DNA of 64,000 bases, taken from contig LCRY01000002.1 in assembly GCA_001004905.1 (NCBI GenBank), positions 1,559-65,558 of the forward strand. Direction: 5' to 3'. The stretch comes from Parcubacteria group bacterium GW2011_GWA1_56_13 (GTDB lineage Bacteria; Patescibacteriota; Minisyncoccia; Phycocordibacterales; Phycocordibacteraceae). This document shows, one piece after another, positions 1 through 64,000 of this stretch (positions are counted from its first letter, which is position 1; each line of letters starts with the position of its first letter). The notes under the pieces are model-generated. The model was not told the DNA's origin, did not search any database, and saw only the letters and a list, made by a program, of their open reading frames with translations. A program made the translations under genes and the position numbers.

Positions 1-516
1 GCGCTCGCAGCCGTTCTCATAGGCAGCGGACTATACTTGTATTATGCAGAAACGGGCCTCCCCAATACCGAATTGAGCATGGCGAACCCTGCCAGTTCCA
101 CCGACACGACGCCCGAACCGTCCCCTTCCGTGTCCTTCCGTGTTCTGGATTCCGGAACGCAAGCGACCAACGCTCCGGCGCGCAAAAATTATGCAGCGTA
201 CTCCAAGGACGGTTTTGAAAAGCTCTGGACTATGGCTCACGGCAGTAGCGGAGCATCCGTACCCGAGATTGATTTTTCAACAGAATACGCCATCGGCGTA
301 TTTGCTGGACAAAGGCCAACAGGCGGTTATGCGATAGAAGTCGCCTCCGTGACCGACGAGGATGTGGTGCGCACCGTGAACGTCCTGCTTACAAAGCCCG
401 GCACAAACTGTATGGTGACCGAAGCGTTTACCAGCCCTTATCAGATAATCGTCGTGCCCCTAAGCGACGCCGCGCTCGCGCACACGGACGCCGAAACGTC
501 GGCACCATGCAACTGA
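1..516 (+). CDS. 5'-truncated secreted/membrane-anchored protein with PrcB_C-like C-terminal domain
   Basis: Frame 1 is open from base 1, so the gene starts upstream of the window. N-terminal hydrophobic stretch ALAAVLIGSGLYLY. C-terminal GGYAIEVASVTDEDVVRTVNVLLTKPGTNCMVTEAFTSPYQIIVVPL resembles PrcB C-terminal domain proteins. Confidence 0.35.
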   Translation, partial: ALAAVLIGSGLYLYYAETGLPNTELSMANPASSTDTTPEPSPSVSFRVLDSGTQATNAPARKNYAAYSKDGFEKLWTMAHGSSGASVPEIDFSTEYAIGVFAGQRPTGGYAIEVASVTDEDVVRTVNVLLTKPGTNCMVTEAFTSPYQIIVVPLSDAALAHTDAETSAPCN

Positions 517-567
517 ACCACATTTGGGTAAAGCAGATAACTTTCTCCCCGCGCTCGTCTCAAACAA

Positions 568-1947
568 ATGAACGAAGACGTTCATTTGTTACTCGACTCG
601 CTTGGTAGTAGCATTCCCTGTGTGGATGCTTCGGCGCATTTCCGCGGCAAGCGGATTACGGTGATGGGTCTCGGCCTTTTGGGCCGGGGCGTTGGCGATG
701 CGCGGTATCTGGCCGAACAGGACGCGGAACTCATCGTGACCGACCTGAAATCGCGCGAGGAGCTCGCAACCTCGGTCGCACAGCTTGAGGCGTTCACGAA
801 CGTCACCTTCGTGCTCGGCGAACACCGACTCGAGGATTTCCGCGGTCGCGACCTCATCCTCAAAGCCGCGGGCGTCCCGCTTGATTCGGCGTATATCGCC
901 GAAGCGAAGAAGAACGGAATACCAGTCCGCATGAGCGCGGACCTTTTTGCCGAGATGTCCGGGGTCGCGTGCATCGGCATCACCGGCACGCGCGGCAAGT
1001 CCACCGTCGCGCACATGCTGCACACCATTTTGAAAGCAGCGGGGAAGCCGGTACTGCTCGGCGGGAACGTGCGCGGCGTCTCTACGTTGGCGCTTCTTGC
1101 CGAGGCGACACCCGCGCACATCGCAGTACTGGAGCTGGACTCGTGGCAACTACAGGGTTTCGGCGAAGCGAAGACGAGTCCGCATGTCGCCGTATTCACT
1201 ACGTTCTATCCCGACCATTTGAATTATTATCACGACGACCTGAATGTCTATCTCGCGGACAAGGCGAATATCTTTCTCTACCAAAAGCCAGAAGACATGT
1301 TGGTACTCGGTACACAATGCGCGCCGACGGTCATAGACAAATATGGCGACAAGATTGAAGCGAAAACAGTAGTCGTTGACGAGCTTAAACTGCCGGACAC
1401 ATGGACACTTAGGGTTCTCGGGGTACATAACCGGTACGATGCGGCGCTCGCGCTTGCCGCCGCTCGTATGGTGGGCATACCGGATACGACGAGCCGCGAG
1501 GCGCTACAGTCGTTTCCGGGCGTACCGGGCCGGCTCGAACTGCTACGGGAAGTGCGCGGCGTGAAAATCTATAACGATACGACTTCGACCACGCCGGAAG
1601 CGACCATTGCGGCAATCGATGCCCTTCGACAAAGCTCAGGGCAAAATCAAAATCTGATTTTGATTTTGGGCGGCTCCGACAAGAAACTCGACATGGATAA
1701 ACTTCTCGCAAAGCTTCCCGAGGTCAAAAAAGTCATCCTGCTTGCCGGAAGCGGTACGGAACGCATCCGAGAGACAGTGCTCGGCGCGCCGGTGTATGAC
1801 ACGCTCGTGGAGGCGGTAACCGACGCTTTCGATGCGGCGACGCCGGGCGACGCCGTACTGTTCTCTCCGGCGTTTACTTCGTTCGGGATGTTCAAGAACG
1901 AATTCGACCGCGGCGACCGGTTCAATGCTATCGTGCAAACACTATGA
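568..1947 (+). CDS. murD: UDP-N-acetylmuramoyl-L-alanine--D-glutamate ligase
   Basis: 459 aa. N-terminal Rossmann-like GLGLLGRGVGDARYL. Mur ligase P-loop ACIGITGTRGKSTVAHML. C-terminal Mur ligase domain. ATGA overlap with the next gene. Confidence 0.9.
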   Translation: MNEDVHLLLDSLGSSIPCVDASAHFRGKRITVMGLGLLGRGVGDARYLAEQDAELIVTDLKSREELATSVAQLEAFTNVTFVLGEHRLEDFRGRDLILKAAGVPLDSAYIAEAKKNGIPVRMSADLFAEMSGVACIGITGTRGKSTVAHMLHTILKAAGKPVLLGGNVRGVSTLALLAEATPAHIAVLELDSWQLQGFGEAKTSPHVAVFTTFYPDHLNYYHDDLNVYLADKANIFLYQKPEDMLVLGTQCAPTVIDKYGDKIEAKTVVVDELKLPDTWTLRVLGVHNRYDAALALAAARMVGIPDTTSREALQSFPGVPGRLELLREVRGVKIYNDTTSTTPEATIAAIDALRQSSGQNQNLILILGGSDKKLDMDKLLAKLPEVKKVILLAGSGTERIRETVLGAPVYDTLVEAVTDAFDAATPGDAVLFSPAFTSFGMFKNEFDRGDRFNAIVQTL

Positions 1948-3215
1948 AGAAAGTGTATTTCATCGGTATCGGCGGGATAGGAATGAGCGCGCTCGCGCAG
2001 TATTTCAAGGACCGGGGAGCGCAAGTAACTGGCTCGGATAGAGAAGCGAGCCCGGTGACCGAGCTGTTAGAGAAAAAAGGTGTCAAGGTCATGATCGGCC
2101 AGCGGGCCGAGAATGTTCTTGCGGATGTCGAGGTAATCGTCTACAGCGACGCGGTTCCGGCGGACAATCCAGAACGCGCTCGTGCCGCCGAACTCGATAT
2201 TCCGCAGAAATCATACTTTCAGATGCTCGGCGAGATATCGGCGGGAAAGCGCACAGTTGCGGTTGCCGGTACGCACGGCAAGACGACCACGACCGGCATG
2301 CTCGCGAAAATACTGAAGGACGCGGGCGCCTCGCCGACTGCGGTCGTGGGTTCCATCGTGAAGGATTTCAATTCGAATTATATTTCGGGAACGTCCGATC
2401 TGTTCGTCGTCGAGGCGTGCGAGTATCGTGACCACCTCCTCGAGCTCACCCCGCAGGTGCTCGTCATCACGAATCTCGAATGGGATCATACCGACTTCTT
2501 TCCGTCGCTTGAGGCATTACAGGCGACGTTCCGCAGAGCCATTCAGCGCGTAACGGGAGGCGGCGCCGTCGTCACCGATCCGAATAATCAGAACATTGCG
2601 CCGCTCCTGGCCGAAGCCAGCATACGCATCATCGATTACACAGCGGAACCCCCGTATGAACTCCGTTTGCTCGGCGGGTTCAATCAGATGAATGCCCGCG
2701 CGGCCGCAGCGGCCGCGCGCACTGCACATCCCGGCATCTCGAATGATGCGATCCGCGCGTCGCTAGCTTCATTCCACGGCACCTGGCGCAGATTTGAATA
2801 CAAAGGAAAAAGCTCTCGAGGCGCGGATGTGTACGATGATTATGCGCATCACCCGACCGCGATACGAGAGACGCTTCGTGCGTTGCGCGGCAAAACGGGC
2901 GGGAGGATAATCGTCGCATTTCATCCGCATCTCTACAGTCGCACGCGCGATCTTTTGGACGGATTCGCGACTGCGTTCGGCGAGGCCGACAAGGTACTTA
3001 TCGCGCCGATTTATGCCGCGCGGGAGGTGGATGACGGGAGTATTTCAAGCGAGATCCTTGCCGAGCGCATTCGACAGAATGGCACAGAGGCCGTTGCACT
3101 CGATTTCGGTGCTATTGAGCGAGCGCTCAAAGAGGTGGAAACGGATAGCACCATCCTGACTATGGGCGCCGGCGACATCTACAAGATCGCCGACGCGCTC
3201 GTGGCGGGGACATAG
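1944..3215 (+). CDS. murC: UDP-N-acetylmuramate--L-alanine ligase
   Basis: 423 aa. VYFIGIGGIGMSALAQYF. P-loop AVAGTHGKTTTTGML. DDYAHHPTAI motif typical of MurC. Confidence 0.9.
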   Translation: MKKVYFIGIGGIGMSALAQYFKDRGAQVTGSDREASPVTELLEKKGVKVMIGQRAENVLADVEVIVYSDAVPADNPERARAAELDIPQKSYFQMLGEISAGKRTVAVAGTHGKTTTTGMLAKILKDAGASPTAVVGSIVKDFNSNYISGTSDLFVVEACEYRDHLLELTPQVLVITNLEWDHTDFFPSLEALQATFRRAIQRVTGGGAVVTDPNNQNIAPLLAEASIRIIDYTAEPPYELRLLGGFNQMNARAAAAAARTAHPGISNDAIRASLASFHGTWRRFEYKGKSSRGADVYDDYAHHPTAIRETLRALRGKTGGRIIVAFHPHLYSRTRDLLDGFATAFGEADKVLIAPIYAAREVDDGSISSEILAERIRQNGTEAVALDFGAIERALKEVETDSTILTMGAGDIYKIADALVAGT

Positions 3216-3216
3216 T

Positions 3217-3939
3217 ATGGGAACGTCTCTCGACATGGCTCAAGGCAAGCTTTCCGTCGTCGCGACGCCGATAGGCAATTTGGAAGACATCACGCTGCGC
3301 GCCCTGCGGACGCTCAAGGCATGCAACGTCATTTATGCCGAAGACACGCGCGTCATTTCGAAGCTGCTCGCGCGATATGAGATCAAAAAGCCGCTGCAAC
3401 GGCTTGATGCGGCGACGGAGGTGAAAAAGGCCGACGATATACTCGCCCGGCTTGAAGCGGGGGAGCACATCGCATTGGTCACGGACGCGGGCACGCCGGG
3501 GATCTCCGACCCGGGGGCGCGGCTCGTGGCGCAAGTGCGCAAGCGCTTATCAGGAGCGACCATCGAGGCGATACCGGGACCTTCCGCACTTACCACCGCG
3601 CTTTCTATCGCCGGAGTAGACACGACCGGATTTACCTTCATGGGATTTCTGCCGCATAAGAAAGGGCGGCAGACCGCGCTCGGGAAAATCGCGGCGATGG
3701 TTCGATCGGACTCACCACAAGGCGGAATTCCCGTCGTACTGTACGAGTCGCCGCACCGGATACTGAAACTATTGCGGGAGCTCAATGCTCTCGAGATATC
3801 GCGGGTCATCGTTGCGCGCGAGCTCACGAAAATCCACGAAGAGGTCATCGCCGGTACGCCAGACGAGATGCTTGCGCACTTCAGCGCTCGCCCGGATACG
3901 GTGCGCGGGGAATTTGTGGTTATAATCGAGGCGAGGTAA
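3217..3939 (+). CDS. rsmI: 16S rRNA (cytidine1402-2'-O)-methyltransferase
   Basis: 240 aa. LSVVATPIGNLEDITLRALRTLKACNVIYAEDTR is the tetrapyrrole-methylase-fold RsmI signature. Confidence 0.85.
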   Translation: MGTSLDMAQGKLSVVATPIGNLEDITLRALRTLKACNVIYAEDTRVISKLLARYEIKKPLQRLDAATEVKKADDILARLEAGEHIALVTDAGTPGISDPGARLVAQVRKRLSGATIEAIPGPSALTTALSIAGVDTTGFTFMGFLPHKKGRQTALGKIAAMVRSDSPQGGIPVVLYESPHRILKLLRELNALEISRVIVARELTKIHEEVIAGTPDEMLAHFSARPDTVRGEFVVIIEAR

Positions 3940-3961
3940 TTCGAGACTACAGATATAGCCA

Positions 3962-3999
3962 CCCCGTGAGATGGCGGCTTCGCCTATCTCACGGGGTTT
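3962..3999 (+). terminator. Rho-independent terminator after rsmI
   Basis: Perfect 11-bp inverted repeat ccccgtgagat / atctcacgggg (3962-3972, 3986-3996) with a 13-nt loop, followed by ttt. Confidence 0.55.
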
Positions 4000-4001
4000 C
4001 G

Positions 4002-4020
4002 CGTAGTGTGATACACTACG
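4002..4020. promoter_or_regulatory. Palindromic operator-like site
   Basis: cgtagtgt-gat-acactacg: perfect 8-bp inverted repeat with 3-nt spacer, lying between the rsmI terminator and the ATG at 4024. Confidence 0.3.
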
Positions 4021-4023
4021 CTC

Positions 4024-4176
4024 ATGTCCCGCTCCAGCGTCCTTTTGCTTCTCGGCGTCCTCATCATACTTACACCGTTCTCCGGATTGCCAATCGCGGC
4101 CCGTACCCTGTTTCTCGTCGTTTTCGGCGCCTGCATTTTCGGCATCGGTCTTTCATTGCGCGTTCATAGAGAATAA
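4024..4176 (+). CDS. Hypothetical small membrane protein (50 aa, two hydrophobic segments)
   Basis: ATG-initiated ORF below the 60-aa cutoff of the track: MSRSSVLLLLGVLIILTPFSGLPIAARTLFLVVFGACIFGIGLSLRVHRE. Strongly hydrophobic and not Arg-rich, unlike the overlapping track ORF 3966..4169, which looks spurious. Confidence 0.25.
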   Translation: MSRSSVLLLLGVLIILTPFSGLPIAARTLFLVVFGACIFGIGLSLRVHRE

Positions 4177-4306
4177 GGTTTTTTTGCTATACCCGCACAC
4201 CATAACGAGCCGTTGCGTCTTAATCGGCCGTTCGTTAACTTCCCAAAGCATAGAAAGGAAGGAAATCGTACCTCCAAATTGGGAAACTTGTTGACGCAAA
4301 AGCCGA

Positions 4307-4336
4307 TTTACGGCTCGTTTGGTGTTCGGGTATACT
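4307..4336 (+). promoter_or_regulatory. Putative sigma70-like promoter giving a leaderless transcript for the VirD4-like gene
   Basis: -35 TTTACG (4307-4312), 18-nt spacer, -10 TATACT (4331-4336). ATG at 4345 lies about 8 nt after the -10. Confidence 0.3.
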
Positions 4337-4344
4337 AGAACGCA

Positions 4345-5910
4345 ATGGAGAATCCAGAGCGCGTTACCTACTTCGCGGCGACTGATGCGCGAGGGAAACA
4401 TGTTCCCTTCGGCATCAAGGCAAAAGACCGGGACCGCCACATGTACGTCATCGGCAAGACCGGCATGGGCAAGTCGACCTTGCTCGAGAACATGGCGATC
4501 CAGGATATCAGGAACGGGGAGGGATTTGCCTTTATCGATCCGCATGGGGGGACCGCCGACCGGCTCCTCGACTATATACCCGAGAATCGCATAAAGGACG
4601 TGGTGTATTTCGCGCCGTTCGACCTCGAGCACCCCATCGCGTTCAATGTGATGGAGGACGTCGGGTACGATAAGCGCCATCTCGTCGTTTCCGGCCTCAT
4701 GGCGACTTTCAAGAAGATATGGGAGGACGCATGGAGCGCGCGCATGGAGTACATTCTCACGAACACGCTTCTCGCCCTGCTCGAATATCCGGGCGCAACT
4801 CTGCTCGGCGTCAACCGCATGTATACCGACAAGGAATACAGGAAAAAAGTGGTTGAAAATGTGAAAGACCCGGTCGTGAAAGAGTTCTGGGTCAAGGAAT
4901 TTACGACGTACACCGACCGATACACGCAGGAAGCGACGCCCGCCATCCAGAACAAGGTCGGCCAATTCACCGGCAATCCGCTCATCAGGAATATCATCGG
5001 TCAGCCGAAATCTTCCTTCGACATCCGCACGATGATGGATGAGAAAAAAATCCTCATCATCAACCTTTCCAAGGGGCTCGTGGGCGAGACGAACATGCGC
5101 CTGCTCGGTTCCATGCTCACAACACGCATTTTTCTCTCCGCGATGAGCAGGGCAAACCTTTCTGCCGCAAAACTCGCCGAACTCCCACATTTCTATTTCT
5201 ATGTCGACGAATTCCAGAACTTCGCGAACCAGACGTTCGCGGAAATACTTTCCGAGTCGCGCAAATATAAATTGGACCTCGTCATTGCGCACCAGTACAT
5301 AGAACAAATGGAGGAAGAGGTGCGCGATGCCGTCTTCGGCAACGTCGGCACGACCGTCGCCTTTCGCGTCGGGCCGTTTGATGCCGAAGTGCTGGAGACC
5401 ATTTTCATGCCGCGATTCACAAAAGAGGACGTCGTCGGCCTCGACCGGCGGCAGGTCTATCTCACGCTCATGATAGATGGCGTCGGGTCGGCACCTTTTT
5501 CCGCGGTGACCATTCCGCCCATCGAACCGCCCCCGGTCTCCTATAGGGAGCAGGTCATCGCCTCGTCACGCGCCCAGTTCACCGCTCCGCGTGCCGACGT
5601 GGAGCACGTCATCATCGAAGAGCTCGCCGCAAGCGCCGCATCGGCGATGCTGCCGGACGCCAGGATGCGCAAAAAGCCCGCAGTGCGTCCGCCCGTCCCC
5701 ACAGAAGCAGCGAGGAGCGAACCGCGACAGGCCACCCAAGAGCGGACGGAATTTCATCCACGGACACCACCGGAAGCCGCAAGGCCATTCGTCCATCCTT
5801 CAGTTCCGCGCCTCCCGCGCGAGCCGGCGAAGCAATTTGCTCCAAGGCCTCTCGTGGCAAAAGACGCCGAGGACCTTCCCGCCAGAGGCGGGCTCGTCCG
5901 AGGACCTTAA
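4345..5910 (+). CDS. VirD4/TraD/TraG-like type IV coupling-protein-family AAA ATPase with low-complexity Pro/Arg/Ala-rich C-terminus
   Basis: Walker A YVIGKTGMGKSTLLENM, then FIDPHGG. Walker B HFYFYVDEFQNFA. Last ~130 aa are low complexity. Possible +1 frameshift near 5867-5910 (see findings). Confidence 0.7.
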   Translation: MENPERVTYFAATDARGKHVPFGIKAKDRDRHMYVIGKTGMGKSTLLENMAIQDIRNGEGFAFIDPHGGTADRLLDYIPENRIKDVVYFAPFDLEHPIAFNVMEDVGYDKRHLVVSGLMATFKKIWEDAWSARMEYILTNTLLALLEYPGATLLGVNRMYTDKEYRKKVVENVKDPVVKEFWVKEFTTYTDRYTQEATPAIQNKVGQFTGNPLIRNIIGQPKSSFDIRTMMDEKKILIINLSKGLVGETNMRLLGSMLTTRIFLSAMSRANLSAAKLAELPHFYFYVDEFQNFANQTFAEILSESRKYKLDLVIAHQYIEQMEEEVRDAVFGNVGTTVAFRVGPFDAEVLETIFMPRFTKEDVVGLDRRQVYLTLMIDGVGSAPFSAVTIPPIEPPPVSYREQVIASSRAQFTAPRADVEHVIIEELAASAASAMLPDARMRKKPAVRPPVPTEAARSEPRQATQERTEFHPRTPPEAARPFVHPSVPRLPREPAKQFAPRPLVAKDAEDLPARGGLVRGP

Positions 5911-6158
5911 GGCCATCCTGCGCTCCATGACGGCGAAGGACGGCGAAGAAAAAGAAAGGAAGCAGGAACAGCGCCAAGAATCACTCAAAGGCACTCTTGC
6001 CGCCGTCTTACAGAGGAACCAGTCCGCTCCGCAGAAACGCGAACGAAGTGAGGAACCGGCTCCGGCCAAGCAGCAGCCGGCCGCGCCAAAGAAAAAACCT
6101 TTCGAAGTTCCTGAAGATGCTCTCCGCAAGGTGCTCAAGGGCGAACAATAGCCCGTGT

Positions 6159-6689
6159 ATGCGCATCGCCGGACTTCTCGCACTGGCTGCTTTTCTCCCG
6201 GTGGTCGCGTACGCGGCACTTGTGAATATCAATACGGCGGATGTCGCACTTCTTGAAACGCTTAAAGGCATCGGCCCTTCAAAGGCCGCTGCCATTGTTG
6301 AATATCGCACCGAGCACGGTCCGTTCACGGCTGTCGAGGATATCCAAAAAGTAAGCGGGATTGGTCCGGTCACCTTTGCGAATTTGAAGGGCTCCATCAC
6401 CGTCGCCACGCCCGCATCGCAACCTTCCGCCGACGGAGCGGGTTATGAAACAGTGAAGGCGGTCGAGCCGCCCGGAGTCAGCAAAGGCGCACCGATTACC
6501 AGCACGGAGACGAACATTCAAACGCATGAAAAAGAAGTTCGCGCCCCCGCGGCGGCGACAGACCTCGCCGCCGCGGGGGCGGCATTGCCTCCTCAAACCA
6601 GTCGCGGTGCTGGCATCTTCCATTCGCCGTGGACACTCGGTCTCCTCGGCATCATAGTGCTCGCGGGTAGCGCATTCATATTCCTATAA
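6159..6689 (+). CDS. comEA: ComEA-like DNA-binding competence protein (signal peptide + tandem helix-hairpin-helix + C-terminal TM anchor)
   Basis: Start moved to ATG 6159 (MRIAGLLALAAFLPVVAYAALV signal-like). NINTADVALLETLKGIGPSKAAAIVEYRTEHGPFTAVEDIQKVSGIGPVTFANLK is the ComEA HhH signature. C-terminal hydrophobic WTLGLLGIIVLAGSAFIFL. Confidence 0.8.
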   Translation: MRIAGLLALAAFLPVVAYAALVNINTADVALLETLKGIGPSKAAAIVEYRTEHGPFTAVEDIQKVSGIGPVTFANLKGSITVATPASQPSADGAGYETVKAVEPPGVSKGAPITSTETNIQTHEKEVRAPAAATDLAAAGAALPPQTSRGAGIFHSPWTLGLLGIIVLAGSAFIFL

Positions 6690-6770
6690 TGAAACTTATT
6701 CTTGTAACCCCGGTACCACAACCTCGCTACGCTCAGTTGGTTACGGGGCAGGCTGGTGGCAAAATTGAAT

Positions 6771-7628
6771 ATGCGTGATAAAAAATTGATTTTAGTAACA
6801 GGCGGGGCGGGGTTCATTGGCTCGCATCTCTGCGCCCGCCTGGCAAGGGATGGTCATCGCGTCATTTCTCTCGACAATTACTTTACCGGCAGCCGTGAAA
6901 ATCACATTGCGGGCGTGGATTATCGTGAGGGTCACACGAAGGACATCGAGAAGCACGTGAACGAGACACCCGATATTATTTTTCATCTGGGCGAATACTC
7001 GCGCGTCGAAAAGAGTCTTCAGGAGCCAGCACTCGTGTGGGACTTGAATAAAGACGGAACGTTCGGCGTGCTCGAATTTTGGCGCAAGCACGGCGGCAAA
7101 CTCATCTACGCTGGCTCCTCAACGAAATTCGGCGATGGAGGCCTCGGCCGTGATCAGAGTCCATATGCCTGGACGAAGGCCAGCAACACCGAGCTGGTCA
7201 GAAATTACAGCGCCTGGTACGCCCTACCGCACGCCATCACCTATTTCTATAACGTGTACGGTCCCGGGGAACGCTCTGGCACATACGGTACCGTCATCGA
7301 GATCTTCCGGCAGAAACAGCATGCGGGCGAACCGCTCACAGTAACGGCACCGGGAACGCAAAAACGAAACTTTACTCATGTTGACGACATCATCGAGGGT
7401 CTTCTGCTCGTCAGTGCGAACGGGATGGGGGATGACTTCGGCATCGGTGATGAACACGCATACTCGATATTGGAGGTCGCACGGCTATTCGGCGGCGATA
7501 TCGTCATGAAACCCTCCGCGCCAGGCAATCGCATGACTTCCGATATCGACGTCTCGAAAACACGCGCGCTCGGCTGGGCTCCGAAAAAGAAATTGGCCGA
7601 CTACATCGCGGAAGTTCGCAAGACATGA
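6771..7628 (+). CDS. NAD-dependent sugar-nucleotide epimerase/dehydratase (short-chain, extended SDR)
   Basis: LILVTGGAGFIGSHL Rossmann motif. Catalytic YAWTK (YxxxK). Track start 6756 is a GTG; ATG 6771 preferred. Confidence 0.85.
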   Translation: MRDKKLILVTGGAGFIGSHLCARLARDGHRVISLDNYFTGSRENHIAGVDYREGHTKDIEKHVNETPDIIFHLGEYSRVEKSLQEPALVWDLNKDGTFGVLEFWRKHGGKLIYAGSSTKFGDGGLGRDQSPYAWTKASNTELVRNYSAWYALPHAITYFYNVYGPGERSGTYGTVIEIFRQKQHAGEPLTVTAPGTQKRNFTHVDDIIEGLLLVSANGMGDDFGIGDEHAYSILEVARLFGGDIVMKPSAPGNRMTSDIDVSKTRALGWAPKKKLADYIAEVRKT

Positions 7629-8764
7629 AGCGGATACTCATTTTCTCTCTTGCGTACTACCCACACGTCGGCGGCGCCGAAGTGGCCGTGAAGGAAATCT
7701 CCGATCGAATGTCCGACATCGAATTCCACATGCTCACCCTGAATTTCGGTGCCGATGTGGCACAGGAGAAAATAGGGAATATTTTCGTGCATCGGGTCGG
7801 GAACGGGCACTCCTATCTCTCAAAGATACTTTTCGTGCCGCGCGCCGCGTATGCAGCGCGCGCGATGCATGCCACACTCCATTTTGACTGCTTGTGGGCA
7901 ATGATGAGCTACATGCTTTTTCCGATTGTGCTGCTGCGTTTTATGAGACTGAAAGTGCCATATCTGCTCACGCTCCAGGAAGGCGATCCTTGGGAACACG
8001 TGTTTTCACGATGGTTTATTCTTCCGCTACGACCGCTCCTCTCGATGGGATTCAGGCACGCGTCCGCCATACAGACCATTTCAACCTACCTTGCGCGGTG
8101 GGCGCGTCACATGGGTTTCGAAAAAGAGGTGGTCGTCATTCCGAATGGCGTAGACCTTGAGCGTTTTGCAAGGACGGCGCATCCATCGGTTATGACTGCG
8201 GGCACGCTGAATCTAGTGACTGCTTCGCGCTTGGTACGCAAGAACGCCATTGATGATGTGATCCGCGCTCTTGTACTTTTGCCGGAGAATGTGCAATTCA
8301 TAGTCTATGGCACCGGCCCCGACGAGGCGAAATTAAAAAAGCTTTCTCAGGAACTCAATGTTTCTGATCGCGTATTGTTCAAAGGATATATTCCGCATGC
8401 CGAATTGGCGCGCGCATTCGGGACGGCTCATATCTTCATCCGTCCCTCGCGTTCGGAGGGCATGGGCAACTCCTTCATCGAGGCGATGGCGGCCGGGCTG
8501 CCGGTCATTGCCACGCAGGAAGGCGGCATCGCTGATTTCTTATTCGATGAAAAGCGTGATCCCGATAAGGAGGCGACGGGGTGGGCGGTAGATAAGGACT
8601 CTCCGGAGCAAATAGCGTTCGCCGTTAAAGACATTATGACGAATCCAGGGAAAGTGGCGCGCGTGACGGCGAACGCATCTCGGCTCGTGCGCGAAAGATA
8701 CGGCTGGAATCTCATCGCCCGGCAGATGAGACAGGTATTCGACCAAGCGCTCGCCAGCCGCTAA
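7625..8764 (+). CDS. Glycosyltransferase family 4 (GT-B)
   Basis: E-x7-E region RPSRSEGMGNSFIEAMAAGLPVIAT. ATGA overlap with upstream gene. Confidence 0.85.
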   Translation: MKRILIFSLAYYPHVGGAEVAVKEISDRMSDIEFHMLTLNFGADVAQEKIGNIFVHRVGNGHSYLSKILFVPRAAYAARAMHATLHFDCLWAMMSYMLFPIVLLRFMRLKVPYLLTLQEGDPWEHVFSRWFILPLRPLLSMGFRHASAIQTISTYLARWARHMGFEKEVVVIPNGVDLERFARTAHPSVMTAGTLNLVTASRLVRKNAIDDVIRALVLLPENVQFIVYGTGPDEAKLKKLSQELNVSDRVLFKGYIPHAELARAFGTAHIFIRPSRSEGMGNSFIEAMAAGLPVIATQEGGIADFLFDEKRDPDKEATGWAVDKDSPEQIAFAVKDIMTNPGKVARVTANASRLVRERYGWNLIARQMRQVFDQALASR

Positions 8765-8773
8765 ACTGCCCGT

Positions 8774-9781
8774 ATGAAGCTCGTTATCGCGACACCGCTG
8801 TATCCGCCCGACATAGGCGGGCCGGCGACGTACGTAAGGCTTCTTGAGGACGGGCTGCCCAAAAACGGCATTGAGGTTGACGTAGTGAAATTCAGCGATG
8901 TCCGGCGCCTGCCGAAACTCATCCGCCATTACGTGTATTATCGGCGCGTCCTTCGCGTAGCGCGCAGCGCCGACGCGGTGCTCGCGCTCGATCCGGTCTC
9001 GGTCGGATTGCCCGCGATGAAGGCGGCGCAGAAAGCGGGGAAGCCCTTTGTGGTGAAGATCGTCGGCGATTACGCCTGGGAGCAGGGAGTGCAGCGGTTC
9101 GGCGTCACGCAGGAGCTTGATGCATTCGTGCAGAAAAGACAATCCTCCTGGTTCGTACGCCGGCTGCAGGCGATAGAGAAAAGCGTTGCTTTCGCTGCAG
9201 ATAAGGTCATCGTACCGAGCCATTATTTGCAGCACATCGTTGCGGCGTGGGGCATCCCGGAAGAAAAAATATCCGTGATACACAACGGCATCGAACTTCC
9301 GGAGCGCATACCGGAACGCCAGAAAAAGGAGGGAAAATTCCTCATCGTGTCAGCTGGCCGGCGCGTTCCCTGGAAGGGCTTCGAAGCAATCGAGCGCGTT
9401 GCGCAGAAACACGCACACTGGCACGTCTATATCGCTTCGGGCCTGCCGCGGGACGAGGCTCTCGGCTGGATAAAAGCCGCGGATGTTTTCGTGTTAAATT
9501 CACACTACGAGGGGCTCTCGCACGTGCTCATCGAGGCAATGGTAATCGGAACGCCGGTCATCGCGACGAACGCAGGGGGCAATGCGACGCTCGTCGTAGA
9601 CGGAGAGACGGGACTTCTCATACCTCCGGCAGACGACGCTTCGCTGGAGCGGGCGCTTATCGCGGTGGAGCACGATCCCGCGGCGGCGAAGAAGCGCGCT
9701 CGCGCCGCACAAAAACAAATGAATGATTTCTCAGTCCTGCATATGCTCTGGACGACGACGGAGCTTTTAAAAAAACTATGA
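8774..9781 (+). CDS. Glycosyltransferase family 4 (GT-B)
   Basis: NSHYEGLSHVLIEAMVIGTPVIATNAGG. Confidence 0.85.
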   Translation: MKLVIATPLYPPDIGGPATYVRLLEDGLPKNGIEVDVVKFSDVRRLPKLIRHYVYYRRVLRVARSADAVLALDPVSVGLPAMKAAQKAGKPFVVKIVGDYAWEQGVQRFGVTQELDAFVQKRQSSWFVRRLQAIEKSVAFAADKVIVPSHYLQHIVAAWGIPEEKISVIHNGIELPERIPERQKKEGKFLIVSAGRRVPWKGFEAIERVAQKHAHWHVYIASGLPRDEALGWIKAADVFVLNSHYEGLSHVLIEAMVIGTPVIATNAGGNATLVVDGETGLLIPPADDASLERALIAVEHDPAAAKKRARAAQKQMNDFSVLHMLWTTTELLKKL

Positions 9782-10923
9782 AAGTCATCTTCATTTCGAA
9801 TGACCCCACGATATTCGACGCCACAAGTGCTGTCCGCGCACGTATGCGCGCGTATGCCGCCCTGATGGCAGAACTTCATATCGTTTCCGCCGCCGGCCTT
9901 TCCGCGCGTGAAGAGCACGAAGGGAACCTACATCTCTATCCGGTGCGCGGATGGAAACTCTTCCGCGTGAGCGCGCTCGCGAAGCGGGCACACGCGCTCA
10001 TACTTGAAAAAGGGATCGAAATTGTTTCTGCGCAAGACCCTTTCGAGCACGGCCTTGCGGCGCTTCGAGCCGTGCGCGGCACGAGCGCGAAACTGCATAT
10101 TCAAGTGCACACGGATTTCCTGTCCCCGTGGTTCATTCGGAGCGGCAACTGGCGTTCCCCGCGCGTGCGCATGCCGCTCTTGAATCGCTATCGTCGGGAC
10201 ATCGCTGACCGCGTTCTGCCCGCGGCACATGGCATTCGCGTCGTTTCAGAACGGGTGAAGCGGTCGCTTGCCGCGCGCTATGGCAGCCGCATTCCCGAGC
10301 CCGCCATGATACCGGTCGCGGTTGATCCGGCCGTTCCCGAAGCGGTCCGGTTGCCGGCGCATCCGGGATTTACGTTCATACTTATTGCGGTCGGCAGGCT
10401 CGAACCGGAGAAACGGGTCGAGGATATTCTGGCGGCTCTGAAACTGGTCGTGCCACATTACCCGATGGCGGGACTGTTCATCATCGGGGAAGGGCGCGAG
10501 AAGAATCGGCTCCAACGTATGGTCAACCGCCTCGATCTCTCGAACAATGTGATTTTTGTCGAAGGATGGCTCCCGCCCGCGCAGGCCTGGGGAATGATGC
10601 GGAGCGCGCATGCCTTCATCCAGGCGAGCGCCTATGAGGGCTACGGTCGCACGCTCATCGAGGCGGCGCTCGCGAGGGTCCCTATCATCACGACCGACGT
10701 CGGCATTGTGGGAGAAGTATTCAAGGGATACGAAGAAGTACTCTCGGTACCGGTTGCCGATCCGACGGCGCTGTCGCTCGCCATCGTCGGGCTCATCGAG
10801 GATAATGCGGTCCGACAGGAGCTGCCGATCCGCGCCGAAGCCGCCGCCCGCGCGCATCTCGCGACTGTCGGCAATGTACCGGCTCGCGTTGTTGCCGACC
10901 TTGCCCGCGTCCTCGCGCCATGA
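9778..10923 (+). CDS. Glycosyltransferase family 4 (GT-B)
   Basis: SAYEGYGRTLIEAALARVPIITTDVG. ATGA overlap. Confidence 0.8.
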   Translation: MKVIFISNDPTIFDATSAVRARMRAYAALMAELHIVSAAGLSAREEHEGNLHLYPVRGWKLFRVSALAKRAHALILEKGIEIVSAQDPFEHGLAALRAVRGTSAKLHIQVHTDFLSPWFIRSGNWRSPRVRMPLLNRYRRDIADRVLPAAHGIRVVSERVKRSLAARYGSRIPEPAMIPVAVDPAVPEAVRLPAHPGFTFILIAVGRLEPEKRVEDILAALKLVVPHYPMAGLFIIGEGREKNRLQRMVNRLDLSNNVIFVEGWLPPAQAWGMMRSAHAFIQASAYEGYGRTLIEAALARVPIITTDVGIVGEVFKGYEEVLSVPVADPTALSLAIVGLIEDNAVRQELPIRAEAAARAHLATVGNVPARVVADLARVLAP

Positions 10924-11843
10924 AACTACTCGTCGTCACGCAGGCGGTCGATGTAGAAGACCCCGTGCTCGGGTTTTTCGTGCGCTGGATAGAAGAGTTC
11001 GCGAAGCATGCGGAGAACATCGAAGTCATTTGCCTCCGGGAAGGAGCGCACGCGTTACCGGCCAATGTCCGCGCGCATTCGCTCGGCAAATCCTCCTTCG
11101 CCAAGGCCCAGCAGGGCATAGGAACGCGCTTACGGTATGTGTTCAGATTTCTCTCGCTTGTGTGGCGGCTTCGTCGCGACTATGACGCCGTTTTCGTGCA
11201 CATGAATCCGGAATATATCGTACTAGGCGGCCTTTTTTGGCGGCTATTGCATAAGCGCATTGCGCTCTGGTATACGCACAAGAGCGTCGATTTGAAACTG
11301 TGTGTCGCGGAACTTCTTTCAAACATTATTTTTACAGCCTCAAAAGAGAGCTTCCGGCTCAAAAGCAGGAAGGTGCGCGTGATCGGGCATGGTATCGACA
11401 CTGTCTTCTTCACCCCCGACCCGAGCGTCGCGCGCGGCGACTGGTTGCTCTCGGTTGGGCGGCTCATGCCGAGCAAGCGGCACGACCTCGCCATTCGCGC
11501 GGCAGCAGGGGATGGTAAGGAGCTACGTATCGTTGGCGATGGGCCCGAGTGGGACCATCTTGAAGCGCTTACTCAGGAACTCGGTGCGCGTGTCCAATTT
11601 CTGGGAAGCCTGGATCAATCGAAACTGCGCGACGAATATCGTAGAGCCGCTTTTCTTATTCACACGAGCGAGACGGGGAGTCTCGACAAGGTAGTCCTCG
11701 AGGCCCTCGCGTGCGGACTGCCCGTCCGTACCAACGACCCGGCGCTTAAAGCGCTTGAGAGCGAAACCTTCGCGTACGTTCGGAAGTATCACTCGCTTGG
11801 GCGCCTAATTCCCGCTATGCTTCAGATATTTCAGATGCCATGA
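10920..11843 (+). CDS. GT4-like glycosyltransferase (short)
   Basis: HTSETGSLDKVVLEALACGLPV C-terminal GT-B motif. 307 aa. Confidence 0.65.
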   Translation: MKLLVVTQAVDVEDPVLGFFVRWIEEFAKHAENIEVICLREGAHALPANVRAHSLGKSSFAKAQQGIGTRLRYVFRFLSLVWRLRRDYDAVFVHMNPEYIVLGGLFWRLLHKRIALWYTHKSVDLKLCVAELLSNIIFTASKESFRLKSRKVRVIGHGIDTVFFTPDPSVARGDWLLSVGRLMPSKRHDLAIRAAAGDGKELRIVGDGPEWDHLEALTQELGARVQFLGSLDQSKLRDEYRRAAFLIHTSETGSLDKVVLEALACGLPVRTNDPALKALESETFAYVRKYHSLGRLIPAMLQIFQMP

Positions 11844-12466
11844 CCTACCAAGCCCAAGTCGGCAAATCGCATTATTCAGGCAAAGCGTACCGCTCTCTGG
11901 AGCGCTGGACTTCCTACTGGCACCAAATGGACCTGATGCGTCGCGCGAGCCCGCAAACGCTCCTGGAGATCGGTGTTGGCGATGGTGTGGCGGCACGCGA
12001 ACTGTCCGCCGCGGGCATATCCGTGACCACGGTGGATATCGCGGAGGACCTGGGTCCGGATGTCGTTGGTTCTATCACCGCACTGCCGTTTCCCGACAAA
12101 TCATTTGATGCGATCCTCGCGGCGGAAGTATTGGAGCATATTCGTTTTCAAGACGTACCGCAGGCGCTCTCGGAGATGCGCCGCGTCGCCCGCACGCAGG
12201 TCCTCATATCCCTTCCGCATCCCGGATACGTCTTTTCGCTTATCGCGAAAGTGCCTCTTCTGCGGCGCTTCTCGCTCCTCTTCAAGGTCCCCTTTTTCTG
12301 GAAGGAGCACTGTTTTAATGGCGAACATTATTGGGAATTGGGCAAGAAAACATTCTCTCTTCGCACATTCATGCGGCACGCGGAGAAGGCAGGACTCGAA
12401 CTCCTCGTTTCCCGTTCGTATGCGGATGATCCTTCCCACCGCTTTTTCCTTTTTAAAATCATATGA
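11840..12466 (+). CDS. Class I SAM-dependent methyltransferase
   Basis: LLEIGVGDGVAARELSAAGISVTTVDI (motif I). DKSFDAILAAEVLEHI. Confidence 0.75.
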   Translation: MTYQAQVGKSHYSGKAYRSLERWTSYWHQMDLMRRASPQTLLEIGVGDGVAARELSAAGISVTTVDIAEDLGPDVVGSITALPFPDKSFDAILAAEVLEHIRFQDVPQALSEMRRVARTQVLISLPHPGYVFSLIAKVPLLRRFSLLFKVPFFWKEHCFNGEHYWELGKKTFSLRTFMRHAEKAGLELLVSRSYADDPSHRFFLFKII

Positions 12467-13107
12467 GACGCTATTCTCTTTTCCACACGCTCCGCTACCT
12501 GTACGCCGGACAATCGTTCGCTCGCATTCTAATGAATTACGAACTTGCCCGGCACACTCTCCGGGGACGGGTCCTGGATGTGGGCGGAGGCAGAAATCCG
12601 GACTACTACGCGTATCTTCGCCGCGCGGGCGATGTATCCGTGGAAGTCATCGACGGAGCCCTTACAGGGATTGATTTTGAAAAAGACCCGCTGCCATACG
12701 GGAATCGTCATTTCGACACTGTCCTTTTATGCAACGTACTTGAGCACGTCTACGACCATCAGTTTCTTTTGAAAGAAATACGGCGTGTACTCGCGTCTCA
12801 CGGCACGCTCCTAGGGTTCGTGCCATTCTGGACTGGCTACCACCCCGATCCGCACGACTATTTCCGTTATACGGCTGAGGCCCTGCGGCGCGCGCTCTTC
12901 GATGCAGGATTCACCAATGTGGATATCCGCAGCGTCGGCAGAGGTCCTCTGCTTGCGAATTTCAACACCATTGTCCTTTCACTTCCGCGCTTCGCACGGC
13001 CGCTTGCGTATTGCGTATACGCAACGTTCGATGCGCTGTTCGTGCGGCTTCGTCCGCGCAGCATGGAACGCAATCCGCTTGGCTATCAATTCAACGCGCA
13101 TGTATAA
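12463..13107 (+). CDS. Class I SAM-dependent methyltransferase
   Basis: VLDVGGGRNPDYYAYL. HFDTVLLCNVLEHV. Confidence 0.75.
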   Translation: MRRYSLFHTLRYLYAGQSFARILMNYELARHTLRGRVLDVGGGRNPDYYAYLRRAGDVSVEVIDGALTGIDFEKDPLPYGNRHFDTVLLCNVLEHVYDHQFLLKEIRRVLASHGTLLGFVPFWTGYHPDPHDYFRYTAEALRRALFDAGFTNVDIRSVGRGPLLANFNTIVLSLPRFARPLAYCVYATFDALFVRLRPRSMERNPLGYQFNAHV

Positions 13108-14107
13108 AGTATTCATTCCAGAACCTCTTCCGAACATACCGCAGGTGGCGTTCATTGCCGACCGTTCGCAGGAGGGGAACAAGCTTTTTCAGACGATACC
13201 GCCCGATGCCTATAAAAATATCTTTGCCCGCGTACTCGACGCTACGCAAGCTGACATCGTCATAGCGCCGCATGAATACGTTCAATTACGCAACCATCCT
13301 TCATATCTGGCGCGCTGCCAAGACACAGCCCGCATGGCACATATTCCGCTTCTTGTTTCCGCCTATCAGGACGATGCGCGTCCGATTGCACTGCCGGGAA
13401 CATTCGTTCTCCGCCCCTCCGCCTATCGCACCGCGCTTTCCGCGCGCGAGATACTCATGCCGGCATACGTCGAAGACGTCGGGGCAGCATGGGGGATCGA
13501 GCCATTGCCAAAAGGAGAAAAGCCGATCGTCTCGTTTGTCGGGAAGGCCGACTTTTCGAGTTTGGGCGAGCGGATACGGTACGTCATCCGCAATTATGCG
13601 GTGCGCCACGGACCGCGTAAGCAGGGCATATACTTCAGACGCCACGCCCTCTCAAGTTTGGCGGCCGACCCGCGCATCGTGCTCAACACCATCGTCCGGA
13701 AGCGCTATTCGGCGCACAGAAACACCATCGAGGTTCCGCCGGCACAGGCACGGGCGGAATACATACGCTCGATCCAGCATGCACATTTCACGCTCGCTCC
13801 GGGCGGCGACGGCAATTACTCGCTACGCTTTTACGAAACGCTTGCGCTCGGACGGATACCCATTCTCATCGACACAGACATGCCCCTCCCGCTTCAGGAC
13901 CGCATCGACTATAACGCTTGCATCGTGCGCGTTCCCTGGCGGGACATAGCGCACATTGGCGACTATGTCATTCGTTTCTTTAATGACCGGAGCGAGAATT
14001 CTTTCATCGAGGCCCAGAAAAACGCGCGCAACGTCTTTGGATCCTACTTGTACATGCCGCGCTTTCTTGAGCATCTATTCGCCGACATACTGCCCAAGCG
14101 CGGTTGA
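13100..14107 (+). CDS. Exostosin (GT47)-like glycosyltransferase
   Basis: Start moved to ATG 13100 (MYKVFIPE). FTLAPGGDGNYSLRFYETLALGRIPILIDTD matches the exostosin C-terminal motif pattern (P-x-G-D-x-x-S-x-R-x-x-E-x-L-x-x-G-x-I-P-v). Confidence 0.5.
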   Translation: MYKVFIPEPLPNIPQVAFIADRSQEGNKLFQTIPPDAYKNIFARVLDATQADIVIAPHEYVQLRNHPSYLARCQDTARMAHIPLLVSAYQDDARPIALPGTFVLRPSAYRTALSAREILMPAYVEDVGAAWGIEPLPKGEKPIVSFVGKADFSSLGERIRYVIRNYAVRHGPRKQGIYFRRHALSSLAADPRIVLNTIVRKRYSAHRNTIEVPPAQARAEYIRSIQHAHFTLAPGGDGNYSLRFYETLALGRIPILIDTDMPLPLQDRIDYNACIVRVPWRDIAHIGDYVIRFFNDRSENSFIEAQKNARNVFGSYLYMPRFLEHLFADILPKRG

Positions 14108-14162
14108 TTGCGCAAGAATTCCCTTATACTATGTCTTCGTGTCCGCACCGAAGATCTGCCGA

Positions 14163-15584
14163 ATGATTCAGTTCGTGCTGCTTTGCGCAGGTGTTACGGC
14201 AATTCTATTCTTCTCATCGTTCCATTTGTTCGACAGCCCGGAAACATGGATGGACGAAGGACTCATCATACAGTCGGCGGTCGGACTTCTTCACACTGGA
14301 GAGGCCGCATTGCCCGTGGCGCCGGGCATTTTCGAGCCGGCGTGGTACATTACCACAGGTTTTCCTCTGACGCTCCCGCTTGCGGCAGCATTCGCGTTTT
14401 TCGGCGTGTCGCTTGAAGCCGCCCGCCTGGTGATGCTGGCGTTCCTATTATGTTTTTATGCGGTTCTCTTTCTATATGCACGCAGAGCCATAGGCGGCAC
14501 TGCCGCCTGGTTTGGGTTCTTTCTCCTTGTCTTTTTCGCTCCAATTTACGGCAATGGCCGCAACGTGCTCGGCGAAATTCCCGGGCTTTTGTTCATGCTC
14601 CTTGCATTCCTGCCGCTCTTGTATGGAGGGGAACTGACACGTACGAAAGTCCTGTGCATCGGCGCGGGAGCGGGCCTTGCGGTTGCCACAAAACCGATAT
14701 TCATTCTGTTCCTGCCAGCGTTGCTCGTTACGGCCCTCCTGCACCGCCGTGAATTCTCGTTGAGGACAGCGTTTCCGTTCGGTGCGCTTGGCGTTGCCGT
14801 TCCCCTTATCGTTTGGTTCTTTCTCCAGTTTGACGGGGTGGGAATTTCGCAAGTGCTTGCCATATACGCCAATCCGCACGCCGTCGACATCAAAAGCGCT
14901 ATCGCCGCTAATGTGCACCGGCTGTTCGCAGAAGGACAGCCGCTCTATTTCTTTATGGCGCTCGTTGCCTGGTGTGCCAGTTACGCCGTGCGCCGAATAC
15001 GCAGGGAAGCCGTTTCGTTCGCCGAAGAATCGCTCCTGTTCTTTAGCGTATTCGTGGCGTTCGCGTATCTGCGCACTGCGGGGTACTACCGTTATTTCTT
15101 TCCCGCCCAGATTTTCGTGCTCTTGTATCTTCCGCAGTCGGTCCTCTACCTCGCCCGGGGCCGTGCTCGCATGGTTTCCCTCGCCGTCATCGCCTGTCTC
15201 TGCGGACTCGTTCTGTTCCAGGCGTACGAAACGGCATTCCGTTCGTGGACGGCGGTACATTATAATTCGACGCGCACTGAAACGCTCGCGCGATATGTCG
15301 CCGGGCTCCCCGCCAAAGCGAAGATCTTCGTGTATCAGGCGCCCGAGGCCGTACCGTTCCTTTCGGGGCGCGCTGTGTACCAATATGCGGAGATCACTCC
15401 GACCATTCGCTTCGGAGAAGCATACGTTCCGCTCATCCTGTCGGGGGAAGTGCCGCGCATCATCACTCGCGCGGACCTCTTTGAAGCGCATCGGACCGAC
15501 CTCTTTGCGCACTACGTACTCTCCGGGGAAGCGGACGGCTACGCTATGCTGGTCCATACGGCCCTCTCGGGGCAATCACGATGA
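14163..15584 (+). CDS. GT-C fold integral-membrane glycosyltransferase (PMT/ArnT-like, family 39/83-type)
   Basis: Start moved to ATG 14163 (MIQFVLLCAGV). Multiple TM helices. First-loop DE motif SPETWMDEGLIIQSA, typical of polyprenyl-phosphate-sugar-dependent GT-C enzymes. Confidence 0.55.
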   Translation: MIQFVLLCAGVTAILFFSSFHLFDSPETWMDEGLIIQSAVGLLHTGEAALPVAPGIFEPAWYITTGFPLTLPLAAAFAFFGVSLEAARLVMLAFLLCFYAVLFLYARRAIGGTAAWFGFFLLVFFAPIYGNGRNVLGEIPGLLFMLLAFLPLLYGGELTRTKVLCIGAGAGLAVATKPIFILFLPALLVTALLHRREFSLRTAFPFGALGVAVPLIVWFFLQFDGVGISQVLAIYANPHAVDIKSAIAANVHRLFAEGQPLYFFMALVAWCASYAVRRIRREAVSFAEESLLFFSVFVAFAYLRTAGYYRYFFPAQIFVLLYLPQSVLYLARGRARMVSLAVIACLCGLVLFQAYETAFRSWTAVHYNSTRTETLARYVAGLPAKAKIFVYQAPEAVPFLSGRAVYQYAEITPTIRFGEAYVPLILSGEVPRIITRADLFEAHRTDLFAHYVLSGEADGYAMLVHTALSGQSR

Positions 15585-16006
15585 GCACACCAACTTTTTT
15601 GCTCCTTATCCGATACGGCGTCGCCGGCATGACAGGTGCACTCATCCAGACAAGCACGCTGTACATATGGGTCGACGTATTCCACTTTGAGGATTGGTAT
15701 CTCGTCGGGGCGGTAGTCGGCTTTCACCTGGCGCTTCTTGCGACCTTTGCGCTCCAAAAATACTGGACGTTCCGTGACCGCGCGTACGCCGGGATACGAA
15801 GGCAATTCTTTTTCTACACAATCATCGCGCTCGCGAGTCTCGGGCTGAACATCCTGTTCCTGCACACGAGCAAGCTCTTTCTTGAGCGTCTCGGGTTCGA
15901 TTTCTTCCACGGCTGGTATCTGCTCGCGCAGGTTGGCAGTATCGCTATTGTCGCCGCCACGAGCTTCGTCGCGAATTATTCTCTGACGTTCCGCAGGCCT
16001 GTATGA
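15581..16006 (+). CDS. GtrA-family membrane protein (flippase accessory subunit)
   Basis: 141 aa, 4 TM. FLLLIRYGVAGMTGALIQTSTLYIW and KYWTFRD GtrA signature. Confidence 0.8.
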   Translation: MSTPTFLLLIRYGVAGMTGALIQTSTLYIWVDVFHFEDWYLVGAVVGFHLALLATFALQKYWTFRDRAYAGIRRQFFFYTIIALASLGLNILFLHTSKLFLERLGFDFFHGWYLLAQVGSIAIVAATSFVANYSLTFRRPV

Positions 16007-16713
16007 GCAAGACGGTTATATTACTGCCGACCTATAATGAGCGCGAAAATATCCGGCTCATCGTGTCGGAGATATTCGCCGTCGACCCCCATCTCGGCGT
16101 CATGGTCATTGACGATAATTCTCCCGACGGAACGGCGGAAGAAGTGCGCGCGCTCATGCGGGAGTATCCGAATCTGCGATTGCTCTTGCGGCGGAGGAAG
16201 GAAGGGCTCGGCGAGGCGTATAAAGCGGGAATGCTTCAGACACTTGCCGATCCCGCCGTTGAGAGAATATTCACCATGGACGCGGACGGTTCGCATGCGA
16301 CGGAATATCTGCCTGACATGCTCCGCGCCGGCGAAACGCACGACCTTGTCATCGGGTCCCGATACGTACCGGGAGGAGGGATAGAAAACTGGGAGCCATG
16401 GCGATACCTACTCTCAGAATGGGGAAATTTTTACGCACGCACTATCACGGGGCTTGCTGTCCGGGACCTGACCGCCGGGTATATGTGCTTCCGAGCCGAC
16501 CTTTTACGCAAGATCGACCTGTCGCGTCTGCAGGCGTCCGGCTACGCTTTTCTCATGGAACTGAAATTTTGCGCCACTCGCTCGTTCAGGTGTAGCTTTA
16601 AAGAGGTTCCTATCCACTTCAAGGCCCGGAGGGGGGGAGAGTCGAAAATCTCCGGGCACATAATACGCGAGGGGCTTTCAACGCCATGGAAGCTTCGGTT
16701 TAAGAAAAAATGA
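16003..16713 (+). CDS. GT2 polyprenyl-phosphate sugar synthase (dolichyl-phosphate mannose synthase-like)
   Basis: VILLPTYNERENI. VIDDNSPDGT. MDADGSH (DXD). DLTAGYMCFR. Confidence 0.85.
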   Translation: MSKTVILLPTYNERENIRLIVSEIFAVDPHLGVMVIDDNSPDGTAEEVRALMREYPNLRLLLRRRKEGLGEAYKAGMLQTLADPAVERIFTMDADGSHATEYLPDMLRAGETHDLVIGSRYVPGGGIENWEPWRYLLSEWGNFYARTITGLAVRDLTAGYMCFRADLLRKIDLSRLQASGYAFLMELKFCATRSFRCSFKEVPIHFKARRGGESKISGHIIREGLSTPWKLRFKKK

Positions 16714-17582
16714 ACTGTCCGGTCTGCCGCGGTCCCGCACGTCCCCTGTATAAAAAAGGTAGATTTGATGTTGCTAGATGCACCCAGTGCAGGACTCTCT
16801 TTATAGAGAACCCGCCTCCCGACACCTCTGCCATATATGACGAAACATATTTTTTTGGAGGCGGCGGAAGCGGAGGATATGGCTCCTATGATACGGAAAA
16901 GGAGATGATGCGAGGCACCTTCGAGCGCTGCCTCGACCTTATTTCGCGTTACCAAGCAAAAGGAAATCTTTTTGATGTGGGGGCTGCCACCGGCTATTTC
17001 TTGACGCTCGCGAAAAGGCGCGGCTTTGGCGTTTCCGGCGTTGATGTCTCTTCTACCGCCGCACAGGAGGCAAGGAGAAAGGGAATTGACGTGCGGGTGG
17101 GAACACTCGAAACGATTGATTATCCGTCCGCCTCGTTCGAGGTGGTAACTTTGTTTGATGTGCTCGAACATGTGCCGCACCCAGATTCATTCATTAGGCA
17201 TGCTGCAGACCTGCTCGCTCCGGGAGGGATTCTTATGGGAAGCACTCCGGACAGTGGAAGCGCATACGCGCGTATCATGGGCAGACGCTGGCATCTGCTC
17301 TTCCCCCCGGAACATTTGGTGCTGCTCAACGACTATAGTCTGCGCCTGCTGCTTTCCAAGCATGGACTGGAGACAGTATGGACTGGCCGCATCACGAAGC
17401 GCTTCAGTTTACCCTACATTTTTCAAACGACGGCCCGCTGGCTCGGCGTCCCATTGCTGAATCGGATAGGGAACATGCTCCGCGGCACGCGGCTTGGGGC
17501 ACTCGCTATACCGCTTGATTTGCACGACAATATATTTTTTGTGGCGCGCAAAAAGACACCACCGGCACCGGCTCCTTGTTAG
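16710..17582 (+). CDS. SAM-dependent methyltransferase with N-terminal zinc ribbon
   Basis: CPVCRGPA...CTQCRTLF zinc ribbon. LFDVGAATGYFLTLA motif I. Confidence 0.75.
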   Translation: MNCPVCRGPARPLYKKGRFDVARCTQCRTLFIENPPPDTSAIYDETYFFGGGGSGGYGSYDTEKEMMRGTFERCLDLISRYQAKGNLFDVGAATGYFLTLAKRRGFGVSGVDVSSTAAQEARRKGIDVRVGTLETIDYPSASFEVVTLFDVLEHVPHPDSFIRHAADLLAPGGILMGSTPDSGSAYARIMGRRWHLLFPPEHLVLLNDYSLRLLLSKHGLETVWTGRITKRFSLPYIFQTTARWLGVPLLNRIGNMLRGTRLGALAIPLDLHDNIFFVARKKTPPAPAPC

Positions 17583-18424
17583 CGCCACGCGAAGATCATG
17601 TAGGCATGCGCAACATCGCGGTTGATTATTTGATGCGGCTGGGAGGTGGATTTCACAAAAGTGCGGAATCCCGCTGATTCGAGTAGCGCAAGCATTTCCG
17701 AGAGCGGCCGCGTGAAGGAACCGGGAATATAGTGGTATTCAAGCTGTATCGTCTCCACCTGAGAGAGCTTCTTTCCCGTCCGCAGTTCTTCAAGAACGTC
17801 GAATTCCGGCCCTTCAATATCAAGTTTAAGCAGGTGTACCGTGCTGACGATGTATCGCGAGAGGGTATCGACTTCTATCTGATAGGAATGCTGTGGGCGG
17901 TTTTTCTTCCCCGCGTGGTTCGCTATGCTCCCGCTACTGCTTGTCTCTTCCGTATCATCAACAAACAGATTTGCCGTGCCCCTGCTCGCGCCGAGGGCAT
18001 AGGGGAATACTCGCACATCCTTTTCCCATCCGTTCGCCTGAATATTCTTCTCGAGGACTGTCCGGGCCGCAGGATTTGGCTCGAAACACTGAACGTGGGC
18101 GCACGGAGCGCGAAGTTTGATATAGAGAAGCGAAACGCCTATATTGGCTCCGCAGTCGATGACCTCTATCGGTGCATCCGTCGGGCCGATGAAATAAGTC
18201 TCCTTGAAAAATATCTCGGTAAAAAGTCCGACAAACGAGTCAAGAGAAGGAAAGTAAAAAACATGTGGTCCGACGGGGACGCGCGCAAGCAAACCCTTTT
18301 TCGGCGGCCGAAGCTTGTTCCGCAGATGCGCGAGCGCGAACGCAACCGTTGCTTGAGAGCCGAGAAGCGTGCGGAGCTTTAAGAAATAGTCTATATGGCG
18401 GGAGAATTTCACTTTGGTGGTCAT
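17579..18424 (-). CDS. FkbM-family methyltransferase
   Basis: Only convincing minus-strand gene inside the locus. IDCGANIGVSLLY and LKLDIEGPEFDVL FkbM motifs. Overlapping plus ORF 17732..18382 is Arg-rich and judged spurious. Confidence 0.8.
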   Translation of the reverse strand: MTTKVKFSRHIDYFLKLRTLLGSQATVAFALAHLRNKLRPPKKGLLARVPVGPHVFYFPSLDSFVGLFTEIFFKETYFIGPTDAPIEVIDCGANIGVSLLYIKLRAPCAHVQCFEPNPAARTVLEKNIQANGWEKDVRVFPYALGASRGTANLFVDDTEETSSSGSIANHAGKKNRPQHSYQIEVDTLSRYIVSTVHLLKLDIEGPEFDVLEELRTGKKLSQVETIQLEYHYIPGSFTRPLSEMLALLESAGFRTFVKSTSQPHQIINRDVAHAYMIFAWR

Positions 18425-18443
18425 TTTAACGCATTTCGTCGAA

Positions 18444-18452
18444 TGCTACTAT
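18444..18452 (+). promoter_or_regulatory. Extended -10 element for leaderless GtrA transcript
   Basis: TGcTACTAT, 6 nt upstream of ATG 18459, in the 34-nt divergent gap. Confidence 0.3.
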
Positions 18453-18458
18453 GGCGGC

Positions 18459-18857
18459 ATGCGTGTTCTGAAATTCCTTGTCGCCGGCGCAACGGGCGTC
18501 AGCGTGAACCTCGGTATCTTTCATGTGTTGTATGTGGCCGGCATTCCATATCTGGGAGGCTCTGCCATCGCCGTCCTTCTTTCCATGACAGTCGGCTTCC
18601 TACTACAGAAATACTGGACGTTCGAGGATCGGACGCCGGAGCGCATGCCCGTGCAATTTTTCCAGTACGCAATGCTCGCACTCGGCAATGTGGCGTTCAA
18701 TACCGCCGTCATATATATTCTCATCGGCAAGCTTGGTGTTTTTTATCTATTTGCGCAGGCGATCGCCGCGGCGATCGTCGCGACGTACAGTTTTTTCGTC
18801 TATCGCCTATTCATTTTTAGGTCGCGGGTGGACAGTGGAAAAGTAGCGGGATTGTGA
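18459..18857 (+). CDS. GtrA-family membrane protein
   Basis: Start moved to ATG 18459 (MRVLKFLVAGATGV); the track start 18414 is a TTG. KYWTFEDR GtrA signature. Confidence 0.8.
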   Translation: MRVLKFLVAGATGVSVNLGIFHVLYVAGIPYLGGSAIAVLLSMTVGFLLQKYWTFEDRTPERMPVQFFQYAMLALGNVAFNTAVIYILIGKLGVFYLFAQAIAAAIVATYSFFVYRLFIFRSRVDSGKVAGL

Positions 18858-18876
18858 TTATACTGAACACCATATC

Positions 18877-19893
18877 GTGAAAGATATCCATACTTATTTC
18901 ATCACCGGCGTTGCCGGTTTTCTTGGAAGCCACCTCGCGGAGAGCTTGCTGAAGGACGGGCATCGCGTCATCGGTTGCGACAATCTCGTCGGCGGCTATC
19001 TCGACAACGTGCCGGCGGGAGTAGAACTGCACGCGATCGATTGCAGCGACCGCGCCAAGATGGCCGAACTCTTGCGTGGAGTTGAAGTGGTGTATCACAC
19101 TGCGGCATACGCCTACGAGGGACTTTCCGTTTTTTCACCATATCTCGTGTCTGAAAACATTTTCGGTGGAACGGTTTCGGTTGTCTCGGCTGCAATCGCG
19201 AACAAAGTGAAACGGTTCGTACAGTGTTCTTCGATGGCGCGGTATGGCACGCAGCCAATAATCCCGTTTACCGAAGATATGGACTGTCGGCCGCAGGACC
19301 CGTACGGCATCGCGAAGTATGCGGCGGAACTTACGGTGCGCAATCTCTGTGAGGTCCACGGCATGGAGTACGTTATTGCCGTGCCGCATAACATCATCGG
19401 CCCTCGTCAGAAATATGATGACCCTTTCCGCAATGTTGCGTCAATCATGATAAACCTCATGCTACAGGGGCGGCAGCCCATCATCTATGGCGACGGAGAA
19501 CAAAAACGCGGCTTTTCCTTCGTGGATGACGTGGTCGCGCCGCTGAAGCGCATGGGCACCGACGCCGCACCTGTCGGAGAAGTCATCAATATTGGTCCTG
19601 ATGACCAGTTTATCACTATCAACGAGCTTGCCGCGACTATCGCCAGACTGCTCGATTTCAAATTGGCGCCGGTCTACATGCCGGGTCGGCCCCAAGAGGT
19701 GCGATATGCGACTTGCAGTGCTGACAAAGCACGCAAGCTTCTTGATTACAAAACCACCATGTCGCTTGAGGACGGTCTCACCAGCATGATCCGGTATATC
19801 CGCACTCGCGGTCCAAAGTCGTTCCTCTATCACCTTGACCTTGAGATCGTGAACGACAAGACACCGCGGACCTGGAAGGACCGCCTCTTCTGA
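18877..19893 (+). CDS. NAD-dependent sugar-nucleotide epimerase/dehydratase
   Basis: FITGVAGFLGSHLAESL. YGIAKYAAE (YxxxK). Confidence 0.85.
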   Translation: MKDIHTYFITGVAGFLGSHLAESLLKDGHRVIGCDNLVGGYLDNVPAGVELHAIDCSDRAKMAELLRGVEVVYHTAAYAYEGLSVFSPYLVSENIFGGTVSVVSAAIANKVKRFVQCSSMARYGTQPIIPFTEDMDCRPQDPYGIAKYAAELTVRNLCEVHGMEYVIAVPHNIIGPRQKYDDPFRNVASIMINLMLQGRQPIIYGDGEQKRGFSFVDDVVAPLKRMGTDAAPVGEVINIGPDDQFITINELAATIARLLDFKLAPVYMPGRPQEVRYATCSADKARKLLDYKTTMSLEDGLTSMIRYIRTRGPKSFLYHLDLEIVNDKTPRTWKDRLF

Positions 19894-19897
19894 TGCC

Positions 19898-20623
19898 ATG
19901 TACCGTGGTAAAAAAGTAAGCATTGTTCTCCCGGTATATAACGAGCGGGAGAATATACGCACGGCGATAGAGGAATTCCTCCAGCATCCAGCCGTGGATG
20001 AAGTGGTCGCCGTGGACAACAACTCCAAAGACGGCAGTGACACCGAGATTAAACTCACCTCGGCGAAGTATGTGAAGGAAACGGTGCAGGGATACGGAGC
20101 GGCGCTGCGGCGCGGCATGCGCGAGGCAACGGGCGATCTTATCGTAACGTGCGAGCCGGACGGCACGTTCCGCGCGGCCGATCTGGACCGGTTCCTGGTC
20201 TACAGTCAAGAGTACGATACGGTATTCGGCACGCGCACGTCGCGGAATCCTGTTTGGTCCGGCGGCGGCTCTGGTGCGAACATGGATTTCTTCTTGCGTA
20301 TGGGGAACTGGGCGGTCGCGAAGTTTCTCGAATATCTCTTCAATGGTCCGTCCTTTACGGATATCGGCTGCACCTACAAACTTATTCATCGTCTCGCCTA
20401 TGAGCGGATTAAACATTCACTCACGGTCGACGGTAGCTGGTTTTCTCCGGAGTATATGATTCGCGTGCTTCAGCATCGGCTATCCGTCGTCGAGATTCCC
20501 GTACGGTACGGCGCGCGCATCGGGACTTCGAAGATAACTGGCAGACGGTCCAAGGCAATCGCGCTCGGGTTCAGGATGATTTGGCTTATCGTTGTCGAAC
20601 GATTCAGGTCATGGCTGTCGTAA
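19898..20623 (+). CDS. GT2 polyprenyl-phosphate sugar synthase (DPM1-like)
   Basis: VSIVLPVYNERENI. VDNNSKDGS. EPDGTF. Confidence 0.85.
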   Translation: MYRGKKVSIVLPVYNERENIRTAIEEFLQHPAVDEVVAVDNNSKDGSDTEIKLTSAKYVKETVQGYGAALRRGMREATGDLIVTCEPDGTFRAADLDRFLVYSQEYDTVFGTRTSRNPVWSGGGSGANMDFFLRMGNWAVAKFLEYLFNGPSFTDIGCTYKLIHRLAYERIKHSLTVDGSWFSPEYMIRVLQHRLSVVEIPVRYGARIGTSKITGRRSKAIALGFRMIWLIVVERFRSWLS

Positions 20624-20630
20624 TCAGCGC

Positions 20631-22433
20631 ATGAACAGGTCCACCCTTATGACGTACGCGGCCGCGATAAGAGATTTCCTGAGGGCCCGTCGTCCAATCG
20701 TGATGCTCATGGGGATCGTGCTCGCGCTTACCCTAGTCCCCATTCTCGACACCTACCTGATAGTCGGGGACGCATGGCGGGGCATCCTGCCCACGTTCAC
20801 CGACGAAACCATCTACCTCGCGCACGTGCAAACGGTAGGGGAGGGGTATCTGAGCGACGGCAACCCATACTTCCTCGAGCATCGCAATGACCCACCACTC
20901 GTCATCTTCGGCGGCGCGTGGCTGAACGCAGTTCCTCTTTTGGCGGGCATGCCGCTCAATGTGGCACTGATGCTTAATTTCATTTTGTGGAGTTTGCTGT
21001 TCGCCGTTTCCCTGTATTGGCTACTTCGGGAGTTCCGCATTCCATCGTGGCTCGCCGTGTTCACTACGGTACTCGTCTACTTGCAGTCATACGCCCATGT
21101 CTGGCGGCCGGCCAACCTGCAGCCAGTGTATCCCTTCTACTTTTTGTTCTATATCGCGCTTGCGCGCCTTATTCGCGAACAAAGCCGCAGAAATATCACG
21201 CTGCTCGCCCTTGCGACCGGCGCGCTCTTTTATCTTTTTGCGTATCTCTGGCAGATCGCCATTATCACGCTCGGTCTCCTTCTTTTGTATGCACTCGTCC
21301 GGAAGGACTGGCCATTAGCGAAAGCAACATTCATTTCGTCGCTTATCGGTGGCCTCATCGGACTCCCGGTGCCGCTTTACATGCTCTGGATCTCCCATGC
21401 CTCACCGTATTTTTGGGAAAGCATCAGCCGTTTCGGGCTTGTGAGTACGCACCTGCCCATGGCAGAAATCATCTACTCGGGCGGGTGGATCGGGTTGCTA
21501 CTCGTCTTCCTCGCGGTACTCTACTGGCGCTCGCGCCCGCTGCGCGGGGATGAAGAGTTCATCCTGCTCGGCTCGTTCATCGCCATAGGCGGTCTCGGCC
21601 TATGGGTCATGCAAGGGAGTAATCTTATAACCGGCAAGTTGCTTGAGACCGGTGAGCATGTTCGTATTTTGATGCTACCCTGGCTCGCCTTCTCCACGGT
21701 CATTGTCGGCATGTATGTATGGAGGCATCGCGTGCAGCTGTCGGGACCACTGCGATTACTCTCAGCCGGTATGTTCGCAGCTCTGTTGGCGGTGAATTTG
21801 TACTATACGTACTATTACTTCGCGCCTTTTTTCAAGGTAGAGGCGAATCGTGAATTCTGGCAGACCGAACAGTCATATGCCGCGCCATTCGCGTGGCTGC
21901 AACATGGTGAGAAGGCACCCGTCGTCGTGTGGAGCGATCCCAGCAATTACGCTACGCCGAGCCTGCCGGTCTTTACCAGGCATTTCACGCTTTTCACGGA
22001 GTTCAGTATGTGGCAACTGGTGTCTAATAGCGAATTTCGCGAACGGTACCTCGTCTCCCAATATTTTAACGACCCGACCGTAGAGGACTTGAAACGAGAA
22101 CTCCCAAGATACATGGGGCGTCAGGATGCCTTCCATAACGCCAAGACCATCGAGCGCGGGATAAAAATCTGCCGAATATTCTTTTTCTGGGACGCAGATA
22201 AAGACTGTGGCACGCCGCCGACCTCCATTGGTCTATTGGGAGAGGAATTCTTTACGAATATGGAGCGGAGATTTCGGACCGATATCAAGCCGAACATTAA
22301 AACGTATCTGGAGAAATATCACGTCTCTTACATACTGAAGGATGTTGCCCGCGACGCACAGTATCATCCCGAAGCGTTGGGCGCGGTGCGTGTGTACGCC
22401 GACGGCCATTTCGAGATTTATCGCCTGCCATGA
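20631..22433 (+). CDS. Polytopic membrane protein, candidate GT-C glycosyltransferase with C-terminal soluble domain
   Basis: Start moved to ATG 20631 (MNRSTLMTY). More than 10 predicted TM helices. DE motif in first loop: TFTDETIYLAHV. ~200-aa non-membrane C-terminus. Confidence 0.4.
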   Translation: MNRSTLMTYAAAIRDFLRARRPIVMLMGIVLALTLVPILDTYLIVGDAWRGILPTFTDETIYLAHVQTVGEGYLSDGNPYFLEHRNDPPLVIFGGAWLNAVPLLAGMPLNVALMLNFILWSLLFAVSLYWLLREFRIPSWLAVFTTVLVYLQSYAHVWRPANLQPVYPFYFLFYIALARLIREQSRRNITLLALATGALFYLFAYLWQIAIITLGLLLLYALVRKDWPLAKATFISSLIGGLIGLPVPLYMLWISHASPYFWESISRFGLVSTHLPMAEIIYSGGWIGLLLVFLAVLYWRSRPLRGDEEFILLGSFIAIGGLGLWVMQGSNLITGKLLETGEHVRILMLPWLAFSTVIVGMYVWRHRVQLSGPLRLLSAGMFAALLAVNLYYTYYYFAPFFKVEANREFWQTEQSYAAPFAWLQHGEKAPVVVWSDPSNYATPSLPVFTRHFTLFTEFSMWQLVSNSEFRERYLVSQYFNDPTVEDLKRELPRYMGRQDAFHNAKTIERGIKICRIFFFWDADKDCGTPPTSIGLLGEEFFTNMERRFRTDIKPNIKTYLEKYHVSYILKDVARDAQYHPEALGAVRVYADGHFEIYRLP

Positions 22434-23590
22434 TAAAGAAGATGTACTACATTGCGAATGCACGCATGCCGAACGAGAAAGCGCACGGCATTCAGATCGC
22501 AAAGATGTGCGAAGCGTTTGCAGAAGCTGGCGAGAATGTAGTCCTTGTCGTGCCTGGGAGAGGATCTCCGTCGGCGGACCTGCGCTCTTTTTACCAGCTT
22601 CGCGTCGATATTTCCCTGGTGCGCCTTCAGGTTCCGGATCTGTATACGTGCGGGAGGACGGGTTTCCTGGTGAGCTCCGTGCTCTTTATGATGCGGTGCG
22701 TTTTTTTCCTGTTCGAAAAACGCATTCGCGGCGAGCGGTTTCTCATATATACGATCGATATGGATACATTCTCAACGATGGTCCTGCCACTTTTGGGGAT
22801 GTGCGTCACCGAAATACACGCGCCAAAGAAGGCAACGGCGGTCCAGCGTTTCTTCTTTAAGCATGTGCGGGGAGTCGTCGCAACAAATGCGCTGACCAAG
22901 GCATCGCTCGCGAAGACATTCTCATTCCCGCTACCTCGCATGATCGTAGAACCGAACGGGGTGGACGCTCAGATGTTCGCATCTTTCATGCCCAAGGACG
23001 AAGCGCGTCGGCGTCTTTCATTGCCGCCGGCGGAGAAGATCGCACTGTACGTGGGGCGATTGTATCCTTGGAAAGGTCTTGAAATCCTTCCCGTTGTCTG
23101 CGAGAAACTCGTTAAGAACGGAATATCCTGTTACGTGGTCGGAGGCACGGCCGAAGAGCTCGAACGTCTTTCAGGAAACGACCTCCCGCCGAACCTACAC
23201 TGCGTGGGAGCCAAGGCAGCGCGCGACATACCGGCGTGGATTGCCGCTTCCGATGTGGCATTGGTATTGGGTACAGCGCATAATGAGGAATCATACCGCT
23301 TCACATCTCCGATGAAATTATTCGAATACATGGCATCTCGAATCCCGATGGTGGCAAGCGGGACCCCTGCGCTCAAGGACGTGCTTACGGACCGGGATGC
23401 GTTGTTTTACGAACCGGACAATCCCGCCTCACTCGCCCAGAGGATTACCGAGGCGGTAACTCACTCAAAAGAAAACGCCGTTCGCGTGAATCGCGCCTAT
23501 GAGAAAGCGCAGGAACACACCTGGGGCGAGCGCGCGCAGCGTATCCTCGCTTTCTGCGCTTTCGTGGCAGGGCGTGCAAAAACCGTATGA
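22430..23590 (+). CDS. Glycosyltransferase family 4
   Basis: N-terminal ARMPNEKAHGIQI. PMKLFEYMASRIPMVASG. Confidence 0.75.
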   Translation: MIKKMYYIANARMPNEKAHGIQIAKMCEAFAEAGENVVLVVPGRGSPSADLRSFYQLRVDISLVRLQVPDLYTCGRTGFLVSSVLFMMRCVFFLFEKRIRGERFLIYTIDMDTFSTMVLPLLGMCVTEIHAPKKATAVQRFFFKHVRGVVATNALTKASLAKTFSFPLPRMIVEPNGVDAQMFASFMPKDEARRRLSLPPAEKIALYVGRLYPWKGLEILPVVCEKLVKNGISCYVVGGTAEELERLSGNDLPPNLHCVGAKAARDIPAWIAASDVALVLGTAHNEESYRFTSPMKLFEYMASRIPMVASGTPALKDVLTDRDALFYEPDNPASLAQRITEAVTHSKENAVRVNRAYEKAQEHTWGERAQRILAFCAFVAGRAKTV

Positions 23591-24663
23591 CGATAGGCAT
23601 TGTCACCGGCTTCTCCGCAGCGCACGCCGCCGGTCTTGAAGAGTTTTTCCTCAGCCTCCTTGCCGGCCTGGATAAGATACGGGCATCCGGAATCGAATGC
23701 CGCATCTATACGAAAGCAGGAAACGGCCTTCGGGAAGAACTGCATAGACGCGGTCTCGCTCATTTTCCGACCATCGCAGTGCCACTCGGCCCGTTATGGA
23801 AATCGGTTGGTTTACTCCTTGTCCCTCGGTCGGACGTATATCTCTGGAACGGGCCGCTCATGCCGCTATGGATTTCTCGCAGGTCTGCGATTTTGGTATA
23901 CGATTTTGCCTATAGGCACTTCGGGTCCCCGTCAATGTGGACATGGTTCCTGGACTTTTTCTCACGACTGTCATTTCGCATGGCGCGGAAAATCATAACC
24001 ATTTCGCACGCGACGCGGCAGGACCTGATTCAGCAATACGGTGTTCCGGCCGGGAAGATAGAAGTCATTTATCCTGGACGGAAAGAATTCTCACTGATCG
24101 CCGAGAAACCGATCGATGTGCCGCCGCGTGGGTATTTCTTGTTTGTCGGCACGACAAAGGAACGTAAAAACGTCCTGAATCTGATACGGGGGTTCGCGAA
24201 TATCTCCGCCAGAGTGCCGCAAGACCTCGTTGTGGCGGGACGGTGCGACTTCTCTTCGCTGTACGGGAGGAATGTTGCCGCCTTCGTGGCCGAAAAGAAT
24301 TTAAAGAACCGCATCCATTTTCTAGGTCCCATAAGCGACGAAGTGCTCGCATTCCTGTATCGAAACGCCATAGCGTTCGCGTTTCCTTCCGCGTTCGAAG
24401 GATTCGGCATGCCGGTCGTGGAAGCGATGAGTGAAGGCACGCCGGTCTTGACATCGAACGTGAGTTCGCTTCCGGAAGCAGCCGGAGATGCCGCACTGCT
24501 GGTGGACCCGTTCGACCCGCAAGCCATCGGAAATGCTCTCCTCCGGCTCGCGCGTGACCCCGGCCTTCGGCAAGCGATGATCGAGGGAGGAAGGAAACAT
24601 GCCGCCAGATTTTCCTGGGAAACGAGCGCGAAACGATTCCTTGATGTATTATCGGCCCTATGA
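23587..24663 (+). CDS. Glycosyltransferase family 4
   Basis: FEGFGMPVVEAMSEGTPVLTSNVSSLPE. Confidence 0.8.
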   Translation: MTIGIVTGFSAAHAAGLEEFFLSLLAGLDKIRASGIECRIYTKAGNGLREELHRRGLAHFPTIAVPLGPLWKSVGLLLVPRSDVYLWNGPLMPLWISRRSAILVYDFAYRHFGSPSMWTWFLDFFSRLSFRMARKIITISHATRQDLIQQYGVPAGKIEVIYPGRKEFSLIAEKPIDVPPRGYFLFVGTTKERKNVLNLIRGFANISARVPQDLVVAGRCDFSSLYGRNVAAFVAEKNLKNRIHFLGPISDEVLAFLYRNAIAFAFPSAFEGFGMPVVEAMSEGTPVLTSNVSSLPEAAGDAALLVDPFDPQAIGNALLRLARDPGLRQAMIEGGRKHAARFSWETSAKRFLDVLSAL

Positions 24664-25688
24664 AGAAACGGCGCGCCCTCATAACCGGCATTACGGGCCA
24701 GGACGGATCCTACTTGGCAGAGCTGCTGCTTGAGAAAGGGTACGACGTGCACGGCCTTATCCGGCGCTCGAGCCGCGACCCTCTCGTCCGCCTTTCATCC
24801 CTCAAGGATCAAGTGGTGTTCCATTACGGCGATCTGCGCGATCTCGCGGCGCTCGAACGCGCCATCGCGCAGTCGGACCCGCACGAGATCTACAACCTCG
24901 CGGCGCAATCCGACGTCGGCATCTCTTTTAAGGTGCCGGAAGAAACATATGAAATCAACTATGCGGGCGTCGGCCGCCTGGTCGACGCCGCGATGCGGCA
25001 CAATCCGGACGTGAGGATTTACCAGGCATCAACATCGGAAATGTTCGGTGCGACTCCGCCGCCCCAGCACGACGAATCCCCCATGTTGCCCGTCTCGCCG
25101 TACGGCATAGCAAAACACAAGGCGCATGAGGATTATGTAAAAGGGTATCGCGAGCGACACGGCCTTTTCATCTGCTCGGGCATTCTTTTCAACCACGAAA
25201 GCCCGCGCCGCGGCGAGCATTTCGTCACGCGGAAGATTACCATCTCCTTGGCGAAAATACAGGCAGGTCAGCAGGAACGATTGATGCTCGGCAATCTGAA
25301 CGCGAAACGGGACTGGGGGTACGCGCCCGATTATGTGCATGCCATGTGGCTCATGCTGCAGCAGGATCGCCCGCAGGATTTCGTCATAGCGACCGGAAAA
25401 CAGCGATCGGTGCGCGAATTTCTGGCGCTTGCCGCTGCGGCGATCGGCATGCCGCTCACATTCGAAGGTTCGGGAGAAAAGGAGGTCGGCCGCGACGCGT
25501 CGGGGACCGTCCGGGTCGCGGTCGATCCGCGGCACTATCGTCCATCGGAGGTGCATTCATTGCTCGGTAACGCGAAAAAGGCGATGCGGGTTCTCAAATG
25601 GAAACCGAAGGTTTCGTTTGCCGAACTCGTCCGCATCATGGCTGAAGCCGACCTGAAGGCCGTGCGCGATGGGCTCAAGGTCTCGTAA
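24660..25688 (+). CDS. gmd: GDP-mannose 4,6-dehydratase
   Basis: LITGITGQDGSYLAELLLEKGYDVHGLIRRSS. YGIAKHKAHE. FNHESPRRG are Gmd signatures. Confidence 0.9.
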   Translation: MKKRRALITGITGQDGSYLAELLLEKGYDVHGLIRRSSRDPLVRLSSLKDQVVFHYGDLRDLAALERAIAQSDPHEIYNLAAQSDVGISFKVPEETYEINYAGVGRLVDAAMRHNPDVRIYQASTSEMFGATPPPQHDESPMLPVSPYGIAKHKAHEDYVKGYRERHGLFICSGILFNHESPRRGEHFVTRKITISLAKIQAGQQERLMLGNLNAKRDWGYAPDYVHAMWLMLQQDRPQDFVIATGKQRSVREFLALAAAAIGMPLTFEGSGEKEVGRDASGTVRVAVDPRHYRPSEVHSLLGNAKKAMRVLKWKPKVSFAELVRIMAEADLKAVRDGLKVS

Positions 25689-25722
25689 CCATTCGACGCG
25701 CGCACAGCGTTATAAAAAATAC

Positions 25723-27591
25723 ATGAGCAAAGAACAGGACGCTCTGCTCGTCTTGTATGAGCAATCTCATGCGGACCTAGCGACGTCGGGAACGCGCGTC
25801 GCGTGCCTCAACTTCTGGCTTGAACAAGAACTCAAGTCACGCGGCATCGCCTGCCTCTCGCTGGGTGACTGTCCATCAGATGGCGTACGTACGGCGGAAC
25901 TGGTGAATGCAACACGGGCCGCCGCACGAGAATGGTACCGACTGCCTGCGATGAATTTTTTTATGCACAAAGGGATACCTATTGGCGAGGCATTCGAGCC
26001 AATGGTCGATACGTATCTTGGACGTCTTGCGTACTGGCGTTACTCCTCAACGAGGATACTCGATGCTGTACCTGAGACCACAGAGCTCATCATCCCGCAT
26101 AGTACTGTGGAAATATCGGCGACGGCAGGCCCGCTCGCTCATTTTGAAGTGCGGGCCGCAGTGGATGCGGCGCGCTCGCTCGCGACGGAACGCGGTCTCG
26201 CATTCCGTACGCTCGGGGATGCATCCCGACCTCCGGCGCGGCATGTGTATCCGCGCTCGCGCCTCCAAGAGACAATCGTCGCGTTCTACAACTTTTGTAT
26301 CGGTTTCGCACCTCGTCGGCCGCTGAAAATCTTCGCGAGCGAGTATTGGCGCAACATAGCTCCGTTCATCACGCGGATGGATGACGCGGAGCTTGTGCTC
26401 ATGGAACGCGGCGAGTTCAAAAACATTCCCTGGCGGCAATTGTGGGGGCATCGGATACGCTTCATGCATCCGCGCGCCGTTGCGCGCGGCACGTGCCGCG
26501 CCGCGGCTCGTAGCGCCACAGAGGGATTTCGCGCTGCGTGGCCGGCCGCGCGGCTGGCACTTAAAGATTGGGAGGGATGGAAGCGTGCCGATATCCCATG
26601 GGCGGTCGTGGAACCGGCCCTGGAGTATCTCGTCGGGACGTACGCCGAGCGCATCGTTGCAGATATGGAAGGGCTCGAACGAATCGTGGTGCGTGAGAGG
26701 CCCGATAAGGTGCTATTGCGTGCTTCAGTTGGCGGTCGGCAGCCGCATTTCTTTCTTGCCGCGAGGGTCGCTCGGCGACTCGGTATCCCCTCGATAGAAC
26801 TCCAACACGCGGGTGCGTACGTGGACCCGCGTTCGGTGCTCTCGCGGCTTGAGACGGACTACCTCGCCGCGTACGGCTCGCATGAGCGCGAATTTTATGA
26901 GCAGAATGGCTATGCGCCGGAGCGCATCATCCTCGTCGGGTCTCCGCGCTTCGACCGTTGTATTGCCGAGCGTTTGCAGGCACAGGCGCACGGCACACGT
27001 CTGCTACAAGAAGCCGGACTTGACCCCGCGCGGCCAGTGCTCCTGGCGGCGGTGCCCGACGAGGGGGTCGGCTTCGGCATCGACTCGTTCATGCTCGCCG
27101 ACTTTTTCCGCGCCGTAGCGAGCATACCGGCCCGCACGCCGGGATTGCAGGTCGTCTTCAAGTTCCGTCCCGGCAATCGAGAGCAGGCGTCACGTGACTT
27201 TGCGCGCAGTCTTGTTCCTGATGCCGTGTGCATGGCAACCGAAGATCTCTTTTCTCTCATCTGCGCATCGGATATAGCGATATGTGGCAACTCTACCGTC
27301 ATCTATGAGGTGCTCATCGCCGGTAAACCGCTTTTGCTCCACCCTTGGCGCAAGGACGACACGTATCATGCGCGGATGTACGCCCCTGCGGCCCCGATCC
27401 TATACGCCGCCGCGGAACTCGCAGAAGCAGTCGCGCGAGCGCTCTCCGACGACGCATATCGGCGAGAACTCATTGCCCGTGGCCGGGATTTTCTACAGGG
27501 GTATTCTTTTGACGGAAAATCGGCGCAGCGTATGGCGTCGCTATTGCATAACAATTTAGCCTGCGTACCCTCTGGTATAGTCGCTCTATGA
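25723..27591 (+). CDS. Large hypothetical polysaccharide-biosynthesis protein with C-terminal GT-B-like (TagB/TagF- or KpsC/S-like) region
   Basis: Start moved to ATG 25723 (MSKEQDALL), directly after TTATAAAAAAT. C-terminus ICGNSTVIYEVLIAGKPLLLH resembles glycerophosphotransferase/capsule-synthesis GT-B enzymes. Function uncertain. Confidence 0.3.
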   Translation: MSKEQDALLVLYEQSHADLATSGTRVACLNFWLEQELKSRGIACLSLGDCPSDGVRTAELVNATRAAAREWYRLPAMNFFMHKGIPIGEAFEPMVDTYLGRLAYWRYSSTRILDAVPETTELIIPHSTVEISATAGPLAHFEVRAAVDAARSLATERGLAFRTLGDASRPPARHVYPRSRLQETIVAFYNFCIGFAPRRPLKIFASEYWRNIAPFITRMDDAELVLMERGEFKNIPWRQLWGHRIRFMHPRAVARGTCRAAARSATEGFRAAWPAARLALKDWEGWKRADIPWAVVEPALEYLVGTYAERIVADMEGLERIVVRERPDKVLLRASVGGRQPHFFLAARVARRLGIPSIELQHAGAYVDPRSVLSRLETDYLAAYGSHEREFYEQNGYAPERIILVGSPRFDRCIAERLQAQAHGTRLLQEAGLDPARPVLLAAVPDEGVGFGIDSFMLADFFRAVASIPARTPGLQVVFKFRPGNREQASRDFARSLVPDAVCMATEDLFSLICASDIAICGNSTVIYEVLIAGKPLLLHPWRKDDTYHARMYAPAAPILYAAAELAEAVARALSDDAYRRELIARGRDFLQGYSFDGKSAQRMASLLHNNLACVPSGIVAL

Positions 27592-28238
27592 GAACATTAC
27601 TAAAACGACTCGCGCACGGGACGGTCAGAATACTTGAACACATTCAAGTGTTCTATATTCCGAGCGAGCTTCCCTTGAAGACGAAGTTGTCATTTCTTTT
27701 CGGACGGTACGAAATTGAAACGTCAAAATATATCCGGAAGAATGTCCGCGGGGGTGTGGCATTTGATATCGGTGCGCATATAGGGTATTACAGTCGCCTC
27801 CTTGCTCCACTCGTTGATACGGTATATGCGTTTGAACCTGAACCGCGCAATTTCGCCCTTCTTGTTAAGAATACTAAGAAGTACCGAAACATTGTGCCAG
27901 TTAATGCGGCGGTTTCTGATATAGTTGGCCGGCAGGATTTTTTCATTGTGAAAAATTCAACGTTTAGACATTCTTTGATAAATGAAGGAGATTGCGAGAG
28001 TGTGACTGTGGACACGACAACGCTTGATGCTTTTGTGAACAAAAAAGGAATAAGAAATGTTTCGTTCGCAAAAATAGACGTCGAGGGGCATGAAAAGGAC
28101 GTACTAGTTGGAATGAAAGAGGTCATAAAGAACTGTCATCCGCTTGTCATTGCTGAAATGCCGATGAATGATACCTATACTCCTGTGTCCGCAGTAATCG
28201 GACGGCAAGGCATACTGAGGAATTATATTATTGTATGA
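27588..28238 (+). CDS. FkbM-family methyltransferase
   Basis: FDIGAHIGYYSRLLAP. FAKIDVEGHEKDVL. Confidence 0.8.
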   Translation: MRTLLKRLAHGTVRILEHIQVFYIPSELPLKTKLSFLFGRYEIETSKYIRKNVRGGVAFDIGAHIGYYSRLLAPLVDTVYAFEPEPRNFALLVKNTKKYRNIVPVNAAVSDIVGRQDFFIVKNSTFRHSLINEGDCESVTVDTTTLDAFVNKKGIRNVSFAKIDVEGHEKDVLVGMKEVIKNCHPLVIAEMPMNDTYTPVSAVIGRQGILRNYIIV

Positions 28239-28954
28239 AGGACCCTTTTGAAGCTTTCGGTGCACTCGCCCGTTCGGACGCCTCGGTTACGCTTAAGGCG
28301 GGCCGTCGCAACATGCAAGCCGAAGCCGAAAGTTTCATACCTGAAGACATTGTTCAAAAGCTCTCGCTTACATCAGGCCAGTCATTGCTTGAAATCGGCT
28401 GCGGCCCCGCTACGATACTGAAAGAGCTTGCGCCGTATGTCTTTCGGACTGTCGGTATCGACCATACAGACGTGATTGCGGTTGCGAAAGAACAATGCAA
28501 AAGCACCGGCATAGTATTTATCGCCGGCGCGTTTCCAGAAACTCGTTTGAACGAGACTTTTGACCGGATTCTTATGTACTCCGTGATTCAGTATCAAGCA
28601 AATCTAGCTGGAGCTTTTCGTTTTGTTGATGCGGCGCTCGCATTGCTAAATCCAATGGGAAAGCTCTTGATTGGGGATATTCCAAACGCTGACAGGACCC
28701 GCCGCTTTAGGGAAAGCGAGGAAGGAAAGAAATTTGAAATGGAATGGGCCGCGCGAAAAGGAATAGAGCTTGCGACCTACGAAGACCCATTCACGCTCTT
28801 TGCAGATGCCGTTACGCTCGGATTCGACGATGCGCGAATAGACGAGTTTATCTCGCATTATCGCAAACGCGGTTACCAAGTATCGACTCTCCCGCAATCA
28901 CACAAGCTTCCTTACGGATATACCCGAGAGGATATGCTCATCCAATCACTATGA
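28235..28954 (+). CDS. Class I SAM methyltransferase-like protein
   Basis: LLEIGCGPATILKELAP motif I. Acidic residue after beta-2 (VGIDHTD). Confidence 0.55.
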   Translation: MKDPFEAFGALARSDASVTLKAGRRNMQAEAESFIPEDIVQKLSLTSGQSLLEIGCGPATILKELAPYVFRTVGIDHTDVIAVAKEQCKSTGIVFIAGAFPETRLNETFDRILMYSVIQYQANLAGAFRFVDAALALLNPMGKLLIGDIPNADRTRRFRESEEGKKFEMEWAARKGIELATYEDPFTLFADAVTLGFDDARIDEFISHYRKRGYQVSTLPQSHKLPYGYTREDMLIQSL

Positions 28955-29934
28955 CGTTGCGCATTCCAAAATCTCCGCCGTCAGTCGATGTAGCATCCTC
29001 CGTATCCGTGGAGGAGATGGAAGCACTGCTTTCTGAATGGTTCGACGGGCAGGTCGTCCTCACGAGTTCCGGCAGGTCCGCGCTCCTCATAACCCTGCAG
29101 GAACTCGGGTTCGACAGATACACGCATCGCGTCGCGGTACCGCAGATGATAAGCAAATGCGTACTCGATGCCGTCACCTGTTGCGCATTCCCGGTCGACG
29201 CCGCCGGGCGGTCTGCCGCCGATGCGACGATTCAATACCCTCAGTACGGATTCATACAGCTCACACGACCATCCGGAGTCGTCGTAGAGGATATCGCACA
29301 CGCATTTTTCTCTGTTCCCCAAAAGGATGCGCCGCGCACCATCGCAACTTTCAGCCTGCCGAAGTTCTTTTCGACCACCACGATGGTTGGCGGCGTCATA
29401 GTGGCCGACCCGTCGCTCGCGCGTCGTTTGCGCGAACGGCGCAAGAGCGCTCCCGTTAAAAGCGCGGAAACGCTTGCAAAGGAGGCCTCAATATTCCGCA
29501 CCTTTTCCGGAGGCGGAAGCGGGGAATTGAGCCTGCTGTATACCGCCAGATTGCTCAACCCGCGTATCGAGAGCGTCGAGCTCGGCGGTCTGCCGACGAA
29601 GCGCTCCGAGATTGAGGAGATTCGGCGTAAGCGTCGGGACATCATGGAGACATTGCTTGTGGCGGCTAGACACCTCGTACCCCGTGGTTGGGGAGATATG
29701 CTTCGCGACCATCTTCCCTATGCTTTCCCGGTATTCGCTTCGGGAGATGTTCTCGAGCGGCTGAATCGCGAACTGCGTGAAGCGGGTATCGAATCCGACC
29801 TCTATCGGATAGATGCCGACCGGGACATGATGCATCCTCGCTATGAACCTATGCTTCTTATCCCGTACTCCCATCTCGTCTCCGAGGAGGTACTGAAGGA
29901 TACGGGGTCCATACTGCGCTCACGGTCTGTATGA
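28951..29934 (+). CDS. Divergent DegT/DnrJ/EryC1-like PLP-fold protein
   Basis: Start moved to ATG 28951 (MTLRIPK). LTSSGRSALLITLQELG. VVVEDIAHAF. Candidate PLP lysine in FSLPKFF. Shorter (327 aa) than canonical DegT. Confidence 0.4.
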   Translation: MTLRIPKSPPSVDVASSVSVEEMEALLSEWFDGQVVLTSSGRSALLITLQELGFDRYTHRVAVPQMISKCVLDAVTCCAFPVDAAGRSAADATIQYPQYGFIQLTRPSGVVVEDIAHAFFSVPQKDAPRTIATFSLPKFFSTTTMVGGVIVADPSLARRLRERRKSAPVKSAETLAKEASIFRTFSGGGSGELSLLYTARLLNPRIESVELGGLPTKRSEIEEIRRKRRDIMETLLVAARHLVPRGWGDMLRDHLPYAFPVFASGDVLERLNRELREAGIESDLYRIDADRDMMHPRYEPMLLIPYSHLVSEEVLKDTGSILRSRSV

Positions 29935-30947
29935 AGATACTATCCTGGCAACAGATAAGCGATGAACAGTGGGATGCTTTTTGTGATGCGTCCCCAGAAA
30001 CATGGGGGCGACACCGTAGCATGAGTCGTCACGGCATGCTTGCAGACCCAAATAATTCAGATCACTCATTTGGTATTATGCAAAACGGCGTACTTATGGC
30101 CATTGCGCCACTTATATTGCGGGCTATACCTGACACGCATGAACGGGAATTCGCGTATAGTCGTAACATGGCGACGCCTGCGCCGGCATTAGCACAAGGA
30201 TTGTTTCTCGAAAAGCACGAAGAACTTCTCCAAGAATGTATGAGAGAAACAGACCAACGAGCAATACGTCTTGATGCTGTTCGTGCAAGAATATTCATCG
30301 ATCCACTCACTCGTCCTATGCAAGTGGAAATATCTACACAGAACCCGCTTGCTCAATTCGGCTATACTGACGCGAGCACTATCGCGTATGTAATTGATTT
30401 ATCTAAAAATGAGCAGGAACTACTTGTGCGAATGTCAAAGGGGCATCGTTCTGATATTACATTTGCACAAAAGAAGGACTACACTGTAGAGTTTTTTGAC
30501 TGTACCAATATCACAGAAGACGTGTGGCGCGTATTTATTGATTTGTACCATGCGGCCGCGGGGCGCATTGTTAACTCACCTGAACAGTGGGCAGAGACAT
30601 TTAATCGCCTGTGCGGAGGATTCGCGTCACTTGCTCTTGCGCGAGGGGAAGATGGTGGTCCGTATCTCTCTGGTGTGCTTATAAGTACGTATAAGCGCCG
30701 AGCCTATTACAGTATGGCGGCGACCAATCCACAGTACCGTAGTCTGCGTGGAGTAGGAGCATTTTTACAATGGCATATCATCGGAGAACTCAAGCGTCGA
30801 GGATTCGAATACTATGACATGGGTTGGTATGATGGTACGCAGCGAATAGAAATGAGTAAAAAGGAAATAGACATCATGAACTTTAAGCGTCACTTCGGTG
30901 GCGACCCTGTACCACTTTGGGCGGGGATAAAAGAGTATAAAAGTTGA
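29931..30947 (+). CDS. FemXAB-family aminoacyl-tRNA-dependent aminoacyltransferase
   Basis: 338 aa. EREFAYSRN, AYYSMAATNPQY...LQWHIIGELKRRGFEYYDMGW and NFKRHFGG align with FemX landmarks (KKFAYASKG; YMYAGS...IQWAL...YDLGG; VFKHVF). Confidence 0.65.
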   Translation: MKILSWQQISDEQWDAFCDASPETWGRHRSMSRHGMLADPNNSDHSFGIMQNGVLMAIAPLILRAIPDTHEREFAYSRNMATPAPALAQGLFLEKHEELLQECMRETDQRAIRLDAVRARIFIDPLTRPMQVEISTQNPLAQFGYTDASTIAYVIDLSKNEQELLVRMSKGHRSDITFAQKKDYTVEFFDCTNITEDVWRVFIDLYHAAAGRIVNSPEQWAETFNRLCGGFASLALARGEDGGPYLSGVLISTYKRRAYYSMAATNPQYRSLRGVGAFLQWHIIGELKRRGFEYYDMGWYDGTQRIEMSKKEIDIMNFKRHFGGDPVPLWAGIKEYKS

Positions 30948-30979
30948 ATATTACAGTGGAAGCATTTACTATGGTATCC

Positions 30980-31330
30980 ATGAATGTGTTAGGCATAGGG
31001 GTAGACGTAACCGATATTAAGAGATTTAGAGACCAAAAGATGCGACGTAACGCGCGATTCATCGTTAATACATTTACCGAAATCGAGAGAGAATACTGTT
31101 ATGCGTATAAGGATTATGCGCCTCATCTCGCGGGTGCCTATGCAGCAAAAGAAGCCGTACGAAAAGTGTACGGTGATACACCGATTCTGTTCTTAGAGAT
31201 TGAAGTTCGCCATCATGCATCGGGCAAACCAGAAATATGGATTAAAGGTAAGCGCTCGAGAACGTTTCTTATTTCAATCTCACATAGTGCAACGGTGGCG
31301 ATTGCTGTAGCATTCAACCAACTATCATGA
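30980..31330 (+). CDS. acpS: Holo-[acyl-carrier-protein] synthase (AcpS-type 4'-phosphopantetheinyl transferase)
   Basis: MNVLGIGVDVTDIKRF. EREYC. AAKEAVRK. In-frame alternative start ATG 30971; the track start 30944 is a TTG. Confidence 0.75.
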   Translation: MNVLGIGVDVTDIKRFRDQKMRRNARFIVNTFTEIEREYCYAYKDYAPHLAGAYAAKEAVRKVYGDTPILFLEIEVRHHASGKPEIWIKGKRSRTFLISISHSATVAIAVAFNQLS

Positions 31331-32364
31331 AAAAATGTATTGTACTCGATTTAGATAATACGCTCTGGGGGGGAGTCATTGGCGAGGAAGGTTTTGACAA
31401 TATAGAATTATCTCTAAAACCTCCAGGAGCAGGTTTTATGGCGTTCCAGCAGGCATTACTGGATTTATATGACCGTGGCGTCATTCTTGCAATTAACAGC
31501 AGCAACAATCTCGAGGACGCTTTACAGGTCATACGAACACACCCCAATATGATCTTAAAAGAAAGGCATTTTGCGGCACATCGCATCAATTGGCAGGATA
31601 AGGTTGAGAATATGCGAGCGTTAGCCAAGGAGCTCAATATATGTCTTGATTCGATGGTGTTTCTTGACGACAGTCCTCTTAATCGTGAGTCGATGCGAAC
31701 ATTCCTTCCTGAAGTCGAGACGCCAGACTTACCTACGGATACGTCTCAGTATTCGAAGTTTCTCCATGCCCTGCCACATTTTGAGCATAAAACAATCACC
31801 GACGAAGACAAGATGAGAGGGAATTTGTACGTAACCGAGCGATTGCGCAAGGAGACAGAAAAGAAATTTGAAAATCGCGAAGAATTTTTGAAAAGTCTTG
31901 GTATTGAACTTGCGGTTCGCGAGAATGATCAATCAGCGATTTCTCGCGTTACTCAACTTACTGAGAAAACGAACCAGTTCAACATCAAAAAAAGACCATA
32001 TACCGAGGATGAAATAAAAATGTTTATGCAAGATGATACATATGCAATATTTCACGGGCGCGCCATAGACCAATTTGGTGATCAGGGTGTCATCGCATTT
32101 GCTCTCGTACGTAAAGCTCAAGAAATATGGCATATTGAGTCGCTCCTGATGAGTTGTAGAGTAGTCGGTCGTGGCATTGAAGACGCTTTTCTCGCCGCAA
32201 TTGCGAAGCGCGCGAAGGACGAGGGCGCACAGACTCTCGGTATAACGTTCGAGGCGTCAGAAAAGAATGAGCTTGCCCGTGCATTTGTAGAACGTTTGTT
32301 TAAAAACGCGCAGAATGTTCCTGTGATACAATTCCAAACACCGAGCTGGATAACTCTTGCATGA
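31327..32364 (+). CDS. FkbH-like HAD-IIIC domain protein
   Basis: KCIVLDLDNTLWGGVIGEEG is the FkbH/HAD-IIIC signature. 345 aa. Confidence 0.8.
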   Translation: MKKCIVLDLDNTLWGGVIGEEGFDNIELSLKPPGAGFMAFQQALLDLYDRGVILAINSSNNLEDALQVIRTHPNMILKERHFAAHRINWQDKVENMRALAKELNICLDSMVFLDDSPLNRESMRTFLPEVETPDLPTDTSQYSKFLHALPHFEHKTITDEDKMRGNLYVTERLRKETEKKFENREEFLKSLGIELAVRENDQSAISRVTQLTEKTNQFNIKKRPYTEDEIKMFMQDDTYAIFHGRAIDQFGDQGVIAFALVRKAQEIWHIESLLMSCRVVGRGIEDAFLAAIAKRAKDEGAQTLGITFEASEKNELARAFVERLFKNAQNVPVIQFQTPSWITLA

Positions 32365-32591
32365 AAGATTTTAACACACTCGTGACAGAGCATTTTAAAA
32401 TTAATTCCGCGAATATTACGGATATGCTTACCGCGCAGGACGTCCCAGAATGGGATTCGATGAATTATCTTCTCTTTATCGCGGACGTTGAAAAGGAGTA
32501 TGATGTCTCGTTCACTATGGATGAAGTACTCGGAGTACAGACTCTGGGAGATATTAAAAAGATACTGCGAGACAAATCGGTCAACGTATGA
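32361..32591 (+). CDS. Acyl carrier protein
   Basis: 76 aa. Phosphopantetheine-attachment context WDSMNYLLFIADVEKEY (DSM in place of DSL). Confidence 0.7.
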   Translation: MKDFNTLVTEHFKINSANITDMLTAQDVPEWDSMNYLLFIADVEKEYDVSFTMDEVLGVQTLGDIKKILRDKSVNV

Positions 32592-33013
32592 TCCAAGCAG
32601 AAGATAGGAAATTTGTCTCTCTTCGGATCGGCGAAATAGCGTCTTTTGAGCGTACGATTCGTGCTGACGATGTGCGCGCTTTTGCCGATCTGAGCGGCGA
32701 TTACAGCCCGCTTCATATGGACGACGACTATGCTCGTTCTACGCAATTCGGCGACAGACTGGTGCACGGCATGTTCCTCGGCAGCTTAGTCTCACGCCTT
32801 GTCGGGATGCATATGCCGGGCAAGCACGCTCTTTTGATGAAAGAATCACTTGAATTCAAGAAGCCGGTTCGTATCGGAGACACCGTAAGGATCGAAGGAG
32901 AGATCATGATCGCGAGTCCGTCCACACATATTATTGAACTCGACATTCGTCTCTATGCGGAGAACATGCTGGTTGCTACCGGAAGGGTACACGTGCAGGT
33001 ACGTGATGAATGA
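32588..33013 (+). CDS. MaoC-like (hotdog) dehydratase
   Basis: FADLSGDYSPLHMDDDYARSTQFGDRLVHGM. Confidence 0.8.
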   Translation: MIQAEDRKFVSLRIGEIASFERTIRADDVRAFADLSGDYSPLHMDDDYARSTQFGDRLVHGMFLGSLVSRLVGMHMPGKHALLMKESLEFKKPVRIGDTVRIEGEIMIASPSTHIIELDIRLYAENMLVATGRVHVQVRDE

Positions 33014-33719
33014 TATGAACGCCGATCCCCTTGCGATCATTTCAGGCGGTACAGGCTATCTCGGTACGACCATCGTTGCGGAGCTTAAAGAGGCTGGCTG
33101 GAGCGTCGTATCACTTTCAAAAAATACGTCCGAATCAAGCGCCGAAGTGTACACCTGTGATGTCACTGATGAAAAGGACGTACAGGCCGTGATCGCAAAA
33201 ATTGTTGCGGCTCACGGTCCGATATCCGCCTGCATCCATGCGGCCTCGCCGTCTTTAGAACGTTTGCCGGTGCTCTCAATTTCTGCAGAATCTTTTGATG
33301 TCACGATGCATACGAATGTGAGGGCGGCGTTTCTCCTGGCGAAAGAGACCGTAAAGCACATGCCGGAAGGTTCCGCATATATTGGTGTAACCACACAAGC
33401 CATAGAGCCAGGCATGCTGCAGCCATCGGGAGCTTATATACCTGCGAAGTATGCACTCAGGGGTTTCTTGCGCGTATTATCGGCGGAGACGAAACAGCTA
33501 GGGATCCGCGTTTTCGCCGTTTCCCCCAGCTTTCTTCCGGGCGGTCTGAACGATGATTTGCCGCAAAATGTTCAGGATTTTCTCGCGAACAAAAGCGGGA
33601 CCGATAAACAATCAACAAGAGAAATCGCGACATTGATAAAGAAACTTTGCCTCCATGAGGGCGGGTTTCTCTCAGGCTCATCGATAGCTTTCCCATCTCT
33701 TGCGAGCAGTCCTCTCTAG
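33006..33719 (+). CDS. SDR-family oxidoreductase (3-oxoacyl-ACP reductase-like)
   Basis: Start moved to ATG 33006 (MNDMNADPLAIISGGTGYLGTTIVAEL). YIPAKYALRGF (YxxxK). Confidence 0.8.
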   Translation: MNDMNADPLAIISGGTGYLGTTIVAELKEAGWSVVSLSKNTSESSAEVYTCDVTDEKDVQAVIAKIVAAHGPISACIHAASPSLERLPVLSISAESFDVTMHTNVRAAFLLAKETVKHMPEGSAYIGVTTQAIEPGMLQPSGAYIPAKYALRGFLRVLSAETKQLGIRVFAVSPSFLPGGLNDDLPQNVQDFLANKSGTDKQSTREIATLIKKLCLHEGGFLSGSSIAFPSLASSPL

Positions 33720-33720
33720 T

Positions 33721-34506
33721 ATGGAGCTCTTCAGAACCGACAACGGCGCTTCGGTAAAGGATACAGATGTTCTCGCGGCTTTTAGACAAGTTGGTATAAA
33801 ACAAGGAGACCTTCTGTTTGTGCACTCATCACTCAAGGCGTTCGGCATGCTTGCGCAACCGGATACTCAGGCACTGATGGCGGCACTCGTTACGGCGTTT
33901 ACTGAGATTATTGGAGAGAAAGGGACCCTAATTATGCCGACTTTCACAGACAATTTTCTCAAGGGGAAACCGTACCACACAGACGATCGTTCAACGGTCG
34001 GTGCGCTGACTGAGTTCTATCGAGGGCAACCAGGCGTTTCGCGTACACTCCACCCATTCTTTTCTGTTGCAACACGAGGCCCACGGTCTGCCGAGCTTGC
34101 AGACATAAGTCACGACTCGTTCGACGCGCATTCAATATTTGGCAATGTGCATCGACTGGATGGCCTACTGGTTTTTTTTGGTGCGCGTTTTCAGTCATGT
34201 ACCTTTGTTCATTACGTCGAACAGATCCACGGTGTGCCGTACCGCTTTATGAAGACGTTCGAAGGCGTTATAGTGGACGGTGAGCGCTCGTATCGCGATT
34301 CCTATACGTATTTCGTGCGACCGCTCGACGGCAATGTTGATCCTGAATTTTCAAGGTTAGGCAAACGCCTTTTAGATTCCGGTATGATGCGCGAAGCGCC
34401 GCTCGGGCATGGCAGGGTGTTCGCCGTGCGGGCGCGAGACCTGTTTGACGAAGGCAGTAAGCTGCTCGATGCGGATATATATTCTCTTCTCAAGCAAAAA
34501 CCATGA
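33721..34506 (+). CDS. AAC(3)-family (aminoglycoside 3-N-acetyltransferase-like) N-acyltransferase
   Basis: GDLLFVHSSLKAFGML...GTLIMPTFT matches the Antibiotic_NAT/AAC(3) N-terminal signature. Confidence 0.7.
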   Translation: MELFRTDNGASVKDTDVLAAFRQVGIKQGDLLFVHSSLKAFGMLAQPDTQALMAALVTAFTEIIGEKGTLIMPTFTDNFLKGKPYHTDDRSTVGALTEFYRGQPGVSRTLHPFFSVATRGPRSAELADISHDSFDAHSIFGNVHRLDGLLVFFGARFQSCTFVHYVEQIHGVPYRFMKTFEGVIVDGERSYRDSYTYFVRPLDGNVDPEFSRLGKRLLDSGMMREAPLGHGRVFAVRARDLFDEGSKLLDADIYSLLKQKP

Positions 34507-35804
34507 CCCATTCTTCTCAGGAACACTTCACCGATGCCGGAGCGGGTGAGGCAATGCATGCACTCGCGACTGAGCTTTTTCCAATTTGCCGTAGCCTTAC
34601 GGGAGCTGGCGTTCGCGAGACACTACGCATTCTGCAGAAAATTATCCCACTCACGATACATGAAGTACCGAGTGGCACAAAAGTCTTCGATTGGACGATA
34701 CCGAAAGAATGGGTGATTCGCGATGCATACATACTTGACCCAACAGGAAACAAAATAATAGATTTTAAGAAGAGCAATCTACATGTAGTGCACTACTCGG
34801 TGCCGGTCGACACTGACATAACGCTCTCGGAGTTACAAGAACATCTCTACTCACGACCCAATCAACCGGATGCTATTCCATACATCACTTCATTTTACGA
34901 AGAACGCTGGGGCTTTTGTTTGGCACATCGAGAGCGAGAGAAGCTTGCTGAGGGTACTTACCATGTGCATATAGATAGCGACCTCAAGAATGGCTCGCTC
35001 ACGTATGGTGAACTTGTTGTGCCAGGCGAACACAAGGAGGAGATATTTATCTCGACTTATGTTTGTCATCCGTCGCTTGCCAACAATGAACTCTCCGGTC
35101 CTGTCGTCACAACATTTCTCGCGCGATGGATTATGAGTCAGCCGCGACGTTACACCTACCGTATCATTTTTATCCCCGAAACTATCGGTTCTATTATGTA
35201 TTTGTGCCACAATGTTGAAGCAATGAAAAAGCATGTTATTGCTGGATTCAATATGACCTGCGTTGGAGATGAGCGGGCCTATTCGTACCTTCCTTCACGC
35301 CTCGGTGGCACGTTACCAGATCGTGTAGTACATCTTGTGCTCTCGCACAGACATCCTGAATTTATAACGTATTCATTTTTAGATCGTGGTAGTGACGAAC
35401 GCCAATATTGCGCGCCTGGTATTGATTTGCCTGTGGTTTCTGTTATGCGAACCAAATATGGCAGATATCCAGAGTATCACTCTTCTCTCGACAATCTTTC
35501 CCTTATTACTCCAAACGGTCTTGAAGGTACCTATGGTGTGATGAAGGATTGTTTGGAATTGATCGAACGCAATCACCGATACAGTACCACAGTACTTGGT
35601 GAACCACAGATGGGTCGTCGGGGTCTTTATCCGACGCTTGGCAACCAGTATGACTTACACACTCATCGAATGATGGATGTACTTGCATATGCTGACGGGA
35701 AGCACGATCTTGTTGATCTATGCACAGTTCTTGGGATTACACCTTGGGATCTTTATCCAATTATCGAGACGTTACGAGATGCCGGTCTTATAGAGTTGTG
35801 TTAG
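34503..35804 (+). CDS. Hypothetical protein, possibly aminopeptidase-like-domain polysaccharide-biosynthesis protein (COG4310/DUF4910-like)
   Basis: 433 aa, no signature motif identified. Assignment rests only on the recalled co-occurrence of such proteins next to AAC(3)-like genes in glycan loci. Confidence 0.25.
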   Translation: MTHSSQEHFTDAGAGEAMHALATELFPICRSLTGAGVRETLRILQKIIPLTIHEVPSGTKVFDWTIPKEWVIRDAYILDPTGNKIIDFKKSNLHVVHYSVPVDTDITLSELQEHLYSRPNQPDAIPYITSFYEERWGFCLAHREREKLAEGTYHVHIDSDLKNGSLTYGELVVPGEHKEEIFISTYVCHPSLANNELSGPVVTTFLARWIMSQPRRYTYRIIFIPETIGSIMYLCHNVEAMKKHVIAGFNMTCVGDERAYSYLPSRLGGTLPDRVVHLVLSHRHPEFITYSFLDRGSDERQYCAPGIDLPVVSVMRTKYGRYPEYHSSLDNLSLITPNGLEGTYGVMKDCLELIERNHRYSTTVLGEPQMGRRGLYPTLGNQYDLHTHRMMDVLAYADGKHDLVDLCTVLGITPWDLYPIIETLRDAGLIELC

Positions 35805-35825
35805 TGGATCTTTCAGTGGCATGCC

Positions 35826-35854
35826 TTGAAATTTGTAGATATATGTATTAGAAT
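35826..35854 (+). promoter_or_regulatory. Sigma70-like promoter, near-leaderless transcript for the pseB-like gene
   Basis: -35 TTGAAA (35826-35831), 17-nt spacer, -10 TAGAAT (35849-35854). ATG 35864 is ~9 nt downstream. Lies in the only ~60-nt gap of this part of the locus. Confidence 0.45.
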
Positions 35855-35863
35855 GCGAAGATT

Positions 35864-36880
35864 ATGGCAAGTAAAAAGCCGGCTAAGAAACAGGCGTGGA
35901 GCGCTCCAACGAGTTTTCTTAAAAGCAAGACAGTCCTCATAACCGGTGGCACGGGCACCTTCGGCCGCGCGTTTATTCAGCGCCTGTTCAAGGTTCCGGG
36001 GCTGGCAAAACTCATCGTTTTTAGCCGCGACGAACTCAAACAGAGCGAGCTCGCGGCCGACTATCGCGACGAACCGCGATTACGCTTTTTCATCGGCGAT
36101 ATCCGCGACCCGGAGCGACTCAAGCGCGCGTTGGAAGGCGTGGATATCGTAGTGCATGCGGCGGCGCTCAAGCGCGTCGAAGCGATAGAGTACAACCCGT
36201 TCGAGGCGATACAGACCAACGTCGTAGGCAGCAAGAACGTTATCGACGCAGCCATCGACCGGAAGGTCGGCAAAGTACTCCTCGTCTCCTCGGACAAGGC
36301 GGTCGAGCCCATCAATCTCTATGGCGCGACGAAGATGTCTGCGGAAAAACTCTTCGTTGCGGCAAACGTGTATGCCGGAATGGGCACCACGGCACTCAGC
36401 GTTGTGCGGTACGGCAACGTTATCGGCAGTCGAGGTTCGTTCGTAGAGCTCGTCGAGCGGCAGCGCGAAAACGGCAGTATCACGGTCACCGATCGTCACA
36501 TGACGCGGTTTTGGATACGCATCGAGCAGGTTATCGACATCGTCCTTGAGACGCTCGCTCTCATGCAGGGCGGTGAGATTTTCATCCCGAAGATGAAGAA
36601 CATGCCCATTACCGATGTCGTGAAGCTCCTCGCGCCCTCGTGCAAGGTAGAGGTTATCGGCGCGCGTCCCGGCGAGAAGCTGCATGAGACGCTGATGACC
36701 AAGTACGAGGTCAAATACGCGCGCGAATTGCCCCGCTTGTTCGTCATTACACCGCGTGCGGGCGGCGGCCCCGTGTGGCTCAAGCGCTCCCGCATGGTCC
36801 CTGACAACTTCCTCTACACGAGCGACAATAAGAAGTTTCTCCTCTCGCGGAAGGAAGCGGCGGAACTGTTCGCGAAATAG
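35864..36880 (+). CDS. pseB: UDP-N-acetylglucosamine 4,6-dehydratase (PseB/FlaA1/CapD short form)
   Basis: VLITGGTGTFGRAFIQRL. IVFSRDELKQSEL. YGATKMSAEKLFVAAN. 338 aa, characteristic of PseB-type enzymes. Confidence 0.8.
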   Translation: MASKKPAKKQAWSAPTSFLKSKTVLITGGTGTFGRAFIQRLFKVPGLAKLIVFSRDELKQSELAADYRDEPRLRFFIGDIRDPERLKRALEGVDIVVHAAALKRVEAIEYNPFEAIQTNVVGSKNVIDAAIDRKVGKVLLVSSDKAVEPINLYGATKMSAEKLFVAANVYAGMGTTALSVVRYGNVIGSRGSFVELVERQRENGSITVTDRHMTRFWIRIEQVIDIVLETLALMQGGEIFIPKMKNMPITDVVKLLAPSCKVEVIGARPGEKLHETLMTKYEVKYARELPRLFVITPRAGGGPVWLKRSRMVPDNFLYTSDNKKFLLSRKEAAELFAK

Positions 36881-36882
36881 CC

Positions 36883-37851
36883 ATGACGCGCTATCGCGTC
36901 GCGGTGATCGGCTGTGGCAAGGTGGGTGCCCTTTACGAGCGCGAGGCGGGTCGCCCGAAACCCGCGAGCCACGCCGGCGCCGCAGTACGTGATCCGCGCA
37001 CGGAGCTCGTCGCGCTCGCCGATACGTCGCCCACGGCGCTCGCGAGAGCGAAGAAGCTGTTCCCACGTGCACGCGCTTATTCTTCGGCATCGGAATGCCT
37101 GCAGACGGAGCGTCCCGACATCGCCGTCATCGCCACACCCGTTTCGGCCCGCCTCTCTCTCGTGCGGCTCTGCCTGCGCTACGGTGTCCGAGCCATCATC
37201 TGCGAGAAGCCGCTCGCATCCTCGGCGGTTGAGGCGGCGAAGATCACCCGCGCGGTCGAACGTTCCGACGCCGCGTTCGTCCTGAACTATCCGCGACGGT
37301 TCGCGCCGCTCTTCTCGCGCGTTCGCCGCGCTATAACTTCGGGTGCGCTCGGCGCGGTACAGCAGGTGACCTGTTACTACAGCAACGGGTTATACAATAA
37401 TGGCGGTCACGCCATCGATTCGCTACTTTACCTGCTCGGAGAGGACATGAAAGTGCGCTGGGCCGCCGTCAATAAAAGAGCGGCGCACCCCCCTGGGGAT
37501 CCGTGCATGGATGCGACACTCGAGACGAAAAAGGGGGCGCGGGTGATGTTGCAGAGTGTGGATCAAAAAGCGTACGGGATATTCGACATCCGCCTATTCG
37601 GCACGAAGGGCGAGCGCTCGTTCATTGACTACGGCACCACTCTCATCGAAGCGGCGCCGCGAAGATCCTTCTTTAAAGAGGTGCGCCAGCTCGACCGGGC
37701 GCGCGCGCGCGTGCACACAAGTCCGGAGGGAAACGTACTCGCGGAAACACTCAAGGCGCTCGCGAAGAAAGAGCGTCCGAACGGTGCGAAGCAGGGATTC
37801 ACGGTCCTGCGGACGCTCGATGCAATACGCCATGCGGCAAAAAAGAAATAA
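36883..37851 (+). CDS. Gfo/Idh/MocA-family NAD(P)-dependent sugar oxidoreductase
   Basis: YRVAVIGCGKVGALYE N-terminal Rossmann fold. May act like WbpB-type sugar-nucleotide 3-dehydrogenases. Confidence 0.8.
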   Translation: MTRYRVAVIGCGKVGALYEREAGRPKPASHAGAAVRDPRTELVALADTSPTALARAKKLFPRARAYSSASECLQTERPDIAVIATPVSARLSLVRLCLRYGVRAIICEKPLASSAVEAAKITRAVERSDAAFVLNYPRRFAPLFSRVRRAITSGALGAVQQVTCYYSNGLYNNGGHAIDSLLYLLGEDMKVRWAAVNKRAAHPPGDPCMDATLETKKGARVMLQSVDQKAYGIFDIRLFGTKGERSFIDYGTTLIEAAPRRSFFKEVRQLDRARARVHTSPEGNVLAETLKALAKKERPNGAKQGFTVLRTLDAIRHAAKKK

Positions 37852-37870
37852 CAACATAACCTTTCCACCC

Positions 37871-39076
37871 GTGTACCACATAGACCGTCGCGAGATAGCG
37901 GCGGTGACCGCCGTCATGAAAAAAGGCCCGTTGTCGGGGTTCGTTGGGGAGCCCGGTCCGGAATTTTTCGGTGGCTGTGCCGTGCGGCGGTTCGAGCGGG
38001 CATTCGCGCGGAAATTCGGAGTGAAGCACGCGACCTCCTTCAATTCAGCGACGACGGCGCTTCATGGCGCGATAGTGGCGCTCGGTATCGGTCCGGGAGA
38101 CGAGGTCATCGTCCCGCCGTACACGATGTCGGCGAGCGCGACTTGCGTGCTGATGAACGGCGCGGTGCCGATCTTCGCCGATATCGAGCCGGACACCTTC
38201 TGTATCGACCCGAGAGACGTCGCACGCAAGATAACCAGGCGGACCAAGGCGGTCATGATGGTGAATCTGTTCGGGCGGACGGGCGACATGAAGGCGCTCC
38301 TCTCGCTTGCGCGCAGACACCGGCTCGCGATTATCGAGGATAACGCGCAGTCAGCGGGTGCCCGCTTCCATGGCCGCTATACGGGAACGATCGGCGATAT
38401 TGGCGTTTTCAGCTTCAATGTTCATAAGCAGATACAATCCGGCGAGGGTGGGGTACTCGTTACTAACAACCGGAAGTTCGCGGACCGCGCACTGCTTGCA
38501 CGCAACCATGGCGAGAACCTCTCCGGCGAGTACTCCGGCGCCGGTCCCATCTTCGGCACGAACTACCGCATGACGGAGGTGACAGCCGCCATCGCCGAAG
38601 TGCAGCTCGAAAAGCTCGACTTTCTGAACCGGAAGCGCGTCGCACTCGCGCGTCGCCTCTCGAAGCGGCTCGCCGGCACCCCGGGGCTTACTCTGCCGCG
38701 CCCGCCCGAGGGCGGAAGCCACGTGTATTACGCTTATCCGCTGCGTTTCGATGAGAAGGCGGCCGGCCTCTCGCGGGCGGAATTCGTCAGGAAACTGCAA
38801 AAGCGCGGCTTCCCGATCGGCGCGGGATATGTAGAGCCGCTGTATCTCCTTCCTCTTTTCCAGAAGAAGCAGGCATTCAATGGGACGCACTTTCCCTTTG
38901 ACTACAACGGCAGGGCGGAGCCCGATTACCGCAAAGGCCTGTGCCCAGTGACCGAGCGCATGCATTACCGGGAATTCGTGGGGACCGACGTCTGCCAGCA
39001 TCCCTACACCGCGGCGCACATCGACGCCTTCGCCGTCGCGGTGAAGGAAGTTCTCGCGCAAGCGAAGAAGCGATGA
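37871..39076 (+). CDS. DegT/DnrJ/EryC1/StrS-family sugar aminotransferase
   Basis: Start moved to GTG 37871 (..YHIDRREIAAVTAVMKKGPLSGFVGEP). PLP lysine in FSFNVHKQIQSGEGGVLVTNN. Confidence 0.8.
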   Translation: MYHIDRREIAAVTAVMKKGPLSGFVGEPGPEFFGGCAVRRFERAFARKFGVKHATSFNSATTALHGAIVALGIGPGDEVIVPPYTMSASATCVLMNGAVPIFADIEPDTFCIDPRDVARKITRRTKAVMMVNLFGRTGDMKALLSLARRHRLAIIEDNAQSAGARFHGRYTGTIGDIGVFSFNVHKQIQSGEGGVLVTNNRKFADRALLARNHGENLSGEYSGAGPIFGTNYRMTEVTAAIAEVQLEKLDFLNRKRVALARRLSKRLAGTPGLTLPRPPEGGSHVYYAYPLRFDEKAAGLSRAEFVRKLQKRGFPIGAGYVEPLYLLPLFQKKQAFNGTHFPFDYNGRAEPDYRKGLCPVTERMHYREFVGTDVCQHPYTAAHIDAFAVAVKEVLAQAKKR

Positions 39077-40050
39077 AAGCGCTTTTCGCCGCACAGGACC
39101 CGGGCGGAGCGAACGCGATTCTGCCGGTAGCTGCCGCGCTCATGGCGCACGGCGATACGGTCGTAGCGCGGGTCGAGGGCGCCGCCCAACACATGTTTGC
39201 GGCGCGCGGCTTTCCGCTCGGCGCGATCAAGCCCGACGTGGTCGTCCTCGGCACGAGCGGAGGGGAGAGCGTCGAGAAGCGGGTTACCGATGAGTTTCGC
39301 CATGCGGTGCCGATTGTTGCGGTCTTGGATTTCTGGTCCAATTATTGGCAGCGCTTTTCCACGCTCGGTGCCAAGGATTTCGCGTACCTGCCGGACCGTA
39401 TCTGCGTGATGGACGAAGTCGCGCGGGACGAAATGCTCGCGGAGGGCTTCCCGCCGGAGCGCATCGCGGTGACCGGCAATCCGCATTTCGACCATTTTGC
39501 GGATGGCATCACGCGCGACCGCGAAGACCCAAAGCGCGTCCTGTTCGTATCGCAGCCAATCCGAGCCGATGCTCGCCTTCCGGGTTTCGCGCCGGCGGCG
39601 GCCGACGAATTCAGTTTGCTTGCGGACGTAACGGCGGCCCTGCCTCCCGGCCATACGCTCTCCGTCCGGCTCCATCCGCGCGACGAGCGGAGCAAATACG
39701 ACGCATATCTTGATGGGCGGGTAACGCTCGCGCCAGAAAAAACGCTCGAAGAAGCTCTTTCGGCAAGCGGCCTCATCATCGGTCCCGCGACGCCCGTCCT
39801 CATGCAGGCCGCCGCGGCGGGGAAAAAGGCGCTCTGCTATGAACCCGGGCTCTCGGCCCCGGACACGCTCGTCAGCAACCGCGTCGGCGTGACGACACGC
39901 GTTTCCTTGCCGGAGGAACTCAGGAGCGCGCTCGCGGCGTATGTGCGGCGAGACTGGCCATACGCTACGCGACCGTTGCGGGACGTATGGCCGCTCGGCG
40001 CGACCGAACGCGTTGTCGCCGTTGTCCGTTCGCTTGCGGAAAGAAAATGA
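39073..40050 (+). CDS. GT-B-fold protein, possible PseG-like UDP-sugar hydrolase or NeuC-like enzyme
   Basis: Start ATG 39073, ATGA overlap. MKALFAAQDPGGANAILPVAAAL N-terminus typical of MurG/PseG-like GT-B proteins. Function uncertain. Confidence 0.35.
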   Translation: MKALFAAQDPGGANAILPVAAALMAHGDTVVARVEGAAQHMFAARGFPLGAIKPDVVVLGTSGGESVEKRVTDEFRHAVPIVAVLDFWSNYWQRFSTLGAKDFAYLPDRICVMDEVARDEMLAEGFPPERIAVTGNPHFDHFADGITRDREDPKRVLFVSQPIRADARLPGFAPAAADEFSLLADVTAALPPGHTLSVRLHPRDERSKYDAYLDGRVTLAPEKTLEEALSASGLIIGPATPVLMQAAAAGKKALCYEPGLSAPDTLVSNRVGVTTRVSLPEELRSALAAYVRRDWPYATRPLRDVWPLGATERVVAVVRSLAERK

Positions 40051-40063
40051 TGCAAAATAGGCC

Positions 40064-41212
40064 ATGAAGATGATTCCTTATTCAACGCAAGACATCAATG
40101 AGGCCGATATACGGGCGGTCGCGGCTGTCCTGCGTTCGGGATGGCTCACGCAGGGCCCCGCACTTGAGCGATTCGAGAAAGCTATCGCAAAGAAAGTCGG
40201 CGCGAAATTCGCCGCCTCCTTCAACTCCGGCACTGCCGCCCTCCATGCCGCCTACTTCGCCGCTGGGGTGGGGAAAGGAGATGAGGTCATCGTGCCCGCG
40301 CTCACGTTCGCCGCGACCGCGAACGCCGCACTCTATCTCGGCGCGAAGCCGGTATTTGCCGACTCGGATATGCACACCGGCACTATGAGCGTATCTGACG
40401 CGCGTAGGAAGATAACCAAGCGGACGAAAGCGATCGTGCCGGTGGATTACGCCGGTTGCCCGGCCGCTCTTTCGGAATTCCACACCCTCGCCAAGAAGCG
40501 CCGCCTCGTTTTCATAGAGGATGCCGCGCAGGCGCTCGGCGCGACATATCGCGGCCGTCCGGTCGGCACGCAGGCGGATATGACAATGTTCAGTTTTCAT
40601 CCGGTGAAGTCCATCACGACCGGCGAGGGAGGCGTCATTGTTACCGATAACGAGGACTACGCTCGTGCCATGCGCCTCTTCCGTAGCCACGGCATCAGCA
40701 AAGATGCGACGACATTTGCGCGCAAAAATCACGGCGCATGGTATCAGGAGATGCAGGCGCTCGGCTTCAACTATCGCATGCCGGAAATGTCCGCCGCGCT
40801 CGGAGAAAGCCAGCTGAAACGGCTCGATACGTTCATAACGAAGCGGCGCGCGGCCGCAAAGCGGTACGACAGATTGTTCAAGAATGTTCCCGGTCTCATC
40901 CTGCCGCCTCCAGAACGTATCCACGAAAAGTCGGCGTGGCATCTCTACCCGGTGCGGCTTGCGCCCCGTATCGCGCACAAACGCGACGAAGTTTTCGCGA
41001 AACTGCGCGAAGCGGGCATCGGCGTGCAGGTTCACCACGTACCCGTACATCTCCATGTTTTTTACGAAAAACTCGGATACAAGAAAGGTCTTTGTCCGAA
41101 TGCCGAAGCATTTGTTGCTTCCGAGATTTCCATTCCATTATTTCCAAACATCACGCTAAAACAACAGCAGTTTATTGCTAATACACTGAAGCGCATCCTC
41201 GCACCGACATGA
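40064..41212 (+). CDS. pseC: PseC-like UDP-4-amino-4,6-dideoxy-sugar aminotransferase (DegT family)
   Basis: MIPYSTQDINEADIRAVAAVLRSGWLTQGP and FSFHPVKSITTGEGGVIVTDNEDYARAMRLFRSHG closely follow PseC landmarks (WLTQG; SFH.IKPITT.EGG.VVTND; LFRSHG). Confidence 0.8.
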   Translation: MKMIPYSTQDINEADIRAVAAVLRSGWLTQGPALERFEKAIAKKVGAKFAASFNSGTAALHAAYFAAGVGKGDEVIVPALTFAATANAALYLGAKPVFADSDMHTGTMSVSDARRKITKRTKAIVPVDYAGCPAALSEFHTLAKKRRLVFIEDAAQALGATYRGRPVGTQADMTMFSFHPVKSITTGEGGVIVTDNEDYARAMRLFRSHGISKDATTFARKNHGAWYQEMQALGFNYRMPEMSAALGESQLKRLDTFITKRRAAAKRYDRLFKNVPGLILPPPERIHEKSAWHLYPVRLAPRIAHKRDEVFAKLREAGIGVQVHHVPVHLHVFYEKLGYKKGLCPNAEAFVASEISIPLFPNITLKQQQFIANTLKRILAPT

Positions 41213-42540
41213 CCAACTCTCTTAGGAACAGGACGGGCCAGAAACTATGGCGAAAGGCAAAGAAACTGATACCCGGAGGGAACCAGCTCCTTTCCAAGCG
41301 TGCGGAAATGTTCCTGCCGGAGGAATGGCCCGCGTATTATTCAAAGGCAAAAGGATGCGAGGTGTGGGATTTGGATGGGAAGAAATACATCGACATGTCC
41401 ATTATGGGCGTCGGTAGCTGCATTCTCGGCTATGCTGACCCGGAAGTGAACGCGGCGGTAAAGAAAGCCGTTGATAACGGTTCCATGTCTACCTTAAATG
41501 CGCCGGAAGAGGTGGAACTCGCCGAACTCTTATGCAAGGTCCATCCGTGGGCGCAGATGGTCCGATACGCCCGTACCGGCGGGGAGGCGATGGCCATCGC
41601 GGAGCGCATCGCGCGCGCCCACACTGGCAAAGATGTCATCGCGTTTTGCGGCTATCACGGCTGGCACGACTGGTACCTTGCGACGAACCTTGCGCGCAAA
41701 GACGGGCTCAAAGAATACCTGCTCGCGGGGCTTCTGCCCGCCGGGGTGCCGAAAGGCCTACGCGGGACCATCCTGCCGTTCCACTACAACAATATAGAAG
41801 ATCTCGAAGCTATCGTTCGGAAGACGGGCAAGCATCTGGCCGCCATCGTAATGGAGCCGATACATGGCGTCGAACCGCGGAATAATTTCCTGAAAAAAGT
41901 CCGCCGCATCGCCGATAAAACCGGTGCCGTCCTGATTTTTGATGAGATAACCGTCGGATGGAAGCTCACGTACGGCGGCATGCATTTGAAATACAAGGTC
42001 AATCCGGACATCGCCGTTTTTAGCAAGGCGATGAGTAATGGCTACCCGATGGCAGCCATCATCGGAACGCGCAAGGTAATGGAGGCGGCGCAGAGTTCTT
42101 TTATATCCAGTACCTACTGGACCGAACGCATCGGGCCCGTTGCCGCGCTCGCGGCGCTTAAGAAAATGAAGCGGATAAACGCCCCGAAACGCATAGAAAA
42201 AGCGGGCAGGGCAGTACGCGCCGGCTGGACGAATCTCGCGCGCAAACACGGCCTCCTCATCACTCTCGGTGGAGTTATCCCTATCAGCAGTTTTACGTTC
42301 CAATACGGCAAGGACAGCCAGGCGCTCAAGACGCTCTTCGTGCAGGAAATGTTGGACCGAGGATTCCTCGCGACAAATATGTTCTTCGCTTCTTGCGCAC
42401 ACACAGATGCGCGTATCAGGAACTATCTCCGTGCCGCGGATGAGGCGTTCGGCGTCATCGCCGAAGCGATAAAAAAGGGTGATGTGCGCAAACGGCTTCG
42501 CGGTCCCGAAGCACACACGGGTTTTGAACGCCTGAACTGA
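41209..42540 (+). CDS. Class III aminotransferase (glutamate-1-semialdehyde aminomutase-like)
   Basis: PLP lysine AVFSKAMSNGYPMAAIIG. IFDEITVGWKLTYGG. 443 aa. Confidence 0.8.
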   Translation: MTNSLRNRTGQKLWRKAKKLIPGGNQLLSKRAEMFLPEEWPAYYSKAKGCEVWDLDGKKYIDMSIMGVGSCILGYADPEVNAAVKKAVDNGSMSTLNAPEEVELAELLCKVHPWAQMVRYARTGGEAMAIAERIARAHTGKDVIAFCGYHGWHDWYLATNLARKDGLKEYLLAGLLPAGVPKGLRGTILPFHYNNIEDLEAIVRKTGKHLAAIVMEPIHGVEPRNNFLKKVRRIADKTGAVLIFDEITVGWKLTYGGMHLKYKVNPDIAVFSKAMSNGYPMAAIIGTRKVMEAAQSSFISSTYWTERIGPVAALAALKKMKRINAPKRIEKAGRAVRAGWTNLARKHGLLITLGGVIPISSFTFQYGKDSQALKTLFVQEMLDRGFLATNMFFASCAHTDARIRNYLRAADEAFGVIAEAIKKGDVRKRLRGPEAHTGFERLN

Positions 42541-42542
42541 CT

Positions 42543-43319
42543 ATGGCAAAGGTCGTTGCAATCATCCAAGCACGTATCGGTTCCACCCGCCTGCCGGGGA
42601 AGGTGTTAAAACCCATTTTGAGAGAGCCGATGCTTGCGCGCATGCTTGAGCGCGTGAAGCGCGCAAAAGAAATTGAACGTGTCATCGTGGCGACATCCGA
42701 AAAATCGAGAGACGATGCCGTCGCCGAGCTCGCCAAGCGTGCCGGTGTCAGTGTCTTCCGCGGAAGCGAAGATGACGTGCTTGACCGCATGTATCGGGCG
42801 GCGAAGGATGCGAGCGCCGACGTGATCGTCGGCCTCACGGGCGACTGCCCGCTCCACGACCCGGGAGTTATTGATGAGGCCGTGCGGCATTTTATCGCCG
42901 CGAACAATCCCTTCGCCTATGCAGGCACCCCGGCGAATTATCCGGAAGGTCTTGATACCGACATATGCACCTTCACCGCATTTGCGGAAGCGGCGGAACA
43001 GGCGCGGCTCCATTCCGAGCGCGAGCATATCGCCCAGTACTTCAAGAATCATCCGGAACGCTTCCATGGATTACCATGGACAGTGGGCGAGGGCGACTAT
43101 TCATCAATGCATTGGTCGGTTGACACTGCGCAGGACTTTGAATTCGTGACGAAAGTATTCGAGAAACTCCACCCCGCCAATCCGAGTTTCAATAAAGACG
43201 ATGTTCTTGCGCTACTCGCGCGACAGCCGGAACTTCTGGAGATAAACAAAGGCGGCACCGGATACGAAGGACTCGCGAAGTCTTTGAACATGGACGAAGA
43301 GATGAAAAAAACGCCATGA
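42543..43319 (+). CDS. CMP-nonulosonic-acid synthetase-family cytidylyltransferase (SpsF/PseF-like)
   Basis: VVAIIQARIGSTRLPGKVLKPI is the SpsF-type CTP_transf_3 signature. Confidence 0.8.
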   Translation: MAKVVAIIQARIGSTRLPGKVLKPILREPMLARMLERVKRAKEIERVIVATSEKSRDDAVAELAKRAGVSVFRGSEDDVLDRMYRAAKDASADVIVGLTGDCPLHDPGVIDEAVRHFIAANNPFAYAGTPANYPEGLDTDICTFTAFAEAAEQARLHSEREHIAQYFKNHPERFHGLPWTVGEGDYSSMHWSVDTAQDFEFVTKVFEKLHPANPSFNKDDVLALLARQPELLEINKGGTGYEGLAKSLNMDEEMKKTP

Positions 43320-44236
43320 CGGACAAAAAAACAAAACTTGTACTTGGTACCGTACAGCTCGGCATGAAATACGGCCTCAATAACACGCACGGCCAGCCGA
43401 CGCGCGAGGAGTCGTTCTCCATCCTGGACGCGGCGCTTGCCGTCGGCATTGATACGTTTGATACCGCCTATGCCTATGGCGGGGCGGAAGACGTGCTCGG
43501 CTCATGGATACGCGAGCGCTCGCTGGCAGGCAAAGTTCGCATCATTTCCAAGATGAGGCCGCACGCGCTCAACGACTATCCGGATGGCACAAGAGCGTCC
43601 GACGTAGTCATGAGGGAATTAGAAAAATCACTCAAGCGCCTCAATTTGGAATCCCTGGACGGCTATTTGTTCCATTCGCCCCACTACATATATCTGCGCC
43701 ACATGGTGGAAGGCATGCGAGAGGCACAAGCGGCCGGCCTCGTGAAGAACATCGGCGTCTCCATTTATGACGAGCCGGAGGCCCTGCAGGCCGCCGAGCT
43801 TGGCGTTGATTACGTGCAGGTGCCCTACAACGCGTTTGACCAGCGCTTGGACGCGACTGATTTTTTTGAGCTGGCGAAGAAGAATAACGTAACCGTATTT
43901 GCCCGCAGTCCGTTCCTGCAGGGCCTCTTGGTCATGCCGCCCGAACGAGTGCCGGAGCACCTCTCGTACGTTCGCCCGTACCTGCTCCAGTTCGCGGAAA
44001 TCGCACAGCGGCACAATCTGTCGCCCGCGTGGGCTGCTCTTCTGTTCGTAAAAGAGCATTGCCGCGCTCAACAGGTCGTTTTTGGCGTCGAGACGCTTCC
44101 CCAGCTCGAAGAAGACAAGGCCATCATGAACGAGCTCGCATCCGGTGCGAAATGGGCGTCCGAGATAGAGACCGCCTTCAGACAGATGAATCGCGGCGCC
44201 ATTAATCCGAGCTTATGGAGCAGGATAAAGAAATGA
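43316..44236 (+). CDS. Aldo/keto reductase
   Basis: LVLGTVQLGMKYGLNN. AKR TIM barrel. Confidence 0.85.
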   Translation: MTDKKTKLVLGTVQLGMKYGLNNTHGQPTREESFSILDAALAVGIDTFDTAYAYGGAEDVLGSWIRERSLAGKVRIISKMRPHALNDYPDGTRASDVVMRELEKSLKRLNLESLDGYLFHSPHYIYLRHMVEGMREAQAAGLVKNIGVSIYDEPEALQAAELGVDYVQVPYNAFDQRLDATDFFELAKKNNVTVFARSPFLQGLLVMPPERVPEHLSYVRPYLLQFAEIAQRHNLSPAWAALLFVKEHCRAQQVVFGVETLPQLEEDKAIMNELASGAKWASEIETAFRQMNRGAINPSLWSRIKK

Positions 44237-44847
44237 GCCCGGACGCCATCATTGTCTTTCCGGCAGGCATTGTCCCGCTCAACGACGTGAAAACCGAGTG
44301 GCGTAGCACCACATATGACGAGAATGACGCATTCGGCACACTCGGCGGCCACGATCGTGTGAGAGCTGCCGCACTTCTGGCACGGCGATATCCAACTGCG
44401 GCGGTTGTCACGACCTCTCACACGCTCGGGCGTCCTGCCCCAACGCTGGCTGACGTATACGAAAACGAGCTCATCGGACTCGGTGTAGCGCGTGAGCGCA
44501 TACTGAAAGAGGAGAGTTCTAACACAACGCGGGCAGGCCTCGTAGCCTCTCTCGAACTTGCAAGACGAAAGAGGTGGAAGCGCCTCTTGTTCGTTTCAAG
44601 CGGTTTCCATGTCCCACGCATCCGCGCGTTTCTGGAGCAAGAACACAACGACATTGACGTGAAATGCGCCGCTTCCGAACCGTTACTCTCGGCGGCAGAC
44701 CCCTCTTTTGCCGCGCAGTTCGCCGCGGTGCAGGACACACCCGCTTACAAAAAACGCCTGGTCTCCGAGGAGCGCGGCATTCAGGCGATCAAATCCGGGG
44801 ACTATCGTTCGGCGTCGGCAGAGGACAAACTGGAGCGCGAGGCGTAA
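44233..44847 (+). CDS. DUF218/YdcF-like protein
   Basis: Start ATG 44233 (ATGA overlap). IIVFPAGI. LLFVSSGFHVPR. Confidence 0.6.
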   Translation: MSPDAIIVFPAGIVPLNDVKTEWRSTTYDENDAFGTLGGHDRVRAAALLARRYPTAAVVTTSHTLGRPAPTLADVYENELIGLGVARERILKEESSNTTRAGLVASLELARRKRWKRLLFVSSGFHVPRIRAFLEQEHNDIDVKCAASEPLLSAADPSFAAQFAAVQDTPAYKKRLVSEERGIQAIKSGDYRSASAEDKLEREA

Positions 44848-44858
44848 CATCTTTGCAT

Positions 44859-46079
44859 ATGCGGATAGGAATGAAAGAGGTAGGCCCGGGGAACCCAACC
44901 TATGTCATTTTTGAAGTTGCGAGCACGCACGGCAATGACTGGGAAACGGCAAAAGCGTACATCGCGCAAGCGGCAGACGCCGGCGCCAACGCGGTGAAGT
45001 TCCAGCTTTTCACGGCCGATACGCTCATTAACCCGCTTACGCCTGGGCTCAAGGGCACCTACGACTACTTTAAAACTGCCGAGACGCCGCGTGAATGGTT
45101 CCCTAAGTTGAAAGTGCTCTGTGATGAGAAGGGAATTGACCTCTTATGCACGCCCTTCGATATCGACTCCGCGCGATTCCTCGACGAGGTCGGCGTCCCG
45201 GCGGTCAAAATCGCTTCCGGCGAATTGACGAATCTGCAACTGCTCGAGAGTGTCGCCACTTTTGGCAAGCCGATTATTGTCTCAACCGGTATGGCGACGA
45301 TGCAGGAGGTCGAGCGAGCCGTGCACATTCTCCGCACGAACGGCGCAAAAGAAATCGCGCTTCTCCAGTGCGTCTCGGTCTATCCGACGAGTTTTGAAGA
45401 CGCGAACGTTTCGGCGATGAACACGCTCGGAGACGCCCTCGATACCATTATCGGTTATTCAGATAACGGTTCTGTAGGCGCATTGGTGCCATTGATGGCT
45501 GTCGCGATGGGTGCATCCATCATCGAGAAGCATGTGACTTCTAAGAAGGAACGCGGCTCGCTTGATGATGTGTTCTCGATGTCGGTTGAAGAGTTTGCGC
45601 AGATGGTGATGAAGATTCGCGCTATTGACGCTCGTGCAGATAAAAAAGAAGTTCTTAAAGAGCTTCGTGAAGAATTCGGTGCGGACTTTGACAAAGCGCT
45701 TGGCGATGGTATCAAGCGTCCGGCACCACATGGTACGCTCGTTACCCACCCGGGTGTTGAAGGCGAGTTCCGTATGAAGGAGGCCGATGAACGGCAATGG
45801 GCTCGCCGCGGAGTGTATCTCAATCAAGCGGTCGCGAAGGGTACGACAATAACAAAAGAAATGCTCACCCTGCTCCGGCCCGATATCGGCATCTCGAGCG
45901 TCGACTATGAACGTGTCATCGGCACGGTTGCCGGAGAGGACTTACCGCCGATGCTGCCGCTCAAGATGCAGGGAGAAGCGGTGGTCCTCTTCCATAAAGC
46001 GGACATCGCGCCGACCTATGCCGACCCGAGCGAAGCGGGCTTCGTGAAGATGCTCGGAGAGACAGCGCTCTTCGCCTAG
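44859..46079 (+). CDS. N-acetylneuraminate/pseudaminate-type nonulosonic acid synthase (NeuB/PseI/SpsE family) with C-terminal SAF domain
   Basis: Start ATG 44859 or 44871. NPTYVIFEVASTHGNDWETAKAYIAQAADAGANAVKFQLF. PAVKIASGELTNLQLLESVATFGKPIIVSTGMATMQEVERAV. Confidence 0.85.
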   Translation: MRIGMKEVGPGNPTYVIFEVASTHGNDWETAKAYIAQAADAGANAVKFQLFTADTLINPLTPGLKGTYDYFKTAETPREWFPKLKVLCDEKGIDLLCTPFDIDSARFLDEVGVPAVKIASGELTNLQLLESVATFGKPIIVSTGMATMQEVERAVHILRTNGAKEIALLQCVSVYPTSFEDANVSAMNTLGDALDTIIGYSDNGSVGALVPLMAVAMGASIIEKHVTSKKERGSLDDVFSMSVEEFAQMVMKIRAIDARADKKEVLKELREEFGADFDKALGDGIKRPAPHGTLVTHPGVEGEFRMKEADERQWARRGVYLNQAVAKGTTITKEMLTLLRPDIGISSVDYERVIGTVAGEDLPPMLPLKMQGEAVVLFHKADIAPTYADPSEAGFVKMLGETALFA

Positions 46080-46083
46080 TGCT

Positions 46084-46977
46084 ATGCATACTCCCGAACA
46101 TTCCGGTACGCGAGTGGTGACGGTTGACGGTTCAGACGTCATTGAGTGTACGGGGTGTGGTTTTAAACATGTGATGCCGCTTCCGACGCCTGAGGTACTT
46201 AAGACGTTTTATGAAGATGAATTTTATCAAGAAGAGCGAAAGGACTATTTTAAAGAAGTCGAGGAGGACAAAGACTGGTGGATGCTCACCTACAATCACT
46301 ATTATGATCTGCTTGAAAAGCATACGAAGGGCAGAAAACTACTTGATATAGGGTCAGGCCCAGGGCTGTTTTTGGAATGTGGTAATGCACGCGGGTGGCA
46401 GACACTCGGCTTTGAGCCGTCACCGCGAGCGGGTGAGTACGCGCGAAGTCTCGGTTGCGAAGTGGTGACGGACTTTTTTACCGCTGAACAGGCAAAGCGC
46501 TACGGCCCGTTCGACGCGATTACGCTCAACTTCGTTCTCGAGCATGTACCGAACCCGACAGAACTTATTGCGCAGGCGCGAAGCCTGCTCGCGCCGGGCG
46601 GCGTGCTCTTGGTCGTCTCACCGAACGATTTCAACCCGCTCCAGAAACTTCTGGTCGAGCATCATGGTTATACATCGTGGTGGGTTGTGCCGAAGCACCA
46701 CCTCAATTATTTCGATATCGAGTCGGCTTCCCGCCTTCTCGTATCCCGCGATATGGCGGTGATCGAGCGGGAAGCGACGTATCCCCTGGAGCTCTTTTTG
46801 CTCTCCGGCCGCAATTATGTGGAGCATCCAGAGCTTGGCAGAGTCTGCCACAGTGAACGCAAGGCGTTCGAGTCCGCTTTGTATCGCCATAAGAGCGACT
46901 TAATTCAGAAAATGTTTATTGATTGGGCGAAGCAAGGTATCGGGCGTGAAGTGGTCTCTATTAGCAAAAAAGGATGA
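46084..46977 (+). CDS. SAM-dependent methyltransferase with N-terminal zinc ribbon
   Basis: CTGCGFKHVMP. LLDIGSGPGLFLECG. Confidence 0.75.
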   Translation: MHTPEHSGTRVVTVDGSDVIECTGCGFKHVMPLPTPEVLKTFYEDEFYQEERKDYFKEVEEDKDWWMLTYNHYYDLLEKHTKGRKLLDIGSGPGLFLECGNARGWQTLGFEPSPRAGEYARSLGCEVVTDFFTAEQAKRYGPFDAITLNFVLEHVPNPTELIAQARSLLAPGGVLLVVSPNDFNPLQKLLVEHHGYTSWWVVPKHHLNYFDIESASRLLVSRDMAVIEREATYPLELFLLSGRNYVEHPELGRVCHSERKAFESALYRHKSDLIQKMFIDWAKQGIGREVVSISKKG

Positions 46978-48164
46978 GAAAGAATAAATCTACAATGGAT
47001 TCAAAAAAATGGGTCGTGTGTCTTGGAGGAAGTGATTCAAAGATACCTATCATACAAGCTGTGCAAGACCGCGGTATGCGATGTGCAGTAGTGGATCATG
47101 ATTCAGACAGTCCGGCTAAGCGATACGCCGATTTATTTTTAAACATAAGTATTTTTGATTCGGTAGCCATCATAGATGCGTTGAAGCAAGCTAATATACT
47201 TCATGCAACCGCCTTTGTATTTGCGTACACGTCGTTACAAGAAGGTCAATTATCAGCAAGCCGATTGACTAAGGGACTTAATATTCCTATTAACTTAAAA
47301 GAATCATGGTTGGAGAATTCTTGGAATAAAATAGCATTCAAAAGATTTTGTAGTGCAACGGGCATCACGACTCCAGCGTTTACAGAATCTCTCCAAGGTG
47401 GTGGCACACACATGTTTTTGGAAAGATATGGTAAAGCGGTGTGCAAGCCAATAGAGGGAGGTGTCGGATCAAAGTCTGTTTTTTTTGTTGATATGTTGAA
47501 CGATGAGCAGGTTATTGATAATTCGTGTTTTCTAGAGCAATATATAGACGGTGATCTTTATTCGTATAACGGCATTGCAATAAAAGAGGAAGTGCCGTTT
47601 TCTCTAGTATTGCGTAAATATACACGCACAGACGGTAAAAATATCGCTGGATTTTCTTCGCGCGTGGACAGAAAGCTAGGAGCGCGTATCATTAATCAAT
47701 GTAAAGTCGCCGCTTTATCTATGCATCTACGTGATACGTTTTTCCATTTTGATATTCTCGTACGAGATGGTGTCAGCTATTTCATTGATTTTGGTCTTCT
47801 TTTGGATTGCCGAGTTAACGAGTTGTTGCTATATGGCGGTTTTAATGCGTATGGGTATATTTTGGATGAAGTATTAAACCTTCCTACCATAGAACACGTA
47901 AGATATACTAAAAACGAAACTGAAACAGCCATAGCTTTCGTGTATCCGATTCAAGAAGGTCGTCTGCGCAGTCTACCAACTTCTCTCTCCACCGTACTTC
48001 CTGGGTGCTCTGCATACATCTGGAAAAAAGAAGGAGACTTTGTCAAAGTTGAAGGAACAGTGGAAGATGAAATTGGGTATGTTGTGGGCCGTGATGTCGA
48101 TTGGTCTAAGGTAAAAAATGTGGCGGGCATGCTCGAAGAAGAGATTATTATTGAACCGGTATGA
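46974..48164 (+). CDS. ATP-grasp-fold ligase
   Basis: VCKPIEGGVGSKSVFFV ATP-grasp glycine-rich loop. Rossmann-like N-terminus VVCLGGSDSKIPIIQA. In a low-GC island. Confidence 0.55.
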   Translation: MRKNKSTMDSKKWVVCLGGSDSKIPIIQAVQDRGMRCAVVDHDSDSPAKRYADLFLNISIFDSVAIIDALKQANILHATAFVFAYTSLQEGQLSASRLTKGLNIPINLKESWLENSWNKIAFKRFCSATGITTPAFTESLQGGGTHMFLERYGKAVCKPIEGGVGSKSVFFVDMLNDEQVIDNSCFLEQYIDGDLYSYNGIAIKEEVPFSLVLRKYTRTDGKNIAGFSSRVDRKLGARIINQCKVAALSMHLRDTFFHFDILVRDGVSYFIDFGLLLDCRVNELLLYGGFNAYGYILDEVLNLPTIEHVRYTKNETETAIAFVYPIQEGRLRSLPTSLSTVLPGCSAYIWKKEGDFVKVEGTVEDEIGYVVGRDVDWSKVKNVAGMLEEEIIIEPV

Positions 48165-49390
48165 ATGGTAAGAAACATATATTAATGATTGGCGGAGGCC
48201 TCCAGGAGGTCGAGGCAGTTCGACAGCTTAAGGCCGCTGGATGGACTGTCGGCGTCTCGGATCGGGATTCTGATTGCCCGTGCGCAAACATTGCTGATTA
48301 TGTATTAGAGGCAGACGGTCGCGATCCAGAACGAATATTGCAAGAATTGTTGATTAGAACACCTGACAATCTCCCACGGGTAGTATTTACACTGACAGAA
48401 CTGACCACAACGGTGGCGATATTATTACACGCACTAAAACTGCCAGCTCCATCGATCCTATCGGTAGTGGTGAGTCAATCGAAAGCATTATCGAAAGATT
48501 GTTGGCTACGTAAGGGAGTACGGACGCCGAACGGGGTTGTTGTTTCTGATGCCCAGGGATTGGCATCTATCCCCACACGAAGCGCACCGCCCTATGTTAT
48601 AAAACCAGATGTTTCTTCTGGCGGTAGAGGGGTTGTTTTAGTAAAGTCTGCAGACAAATTATCCGAAGCCGTACGTAATGCTATTGACTGTTCAGCAAAT
48701 AGCCGATGTGTAGTTGAAGAATACATACACGGGACTATTCACGATGGTAATGCATATTTTTCCAATGGCATATTTGTTCCTCTAAGTATTTCTGATCGGT
48801 TCACCGGTGATTCAATTGCGGTCGAATCTGGTGCAATTTGCCCCTCATGTTTGCCACCGAACAAGCAAAAAGATTTTTTCTTTCTTTTTGAAGAATCTTG
48901 TCGGGCATTGGGAATTGAACAGGGTCCCGTTAAAATTGACGCGTTATACGATGGAAAAAATTTTTACGTATTAGAGGTCGCAGCACGTTTGCACGGTCCA
49001 CGCGGTAGTTTGTATTTGATCCCCGCCAGTTTTGGTATATCACTATGTGTACCGGTATTTGATGCGATTCAGAGCAATAGCATGGATATAGAATGGGATG
49101 CGACACGCGTAAAGCAGTTTTGTGTATACGAGGATATCCGAATTGCCGAGCGAGGTGTAATAATAAGTATTGAAGGTATTGAGATTGCTAAACATGAAGA
49201 GGGTATTGTAGATATTCAACTATTAAAAAATATAGGCGATGAGATACGCACACCACACGATTCAAACGAAGTTACTGGGTTTATTTTTGCCGTTGGAAGT
49301 AACGAAATAGAATGTAGAAAACGGATAAAGACCGCTCATGATGTGTTGCACATACGTCTCGTGAATAGGCCGCATACTGAGCTTAATTAA
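48161..49390 (+). CDS. ATP-grasp-fold ligase
   Basis: HILMIGGGLQEVEAV. YVIKPDVSSGGRGVVLVKS. Low-GC island. Confidence 0.6.
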   Translation: MNGKKHILMIGGGLQEVEAVRQLKAAGWTVGVSDRDSDCPCANIADYVLEADGRDPERILQELLIRTPDNLPRVVFTLTELTTTVAILLHALKLPAPSILSVVVSQSKALSKDCWLRKGVRTPNGVVVSDAQGLASIPTRSAPPYVIKPDVSSGGRGVVLVKSADKLSEAVRNAIDCSANSRCVVEEYIHGTIHDGNAYFSNGIFVPLSISDRFTGDSIAVESGAICPSCLPPNKQKDFFFLFEESCRALGIEQGPVKIDALYDGKNFYVLEVAARLHGPRGSLYLIPASFGISLCVPVFDAIQSNSMDIEWDATRVKQFCVYEDIRIAERGVIISIEGIEIAKHEEGIVDIQLLKNIGDEIRTPHDSNEVTGFIFAVGSNEIECRKRIKTAHDVLHIRLVNRPHTELN

Positions 49391-49400
49391 ACATAAATCC

Positions 49401-50567
49401 ATGAAACGTATCGCAATTGTACAAATCGCCCCTTCCGATGTTAAGGGAAGATTAAGGGACTACAATGTAATTCGTCCACTGCAGGAAAGCGGTTTATTTG
49501 ACCATATCGTGTTGGCATATCCTGACCTTCCTGGGGCGGAAATTATCGATGATTTGGCCAAGGAATGGGGAATCGAGTCATTTCGAGGCGATGTAATGAA
49601 TGTGACCCGACGCATTTTGAACTGTGCAAAAAAATACGATGCGCATACTGTGGTGCGAGTGTTGTCGTGGTATTTTTTTATTGATATTGATCTTGTCAAA
49701 CGAATGGTTCGATTTCTCGAAGAAAGCGATTCTGACTACGTGCCTCTCCCTCGTGATTTTGACATCCGGTTTGGCGCTGATGTTACACAAACTCGATTTT
49801 ACGAAAAAATGGATTCTTATTTTAATAAGGACTCGACTCTATTAAAACTATATGCATTTAATCCGTGGGGATTCTGCGAGCTGCACCAGGAATTATTCAA
49901 AGTCAAGGAATTCAAAGATGTTCCAACATATACCGCAAATTATTTTAAACAATTGAGACAGACTATGGATCTAGTCTGGCCAGAACAATGGGATTCACAA
50001 GACACGCCCATAGATCCATACAGAATGGTAATAAAATATAAAAAAGGAAGCGGGAAGCATGCGTTAGATCTTGCTTGCGGTTATGGAATGGGGAGTAATC
50101 TATTGCACGAGAATGGTTTTTGCGTATTGGGTGTAGATATAGATCCTGCTGTTATTACTACGTGCAAAAAGAGATATGAAGAAAACAGCAAGCTTTCATT
50201 TTTATGTGAAGATTATCGCAATCTCTCTTTTCAGAAGGAATTTGACATCGTAACTTCAATCCATACTATGGAGCATGTTCCCGATGATTCCGATTTTCTC
50301 AGTCATTGTCATTTATGGTTGAGAAAAGGCGGCACGCTATTTTTAGAAGTACCTCTTCTGATGAAGAGACCATTTTATGGAATTGGCGAGCCAATTAACC
50401 CAAAGCACGTGAAGGAATACGATCTGAAGGCTTTAAAGACTCTAGTGTCAAAGTATTTCCATATTATCAAAGTATTCGGAGTTACTCGCGGGTATTATGT
50501 TGAGGAGTGCAAAGCGAGAAACGCGGCATTAATTATAGCCACAAAGACAAGAACGGACGGACTGTGA
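49401..50567 (+). CDS. Fusion protein: N-terminal cytidylyltransferase-like domain + C-terminal class I SAM methyltransferase
   Basis: N-terminus MKRIAIVQIAP..VIRPL resembles SpsF-type cytidylyltransferases. C-terminus LDLACGYGMGSNLL...FDIVTSIHTMEHVPDD is a methyltransferase. Low-GC island. Confidence 0.5.
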   Translation: MKRIAIVQIAPSDVKGRLRDYNVIRPLQESGLFDHIVLAYPDLPGAEIIDDLAKEWGIESFRGDVMNVTRRILNCAKKYDAHTVVRVLSWYFFIDIDLVKRMVRFLEESDSDYVPLPRDFDIRFGADVTQTRFYEKMDSYFNKDSTLLKLYAFNPWGFCELHQELFKVKEFKDVPTYTANYFKQLRQTMDLVWPEQWDSQDTPIDPYRMVIKYKKGSGKHALDLACGYGMGSNLLHENGFCVLGVDIDPAVITTCKKRYEENSKLSFLCEDYRNLSFQKEFDIVTSIHTMEHVPDDSDFLSHCHLWLRKGGTLFLEVPLLMKRPFYGIGEPINPKHVKEYDLKALKTLVSKYFHIIKVFGVTRGYYVEECKARNAALIIATKTRTDGL

Positions 50568-50579
50568 TATAACAAACCT

Positions 50580-51386
50580 ATGACTGATCTTGCCCGTAAA
50601 GCCCAAGAGATACGAAGTCATGCGCTGTGCATGATTCATGCAGCGCGTTCTGGACATCCGGGAGGTTCACTTTCTGTCGCGGATATGCTCGCTGTACTCT
50701 ATTTCGATGAACTCAATCTGCGTCCACGATCTCCGCGCTGGAACAACCGGGATAGATTTATTCTTTCCAAGGGGCATTCGTGTCCGGCGCTCTATGCCGC
50801 GCTTGCGATGCGCGGCTATTTCCCGAAGAAGGAGCTCCTCGGCCTGCGCAAAATCGACCATTTCCTCGAAGGGCATCCCGATGTAAAGATTCCCGGCGTT
50901 GATGCGCCCTCCGGCTCGTTAGGCATGGGGCTTTCGCAGGGCCTCGGCATGGCGCTCGGCGGACGGTATCTAAAAAAGAAATTCCGCACGTATGTCCTCC
51001 TCGGCGATGGCGATATGCAAGAGGGAAACACCTGGGAAGCGTTCATGGCCGCGGGATTCCATAAGGTCGATACACTCGTCGCTTTACTGGATGCAAATGG
51101 CATTCAGGGTGACGCACGCGTTGAAACTCAGATGGACTACGAGCCAGTTCTAGAGAAAGTGCGTGCGTTCCGTTGGCATGTTGAGGAGATTGATGGTCAC
51201 GACGTACGGCAGATACGGCGCGCGCTCAAGAATGCACGTGCCCAAAAAGGGAAGCCCTCGTTCATCCTCGCGCGTACAGTGAAAGGCAAGGGAGTGTCTT
51301 TTATAGAAGACCAACTCGCTTGGCATGGGAGTGTGACGATGAAGGACGAAGAACTCGCGCAGTCGCTTGCAGAATTACGCGTATGA
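50580..51386 (+). CDS. Transketolase, N-terminal (ThDP-binding) subunit
   Basis: HPGGSLSVADMLAVLYF. SKGHSCPALYAALA. GDGDMQEGNTWEA. Confidence 0.9.
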   Translation: MTDLARKAQEIRSHALCMIHAARSGHPGGSLSVADMLAVLYFDELNLRPRSPRWNNRDRFILSKGHSCPALYAALAMRGYFPKKELLGLRKIDHFLEGHPDVKIPGVDAPSGSLGMGLSQGLGMALGGRYLKKKFRTYVLLGDGDMQEGNTWEAFMAAGFHKVDTLVALLDANGIQGDARVETQMDYEPVLEKVRAFRWHVEEIDGHDVRQIRRALKNARAQKGKPSFILARTVKGKGVSFIEDQLAWHGSVTMKDEELAQSLAELRV

Positions 51387-52357
51387 AAAAAACCAAACTC
51401 CAATTCTGGAAGAAGGGTGAGAATGTTTCGTTACGCGAAGCTTTCGGGCGTATATTGGTACATCTCGGTAAAATGCGCGATGATTTCGTGCTCTTTGATG
51501 CGGACATCGCCGGCGGTACGGGAGCGAAGCCGTTCGTGACGGCGTTCCCCAAGCGAGTGATGCAATTTGGCATTGCAGAGCAGAATATGATGGCGGCCGC
51601 AGGCGGTTGTGCGGACATTGGCATCATCCCGGTCGTGAGCACCTTTGCCGCGTTCGGCGCAATGCGCGCGCACGAACAATTCCGCACCGCTATTGCGTAT
51701 CCGAACCGCAACGTGAAGCTCTGTTGCTCGCATCTGGGCGTTGATACGGGACCTGACGGCGCGACCGCGCAAATGCTCGAGGACCTTGCGGTGATGCGCT
51801 CGATTCCGGGCGTTACCGTCGTCGTGCCGGCCGATGCCAATGAGCTTATGCTCGCTTTCGACGCTGTGCTCAACCATACCGGCCCAGTATATATGCGCAT
51901 CGGACGCAGTCCCACTCCGGTTATTTCTGATGCGAAGCAGCCGTTTGTCATCGGTAAGGCGACGCGCATGTGTGAGGGCACTGATGCTACTATCGTCGCA
52001 TGTGGCGTTATGGTGGCACGTGCGTTTGTCGCGGCCGACGTGCTCAAAAAACAGGGCATTCATGTCCGTGTCGTGAATCTCTCGACCGTCAAACCGCTCG
52101 ACGAGCGGGAGCTCCGCGCGGCGGCGCGAGAGACGGGAGCAATTCTTACTGCCGAAGACCATAATGTTCGCGGCGGCATGGGAAGCGCGGTTGCCGAGTT
52201 TTTCGCCGAGCATCACCCGGTGCCGATGAAACTGCTCGGCGTTCAGGACCGCTTCGGCAAGTCGGGCGAGGCGGCGGAACTTGCGGAGAAATACGGACTG
52301 ACCGCGCGGCACATCATACAAGAGATTAAAAAACTTATCCGCCGGAAGCATTCCTAA
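51383..52357 (+). CDS. Transketolase, C-terminal (pyrimidine-binding) subunit
   Basis: Start ATG 51383, ATGA overlap. MQFGIAEQNMMAAAGG. 324 aa. Confidence 0.9.
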   Translation: MKKTKLQFWKKGENVSLREAFGRILVHLGKMRDDFVLFDADIAGGTGAKPFVTAFPKRVMQFGIAEQNMMAAAGGCADIGIIPVVSTFAAFGAMRAHEQFRTAIAYPNRNVKLCCSHLGVDTGPDGATAQMLEDLAVMRSIPGVTVVVPADANELMLAFDAVLNHTGPVYMRIGRSPTPVISDAKQPFVIGKATRMCEGTDATIVACGVMVARAFVAADVLKKQGIHVRVVNLSTVKPLDERELRAAARETGAILTAEDHNVRGGMGSAVAEFFAEHHPVPMKLLGVQDRFGKSGEAAELAEKYGLTARHIIQEIKKLIRRKHS

Positions 52358-52361
52358 ATAT

Positions 52362-53105
52362 ATGCATACTCAAAAATCACGGGTTGTCTTCGTTACTGGC
52401 GCGAGCCGCGGCATCGGGCAGAAGGTCGCCAAGATGCTCCTTGTGGCGGGGTATCGCGTCGCCTGCGGATATCGTACTCATAAAGACGGTGCACTTGCAC
52501 TTGCGCGCACATACCCCGAGGCATTCCCGGTACGCTCGGATGTAAAGAGCCGCGCATCAATAAAGAAAGCGCTTACTGCGACAAAACGCCGCTTTGGGAA
52601 GAGTCCTGATATCCTCGTCAACAACGCCGGCATTGCCGATGAACGTCCGCTCGAGTCCATCACGGACGCGCAATGGGACCATCTGCTCGCAGTAAATTTG
52701 CGCGGTCCGTTCATTGTCGTGCAGGAGGCATTGCCCGCCATGCGCGCGCAGAAGTGGGGAAGGATAGTGAACATCGTTTCCATAGGAGGGCAGTGGGGCG
52801 GTATGCGACAGGTGCATTACGCCGCGGCAAAGGCGGGGCTCATCAATTTCACCCGCTCCCTGGCGAAGTTGTACTCGCGCGAAGGTATCACCAGCAATGC
52901 GGTTTCTCCCGGGCTGGTAGAAACGGATATGAGTAAAAAGGAAATGCGCTCAAAGGCGGGGAAACAAAAAGCCGCACAGATTCCGATCGGCCGACTTACC
53001 AAACCGGAAGAAATTGCCGCAGCGGTTATGTTTCTCATATCAGACGACGCCGCCTCCATTACCGGCCAGACGCTGAATGTGAACGGCGGAATGCTGTTCT
53101 CCTAG
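52362..53105 (+). CDS. SDR-family oxidoreductase (FabG-like)
   Basis: VFVTGASRGIGQKVAKML. YAAAKAGL. Confidence 0.85.
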   Translation: MHTQKSRVVFVTGASRGIGQKVAKMLLVAGYRVACGYRTHKDGALALARTYPEAFPVRSDVKSRASIKKALTATKRRFGKSPDILVNNAGIADERPLESITDAQWDHLLAVNLRGPFIVVQEALPAMRAQKWGRIVNIVSIGGQWGGMRQVHYAAAKAGLINFTRSLAKLYSREGITSNAVSPGLVETDMSKKEMRSKAGKQKAAQIPIGRLTKPEEIAAAVMFLISDDAASITGQTLNVNGGMLFS

Positions 53106-53110
53106 CATAT

Positions 53111-54319
53111 ATGAAGACCATTCTTATCCTCGGGGCCGGCAAGGAGCAGGTAAATGCCATCGCCCGCGCAAAGGAAAAGGGTATACGCACCGTTGTTCTT
53201 GACATGAACAAAGAGGCGGAAGGGGCTTTGTACGCGGATGAGTTTTACGCTATCAGCACGCGGGACATCCCCGCGATACTCGCGTTTCTTAAAACGTACA
53301 ACAAAAAGATAGACGGTGTCATGACCATAGCGAGCGATATTCCGCATTGTGTGTCGGCTGCCGCGGAGTTCTTGGGCGTACCGCATATTTCGCTTTCTGT
53401 TGCGCAGGTATGCGTGCAGAAGTTTCGTATGAAAGAAACGCTTCAGGAGGGGGGCGTCCGCGTACCCGCGTTTGCTCCGGTCGATTCAGTCGAATCGCTC
53501 ATGGCCTTCATCAAGACGGTAGGGTATCCGGTCGTCATAAAGCCGGTGGACAATTCGGGCGCCCGGGGGGTTTTGCGGCTTAGTGAAGATATAGATGTGC
53601 CGTGGGCGTTCGAATACGCAAAAAAATATTCTTTTTCCGGCAACCTTATTGTGGAACAGTATATCGAAGGGCAGCAGATAAGCACCGAGGGCATCATGCA
53701 CGAAGGCATCTTTTATTGCACCGGCTTCTCCGACCGCAATTATGAGCGGATCGAAAAAACAGCGCCCTATCTCGTGGAAGACGGCGGAGATATCCCGTCT
53801 GCGTTAGATCCAGGCGAACAAGCGCTCGTCAAGGCAGAATTTGAGAAAGCGGTACGGGCGCTTGGTATAGACTGGGGCCCCGCTAAAGGAGACATGGTAC
53901 TCGGTAGGGACGGGAAAGCGTATGTGATAGAGGTGGCGGCAAGGCTTAGCGGCGGCAATTTTTGCTACGACAAGGTGCCGTGGTCGACCGGCGTTGACAT
54001 CGTCGACATACTTATTGACATGGCGGTCGGAAATTCCGTCGATGCAAAACGTTTTGTGCCGACCAAGGATATGGCGACTTCGCAGCGGTATTTTTTTCCT
54101 TTGCCCGGCACGATTAAAGAGATACGGGGGTTAGAGAAGGCCGAGCGCATGCCTCACGTCAAAAAAGTAGACCCGTGGGTGCAGGCGGGGGATGAAATCT
54201 CCGCCATCGTGAACCATCCATCTCGAGTCGGGTATGTCATTACCTGCGCGCCAACGCTCGCGGAGGCGGTGCAAGCGGCCGAAAGAGCAGTGCAATCCGT
54301 GGAATTTATCATGGAGTAG
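53111..54319 (+). CDS. ATP-grasp-fold ligase
   Basis: ILILGAGKEQVNAIARAKEKGIRTVVLD. VVIKPVDNSGARGVLRL. Confidence 0.65.
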   Translation: MKTILILGAGKEQVNAIARAKEKGIRTVVLDMNKEAEGALYADEFYAISTRDIPAILAFLKTYNKKIDGVMTIASDIPHCVSAAAEFLGVPHISLSVAQVCVQKFRMKETLQEGGVRVPAFAPVDSVESLMAFIKTVGYPVVIKPVDNSGARGVLRLSEDIDVPWAFEYAKKYSFSGNLIVEQYIEGQQISTEGIMHEGIFYCTGFSDRNYERIEKTAPYLVEDGGDIPSALDPGEQALVKAEFEKAVRALGIDWGPAKGDMVLGRDGKAYVIEVAARLSGGNFCYDKVPWSTGVDIVDILIDMAVGNSVDAKRFVPTKDMATSQRYFFPLPGTIKEIRGLEKAERMPHVKKVDPWVQAGDEISAIVNHPSRVGYVITCAPTLAEAVQAAERAVQSVEFIME

Positions 54320-54325
54320 AAATAT

Positions 54326-55102
54326 ATGCATAAGAAACTTGGCGTCGCAACGCGCTTTTACGGGCTCACCGAGGGGGATGTACAGCGCCTCGCGGCGTGG
54401 GTGGATGCGGCTCGTGCGGTTGTTCCCGCATCAAGCATATTTGTGGCCATTAACAGTGAAGCCGACCGTTCAGGGAGTCAGGATTTCATGCGCGAACACT
54501 ATCCGGACGTTGTGACGTTTCCGGTCACACCGTGGGGAAGGGTGGTGCAGGCGCCAAATGCTCTTCTTCTGAAGTGTGCGGAACGGCAAGTGAGCCACCT
54601 GCTGTTCGCGAGCACCGAATACCCGGTGACCCAGTCGCTCCTGTCACTGCTCCAGTCCCACTCCGATGATCAAACGCTCGTGGTCGGCGCACGTCTCGCG
54701 GGCCATGATTTTAAGACGCCGCCGGGCGGGCGTGTGCTCGTATCAGGCGCAAGCGGCCTCCAGATTCCCTGGAACACGTGCGCTTTGTGGTCAACTGGGC
54801 ACCTCATCCACACCGGCTTCGTGTTAACCGCTGACGCGGTGCATGATCCCGATAATGCGGGAATGGAAGAGATGGGGACCATCGCCGCGCAGCAGATATT
54901 ATGGCCGGGCAGGGCGGCGGCCAAGCTCGTCGCTCCGCGCGCGGGCGACTTAGTCCCGAATACCCACGGGTGGACTATCCAGCGCCGTGAACGGCATGCG
55001 CGCATTCTGGAGTCAAAAAACTCCCGTTCCGTGACGCAACTGGAGCGTCTCTCGTTATCTGCTCCCGAGGTCTGCCATATCGACGATGCCTTAACTAGTT
55101 AG
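54326..55102 (+). CDS. Hypothetical protein
   Basis: 258 aa. Codon usage consistent with neighbours. No recognisable motif. Confidence 0.3.
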   Translation: MHKKLGVATRFYGLTEGDVQRLAAWVDAARAVVPASSIFVAINSEADRSGSQDFMREHYPDVVTFPVTPWGRVVQAPNALLLKCAERQVSHLLFASTEYPVTQSLLSLLQSHSDDQTLVVGARLAGHDFKTPPGGRVLVSGASGLQIPWNTCALWSTGHLIHTGFVLTADAVHDPDNAGMEEMGTIAAQQILWPGRAAAKLVAPRAGDLVPNTHGWTIQRRERHARILESKNSRSVTQLERLSLSAPEVCHIDDALTS

Positions 55103-55187
55103 CGCAATGGCGTAGGAAAATTCAAATGATATGGTATTATTTTTCCGGAACGCGCCATAACCGGCACTACCCTTACAGGAGGGCATC

Positions 55188-55397
55188 GTGGAAGATAGGC
55201 GTAAGATCGAAATCCTGCGATTGATTGACCAATACAATCGCGACGACAGCGCGGGTGTTCCCGTATCTCCATTCATCGCGCGGTACGAGGGGACGCTTGC
55301 CAGCGTGAGTGAGAAAGTCGGGGTTCACGTCGAGGAGCTGGACGAGTTCCTGACCATCATGGATAGCGAGTTGCCGAACGATTATCTCACGGGGTAA
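55188..55397 (+). CDS. Hypothetical small protein (69 aa)
   Basis: GTG start preceded by a perfect Shine-Dalgarno AGGAGG at -12..-7 and followed by a terminator hairpin. Acidic, no TM. Confidence 0.35.
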   Translation: MEDRRKIEILRLIDQYNRDDSAGVPVSPFIARYEGTLASVSEKVGVHVEELDEFLTIMDSELPNDYLTG

Positions 55398-55426
55398 AAC
55401 CCGGCAGACATACTGCGGGCACAACC

Positions 55427-55457
55427 GGCTCCTCTCGCGAGGAGCCAAGTTTCTTTT
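55427..55457 (+). terminator. Rho-independent terminator
   Basis: GGCTCCTC-tcgc-GAGGAGCC perfect 8-bp GC-rich stem followed by aagtttcttttg. Confidence 0.45.
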
Positions 55458-55491
55458 GCCCGTCCACGCGGGTTATAGTTATGACGACGAT

Positions 55492-57258
55492 ATGAAAGGC
55501 ACGATACAGGCGCTCCGACAGGCGTTCGGCAGGTACCGCTGGCACATTGGAGCGCTGGTGGTGTTCGGTATACTGAGCCCCCTCCTTGAAGGAATCGGCA
55601 TCAATGCGGTCATTCCGCTCATGTCATTTTTCATGGGCGGCGGCGACGGCGCGACGGATTTCATCACGAATGCGATACGGGGCACGTTCGGTTTCTTCGG
55701 GATACCGTTCAGCTTCCGGTATCTGCTCGCCTTCATCCTCTGCTTGTTCATAGTGCGAGCGATTTCCGTCGTTGTGTTCGGCTATCTTCGCGGCTGGATA
55801 GGCGCGGACTTTCTCGGGAAAGAAAGCGAGGAAGTACTGCGCCGGGCGCTGTTTGCCTCATGGCCGTTCTCGCTGAAGCAGAAGATAGGAACGATGCATA
55901 ACACGCTCGTGCGCGACGTCCAGCAAACGGGAGTTCTCCTGGGCGCGATGGTTCAGGTCATACAATCCTTCAGCGGCTTTCTCATGTACCTCCTCGTGGC
56001 GGTCAATATCTCGCCGGTAATGACATTCTATGCGATAGGTGGCGGAGCCGTTCTGCTGTTCCTTTTGCGGCCGCTCCTTCGCCGTACGGAGCGCATCGGG
56101 CAGCAAACCGCGAGAGTCGAGAAGCAGTTTGCGCAATTCCTGAGCGAGCACATCATCGGAATGAAATCGATCAAAGCCGCGGGAATGGAGCGCGCCGCCA
56201 TCAAAAATGGTACGGCGCACATCCGCCTCTTGCGTCATCTCTCGATACGCCAATCACTCGTCGGCTCGGTGAGCTCAAGTTTTTTCCAGCCGTTCTCCAT
56301 TGTCCTCGTGGTGCTACTGTTCCTCTTGACGTACCACACGCCGACATTCAGCATCATTTCCTTCGCCGCTTCCCTCTATCTGATACAGAAAATATTCGCC
56401 TACCTTGAGTCCGGACAGAACGCCATGCAATCCGTAAGCGGGCTGCTGCCGTATGCCAAGAACATCGCGGAATTCAAACACAATCTGGACCAGCATCGCG
56501 AATCATTCGAAGGAACAAAGCCATTCGTGCTTAACAAGGAACTCGCTTTCCAGAGAGTTTCATTCGCGTATGGCGAGGACAAGCCGATCCTGAGCGGCCT
56601 TACGTTTTCCATACGCGCAGGGGAGACCGTCGGGCTCATCGGGCCTTCGGGCGCCGGAAAGACGTCGGTCGCCGACCTGCTGCTACGGCTCTTCAAGCCG
56701 ACCGAGGGCTCGCTCACGCTCGATGGCGTGCCGAGCGAATCAATATCCCTCGAAGCGTGGCGCAAGAATATCGGTTACGTATCGCAGGACGTATTCCTAT
56801 TGAACGCCACCATCGAAGAAAATATCCGATTTTACAACCAGGACTTGACCATAAAAGACATCGAGAGCGCCGCGAAGCAGGCGAATATATATGACTTTAT
56901 CAAAGAGCTGCCCGAAGGATTCGGCACGAGGACCGGAGACCGCGGCGTCATGCTTTCAGGCGGCCAGCGCCAGCGCGTGGCGCTCGCCCGCGCGCTCGCC
57001 GGCCGTCCCAAGCTTCTCATATTGGATGAAGCGACAAGCGCGCTCGACTCGGCTTCGGAGAAACTCATACAAGAAGCCATCGGCGCCTTGCACGGCAGCG
57101 TAACCGTGTTCATTATCGCGCACCGGCTAAGCACCATCGAACGCTCGGACCGCCTGTTGGTGCTTGAGCAAGGAAAGATCACGGAAGAAGGCGCCCCGCA
57201 GGAGCTTCTCGGGCGCCCGGATTCCTATTTTTACAAATACCACGACCGCCGCGGATGA
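55492..57258 (+). CDS. ABC exporter, fused permease/ATPase (MsbA/PglK-like)
   Basis: Start ATG 55492 (MKGTIQALRQ); the track start 55456 is a TTG. Six TM. Walker A GPSGAGKTSVADLL. ABC signature LSGGQRQRVALARALAGRPKLLILDEATSALD. Confidence 0.9.
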   Translation: MKGTIQALRQAFGRYRWHIGALVVFGILSPLLEGIGINAVIPLMSFFMGGGDGATDFITNAIRGTFGFFGIPFSFRYLLAFILCLFIVRAISVVVFGYLRGWIGADFLGKESEEVLRRALFASWPFSLKQKIGTMHNTLVRDVQQTGVLLGAMVQVIQSFSGFLMYLLVAVNISPVMTFYAIGGGAVLLFLLRPLLRRTERIGQQTARVEKQFAQFLSEHIIGMKSIKAAGMERAAIKNGTAHIRLLRHLSIRQSLVGSVSSSFFQPFSIVLVVLLFLLTYHTPTFSIISFAASLYLIQKIFAYLESGQNAMQSVSGLLPYAKNIAEFKHNLDQHRESFEGTKPFVLNKELAFQRVSFAYGEDKPILSGLTFSIRAGETVGLIGPSGAGKTSVADLLLRLFKPTEGSLTLDGVPSESISLEAWRKNIGYVSQDVFLLNATIEENIRFYNQDLTIKDIESAAKQANIYDFIKELPEGFGTRTGDRGVMLSGGQRQRVALARALAGRPKLLILDEATSALDSASEKLIQEAIGALHGSVTVFIIAHRLSTIERSDRLLVLEQGKITEEGAPQELLGRPDSYFYKYHDRRG

Positions 57259-57290
57259 GGCAGGGCATGCGCAAAAACCGGACGTGGCTG

Positions 57291-57299
57291 TGGTATCAT
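57291..57299 (+). promoter_or_regulatory. Extended -10 element
   Basis: TGgTATCAT, 10 nt upstream of ATG 57310. Confidence 0.25.
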
Positions 57300-57309
57300 T
57301 TCGTCCATC

Positions 57310-59469
57310 ATGGAGGGTAACGGTACGGCTCGCCAGATAGCACGGTGGGTGGCGCTCAGTGCGCTTTTCTTGCTTCCGCTCACGCCGCTTGTCGTCGTGA
57401 ACGGTTTTTTCTTTCCTTTCATTACCGGCAAGGCGTTTTATTTGCGTTCACTAATAGAGATAGCGGTTGCCGCATGGGCGGTCCTTGCGTTCCTTGACAG
57501 GGCATATCGGCCGCGCTTTTCCTGGATCGGTGCGGCGGTCGTCGGCTTCGTTCTCTGGATGTTCGTGGCCGACGCGTTCGCGCTGAATGCGATGAAGGCC
57601 TTCTGGAGCAACTTTGAACGCATGGAGGGATGGGTGCTCCTCATCCACTTGCTCGGATTCTTTTTCGCGGCGAGCGCGGTACTGCGGGTCGAGCGCAAGT
57701 GGCGCGCCTGGTTCCTGACATCGCTCGGCGTTTCGCTTCTCATTTCCGTCTATGCGTTGTTGCAGCTTGCGGGCGTCCTCGCGATACACCAGGGTTCGAC
57801 GCGCATAGACGCATCCCTCGGCAATTCCGCCTATCTCGCCATCTACTTCCTGTTCAGCATTTTCGTCGCCCTCTGGCTCGCGCTCACGGAACAGCGCGCA
57901 TGGCTTAAGTGGTCGCTCATCGCGCTTGCGGTCCTGGAAGGCGTCCTCATCTTCTTTACCGAGACGCGCGGTACGATCATAGGGCTCGTACTCGCGCTCG
58001 CACTCGCGGCGCTTCTCACTGCGGTCACTGCGAGCAGACACATCCGCAGCTATGCCATAGGTGCGCTCGCTCTCATTCTCGTTCTCACCGGCGGTTTTTA
58101 TCTTGCGCGCCATTCATCGTTCGTGCAGAACAACCATGTGTTACAACGAGTTGCTTCCATCTCACTGTCCGACGGCCAAACTCGCTTCACGCTTTGGCGC
58201 ATGGCTTTCGAAGGGGTCAAGGAGCGTCCGCTCCTCGGCTGGGGACAGGAGGGATTCAATCATGTGTTCAACAAATACTACGACCCCTCCCTCTATCAGC
58301 AGGAGCAGTGGTTCGATCGGGCGCACAACACGTTCATCGACTGGCTTTCCGCCGGCGGCGTCCCGGCATTCTTGTTGTATCTTTCGCTCTTCGGTACGGC
58401 CGTCCTGTTGCTCTGGAGAAGCACCGAACTGTCGCGTCCTGAACGCATCGCGCTCACTGCCGCGTTCCTTGGCTACGCCGTTCATAATTTTTTCGTCTTC
58501 GACAACCTTTCCTCGTACCTTTATTTCTTCGCCCTCCTCGCGCTCGTGGATTCGCAGGTCGCGCGGCCCATCACACGACTTGAAACGGCACCCGAAGTTC
58601 CTGCCGCCGACGGCATGGCATATCTGCTGCCCATCGGCGCCGTCGCCGCGCTCACGCTCGTGTGGACCGTAAATATTACCGGTATGCAGACGGCATCCCG
58701 GCTCATTACCGCGCTCTCGTCCTCGAATCTTTCGGATAGCACCGCGATTTTTCAGGATTTCGCCGCGCATCCGACCTTTGCCTCGCAGGAAATCCGCGAA
58801 CAGCTCATCGCGTACGCGGCCGCGGTTGCACAAAGCGCATCGCTGCCGGACGATGCGAAACAGCAAATACTCGCGCTCGCTATACACGAGATGCAAAGAC
58901 AAGTCGTCGCATACCCAATGGATGCGCGTGGGCGTTCCCAACTCGCCTATATCTACCGCGTCGCTGGCGATACCGAGAGCGCTCTAAAGGAGCTCGACGC
59001 CGCCCTCGCTCTTTCTCCAAAAAAGGAACAGTTTCTCGTGGATAAGGGTGTCATTGAGTGGAATACGGGCGACATGCAGGGGGCGCAACGGGATTTCAAT
59101 GCCGCATACGAGCTTGGGCCGCAGTTCTCCGCCCTCGCGGCTTATGCTGCGGCCGGCAACATCGCCGTTGGTGACGTTGCGGTGGGCGATAAGATACTTC
59201 TTGCCGCCTTCGGCACGACGAACCCGACGAACGACATTCTCTCGCTTGCGTATTACCTGAGCAAGAACTGGCCGCGGCTTATCGCGTTCTGGAAGGCGCG
59301 CGCCGCTTCCGCAACGGGTCCCGAACCATGGTTCTCGCTCGCCGCCAGTTACTATGCCGCCGGTGACGCGGCCGGTGCCATAGCAACCTTGAATGCCGCG
59401 GTCGCAAAATACCCAGAGGCCTCTTCCTCCGCAGCAGCCGCGCTCAAACAGATACGAGAAGGAAAATGA
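57310..59469 (+). CDS. Wzy_C (O-antigen ligase / O-oligosaccharyltransferase-like) membrane protein fused to C-terminal TPR repeats
   Basis: ~12 TM N-terminal domain with FFTETRGTIIGL (Wzy_C R-x-G region). C-terminal ~250 aa of TPR-like repeats (ALKELDAALALSPKKEQFLVDKGVIEWNTGDMQGAQRDFNAAYELGP). Confidence 0.7.
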   Translation: MEGNGTARQIARWVALSALFLLPLTPLVVVNGFFFPFITGKAFYLRSLIEIAVAAWAVLAFLDRAYRPRFSWIGAAVVGFVLWMFVADAFALNAMKAFWSNFERMEGWVLLIHLLGFFFAASAVLRVERKWRAWFLTSLGVSLLISVYALLQLAGVLAIHQGSTRIDASLGNSAYLAIYFLFSIFVALWLALTEQRAWLKWSLIALAVLEGVLIFFTETRGTIIGLVLALALAALLTAVTASRHIRSYAIGALALILVLTGGFYLARHSSFVQNNHVLQRVASISLSDGQTRFTLWRMAFEGVKERPLLGWGQEGFNHVFNKYYDPSLYQQEQWFDRAHNTFIDWLSAGGVPAFLLYLSLFGTAVLLLWRSTELSRPERIALTAAFLGYAVHNFFVFDNLSSYLYFFALLALVDSQVARPITRLETAPEVPAADGMAYLLPIGAVAALTLVWTVNITGMQTASRLITALSSSNLSDSTAIFQDFAAHPTFASQEIREQLIAYAAAVAQSASLPDDAKQQILALAIHEMQRQVVAYPMDARGRSQLAYIYRVAGDTESALKELDAALALSPKKEQFLVDKGVIEWNTGDMQGAQRDFNAAYELGPQFSALAAYAAAGNIAVGDVAVGDKILLAAFGTTNPTNDILSLAYYLSKNWPRLIAFWKARAASATGPEPWFSLAASYYAAGDAAGAIATLNAAVAKYPEASSSAAAALKQIREGK

Positions 59470-60479
59470 TCCTACAGGAAAATGTGCTGCTCGCCCCTCT
59501 CACGACATTTCATATCGGCGGGTCGGCGCGCATTTTCATAGCGGCGCGGAGCGAGAAGGATATTGAAGACGCAATAGTGCTCGCTCGCACGCGCGGCCTC
59601 CCGCTCCATGTTCTGGGCGGAGGTAGCAACATACTCGTGCCGGACGCTGGCGTTGACGGCGTCGTTCTTCGCATCCAGCTCGCCGGCGTCGCGTTCCAGA
59701 ATGATGGCGCCGACACACTCCTTGTCGCAGGCGCGGGCGAATTGTGGGATACGGTCGTCGACGCGGTCGGCACACGCGGCATGTTCGGCATCGAGAACCT
59801 CGCCGGTATCCCGGGCACGGTCGGCGGAGCGACCGTGCAGAACATCGGCGCCTACGGCGCGGAGCTTGCCGATGTATTCGAATATGCCGACACGATCGAT
59901 CGTACGACCGGCGTTCATGCGCGTATCGGGAAAAAAGACGCGGCGCTCGCGTACCGCACCAGTTTTTTCAAAAATAATCGGAATTGCATCATCACCGCGG
60001 TCGCGTTGCGTTTTTCGTCGGCCGGCGCGCCGAATATTTCTTACCCCGATCTCGCCCGCGCGCGCTCCGCGGGCGAACCGCTCGCGGCGCCCGCCGATAT
60101 CGCACGCGCGGTGCGCGCTATCCGCGCGAAAAAATTTCCCCGCAATGACGCGGAGGGAACCGCAGGGTCATTTTTCAAGAATCCGGTCGTCTCGCGCGAG
60201 CTCGCGGACTCGCTCCGCGCTCGTTTTCCCGACCTCCCGACTTTTCCGCAGGAGGACGGAAGAGTTAAACTGGCGCTTGCATGGCTTTTGGACCACGCGT
60301 TGTCGCTCAAAGGGTACGCGGGGGGACCAGTGCGCCTCTACGAGAAGCAACCACTCGTCGTTGTTGCGCGCGCGGGCGCGCGTGCGCACGATGTCGAGGC
60401 GCTTGCGCGCCATATTGCGGAGCGCGTGCAGAAAGAACTCGGTATCGGCATCGAGCGTGAAGTGGAACTATTTGGATAA
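59466..60479 (+). CDS. murB: UDP-N-acetylenolpyruvoylglucosamine reductase
   Basis: TTFHIGGSARIFIAARSEKDIEDAIVLARTRGLPLHVLGGGSNILV FAD-binding signature. 337 aa. Confidence 0.9.
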   Translation: MILQENVLLAPLTTFHIGGSARIFIAARSEKDIEDAIVLARTRGLPLHVLGGGSNILVPDAGVDGVVLRIQLAGVAFQNDGADTLLVAGAGELWDTVVDAVGTRGMFGIENLAGIPGTVGGATVQNIGAYGAELADVFEYADTIDRTTGVHARIGKKDAALAYRTSFFKNNRNCIITAVALRFSSAGAPNISYPDLARARSAGEPLAAPADIARAVRAIRAKKFPRNDAEGTAGSFFKNPVVSRELADSLRARFPDLPTFPQEDGRVKLALAWLLDHALSLKGYAGGPVRLYEKQPLVVVARAGARAHDVEALARHIAERVQKELGIGIEREVELFG

Positions 60480-60778
60480 ATTATTTTTCGTACGCTTATC
60501 CCCGACACGCTGAAATGGCATCGCGTATTGTCCCACCATTCACATTTTTAAGCCACATCTCGCCTCTCAGAGCGTCTTGTGCAGATGGAAAAACGTTCGC
60601 GCGCGATGGGCGCAGGACGATGCCATTCAGTATGACGGGGTTATCCACATGTGGCGCGTCTAAGCGCACAAAAAATTTTCTGACGCGGGATAATGAAATG
60701 CAGAAACGTTTGCGCATGGAACCATTCCGCGCACAGACGGGTCGACATATCAGCCGTAAACCTAATTTCGCAACCACC

Positions 60779-60844
60779 ATGGCAAAAAAGCGTAAGGCCG
60801 CGAAGCGAACGAAGAAGCGCAAGGCTGCAAAGCGACGCCGCTAG
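60779..60844 (+). CDS. Putative 21-aa poly-basic peptide
   Basis: MAKKRKAAKRTKKRKAAKRRR, encoded by a ~21-nt tandem DNA repeat and followed 12 nt later by a strong terminator. The upstream in-frame extension (track ORF 60515..60844) looks non-coding. Confidence 0.25.
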   Translation: MAKKRKAAKRTKKRKAAKRRR

Positions 60845-60855
60845 TTTCGTGAAAG

Positions 60856-60890
60856 AAAAAATCCCGTCTTAACGCGGGATTTTTTTCTTT
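60856..60890 (+). terminator. Rho-independent (bidirectional-type) terminator
   Basis: aaaaaaTCCCG-tcttaacg-CGGGAtttttttcttt: stem flanked by an A-tract upstream and a T-tract downstream. Confidence 0.6.
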
Positions 60891-60919
60891 TAGACGACAC
60901 GTAGGCGCAGTGGTATAAT
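60891..60919 (+). promoter_or_regulatory. Sigma70-like promoter for leaderless secA
   Basis: -35 TAGACG (60891-60896), 17-nt spacer, extended -10 TGgTATAAT (60911-60919). secA ATG at 60928 is 8 nt after the -10. Confidence 0.5.
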
Positions 60920-60927
60920 CTTTTTCG

Positions 60928-63462
60928 ATGTTGGGACTGTCCAATTTGTTCTCAAAAAATCAATCCGCGGCCTTTTTAAAGGCCGCGGCGCCTATCGTCG
61001 CGGCAACGAACGGGCTTTCCGAGGAGCTCGCCGGGCTTCCGGACGAATCGGTGCGCGCGCGGCTCTCCGAGGTGCGTGTACGTGCGAGAGAAACCGGAGC
61101 AACGCTTGAAACCGATATTCCGCTCGTGTTCGCACTCGTGCGCGAAGCATCCCGCCGGACGTTGCGCCAGCCGCATTTCGACGTCCAGCTCATCGGCGGC
61201 CTCGCTCTGCTTCGCGGAAGGATCGCGGAGATGCGCACCGGTGAAGGCAAGACGCTCGTCGCGACGCTTCCTGCGGTTTTCCACGCGCTTGCCGGCAAAG
61301 GAGTGCAGGTTGTTACGGTGAACGATTATCTCGCGCGCCGCGACGGCGCGTGGATGGGACAGGTCTACAATTTTTGCGGCCTCACGGTCGGGGTCATTAC
61401 GAGCGCGGGTGCCTATCAATACGACGCATCGCACGTGCCGCAAAAGGAAGATACGGAACGCGATGCGGAGGGTTCCTTCAAAGTATTTTATGATTACCTG
61501 CGTCCCGTGACGAAAAAAGAAGCGTACGCTTGCGACGTCACATACGTGACCAACAATGAACTCGGCTTCGATTACCTGCGCGACAACACGGCCTACGACG
61601 CATCGCAGATCGTGCAGCGCGCATATCATTACGCGATCGTGGACGAGGTGGACTCCATTCTGATCGACGAGGCGCGCACGCCGCTCATCATCAGCGGCCC
61701 CTCGGGAGATTCGCAGGATCTCTACGGACGCTTCGCCGATATCGTGCGCAGTTTTGAAGCGGAGAACGATTATACGGTCGACGAGAAGCAGAAGGCGGTC
61801 CAGATAACCGACGCGGGCATGCGCAAAGCGGAGCAGGCGCTCGGCCTGGAGAATCTCTATGCCGAAGGAGGAGTAAAATACGCGCACCACCTGGAAACGG
61901 CGGTACGCGCCAAGGCACTGTTCCATAAAGATAAGGAATATGTGGTGTCCGCCGGAGGCGGGGGCGAAATCGTCATCGTGGACGAGTTCACGGGACGGCT
62001 CCAGCCCGGCCGCCGCTGGTCGGAGGGTCTCCACCAGGCCATCGAGGCCAAAGAAGGGGTAAAAGTGCAGGCGGAAACGCGCACCTACGCGACCGTGACT
62101 TTCCAAAACCTCTTCCGGATGTACGAGCGGCTCGCCGGCATGACAGGTACGGCGCTTTCTTCCGAAGAGGAGTTCTATACCGTGTACGGGCTCGATGTCG
62201 TGGTCGTGCCCACGAACAAACCCTCACAGCGCAAGGACCACGATGACCTCATTTTCCAGACAAGCGTGGGAAAATACCGGGCGGTCGCGCGCGAGGTCAA
62301 AGAGCGGCATCAAAAAGGACAGCCGGTCCTCGTGGGAACCGTCTCCATCGAGGACAACGAGACCGTGAGCTCGTATCTCAAGGATGCGGGCGTACCGCAC
62401 GAAGTGCTGAACGCGAAGAATCACGAACGCGAAGGAGAGATCATCGCCGAGGCGGGCACGGAGGGGCGCGTCACGGTCGCGACGAACCTCGCCGGCCGCG
62501 GCGTTGACATCAAATTGGGCGGCGCACTCGCCACGCCCGACGCGCGCGCCTCGGTCATCGCCAAGGGCGGTCTCATGGTCGTCGGCACCGAGCGGCATGA
62601 CGCGCGCCGCATCGACAACCAGCTGCGCGGCCGCGCCGGCCGCCAGGGCGATCCGGGAGAGACCAGATTTTATGTTTCGCTCGAGGACAAGCTCATGCGC
62701 GTTTTCGCGTCCGAGACGCTGAAGAAGGTGATGGGGCGCTTCGGCATTCCCGAGGACGAGCCGATAGAAAGCGCGATGATAACCAAATCGCTCGAGACCG
62801 CGCAGGGACGCATCGAGGGATTCAATTTCGATTCCCGCAAACAGGTGCTCGCCTACGACGACGTGATGAATACCCAACGCCTCGCAATCTACGCGCGCCG
62901 CCGCGCCGCGCTTACGGGAAGCGACGCGGAAGTGGAGGGGTTGGTGCAAGCGCTTCTCGGCAACGACGAGGCGGCGCGCGCCGCATTTGCAAATAAGAAG
63001 ACCGAATTCGGCGACGCGTTCGTCCCGCATTTGCGACGGCTCGTTCTGCAGGTCACCGACACGTTCTGGCTCGAGCACCTGGAAACCATGGATTACCTGC
63101 GCCGCTCGGTGTCGCTGCGCGCCTACGGCCAACGGGACCCCTTGATAGAGTACCGTCGCGAAGGGCTCGCTCGCTTCCGTCAGCTTGAGGAGAATATCCG
63201 CTCTACGGTCGCCGAGGCCCTGCCGCGCATGATGAACATGGACGATGCGCGCGTCCGGGCGGAAGAGGCGAAAATACGTGCCTCGCTCACCGAAGCGGGT
63301 AAGGAAGAGCAGGGCGCGCAGGCACCGCTCGTGAAAGCGGCCGGGTACGGCAGAAATGATTTCGTTACCATCAAAAAGGGCGGGGAAACCAAAAAACTCA
63401 AGTATAAAAAGGCCGAACCCCTCCTCGCCGAGGGCTGGACCATCGTCCCCGATGCCCCTTAA
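60928..63462 (+). CDS. secA: Preprotein translocase ATPase SecA (short form, no C-terminal Zn-finger)
   Basis: 844 aa. AEMRTGEGKTLVATLPAVFHALAGKGVQVVTVNDYLARRD. DEVDSILIDEARTPLIISG. TNLAGRGVDIKLGG. Confidence 0.95.
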   Translation: MLGLSNLFSKNQSAAFLKAAAPIVAATNGLSEELAGLPDESVRARLSEVRVRARETGATLETDIPLVFALVREASRRTLRQPHFDVQLIGGLALLRGRIAEMRTGEGKTLVATLPAVFHALAGKGVQVVTVNDYLARRDGAWMGQVYNFCGLTVGVITSAGAYQYDASHVPQKEDTERDAEGSFKVFYDYLRPVTKKEAYACDVTYVTNNELGFDYLRDNTAYDASQIVQRAYHYAIVDEVDSILIDEARTPLIISGPSGDSQDLYGRFADIVRSFEAENDYTVDEKQKAVQITDAGMRKAEQALGLENLYAEGGVKYAHHLETAVRAKALFHKDKEYVVSAGGGGEIVIVDEFTGRLQPGRRWSEGLHQAIEAKEGVKVQAETRTYATVTFQNLFRMYERLAGMTGTALSSEEEFYTVYGLDVVVVPTNKPSQRKDHDDLIFQTSVGKYRAVAREVKERHQKGQPVLVGTVSIEDNETVSSYLKDAGVPHEVLNAKNHEREGEIIAEAGTEGRVTVATNLAGRGVDIKLGGALATPDARASVIAKGGLMVVGTERHDARRIDNQLRGRAGRQGDPGETRFYVSLEDKLMRVFASETLKKVMGRFGIPEDEPIESAMITKSLETAQGRIEGFNFDSRKQVLAYDDVMNTQRLAIYARRRAALTGSDAEVEGLVQALLGNDEAARAAFANKKTEFGDAFVPHLRRLVLQVTDTFWLEHLETMDYLRRSVSLRAYGQRDPLIEYRREGLARFRQLEENIRSTVAEALPRMMNMDDARVRAEEAKIRASLTEAGKEEQGAQAPLVKAAGYGRNDFVTIKKGGETKKLKYKKAEPLLAEGWTIVPDAP

Positions 63463-63483
63463 TTGTGCATTTGGGGCATGCCG

Positions 63484-63514
63484 TTCATTTAGGACACGCC
63501 GTGTCCTAAATGAA
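63484..63514. repeat. Perfect palindromic hairpin (REP / IS200-end-like)
   Basis: ttcatttaggacacg-c-cgtgtcctaaatgaa: 15-nt arms, exact reverse complements. Located between the convergent secA stop and the transposase stop. Confidence 0.5.
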
Positions 63515-63520
63515 TATAAC

Positions 63521-63976
63521 CTAGAGGACTTCAAGATTACTACTCGCCTGTGCGAGCTCTGGTGCTGAGATAATTGACCTTATTTCCGCGTCTTGTTCCT
63601 TATTCGTACCAAGCATATGGCGCAGGTCGGAAGTGTGAAGGATGGAAGGAAAATTTCGTATTCCGTTGTAGTCAAGATAACTACTCCAACGATATTTATG
63701 CAGATATTCGAGAGCATTTTTGTGATCGTGTAGGGTGCCCAAGCGCCATTGTGTATGTGTCAGATCCAAAGGATTGAGATGAATGTAGTAGGGGATATAT
63801 CTGAAATGAGAATCTCGCTCTATCAAGACCTTTCTAAATGTTCCTTGCCACAATACGCCCGTACGTCCGTATTTTTCATTGAAATATTTTGCATAGCCCA
63901 TATTGAGTTTTCGCATAAAAAGAGACAAGGACCCATCCCGTACTGGGGAGGCAAGAATGTGGTAGTGATTTGGCAT
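63521..63976 (-). CDS. IS200/IS605-family or REP-associated (RAYT) HUH tyrosine transposase
   Basis: 151 aa. N-terminal MPNHYHILASP (HuH motif). Size and composition typical of TnpA(IS200)/RAYT. Lower GC than the flanking DNA. Confidence 0.7.
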   Translation of the reverse strand: MPNHYHILASPVRDGSLSLFMRKLNMGYAKYFNEKYGRTGVLWQGTFRKVLIERDSHFRYIPYYIHLNPLDLTHTQWRLGTLHDHKNALEYLHKYRWSSYLDYNGIRNFPSILHTSDLRHMLGTNKEQDAEIRSIISAPELAQASSNLEVL

Positions 63977-64000
63977 AAGACAGAACGCGTGTATGCGGAC

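Follow-up and report, generated by a model that had tools for sequence, protein, structure and literature searches.

S-layer protein O-oligosaccharyltransferases are known from Gram-positive bacteria, namely WsfB of Paenibacillus alvei and WsaB/WsaA of Geobacillus stearothermophilus, and the proteobacterial O-oligosaccharyltransferases include PglL (Neisseria), PglS (Acinetobacter), and PilO/TfpO (Pseudomonas). Glycosyltransferases with TPR arrays also occur in eukaryotes (the O-mannosyltransferases TMTC1–4, and OGT). TPR domains have further envelope roles, scaffolding polysaccharide export and binding cell-wall synthases; LpoA and CpoB are envelope TPR proteins that bind peptidoglycan synthases. 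Among B-family ABC exporters, PglK serves lipid-linked glycans, MsbA lipid A, and HepA envelope polysaccharide. TPR motifs are found at the C-termini of both WsfB and PglL (PMC2943079). Modeling of PglS gave 13 transmembrane (TM) helices and, at the C-terminus, a periplasmic domain shaping a cleft above the active site (PMC12800693). TacL of Streptococcus pneumoniae, a Wzy_C lipoteichoic acid ligase from a monoderm, transfers an undecaprenyl pyrophosphate (Und-PP)-linked polymer after flipping (PMC5727136).

We analyzed a window of 64,000 nucleotides (the whole stretch under study) from Parcubacteria bacterium GW2011_GWA1_56_13 (Ca. Kaiserbacteria), a tiny, uncultivated organism. Our focus was a 719-aa protein (57310..59469, + strand), listed in databases as "bicarbonate transporter" or "hypothetical," and the ABC half-transporter encoded upstream. 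We propose that the 719-aa protein is a conserved terminal transferase of a surface-glycan pathway in Paceibacteria (Parcubacteria), a reading for and against which we hold the case, mechanism included, to be evenly balanced. For comparison, about 10 kb of sequence was fetched on each side of the orthologue (orthologue group WzyTPR) in 80 related loci/genomes. Exporters were counted in the 56 loci whose upstream sequence reached 5 kb or more, and residue conservation and charge distribution were assessed in 60 diverse orthologue sequences.

The fusion of Wzy_C and TPR domains described in the first-pass annotation was borne out by Pfam, with Wzy_C at residues 206–358 (69 bits; gathering score 31.7) and TPR families at residues 540–605 and 662–714. 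An AlphaFold2 model (pLDDT 95.6) places the TPR domain after 13 TM helices. The membrane core (residues 1–470; 57310..58719, + strand) has the WaaL (Wzy_C) fold; WaaL was the only solved structure that it matched (7tpg_B; Foldseek TM-score 0.63 normalized to the target, 453 columns), and the family profile matched the same structure with an E-value of 1.5e-8. Conservation is highest in a predicted external catalytic loop (residues 266–340; 58105..58329, + strand; mean column identity 0.67), in which R280, R292, W296, E332, W334, D336, and H339 are invariant columns across the 60 diverse sequences. Together with R220 at the outer end of TM8 (57967–57969, + strand), likewise invariant, R292 and H339 align with three functionally important residues of WaaL: R191, R265, and H313 in Cupriavidus metallidurans (CmWaaL; PDB 7TPG/7TPJ) and R215, R288, and H338 in E. 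coli K-12. The Arg/Arg/His set typical of WaaL and PglL is therefore present. D398, an acidic residue that is also invariant, follows H339 by 59 residues, and we infer that it may be equivalent to an important Glu found 55 residues past the His in PglS and PglL.

The C-terminal domain (residues 474–716; 58729..59457, + strand) is an all-helical TPR solenoid of 13 helices in the AlphaFold2 model. Foldseek aligned it with consensus TPR arrays across ∼255–270 columns, with the TPR domain of OGT among its best structural matches; hmmsearch also matched it to TPR arrays, and polar TPR positions are conserved (E494, E497, Q498, R540, K572). The density of Lys and Arg is 0.22 in predicted cytoplasmic loops compared with 0.06 in external ones, a bias that holds in 60 out of 60 sequences, and TM13 (residues 432–470) returns the chain to the outer side in the model. 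The positive-inside rule and the 13-TM model thus agree in predicting a cytoplasmic N-terminus, with the catalytic loop and the TPR domain extracytoplasmic rather than cytoplasmic. The two results that the first-pass annotation had named as speaking against its reading, a TPR domain predicted on the cytoplasmic side and a Wzy_C domain without the catalytic residues, were thus both looked for and not obtained. We propose that the solenoid is an acceptor- or partner-binding module; given the other envelope roles of TPR domains, its presence does not by itself prove a protein substrate.

In architecture, the protein matches the protein O-oligosaccharyltransferases and not the lipid ligases. It shares with WsfB, as described, a Wzy_C membrane domain and a C-terminal TPR motif, and like WsfB and WsaB it is encoded within a glycan cluster of an LPS-free monoderm and would act after an exporter (PMC2943079). 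Unlike WsfB, which belongs to a mobile slg cluster, the parcubacterial protein is encoded by a vertically inherited core gene beside murB and secA. With PglL, PglS, and PilO it has in common a WaaL-like core and catalytic histidine. It differs from these in its monoderm CPR host and in having no match to PglL_A or Wzy_C_2, the Pfam families typical of proteobacterial O-oligosaccharyltransferases, and its C-terminal domain is a TPR solenoid of ∼250 aa compared with ∼110 aa in PglS. TMTC1–4 and OGT offer an analogy only: they too are transferase–TPR fusions, whose TPR arrays select protein substrates, but their catalytic folds and donors are unrelated.

A role as WaaL, already doubted in the first-pass annotation, is implausible, since the lineage is reported to be without lipid A/LPS genes and a lipid A–core acceptor is not expected in Parcubacteria. 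In one Parcubacterium, lpxC and kdsA were reported absent, and peptidoglycan and type IV pili present (PMC5220378). With no LPS in the organism, the likeliest acceptor is a protein, either secreted or at the surface, that would become O-glycosylated, as we infer from the architecture; a glycolipid (as for TacL) or a cell-wall acceptor is less likely. To our knowledge, no glycoprotein has been described from any Parcubacterium, nor an S-layer glycoprotein from the lineage.

The glycolipid alternative, which we consider unlikely, is that the protein transfers an Und-PP-linked polymer to a membrane glycolipid, yielding a lipoteichoic-acid-like or lipoglycan molecule, in the manner of TacL or of a WaaL using a non-LPS lipid, with the TPR domain serving regulation or partner binding. 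TacL, a Wzy_C protein in a monoderm, does exactly this reaction (PMC5727136); moreover, the core fold and Arg/Arg/His residues are those of WaaL, and WzyTPR is a conserved core gene, as would be expected of a basic envelope component. However, the known lipid-acceptor ligases are ∼400 aa long (419 aa for E. coli WaaL, 413 aa for CmWaaL, 397 aa for TacL [PMC5727136]) and have neither a 13th TM helix nor a C-terminal external domain, whereas WzyTPR proteins retain that domain at full length throughout the family.

Upstream of the two genes lies a ∼48-kb glycan biosynthesis island (6756..55102, + strand), presumed to be the source of the lipid-linked glycan. According to Pfam scans, it encodes GT4 and GT2 glycosyltransferases, many methyltransferases, a PMT_2 GT-C enzyme, GDP-mannose dehydratase, three LAL-type ATP-grasp ligases, a split transketolase, and a nonulosonic-acid pathway comprising a PseB-like enzyme, DegT aminotransferases, NeuB, and a CMP-transferase. 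The scans of the 64-kb window turned up no initiating phosphoglycosyltransferase. The GC content is mosaic across the island, and murD and murC border its other side. Related loci have variable islands in the equivalent place, with only glycan genes upstream of WzyTPR and with NeuB upstream in 19 loci and downstream in none.

Under the proposed mechanism, enzymes of the variable island would assemble a glycan on Und-PP, which in this genome would include a heavily modified nonulosonic acid. The island's own exporter (here the ABC protein encoded at 55492–57258, elsewhere Wzx or Wzm/Wzt) would then bring it to the outer face of the membrane. There, the WaaL-fold core would bind the Und-PP-glycan through R220 and R292 and, with H339 as the catalytic residue, pass it en bloc to an acceptor bound by the TPR domain on the extracytoplasmic side. 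This acceptor would most likely be a protein that is secreted or exposed at the surface, for instance an S-layer protein or type IV pilin, which would place the enzyme with the O-oligosaccharyltransferases WsfB, PglL, and PglS.

The half-transporter gene (55492..57258, + strand) was called correctly in the first-pass annotation. Its open reading frame extends back to 55456, and translation from the ATG at 55492 yields 588 aa, as in the database gene call (P0272). The protein has ABC_membrane and ABC_tran domains in an exporter-type arrangement of transmembrane and nucleotide-binding domains. The label "PglK-like," on the other hand, had to be dropped. The protein aligns over its full length to the NCBIfam models of HepA (341 bits, cut-off 725), MsbA (302 bits, cut-off 602), and PglK (224 bits, cut-off 1000), so far below each cut-off that it is a member of none of these families, and the PglK score is the lowest. 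Its PDB matches are ABCB1, BmrA, and MsbA, and its sequence does not distinguish it from other B-family exporters. It has the half-transporter architecture of PglK (Campylobacter), MsbA, and HepA and lies in a glycan cluster, adjoining a transferase gene. We propose that, in this genome, it flips or exports the lipid-linked glycan.

Across related loci, the type of exporter alternates. In 34 of the 56 loci, the 10 kb preceding the orthologue included an exporter: Wzx in 20, an ABC protein of MsbA/HepA/PglK type in eight, and Wzt in six, with no co-occurrence (permutation P ∼2 × 10⁻⁴, ignoring phylogeny); none was recognized in that interval in the other 22. One exporter per island, drawn from three types, supports export followed by en bloc transfer and argues against a Wzy polymerase; it lends no support to PglK as the identity of the ABC protein. 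The flip-and-transfer pair suggested at first pass is thus upheld as a context of export and then transfer, but the ABC protein is not a fixed partner (eight of 56 loci; 10 of all 80 fetched). Within the window, Pfam scans of all long + strand open reading frames found no Wzx, Wzm/Wzt, or LPS-core genes, and tblastn with Wzx and Wzt proteins from related loci found no such gene either, in agreement with the first reading of the sequence.

The 389-nt gap between the last long island gene and the ABC gene (55103–55491) contains a single small, hitherto overlooked open reading frame of 69 aa (55188..55397, + strand; GTG start, AGGAGG 5 nt upstream), with no Pfam or NCBIfam match and no homologue among the 80 related loci. 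Between it and the ABC gene, a consensus scan detected the terminator-like hairpin claimed earlier (55427..55446, + strand; 8-bp stem with six GC pairs, then a T-rich tail). As it follows the 69-aa frame, it does not simply mark the end of the biosynthetic genes. The accompanying probable promoter was not recovered: a sigma-70 scan was empty near 55.4 kb, and there is only a lone TATAGT 12 nt ahead of the ATG of the ABC gene.

This separation from the island by hairpin and gap would fit an ABC protein unrelated to the glycan, an exporter of drugs, peptides, or lipids that happens to adjoin the transferase gene, with the flippase encoded elsewhere or being the membrane protein at 20592–22433. 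The failure to reach any NCBIfam cut-off, the multidrug exporters among the best PDB matches, and the absence of the gene from most related loci point the same way. Yet its orthologues (42%–76% identity) lie upstream of WzyTPR and inside the glycan island in all 10 loci where one was found in the fetched sequence (∼10 kb per side), never downstream and never alongside Wzx or Wzt; its top family match, HepA, exports envelope polysaccharide; and the window holds no other recognizable flippase. An unrelated exporter is therefore doubtful.

On its downstream side, the 719-aa gene is not the end of a two-gene unit, as had been supposed: its stop codon overlaps by 4 nt (59466–59469) the start of murB (UDP-N-acetylenolpyruvoylglucosamine reductase; 59466..60479, + strand; FAD_binding_4 and MurB_C), followed by secA (60928..63462, + strand). 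WzyTPR–murB–secA is a conserved block across the 80 related genomes, with MurB downstream in 49, SecA in 67, and then obg and gatB. The overlap recurs in 14 of the 41 loci with a measurable gap, and the gap is at most 50 nt in 21 of 41. The 719-aa gene thus has its conserved operon partner in murB, not in the ABC gene.

Such tight coupling hints at a cell-wall link beyond O-oligosaccharyl transfer. The protein could transfer glycan to peptidoglycan or lipid II, or form a complex with wall synthases through its TPR domain, as LpoA and CpoB do, which would account for the translational coupling to murB; the murD and murC genes across the island fit as well. We nevertheless regard this as decidedly improbable. 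We know of no Wzy_C enzyme with a peptidoglycan acceptor, a role filled by LCP proteins. The murB linkage is often lost (gaps above 1 kb in three of 41 loci; no downstream match in 31 of 80, where some contigs end too soon to tell), and murC and murD are near the orthologue in none of the 80 loci.

WzyTPR identity correlates with SecA identity (rho 0.79), as expected of a vertically inherited core gene that serves changing glycans. A Wzy-type polymerase joining Wzx-flipped repeat units, with no ligase function, is highly improbable, despite the Wzy_C domain shared with some polymerases and a divergent wzx directly upstream in many loci, because such polymerases are repeat-unit specific and highly variable, whereas WzyTPR stays at 35%–70% identity classwide, with 30 residues invariant, even as the islands change; it is also found alongside Wzt-type and MsbA-type ABC exporters, whose routes do not require Wzy, and has an invariant His aligned with the essential His of WaaL, a feature of ligases and oligosaccharyltransferases. 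Finally, we noted a promoter-like site ahead of secA (60891–60919) in the consensus scan.

Both open reading frames proposed in the first-pass annotation proved to be real and to encode the domains attributed to them. The first (55492–57258, + strand) encodes an ABC half-transporter of 588 aa with Pfam ABC_membrane and ABC_tran domains; a TTG at 55456 is a possible upstream start, but the gene call in the database is likewise 588 aa long. The second (57310–59469, + strand) encodes the 719-aa protein that we call WzyTPR, with a Wzy_C domain at residues 206–358 and TPR matches at residues 540–605 and 662–714. The two have exact-sequence matches in KKW43463.1 and KKW43464.1 (Parcubacteria group bacterium GW2011_GWA1_56_13) and also in HCR52275/6 (Candidatus Kaiserbacteria). 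WzyTPR itself (KKW43464.1, HCR52276.1) is named either "putative bicarbonate transporter, ICT family" or "hypothetical protein." The former label is misleading and is corrected here: The protein scored 57 bits against the IctB model TIGR00947, for which the cut-off is 366.

The observation behind the first-pass annotation was essentially right, its operon boundaries excepted. The annotation had described a two-gene unit delimited by a terminator and a probable promoter. A terminator-like hairpin is present at 55427–55446, but a sigma-70 scan found no promoter before either the ABC gene or the WzyTPR gene (isolated −10-like hexamers only), and the 3′ boundary of the unit is open. There, the start of murB (59466–60479) overlaps the WzyTPR stop by 4 nt, and the first promoter-like site downstream from WzyTPR in the same scan lies at 60891–60919, before secA. 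The overlap and the open 3′ end indicate that the unit comprises at least ABC–WzyTPR–murB. Upstream of the hairpin lies a small unannotated ORF (55188–55397, + strand; 69 aa), which has a GTG start and a good Shine–Dalgarno sequence (AGGAGG, 5 nt upstream); it had no match in Pfam or NCBIfam and no homolog in 80 related loci.

WzyTPR falls within the WaaL superfamily by its Wzy_C score, its WaaL fold, and its external Arg/Arg/His residues. The Pfam Wzy_C score was 69.2 bits (gathering score 31.7), and a profile built from residues 1–470 retrieved one solved membrane protein, the Cupriavidus metallidurans O-antigen ligase CmWaaL (7tpg_B; E 1.5e-8). The WaaL match needs this N-terminal profile; searches of the PDB with full-length WzyTPR, by phmmer or as a profile, returned TPR proteins only. 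An AlphaFold2 model of very high confidence (pLDDT 95.6, pTM 0.91) has 13 transmembrane (TM) helices, an external loop at residues 266–340, and a 13-helix C-terminal solenoid at residues 474–716. In Foldseek, this model matched 7tpg_B (E 1.4e-5, 453 columns, TM-score 0.63 normalized to the target), and its C terminus matched TPR arrays. The family is large, with 2459 cluster representatives (50% identity) matching at E ≤ 1e-30, and the best 150 of these mostly align over their full length (about 720–790 aa).

An alignment of 60 sequences contained 30 invariant residues, many of them in the loop 266–340 (GWGQENFN...QEQWFDRAHN). Among the invariant positions were the WaaL-type catalytic residues whose loss would have spoken against the proposed transferase: R220, R292, and H339, which align with R191, R265, and H313 of CmWaaL. 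A weak hhalign match to WaaL of E. coli K-12 (E 0.029) pairs the same three with R215, R288, and H338, the residues known from experiment to be essential in that enzyme. The roles of the WaaL residues are drawn in part from published work (PMC12800693).

The TPR domain is predicted to lie outside the membrane, as the first-pass proposal of a protein-recognition module requires, and not in the cytoplasm. The positive-inside rule was kept in 60 out of 60 sequences, with a Lys plus Arg density of 0.22 in predicted cytoplasmic loops versus 0.06 in short external loops; combined with the AlphaFold2 helices, this places the N terminus inside, and the catalytic loop and the TPR domain would both be extracytoplasmic. 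Several polar residues of the TPR domain are invariant or nearly so (E494, E497, Q498, R540, and K572), a sequence pattern suggestive of a conserved ligand. We class WzyTPR as an uncharacterized member of the Wzy_C–TPR en-bloc glycan transferases.

We then compared 80 loci surrounding WzyTPR orthologs in species-level Paceibacteria genomes, whose labels included Kaiser-, Nomura-, Taylor-, Lloyd-, Yonath-, Campbell-, Giovannoni-, and Niyogibacteria. Gene order downstream from the ortholog is conserved, with murB (49/80 loci) and secA (67/80) followed by obg and gatB; murB overlaps the transferase gene in 14 of the 41 measurable loci and lies within a gap of ≤50 nt in 21 of the 41. Gene content upstream is variable and, wherever recognizable, glycan-related. 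It includes NeuB (upstream in 19 loci, downstream in 0), epimerases, CMP-transferases, glycosyltransferases, and PMT_2 enzymes, and the commonest Pfam family among the two nearest upstream genes was Polysacc_synt (Wzx flippase). In two Lloydbacteria loci (L031:5704–9420 and L047:6047–9697), a protein of ∼1220–1240 aa is encoded just upstream of the ortholog, separated from it by one short ORF at most. WzyTPR identity across the class is 35%–70% and follows SecA identity (Spearman's rho 0.79), indicating that the gene is vertically inherited while the island changes. The present analysis adds that WzyTPR is a class-wide core gene, at which a hypervariable surface-glycan locus has its fixed end. 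Literature searches on O-antigen ligases in Parcubacteria or Patescibacteria yielded nothing pertinent.

Exporters were counted wherever at least 5 kb was available upstream of the ortholog, in 56 loci. Wzx was found in 20 of these, often divergent and immediately adjacent; an ortholog of the window's ABC half-transporter in eight (42%–76% identity); and a Wzt-type ATPase (ABC_tran plus Wzt_C) in six; no exporter was recognized in the remaining 22. Two exporter types never occurred together (0/56 loci, against ∼5.9 expected; permutation P ∼2e-4, phylogeny ignored). Within the 64-kb window, no Wzx, Wzm/Wzt, or LPS-core genes were found, in line with the first-pass statement that none lie nearby. 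The description of the ABC protein as PglK-like survives only in its broader sense: It is an exporter-type half-transporter, with a transmembrane and a nucleotide-binding domain, encoded in a glycan cluster together with a transferase, but it falls outside the PglK family (NF050066, 224 bits versus a cut-off of 1000). The HepA-family (341 bits) and MsbA (302 bits) models scored higher, and the protein lies far below the cut-off of all three. It may serve as an island-specific exporter that flips a lipid-linked glycan.

What, then, would WzyTPR transfer, and onto what? Strict WaaL proteins are ∼400–420 aa long and have no extra external domain (419 aa in E. coli, 413 aa in CmWaaL), whereas the 719-aa WzyTPR adds a 13th TM helix and a TPR domain of ∼250 aa. 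This architecture, 13 TM helices plus an external TPR domain as opposed to the ∼400 aa of lipid-acceptor ligases, points to a protein acceptor. A published model of PglS likewise combines 13 TM helices with a C-terminal domain that sits in the periplasm over the active site (PMC12800693), and the predicted WzyTPR structure resembles it in its 13 TM helices and extracytoplasmic C-terminal domain. Unlike PglL and PglS, WzyTPR has no PglL_A or Wzy_C_2 (Pfam at E ≤ 0.01 returned only Wzy_C and TPR families), which puts it outside the proteobacterial PglL/PglS clade. Both PglL and WsfB of Paenibacillus alvei bear C-terminal TPR motifs (PMC2943079), and going by its published description, WsfB shares with WzyTPR a Wzy_C domain, a C-terminal TPR motif, and a place in the glycan cluster; WzyTPR lies at the end of its island.

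By analogy with these enzymes, we favor WzyTPR as a candidate WsfB/PglL-like protein O-oligosaccharyltransferase (O-OTase), with an Und-PP-linked glycan as its presumed donor. The first-pass interpretation is partly supported; the Und-PP donor, flipping by the ABC, and the protein acceptor are inferred. We know of no glycoprotein demonstrated in any Parcubacterium; in Saccharibacteria, O-glycosylation of pilins has so far only been predicted (PMC11623550). A single conserved WaaL-fold enzyme would serve changing glycan clusters through any of three known export routes. Such promiscuity toward clusters and exporters is the behavior of WaaL and O-OTases and unlike that of a Wzy polymerase.

Among other readings, a wall-linked function of WzyTPR is possible and is suggested by its coupling to murB. 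A TacL-like glycolipid ligase is also possible, but TacL-type enzymes are ∼400 aa long (TacL itself, 397 aa) and have no extra domain, an architecture that differs from that of WzyTPR. We think it improbable that WzyTPR, cotranslated with murB, is a Paceibacteria-wide envelope ligase that uses its external TPR domain to attach the glycans of hypervariable, horizontally patched islands to peptidoglycan/lipid II or another conserved wall component, and not a protein O-OTase. If true, this would constitute a WaaL-fold route of wall-glycopolymer attachment separate from that of LCP ligases, and would explain how Paceibacteria build their still undefined cell envelope. A Wzy O-antigen polymerase is unlikely given the 35%–70% identity across the class, the vertical inheritance, and the pairing also with Wzt and with an MsbA-type ABC. 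Lipid A–core is not expected to be the acceptor, since Parcubacteria are reported to be without lipid A/LPS genes (a Parcubacterium genome described without lpxC and kdsA has peptidoglycan and type IV pili; PMC5220378).

Almost no description exists of the envelope that surrounds CPR/Patescibacteria cells. Because these organisms grow attached to other cells, the molecules on their surface probably determine which hosts they recognize and which phages can infect them. WzyTPR is a single conserved and easily recognized enzyme at a fixed address upstream of murB–secA, where it would receive the products of highly variable islands. It can serve as a landmark by which surface-glycan loci could be located and typed across the thousands of metagenome-assembled genomes of Parcubacteria and, as a single gene testable in E. 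coli glycoengineering strains without cultivating the organism, as an entry point into this envelope. Read as the favored O-OTase, it is possibly a new one with relaxed glycan specificity, of use for bioconjugate production.

The window as a whole is a single strand-biased block. Its left end carries murD and murC (568–3215), an RsmI-like methylase, a VirD4-like ATPase, and comEA, so that the glycan island of ∼48 kb (6756–55102) lies between murD–murC and murB (59466–60479); none of the 80 related loci has murC or murD near the WzyTPR ortholog. The island encodes GT4 and GT2 glycosyltransferases, many methyltransferases, a PMT_2 GT-C enzyme, a GDP-mannose dehydratase, and a nonulosonic-acid pathway (PseB-like dehydratase, two DegT aminotransferases, NeuB, and CMP-transferase), along with three LAL-type ATP-grasp ligases, a split transketolase (50580–52357), and short-chain dehydrogenases. 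At 46974–54319, the three ligases, the split transketolase, and methyltransferases adjoin NeuB and the CMP-transferase, and the genes of this segment suggest an unusually decorated nonulosonic acid. No initiating phosphoglycosyltransferase of the Bac_transf or MraY/WecA type was found among the long ORFs of the window, implying that the first lipid-linked assembly step is encoded elsewhere or by an unrecognized protein.

The PMT_2 membrane glycosyltransferase lies at 13956–15584 (+ strand). PMT_2 genes recur within five genes upstream of the WzyTPR ortholog in seven related loci (e.g., L072:8521–9921 and L075:8754–10022), immediately upstream in two of the seven, hinting at a second external glycosylation step. 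A 613-aa protein (20592–22433, + strand) with at least seven hydrophobic segments had no match in Pfam (E ≤ 5), NCBIfam, or PDB sequences, and comparison with the Wzy_C profile by hhalign and with the PMT_2 protein by BLASTP did not identify it; the island may here encode an unrecognized polymerase, flippase, or GT-C enzyme. GC content drops to 0.47 at 30000–35800 and to 0.435 at 46084–50567, against about 0.57 (about 0.55–0.61 elsewhere), which suggests a mosaic island, parts of which were acquired horizontally. At the other end of the window, an IS200-like Y1 transposase fragment (63521–63976, − strand) directly follows secA, and the murB–secA spacer contains a putative gene of 109 aa (60515–60844, + strand) with a very Lys/Arg-rich tail (KKRKAAKRTKKRKAAKRRR).

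Follow-up and report, generated by a model that had tools for sequence, protein, structure and literature searches.

The secA locus of Parcubacteria group bacterium GW2011_GWA1_56_13 raises the question of how translation begins on a gene whose promoter ends 8 nt before the start codon. The genome is of groundwater origin and belongs to Candidatus Kaiserbacteria. We analyzed this locus within a 64,000-nt stretch of contig LCRY01000002.1 (here, the window) and compared it with secA loci of relatives. Our preferred answer, in which we have considerable confidence, is that secA is leaderless, with a 5′ untranslated region of 0 to 1 nt arising from the abutting promoter, and that it is one case of a lineage-wide arrangement. 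The initial annotation had described a promoter that abuts the secA ATG and leaves no room for a Shine-Dalgarno (SD) sequence, and its coordinates and spacings proved exact. The elements of the locus, read from the sequence, are as follows.

60850..60890, + strand: intrinsic terminator of the upstream unit, by RNA folding (A-run, GC stem UCCCG/CGGGA, U-run)
60891..60896, + strand: candidate -35 element TAGACG, a 4/6 match to TTGACA, separated by a 17-nt spacer from the -10 element
60911..60919, + strand: extended -10 element TGgTATAAT, the sole TGNTATAAT in the window
60920..60927, + strand: gap ctttttcg between the -10 element and the ATG, 8 nt
60928..63462, + strand: secA coding sequence, 844 aa, with ATG at 60928-60930; the public gene call has the identical start
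60965..60988, + strand: hairpin CCGCGGCC-N8-GGCCGCGG in secA codons 13-21, +38 to +61 of the putative mRNA

Terminator, promoter, and 8-nt gap together occupy the whole 83-nt intergenic distance before secA, and no upstream leader ORF coupled to secA was found in it. The terminator folds at -19.9 kcal/mol (z = -4.68), and none of 200 shuffles was equally stable. Its T-tract extends into the secA -35 element, and a T-rich tract lies 5′ of the -35 element in most relatives. Of the two 10-of-12 promoter matches found between 50000 and 64000, one is the secA promoter, the sole one with TG. The single copy of TGNTATAAT on both strands of the window, for which the chance expectation is 1.04, lies 8 nt before a gene start. 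A purine-rich stretch is absent from the 8 nt before the ATG. Because an in-frame TAA (60916-18) falls within the -10 box, an upstream secA start is impossible. SecA aligns with Thermus thermophilus SecA (2ipc_A) from the first residue on (1-161 to 1-158), the initial MLGL being identical in both, and ATG is the secA start in all Kaiser-like relatives. Judging by reading frame and homologs, the start codon ATG 60928 is correctly placed.

We then considered secA in 34 Kaiserbacteria-like or Paceibacterota relatives. A TAnnnT motif lies 6 to 11 nt before the secA ATG in 32 of the 34, at exactly 8 nt in 22 of them. In the -10 hexamer, the first two positions are T and A in all 34 relatives, followed by T in 30, A in 33, a position occupied by any nucleotide, and T in 33. 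The TG extension has G in 32 relatives and T in 27, and the complete TG is found in 26. Across the 34 relatives the -10 element (TG-n-T-A-T-A-n-T) is near-invariant; no such constraint is seen in the flanks, the spacer, or the 8-nt gap. When the relatives are aligned on the -10 element, the columns at 17-nt spacing are T (23 relatives), T or A (19 and 9), and G (23), so that T-(T/A)-G stands at the -35 position in most relatives, not all, and TAGACC or TAGACT recurs. Weak -35 elements are tolerated by extended -10 promoters. Immediately before the ATG, C occupies position -2 in 22 relatives; at position -1, 20 relatives have a purine and the other 14 a pyrimidine. An SD-like 4-mer at -20 to -1 of secA was found in none of the 34 relatives, compared with 15 of 20 non-Patescibacteria secA loci. 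As judged from these alignments, the promoter-start layout of secA is conserved across the clade, more than expected by chance.

The mechanism that we propose starts from a sigma-70-type extended -10 promoter, which lies directly 3′ of the upstream terminator and 8 nt before the secA ATG. From the promoter geometry, we infer that transcription starts at G60927 or A60928. RNA polymerase would thus begin at the A of the secA AUG or one base earlier, leaving no ribosome-binding site on the transcript. Translation of secA would then follow the 5′-end-dependent (leaderless) route, in which the ribosome and initiator tRNA would assemble on the 5′-terminal AUG.

The same geometry is found at other genes in the window. 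The initial annotation had named four of them, with starts at 18459, 35864, 4345, and 57310, and all four are as it described. Together with two further sites, they are as follows.

4331..4347, + strand: TATACT (4331-36), 8 nt, ATG 4345 of a VirD4/TraG-like coupling protein, following a 405-nt gap
18444..18461, + strand: TGcTACTAT (18444-52), 6 nt, ATG 18459 of a GtrA family gene
27573..27590, + strand: TGgTATAGT, 6 nt, ATG 27588, within the 3′ end of the upstream gene, the ATG being part of an ATGA overlap
35849..35866, + strand: TAGAAT (35849-54), 9 nt, ATG 35864 of a PseB-like dehydratase
55474..55494, + strand: TATAGT, 12 nt, ATG 55492 of an ABC transporter, directly 3′ of a terminator hairpin
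57291..57312, + strand: TGgTATCAT (57291-99), 10 nt, ATG 57310 of a Wzy_C/TPR protein

Several of these start codons have independent points of reference. Counted from ATG 18459, the Pfam GtrA domain begins at residue 5; in the TTG-extended ORF, it begins at residue 20. The public gene call also uses ATG 4345, and at the ABC transporter it uses ATG 55492 rather than the upstream TTG. The concern that ORFs with upstream TTG or GTG starts are mis-extended holds for the naive longest-ORF track only; public calls on the source scaffold are already on the same ATGs, and at least one GTG start is real (18877, where the Rossmann motif begins at residue 9). The PseB-like gene heads a block of tightly coupled genes of approximately 19 kb, and among five metagenomic relatives of this gene, four have TAnnnT 7 to 9 nt before the ATG, with two of those loci identical in the compared region. 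Among relatives, obg has TGnTAnnnT 6 to 10 nt before its ATG in at least 13, and gatB has a box 10 to 14 nt upstream. The element at 27573..27590 is a candidate internal leaderless promoter.

The variation in gap length bears on a second reading, in which the promoter is real and transcription starts a few bases upstream, giving a near-leaderless mRNA with a 1- to 5-nt leader on which initiation may differ from the strict 5′-AUG pathway. The canonical gap after a -10 box is 6 nt, which the modal secA gap of 8 nt exceeds, and in E. coli start-site selection favors a purine after a pyrimidine approximately 7 to 9 nt downstream of the -10 element. A start at -1, and with it a 1-nt secA leader, would be compatible with the modal gap, the C at -2, and the purine found at -1 in 20 of 34 relatives. 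Longer gaps of 9 to 12 nt at 35864, 57310, and 55492, and the position of the box in the gatB relatives, point the same way. The Wzy_C/TPR gene at 57310 probably has a 1- to 3-nt leader, and the ABC transporter gene at 55492 appears near-leaderless, with a predicted leader of approximately 5 nt. The proposal that all the listed sites are leaderless is tempered accordingly, as the 9- to 10-nt gaps at 35864 and 57310 and the pyrimidine-purine step at secA allow a leader of 1 to 3 nt. On the other side, the pyrimidine at -1 in 14 of 34 relatives places the pyrimidine-purine step on the A of the AUG itself, and the gaps are 6 to 7 nt at 18459, at 27588, and at obg in several loci. Leaders of ≤5 nt are in any case usually classed, and behave, as leaderless. 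For secA, we regard a start a few bases upstream as possible without favoring it, and retain the 0- to 1-nt leader as the preferred reading.

To what extent is an abutting promoter characteristic of genes that open a transcription unit? A naive gene-first test with greedy ORF calls was contaminated by spurious shadow ORFs, by missed small genes (e.g., the 76-aa acyl-carrier-like ORF 32361-32591), and by first-ATG errors such as an ATG within the promoter itself (loci L003 and L022), and we replaced it with a curated gene list and a motif-first test. The curated list covers one 76-kb scaffold, the source scaffold. From it we dropped the minus-strand ORF 63521-63976 as a first gene; its true start (Y1 transposase) lies beyond the window. 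TAnnnT was present at 6 to 10 nt before 9 of 19 unit-first genes (47%), compared with 6 of 47 internal genes (13%; Fisher p = 0.007), and control offsets in the first-gene test gave 0 to 2 of 19. In the motif-first test, an ATG lies 6 to 10 nt downstream of 12 of the 54 TGNTANNNT sites in the window, compared with 4.5 ± 2.2 in dinucleotide shuffles, 1 in 200 of which attained 12. Seven of these 12 cases open an ORF of ≥100 aa; decoy motifs, with approximately twice as many sites, averaged 1.4 and never exceeded 3. Among the 203 extended -10 sites in Kaiser-like loci, 46 have an ATG 6 to 8 nt downstream. Overall, approximately 40 to 45% of transcription-unit-first genes have an abutting promoter and about half do not. 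The suggestion that leaderless initiation is the default for operon-first genes is thus borne out as an enrichment; the share is too small, and the counter-examples are too clear, for a default.

The clearest counter-example is the unit next to secA.

60641..60844, + strand: leadered unit with a TTATCCACA box, a promoter, a structured leader, and a tiny ORF

The promoter of this unit consists of GCACAA, 17 nt, and GATAAT (60689-94), and the TTATCCACA box is conserved. A conserved structured leader of approximately 77 nt (60703-60778), in which 5 of 13 predicted pairs show compensatory changes, precedes ATG 60779. The tiny ORF runs from this ATG to 60844, is rich in Lys, Arg, and Ala, and has ACCACC directly before its ATG. 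We considered the region 60480-60850 as a known noncoding RNA and rejected this, as Rfam at E ≤ 1 returned terminator-like noise only. A link of the TTATCCACA box to oriC was likewise rejected, as the window contains about as many near-matches as chance predicts (10 versus 7.9). Other first genes without an abutting promoter are the epimerase at 6771 (TATAAT approximately 80 nt upstream), the murD-like gene at 568, and gatB. Given that about half of the first genes do not have the geometry and that secA has a neighbor with a conserved long leader, SD-independent initiation on leadered mRNAs must also exist.

An observation that the initial annotation did not make is that internal genes, too, lack SD motifs and are for the most part linked through ATGA overlaps. 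SD-like 4-mers were found before 3.9% of internal genes compared with 11.8% of random positions, and with an identical naive gene caller the values are 7% here and 45% in non-Patescibacteria loci. Neither internal genes nor the first genes without an abutting promoter showed enrichment of SD motifs upstream. One exception with a good SD-like site is AGGAGGG, 4 nt before GTG 55188. Internal genes show a mild excess of A at positions -9 to -5. No rRNA or tRNA was detected in the window by Rfam and tRNA scans, and the first 80 retrieved loci gave no match to the 16S 3′ region. That genes lack upstream SD motifs suggests that SD pairing is unused in Kaiserbacteria-like Paceibacterota, where a large minority of first genes would be leaderless or nearly so. 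ATGA overlaps account for 27 of 47 internal junctions, and downstream genes would most likely be translated by termination-reinitiation at these stop-start overlaps.

A third reading holds that the secA transcript is leadered, through read-through or an upstream promoter, and that the TATAAT-like element is an AU-rich, unstructured S1-type enhancer, a non-SD ribosome-binding site like that of group B in the GeneMarkS-2 classification. SD-independent initiation on leadered mRNAs such as that of ORF 60779 speaks for it, as does the mild A enrichment before internal genes. We nonetheless consider this reading improbable for secA: a strong terminator stands immediately upstream, the conserved letters are those of sigma-70 contacts (TG at -15/-14 and the T, A, and final T of the hexamer), and TTG or TAG occurs as a candidate -35 element at 17 nt. 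Furthermore, enrichment of the motif is confined to first genes, whereas a true ribosome-binding site would precede internal genes as well. In group B, internal genes carry the motif as well as first genes, and it cannot be a promoter (PMC6028130). Bacteroidetes-type non-SD initiation (group B) resembles the present case in making little use of SD sequences and in the mild A enrichment upstream of internal starts, and differs in that TAnnnT here is a first-gene motif with the anatomy of a promoter. The remaining reading, that within a short intergenic region an AT-rich hexamer and a start codon lie together by chance, agrees with a generic promoter-count scan that gave no enrichment (8 seen, 8.2 expected from shuffles) and with a TGNTATAAT count equal to expectation, yet it has almost no probability left, being effectively refuted by the comparative data: conservation in relatives is decisive, with the element at a similar distance in 32 of 34 despite diverged surrounding noncoding sequence, and the geometry also recurs at obg and PseB-like genes and is enriched relative to shuffles, decoy motifs, control offsets, and internal genes.

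Actinobacteria, Deinococcus, and archaea are well-known users of leaderless initiation, and a leaderless secA alters no general principle. In E. coli, lambda cI (from PRM) and Tn1721 tetR are transcribed from the A of the AUG, and the ribosome and initiator tRNA bind at the 5′-terminal AUG. Those genes are rare exceptions in an SD-using host; in contrast, the arrangement described here would serve an essential housekeeping gene and many others. The mechanism read at secA is a known bacterial leaderless type, GeneMarkS-2 group C, in which a Pribnow box lies 6 to 8 nt from first-gene starts and which covers 25 to 50% of operons (PMC6028130), compared with approximately 40 to 45% of first genes here. 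As in group C (Actinobacteria such as M. tuberculosis, and Deinococcus deserti), TANNNT stands near the AUG of a substantial share of first genes without an SD sequence. The differences are that this lineage (Kaiserbacteria) belongs to the CPR/Patescibacteria, that the modal secA gap is 8 nt, that the TG extension is strongly conserved, and that the remaining genes in group C mostly retain SD sites, whereas SD-like motifs are unenriched here.

On the ribosome side, Tsurumaki et al. (2022, RNA) found CCTCCT in only 48% of Parcubacteria 16S genes and bS21 frequently absent (PMC9297842). That study, whose scope is rRNA and ribosomal proteins, infers that no SD helix forms in the Parcubacteria subgroup lacking the anti-SD; leaderless mRNAs (0 occurrences) and the route of initiation are unmentioned. 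The layout at secA fits this reported loss in some Parcubacteria. Our locus shares the broad lineage, and its SD-motif absence is the counterpart on the mRNA side. In the literature library searched, we found nothing that places Kaiserbacteria in the group lacking uL1 or the anti-SD, and no paper on leaderless genes in the CPR, Patescibacteria, Parcubacteria, or Saccharibacteria.

A broader and more tentative proposal is that Kaiserbacteria-like Paceibacterota may have abandoned SD-led initiation altogether, relying on two SD-independent routes, namely 5′-terminal AUGs that arise from promoters abutting the start codon and ATGA termination-reinitiation along very long operons, with a few leadered genes on dedicated conserved 5′ structures such as that before 60779. 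We think this conceivable and do not lean toward it; if true, it would provide, on the mRNA side, the mechanism so far missing for Parcubacteria reported to have lost the anti-SD. The secA locus and its relatives offer a concrete, testable answer to how translation may start in Parcubacteria lacking the anti-SD, with abutting promoters at first genes and ATGA coupling downstream. In such genomes, a -10-box model (group C) would be preferable to an SD model for start-codon prediction, the stretch immediately preceding first genes would reveal their promoters directly, and CPR genes moved to heterologous hosts would need added ribosome-binding sites.

The 5′ end of secA may carry a further signal. 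E. coli secM-secA is also subject to 5′-end control of secA, there with a leader ORF for which the present locus has no room, secA here being an independent leaderless unit with a possibly selected hairpin at +38 to +61. Five of the eight pairs of this hairpin are constrained by the encoded amino acids, four of them through pairing between the invariant first two positions of Ala codons, so the evidence that 60965..60988 is possibly a selected RNA structure is suggestive only. In 29 relatives, 80.6% of cells are paired, compared with 72.5 ± 1.3 in shuffled alignments (0 of 500 shuffles), and both sides have changed in 16 cells, compared with 6.0 (0 of 500 shuffles).

The secA gene, an ORF of 844 codons from ATG 60928, is preceded by an intrinsic terminator, matched in stability by none of 200 shuffles, and by a promoter, read directly from the sequence:

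about 60850-60890, + strand: intrinsic terminator (-19.9 kcal/mol, z = -4.7)
60891-60896, + strand: candidate -35 element TAGACG, followed by a 17-nt spacer
60911-60919, + strand: extended -10 element TGgTATAAT
60920-60927, + strand: 8-nt gap ctttttcg between the -10 and the ATG

This anatomy, from TAGACG to the ATG, is exact to the base as described in the initial annotation. Terminator, promoter, and 8-nt gap together make up the 83 nt 5' of secA, and the -35 element abuts the T-tract of the terminator. Because the terminator is strong, a leadered secA transcript would require read-through. A simple promoter scan of 50000-64000 returned no excess of promoter-like sites (8, compared to 8.2 in shuffles); the secA promoter was one of two sites with 10/12 matches and alone carried a TG extension. 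The sequence TGNTATAAT occurs once in the entire window, both strands considered, at the secA site.

By sequence criteria, ATG 60928 is the correct secA start codon. SecA residues 1-161 align to residues 1-158 of Thermus thermophilus SecA (2ipc_A), with identical first four residues (MLGL), and public annotation of the source scaffold places the start there too. An in-frame TAA lies within the -10 box (60916-18); therefore, no coding is possible upstream of the ATG.

We compared the secA start across 34 genomes, comprising the window and 33 relatives; 29 (window included) are Candidatus Kaiserbacteria-like and 5 are more distant Paceibacterota. In one-genome-per-species collections, the nearest secA loci belong to MAGs named Candidatus Kaiserbacteria, Paceibacterota, or Patescibacteria, with 70 to 85% protein identity. 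Groundwater metagenome scaffolds, one of them 75,871 nt long, encode an identical SecA protein, and a neighbouring protein of the window is also present on NCBI assembly GCA_001005015.1. A TAnnnT hexamer was present 6 to 11 nt 5' of the secA ATG in 32 of the 34 genomes, at a distance of 6 nt (2 loci), 7 nt (2), 8 nt (22), 9 nt (4), 10 nt (1), or 11 nt (1), and the -10 had a TG extension in 26. When the sequences are aligned on the -10, the columns are T27 G32 n T34 A34 T30 A33 n T33, with three further columns at 17-nt spacing (T23, T/A at 19/9, G23), while the promoter spacer and the 8-nt gap showed no conservation. As judged from the alignment, the upstream region is conserved in the manner of an extended -10 promoter rather than an RNA element. 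No SD-like 4-mer was found between -20 and -1 in any of the 34 genomes, compared to 15 of 20 non-Patescibacteria secA loci in the same search with one before the start. Loci labelled Adlerbacteria and Zambryskiibacteria, among the more distant Paceibacterota, have the same arrangement; a distant "Saccharibacteria"-labelled locus, L044, has GGAGG before the secA ATG instead.

When the gap is 8 nt, the secA AUG begins at the ninth base past the -10. Position -2 is C in 22 of the 34 genomes, and position -1 holds a purine in 20 genomes and a pyrimidine in the other 14. E. coli start-site selection favors a purine following a pyrimidine, 7 to 9 nt after the -10. Under this rule and with the 8-nt gap, secA transcription would start at the base preceding the AUG or at its A, giving a predicted leader of 0 to 1 nt.

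A perfect 8-bp GC hairpin lies in secA codons 13-21 (60965-60988; columns 41-48 and 57-64 of A1, the secA 5' alignment), which would be +38 to +61 of the putative leaderless transcript. Its pairing is kept at 80.6% in relatives compared to 72.5% in shuffles, and wobble-wobble pairs show changes on both sides. Because Ala codons dictate half of the pairs, selection on RNA structure is suggested only.

The same geometry had been described at four further starts, all of which are literally in the sequence by direct reading:

4345, + strand: VirD4-like ATG, 8 nt after TATACT
18459, + strand: GtrA ATG, 6 nt after TGcTACTAT
35864, + strand: PseB-like ATG, 9 nt after TAGAAT
57310, + strand: Wzy_C/TPR ATG, 10 nt after TGgTATCAT

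For the PseB-like gene, TAnnnT stands 7 to 9 nt before the ATG in 4 of 5 metagenomic relatives, two of the four being identical in the region shown. Starting from the motif, an ATG followed at 6 to 10 nt after 12 of 54 TGNTANNNT sites in the window, compared to 4.5 +/- 2.2 in shuffles (12 was reached in 1 of 200); 7 of these ATGs begin ORFs of 100 aa or longer, whereas decoy motifs, with twice as many sites, averaged 1.4. Across 224 kb of Kaiserbacteria-like loci, 46 of 203 TGNTANNNT sites had an ATG at 6 to 8 nt, and 35 of the 46 open long ORFs. Besides secA, families with this geometry include obg (at least 13 loci) and several others.

Leaderless initiation had also been proposed as the default for first genes of transcription units. 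A curated list from the source genome covered the window and the two ends of the scaffold; in it, TAnnnT at 6 to 10 nt upstream is enriched at first genes (9/19 starts, compared to 6/47 internal starts; Fisher p = 0.007), and control offsets in first-gene upstream regions gave 0 to 2 of 19; one of the nine matches, at 60779, is probably due to chance. Two further genes, an ABC transporter (55492) and a transposase, have a box at 12 nt. The promoter-abutted class is thus large, but at approximately 40 to 45% of first genes it is not the default. No box at a suitable distance was found at murD-like 568, FkbM 18424 (minus strand), or gatB. The divergent GtrA (+) and FkbM methyltransferase (-) genes are separated by 34 nt (18425-18458), where one AT-rich element gives TGCTACTAT when read in the GtrA (+) direction and TAGCAT in the FkbM (-) direction; the FkbM leader would be about 11 nt. 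Extended -10 motifs also occur inside the 3' ends of upstream genes, TGGTATAGT 6 nt before ATG 27588 (27573-27590) and TGCTATCGT 9 nt before ATG 1944 (1926-1946), each ATG being part of an ATGA overlap; these are candidate internal leaderless promoters within long operons.

Other first genes have leaders. Directly upstream of secA is a conserved, leadered mini-unit:

60641-60844, + strand: mini-unit between murB and secA

It carries a perfect, DnaA-box-like TTATCCACA site, and its promoter is GCACAA, 17 nt, GATAAT (60689-94). A structured element of about 77 nt comprises GAAACGTTTG (= GAAACGUUUG), a covarying hairpin, and CAGACGGGTCGAC (= CAGACGGGUCGAC), with compensatory changes at 5 of 13 predicted pairs across 18 loci; after this element come ACCACC, an ATG, and a 21-codon Lys/Arg/Ala-rich ORF (MAKKRKAAKRTKKRKAAKRRR). 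The mini-unit also precedes secA in homologous loci L001, L003-L007, L009, L010, L012-L015, L021, L022, L026, L030, and L050, with a longer, repetitive ORF in L014. The element had no match in Rfam and could represent a novel small RNA or cis-regulatory leader. The epimerase gene (ATG 6771) is likewise first in its unit and leadered: a perfect TATAAT lies about 80 nt before its ATG and overlaps the stop codon of a ComEA-like gene. In this region (6685-6770), the leader of about 75 nt contains a CCCCG...CGGGG hairpin, possibly a regulatory or attenuator structure.

Internal genes show no sign of SD use: SD-like 4-mers at -18 to -4 precede 3.9% of them, compared to 11.8% of random 15-mers, and a single naive gene caller gave 7% for Kaiserbacteria-like sequence compared to 45% for non-Patescibacteria loci. 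At 27 of 47 internal junctions in the window, stop and start overlap as ATGA (for example, 1944, 7625, 9778, 22430, and 46974), and at 42 of 47 the two genes overlap or lie no more than 10 nt apart. The ATGA overlaps suggest termination-reinitiation coupling. Almost all genes share a strand and form tightly coupled blocks of 17 to 19 kb (18459-35804 and 35864-55102). Internal genes lack the SD motif but show a mild excess of A at -9 to -5. The sole convincing SD-like site seen in the window, odd in an organism where SD is otherwise unseen, is AGGAGGG 4 nt upstream of GTG 55188, which opens a 69-aa + strand ORF (within 55132-55397, in public gene calls) with TGGTATTAT upstream at 55132-40.

At the sequence level, secA agrees in every respect with leaderless genes of GeneMarkS-2 group C (Pribnow box before first genes); it does not fit group B (non-SD RBS), since internal genes do not share the motif. 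Literature searches turned up no account of leaderless genes in CPR bacteria. A Parcubacteria subgroup was reported to lack the anti-SD motif, and bS21 to be frequently missing, in a study without any mention of leaderless mRNAs (Tsurumaki et al. 2022, PMC9297842). The leaderless geometry at secA would offer a mechanism for anti-SD-less Parcubacteria.

The expectation that upstream TTG/GTG starts are mis-extended was partly borne out. For most longest-ORF TTG/GTG starts in the window, a downstream ATG overlaps the upstream stop or shows promoter geometry, but public gene calls already use these ATGs (e.g., 55492, 6771, and 6159), and GTG 18877 is a genuine start, given that it puts the beginning of the Rossmann motif at residue 9 and has no ATG close by.

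Just past secA, where most relatives have obg, a minus-strand IS200/IS605-type Y1 transposase gene (215 aa; 63521-64000, L081 12594-13241) runs beyond the window end. In the window the VirD4/TraG-like gene encodes 521 aa, and a Lys/Glu-rich ORF of 73 codons comes after it in a different frame; on scaffold_245 (602 aa) and in the NCBI contig LCSC01000007.1 (591 aa) the gene is undivided. Comparison of window 5890-6160 with loci L084 (6126-7934) and L085 (3835-5610) shows this difference to be a frameshift or indel in a low-complexity tail between assemblies.
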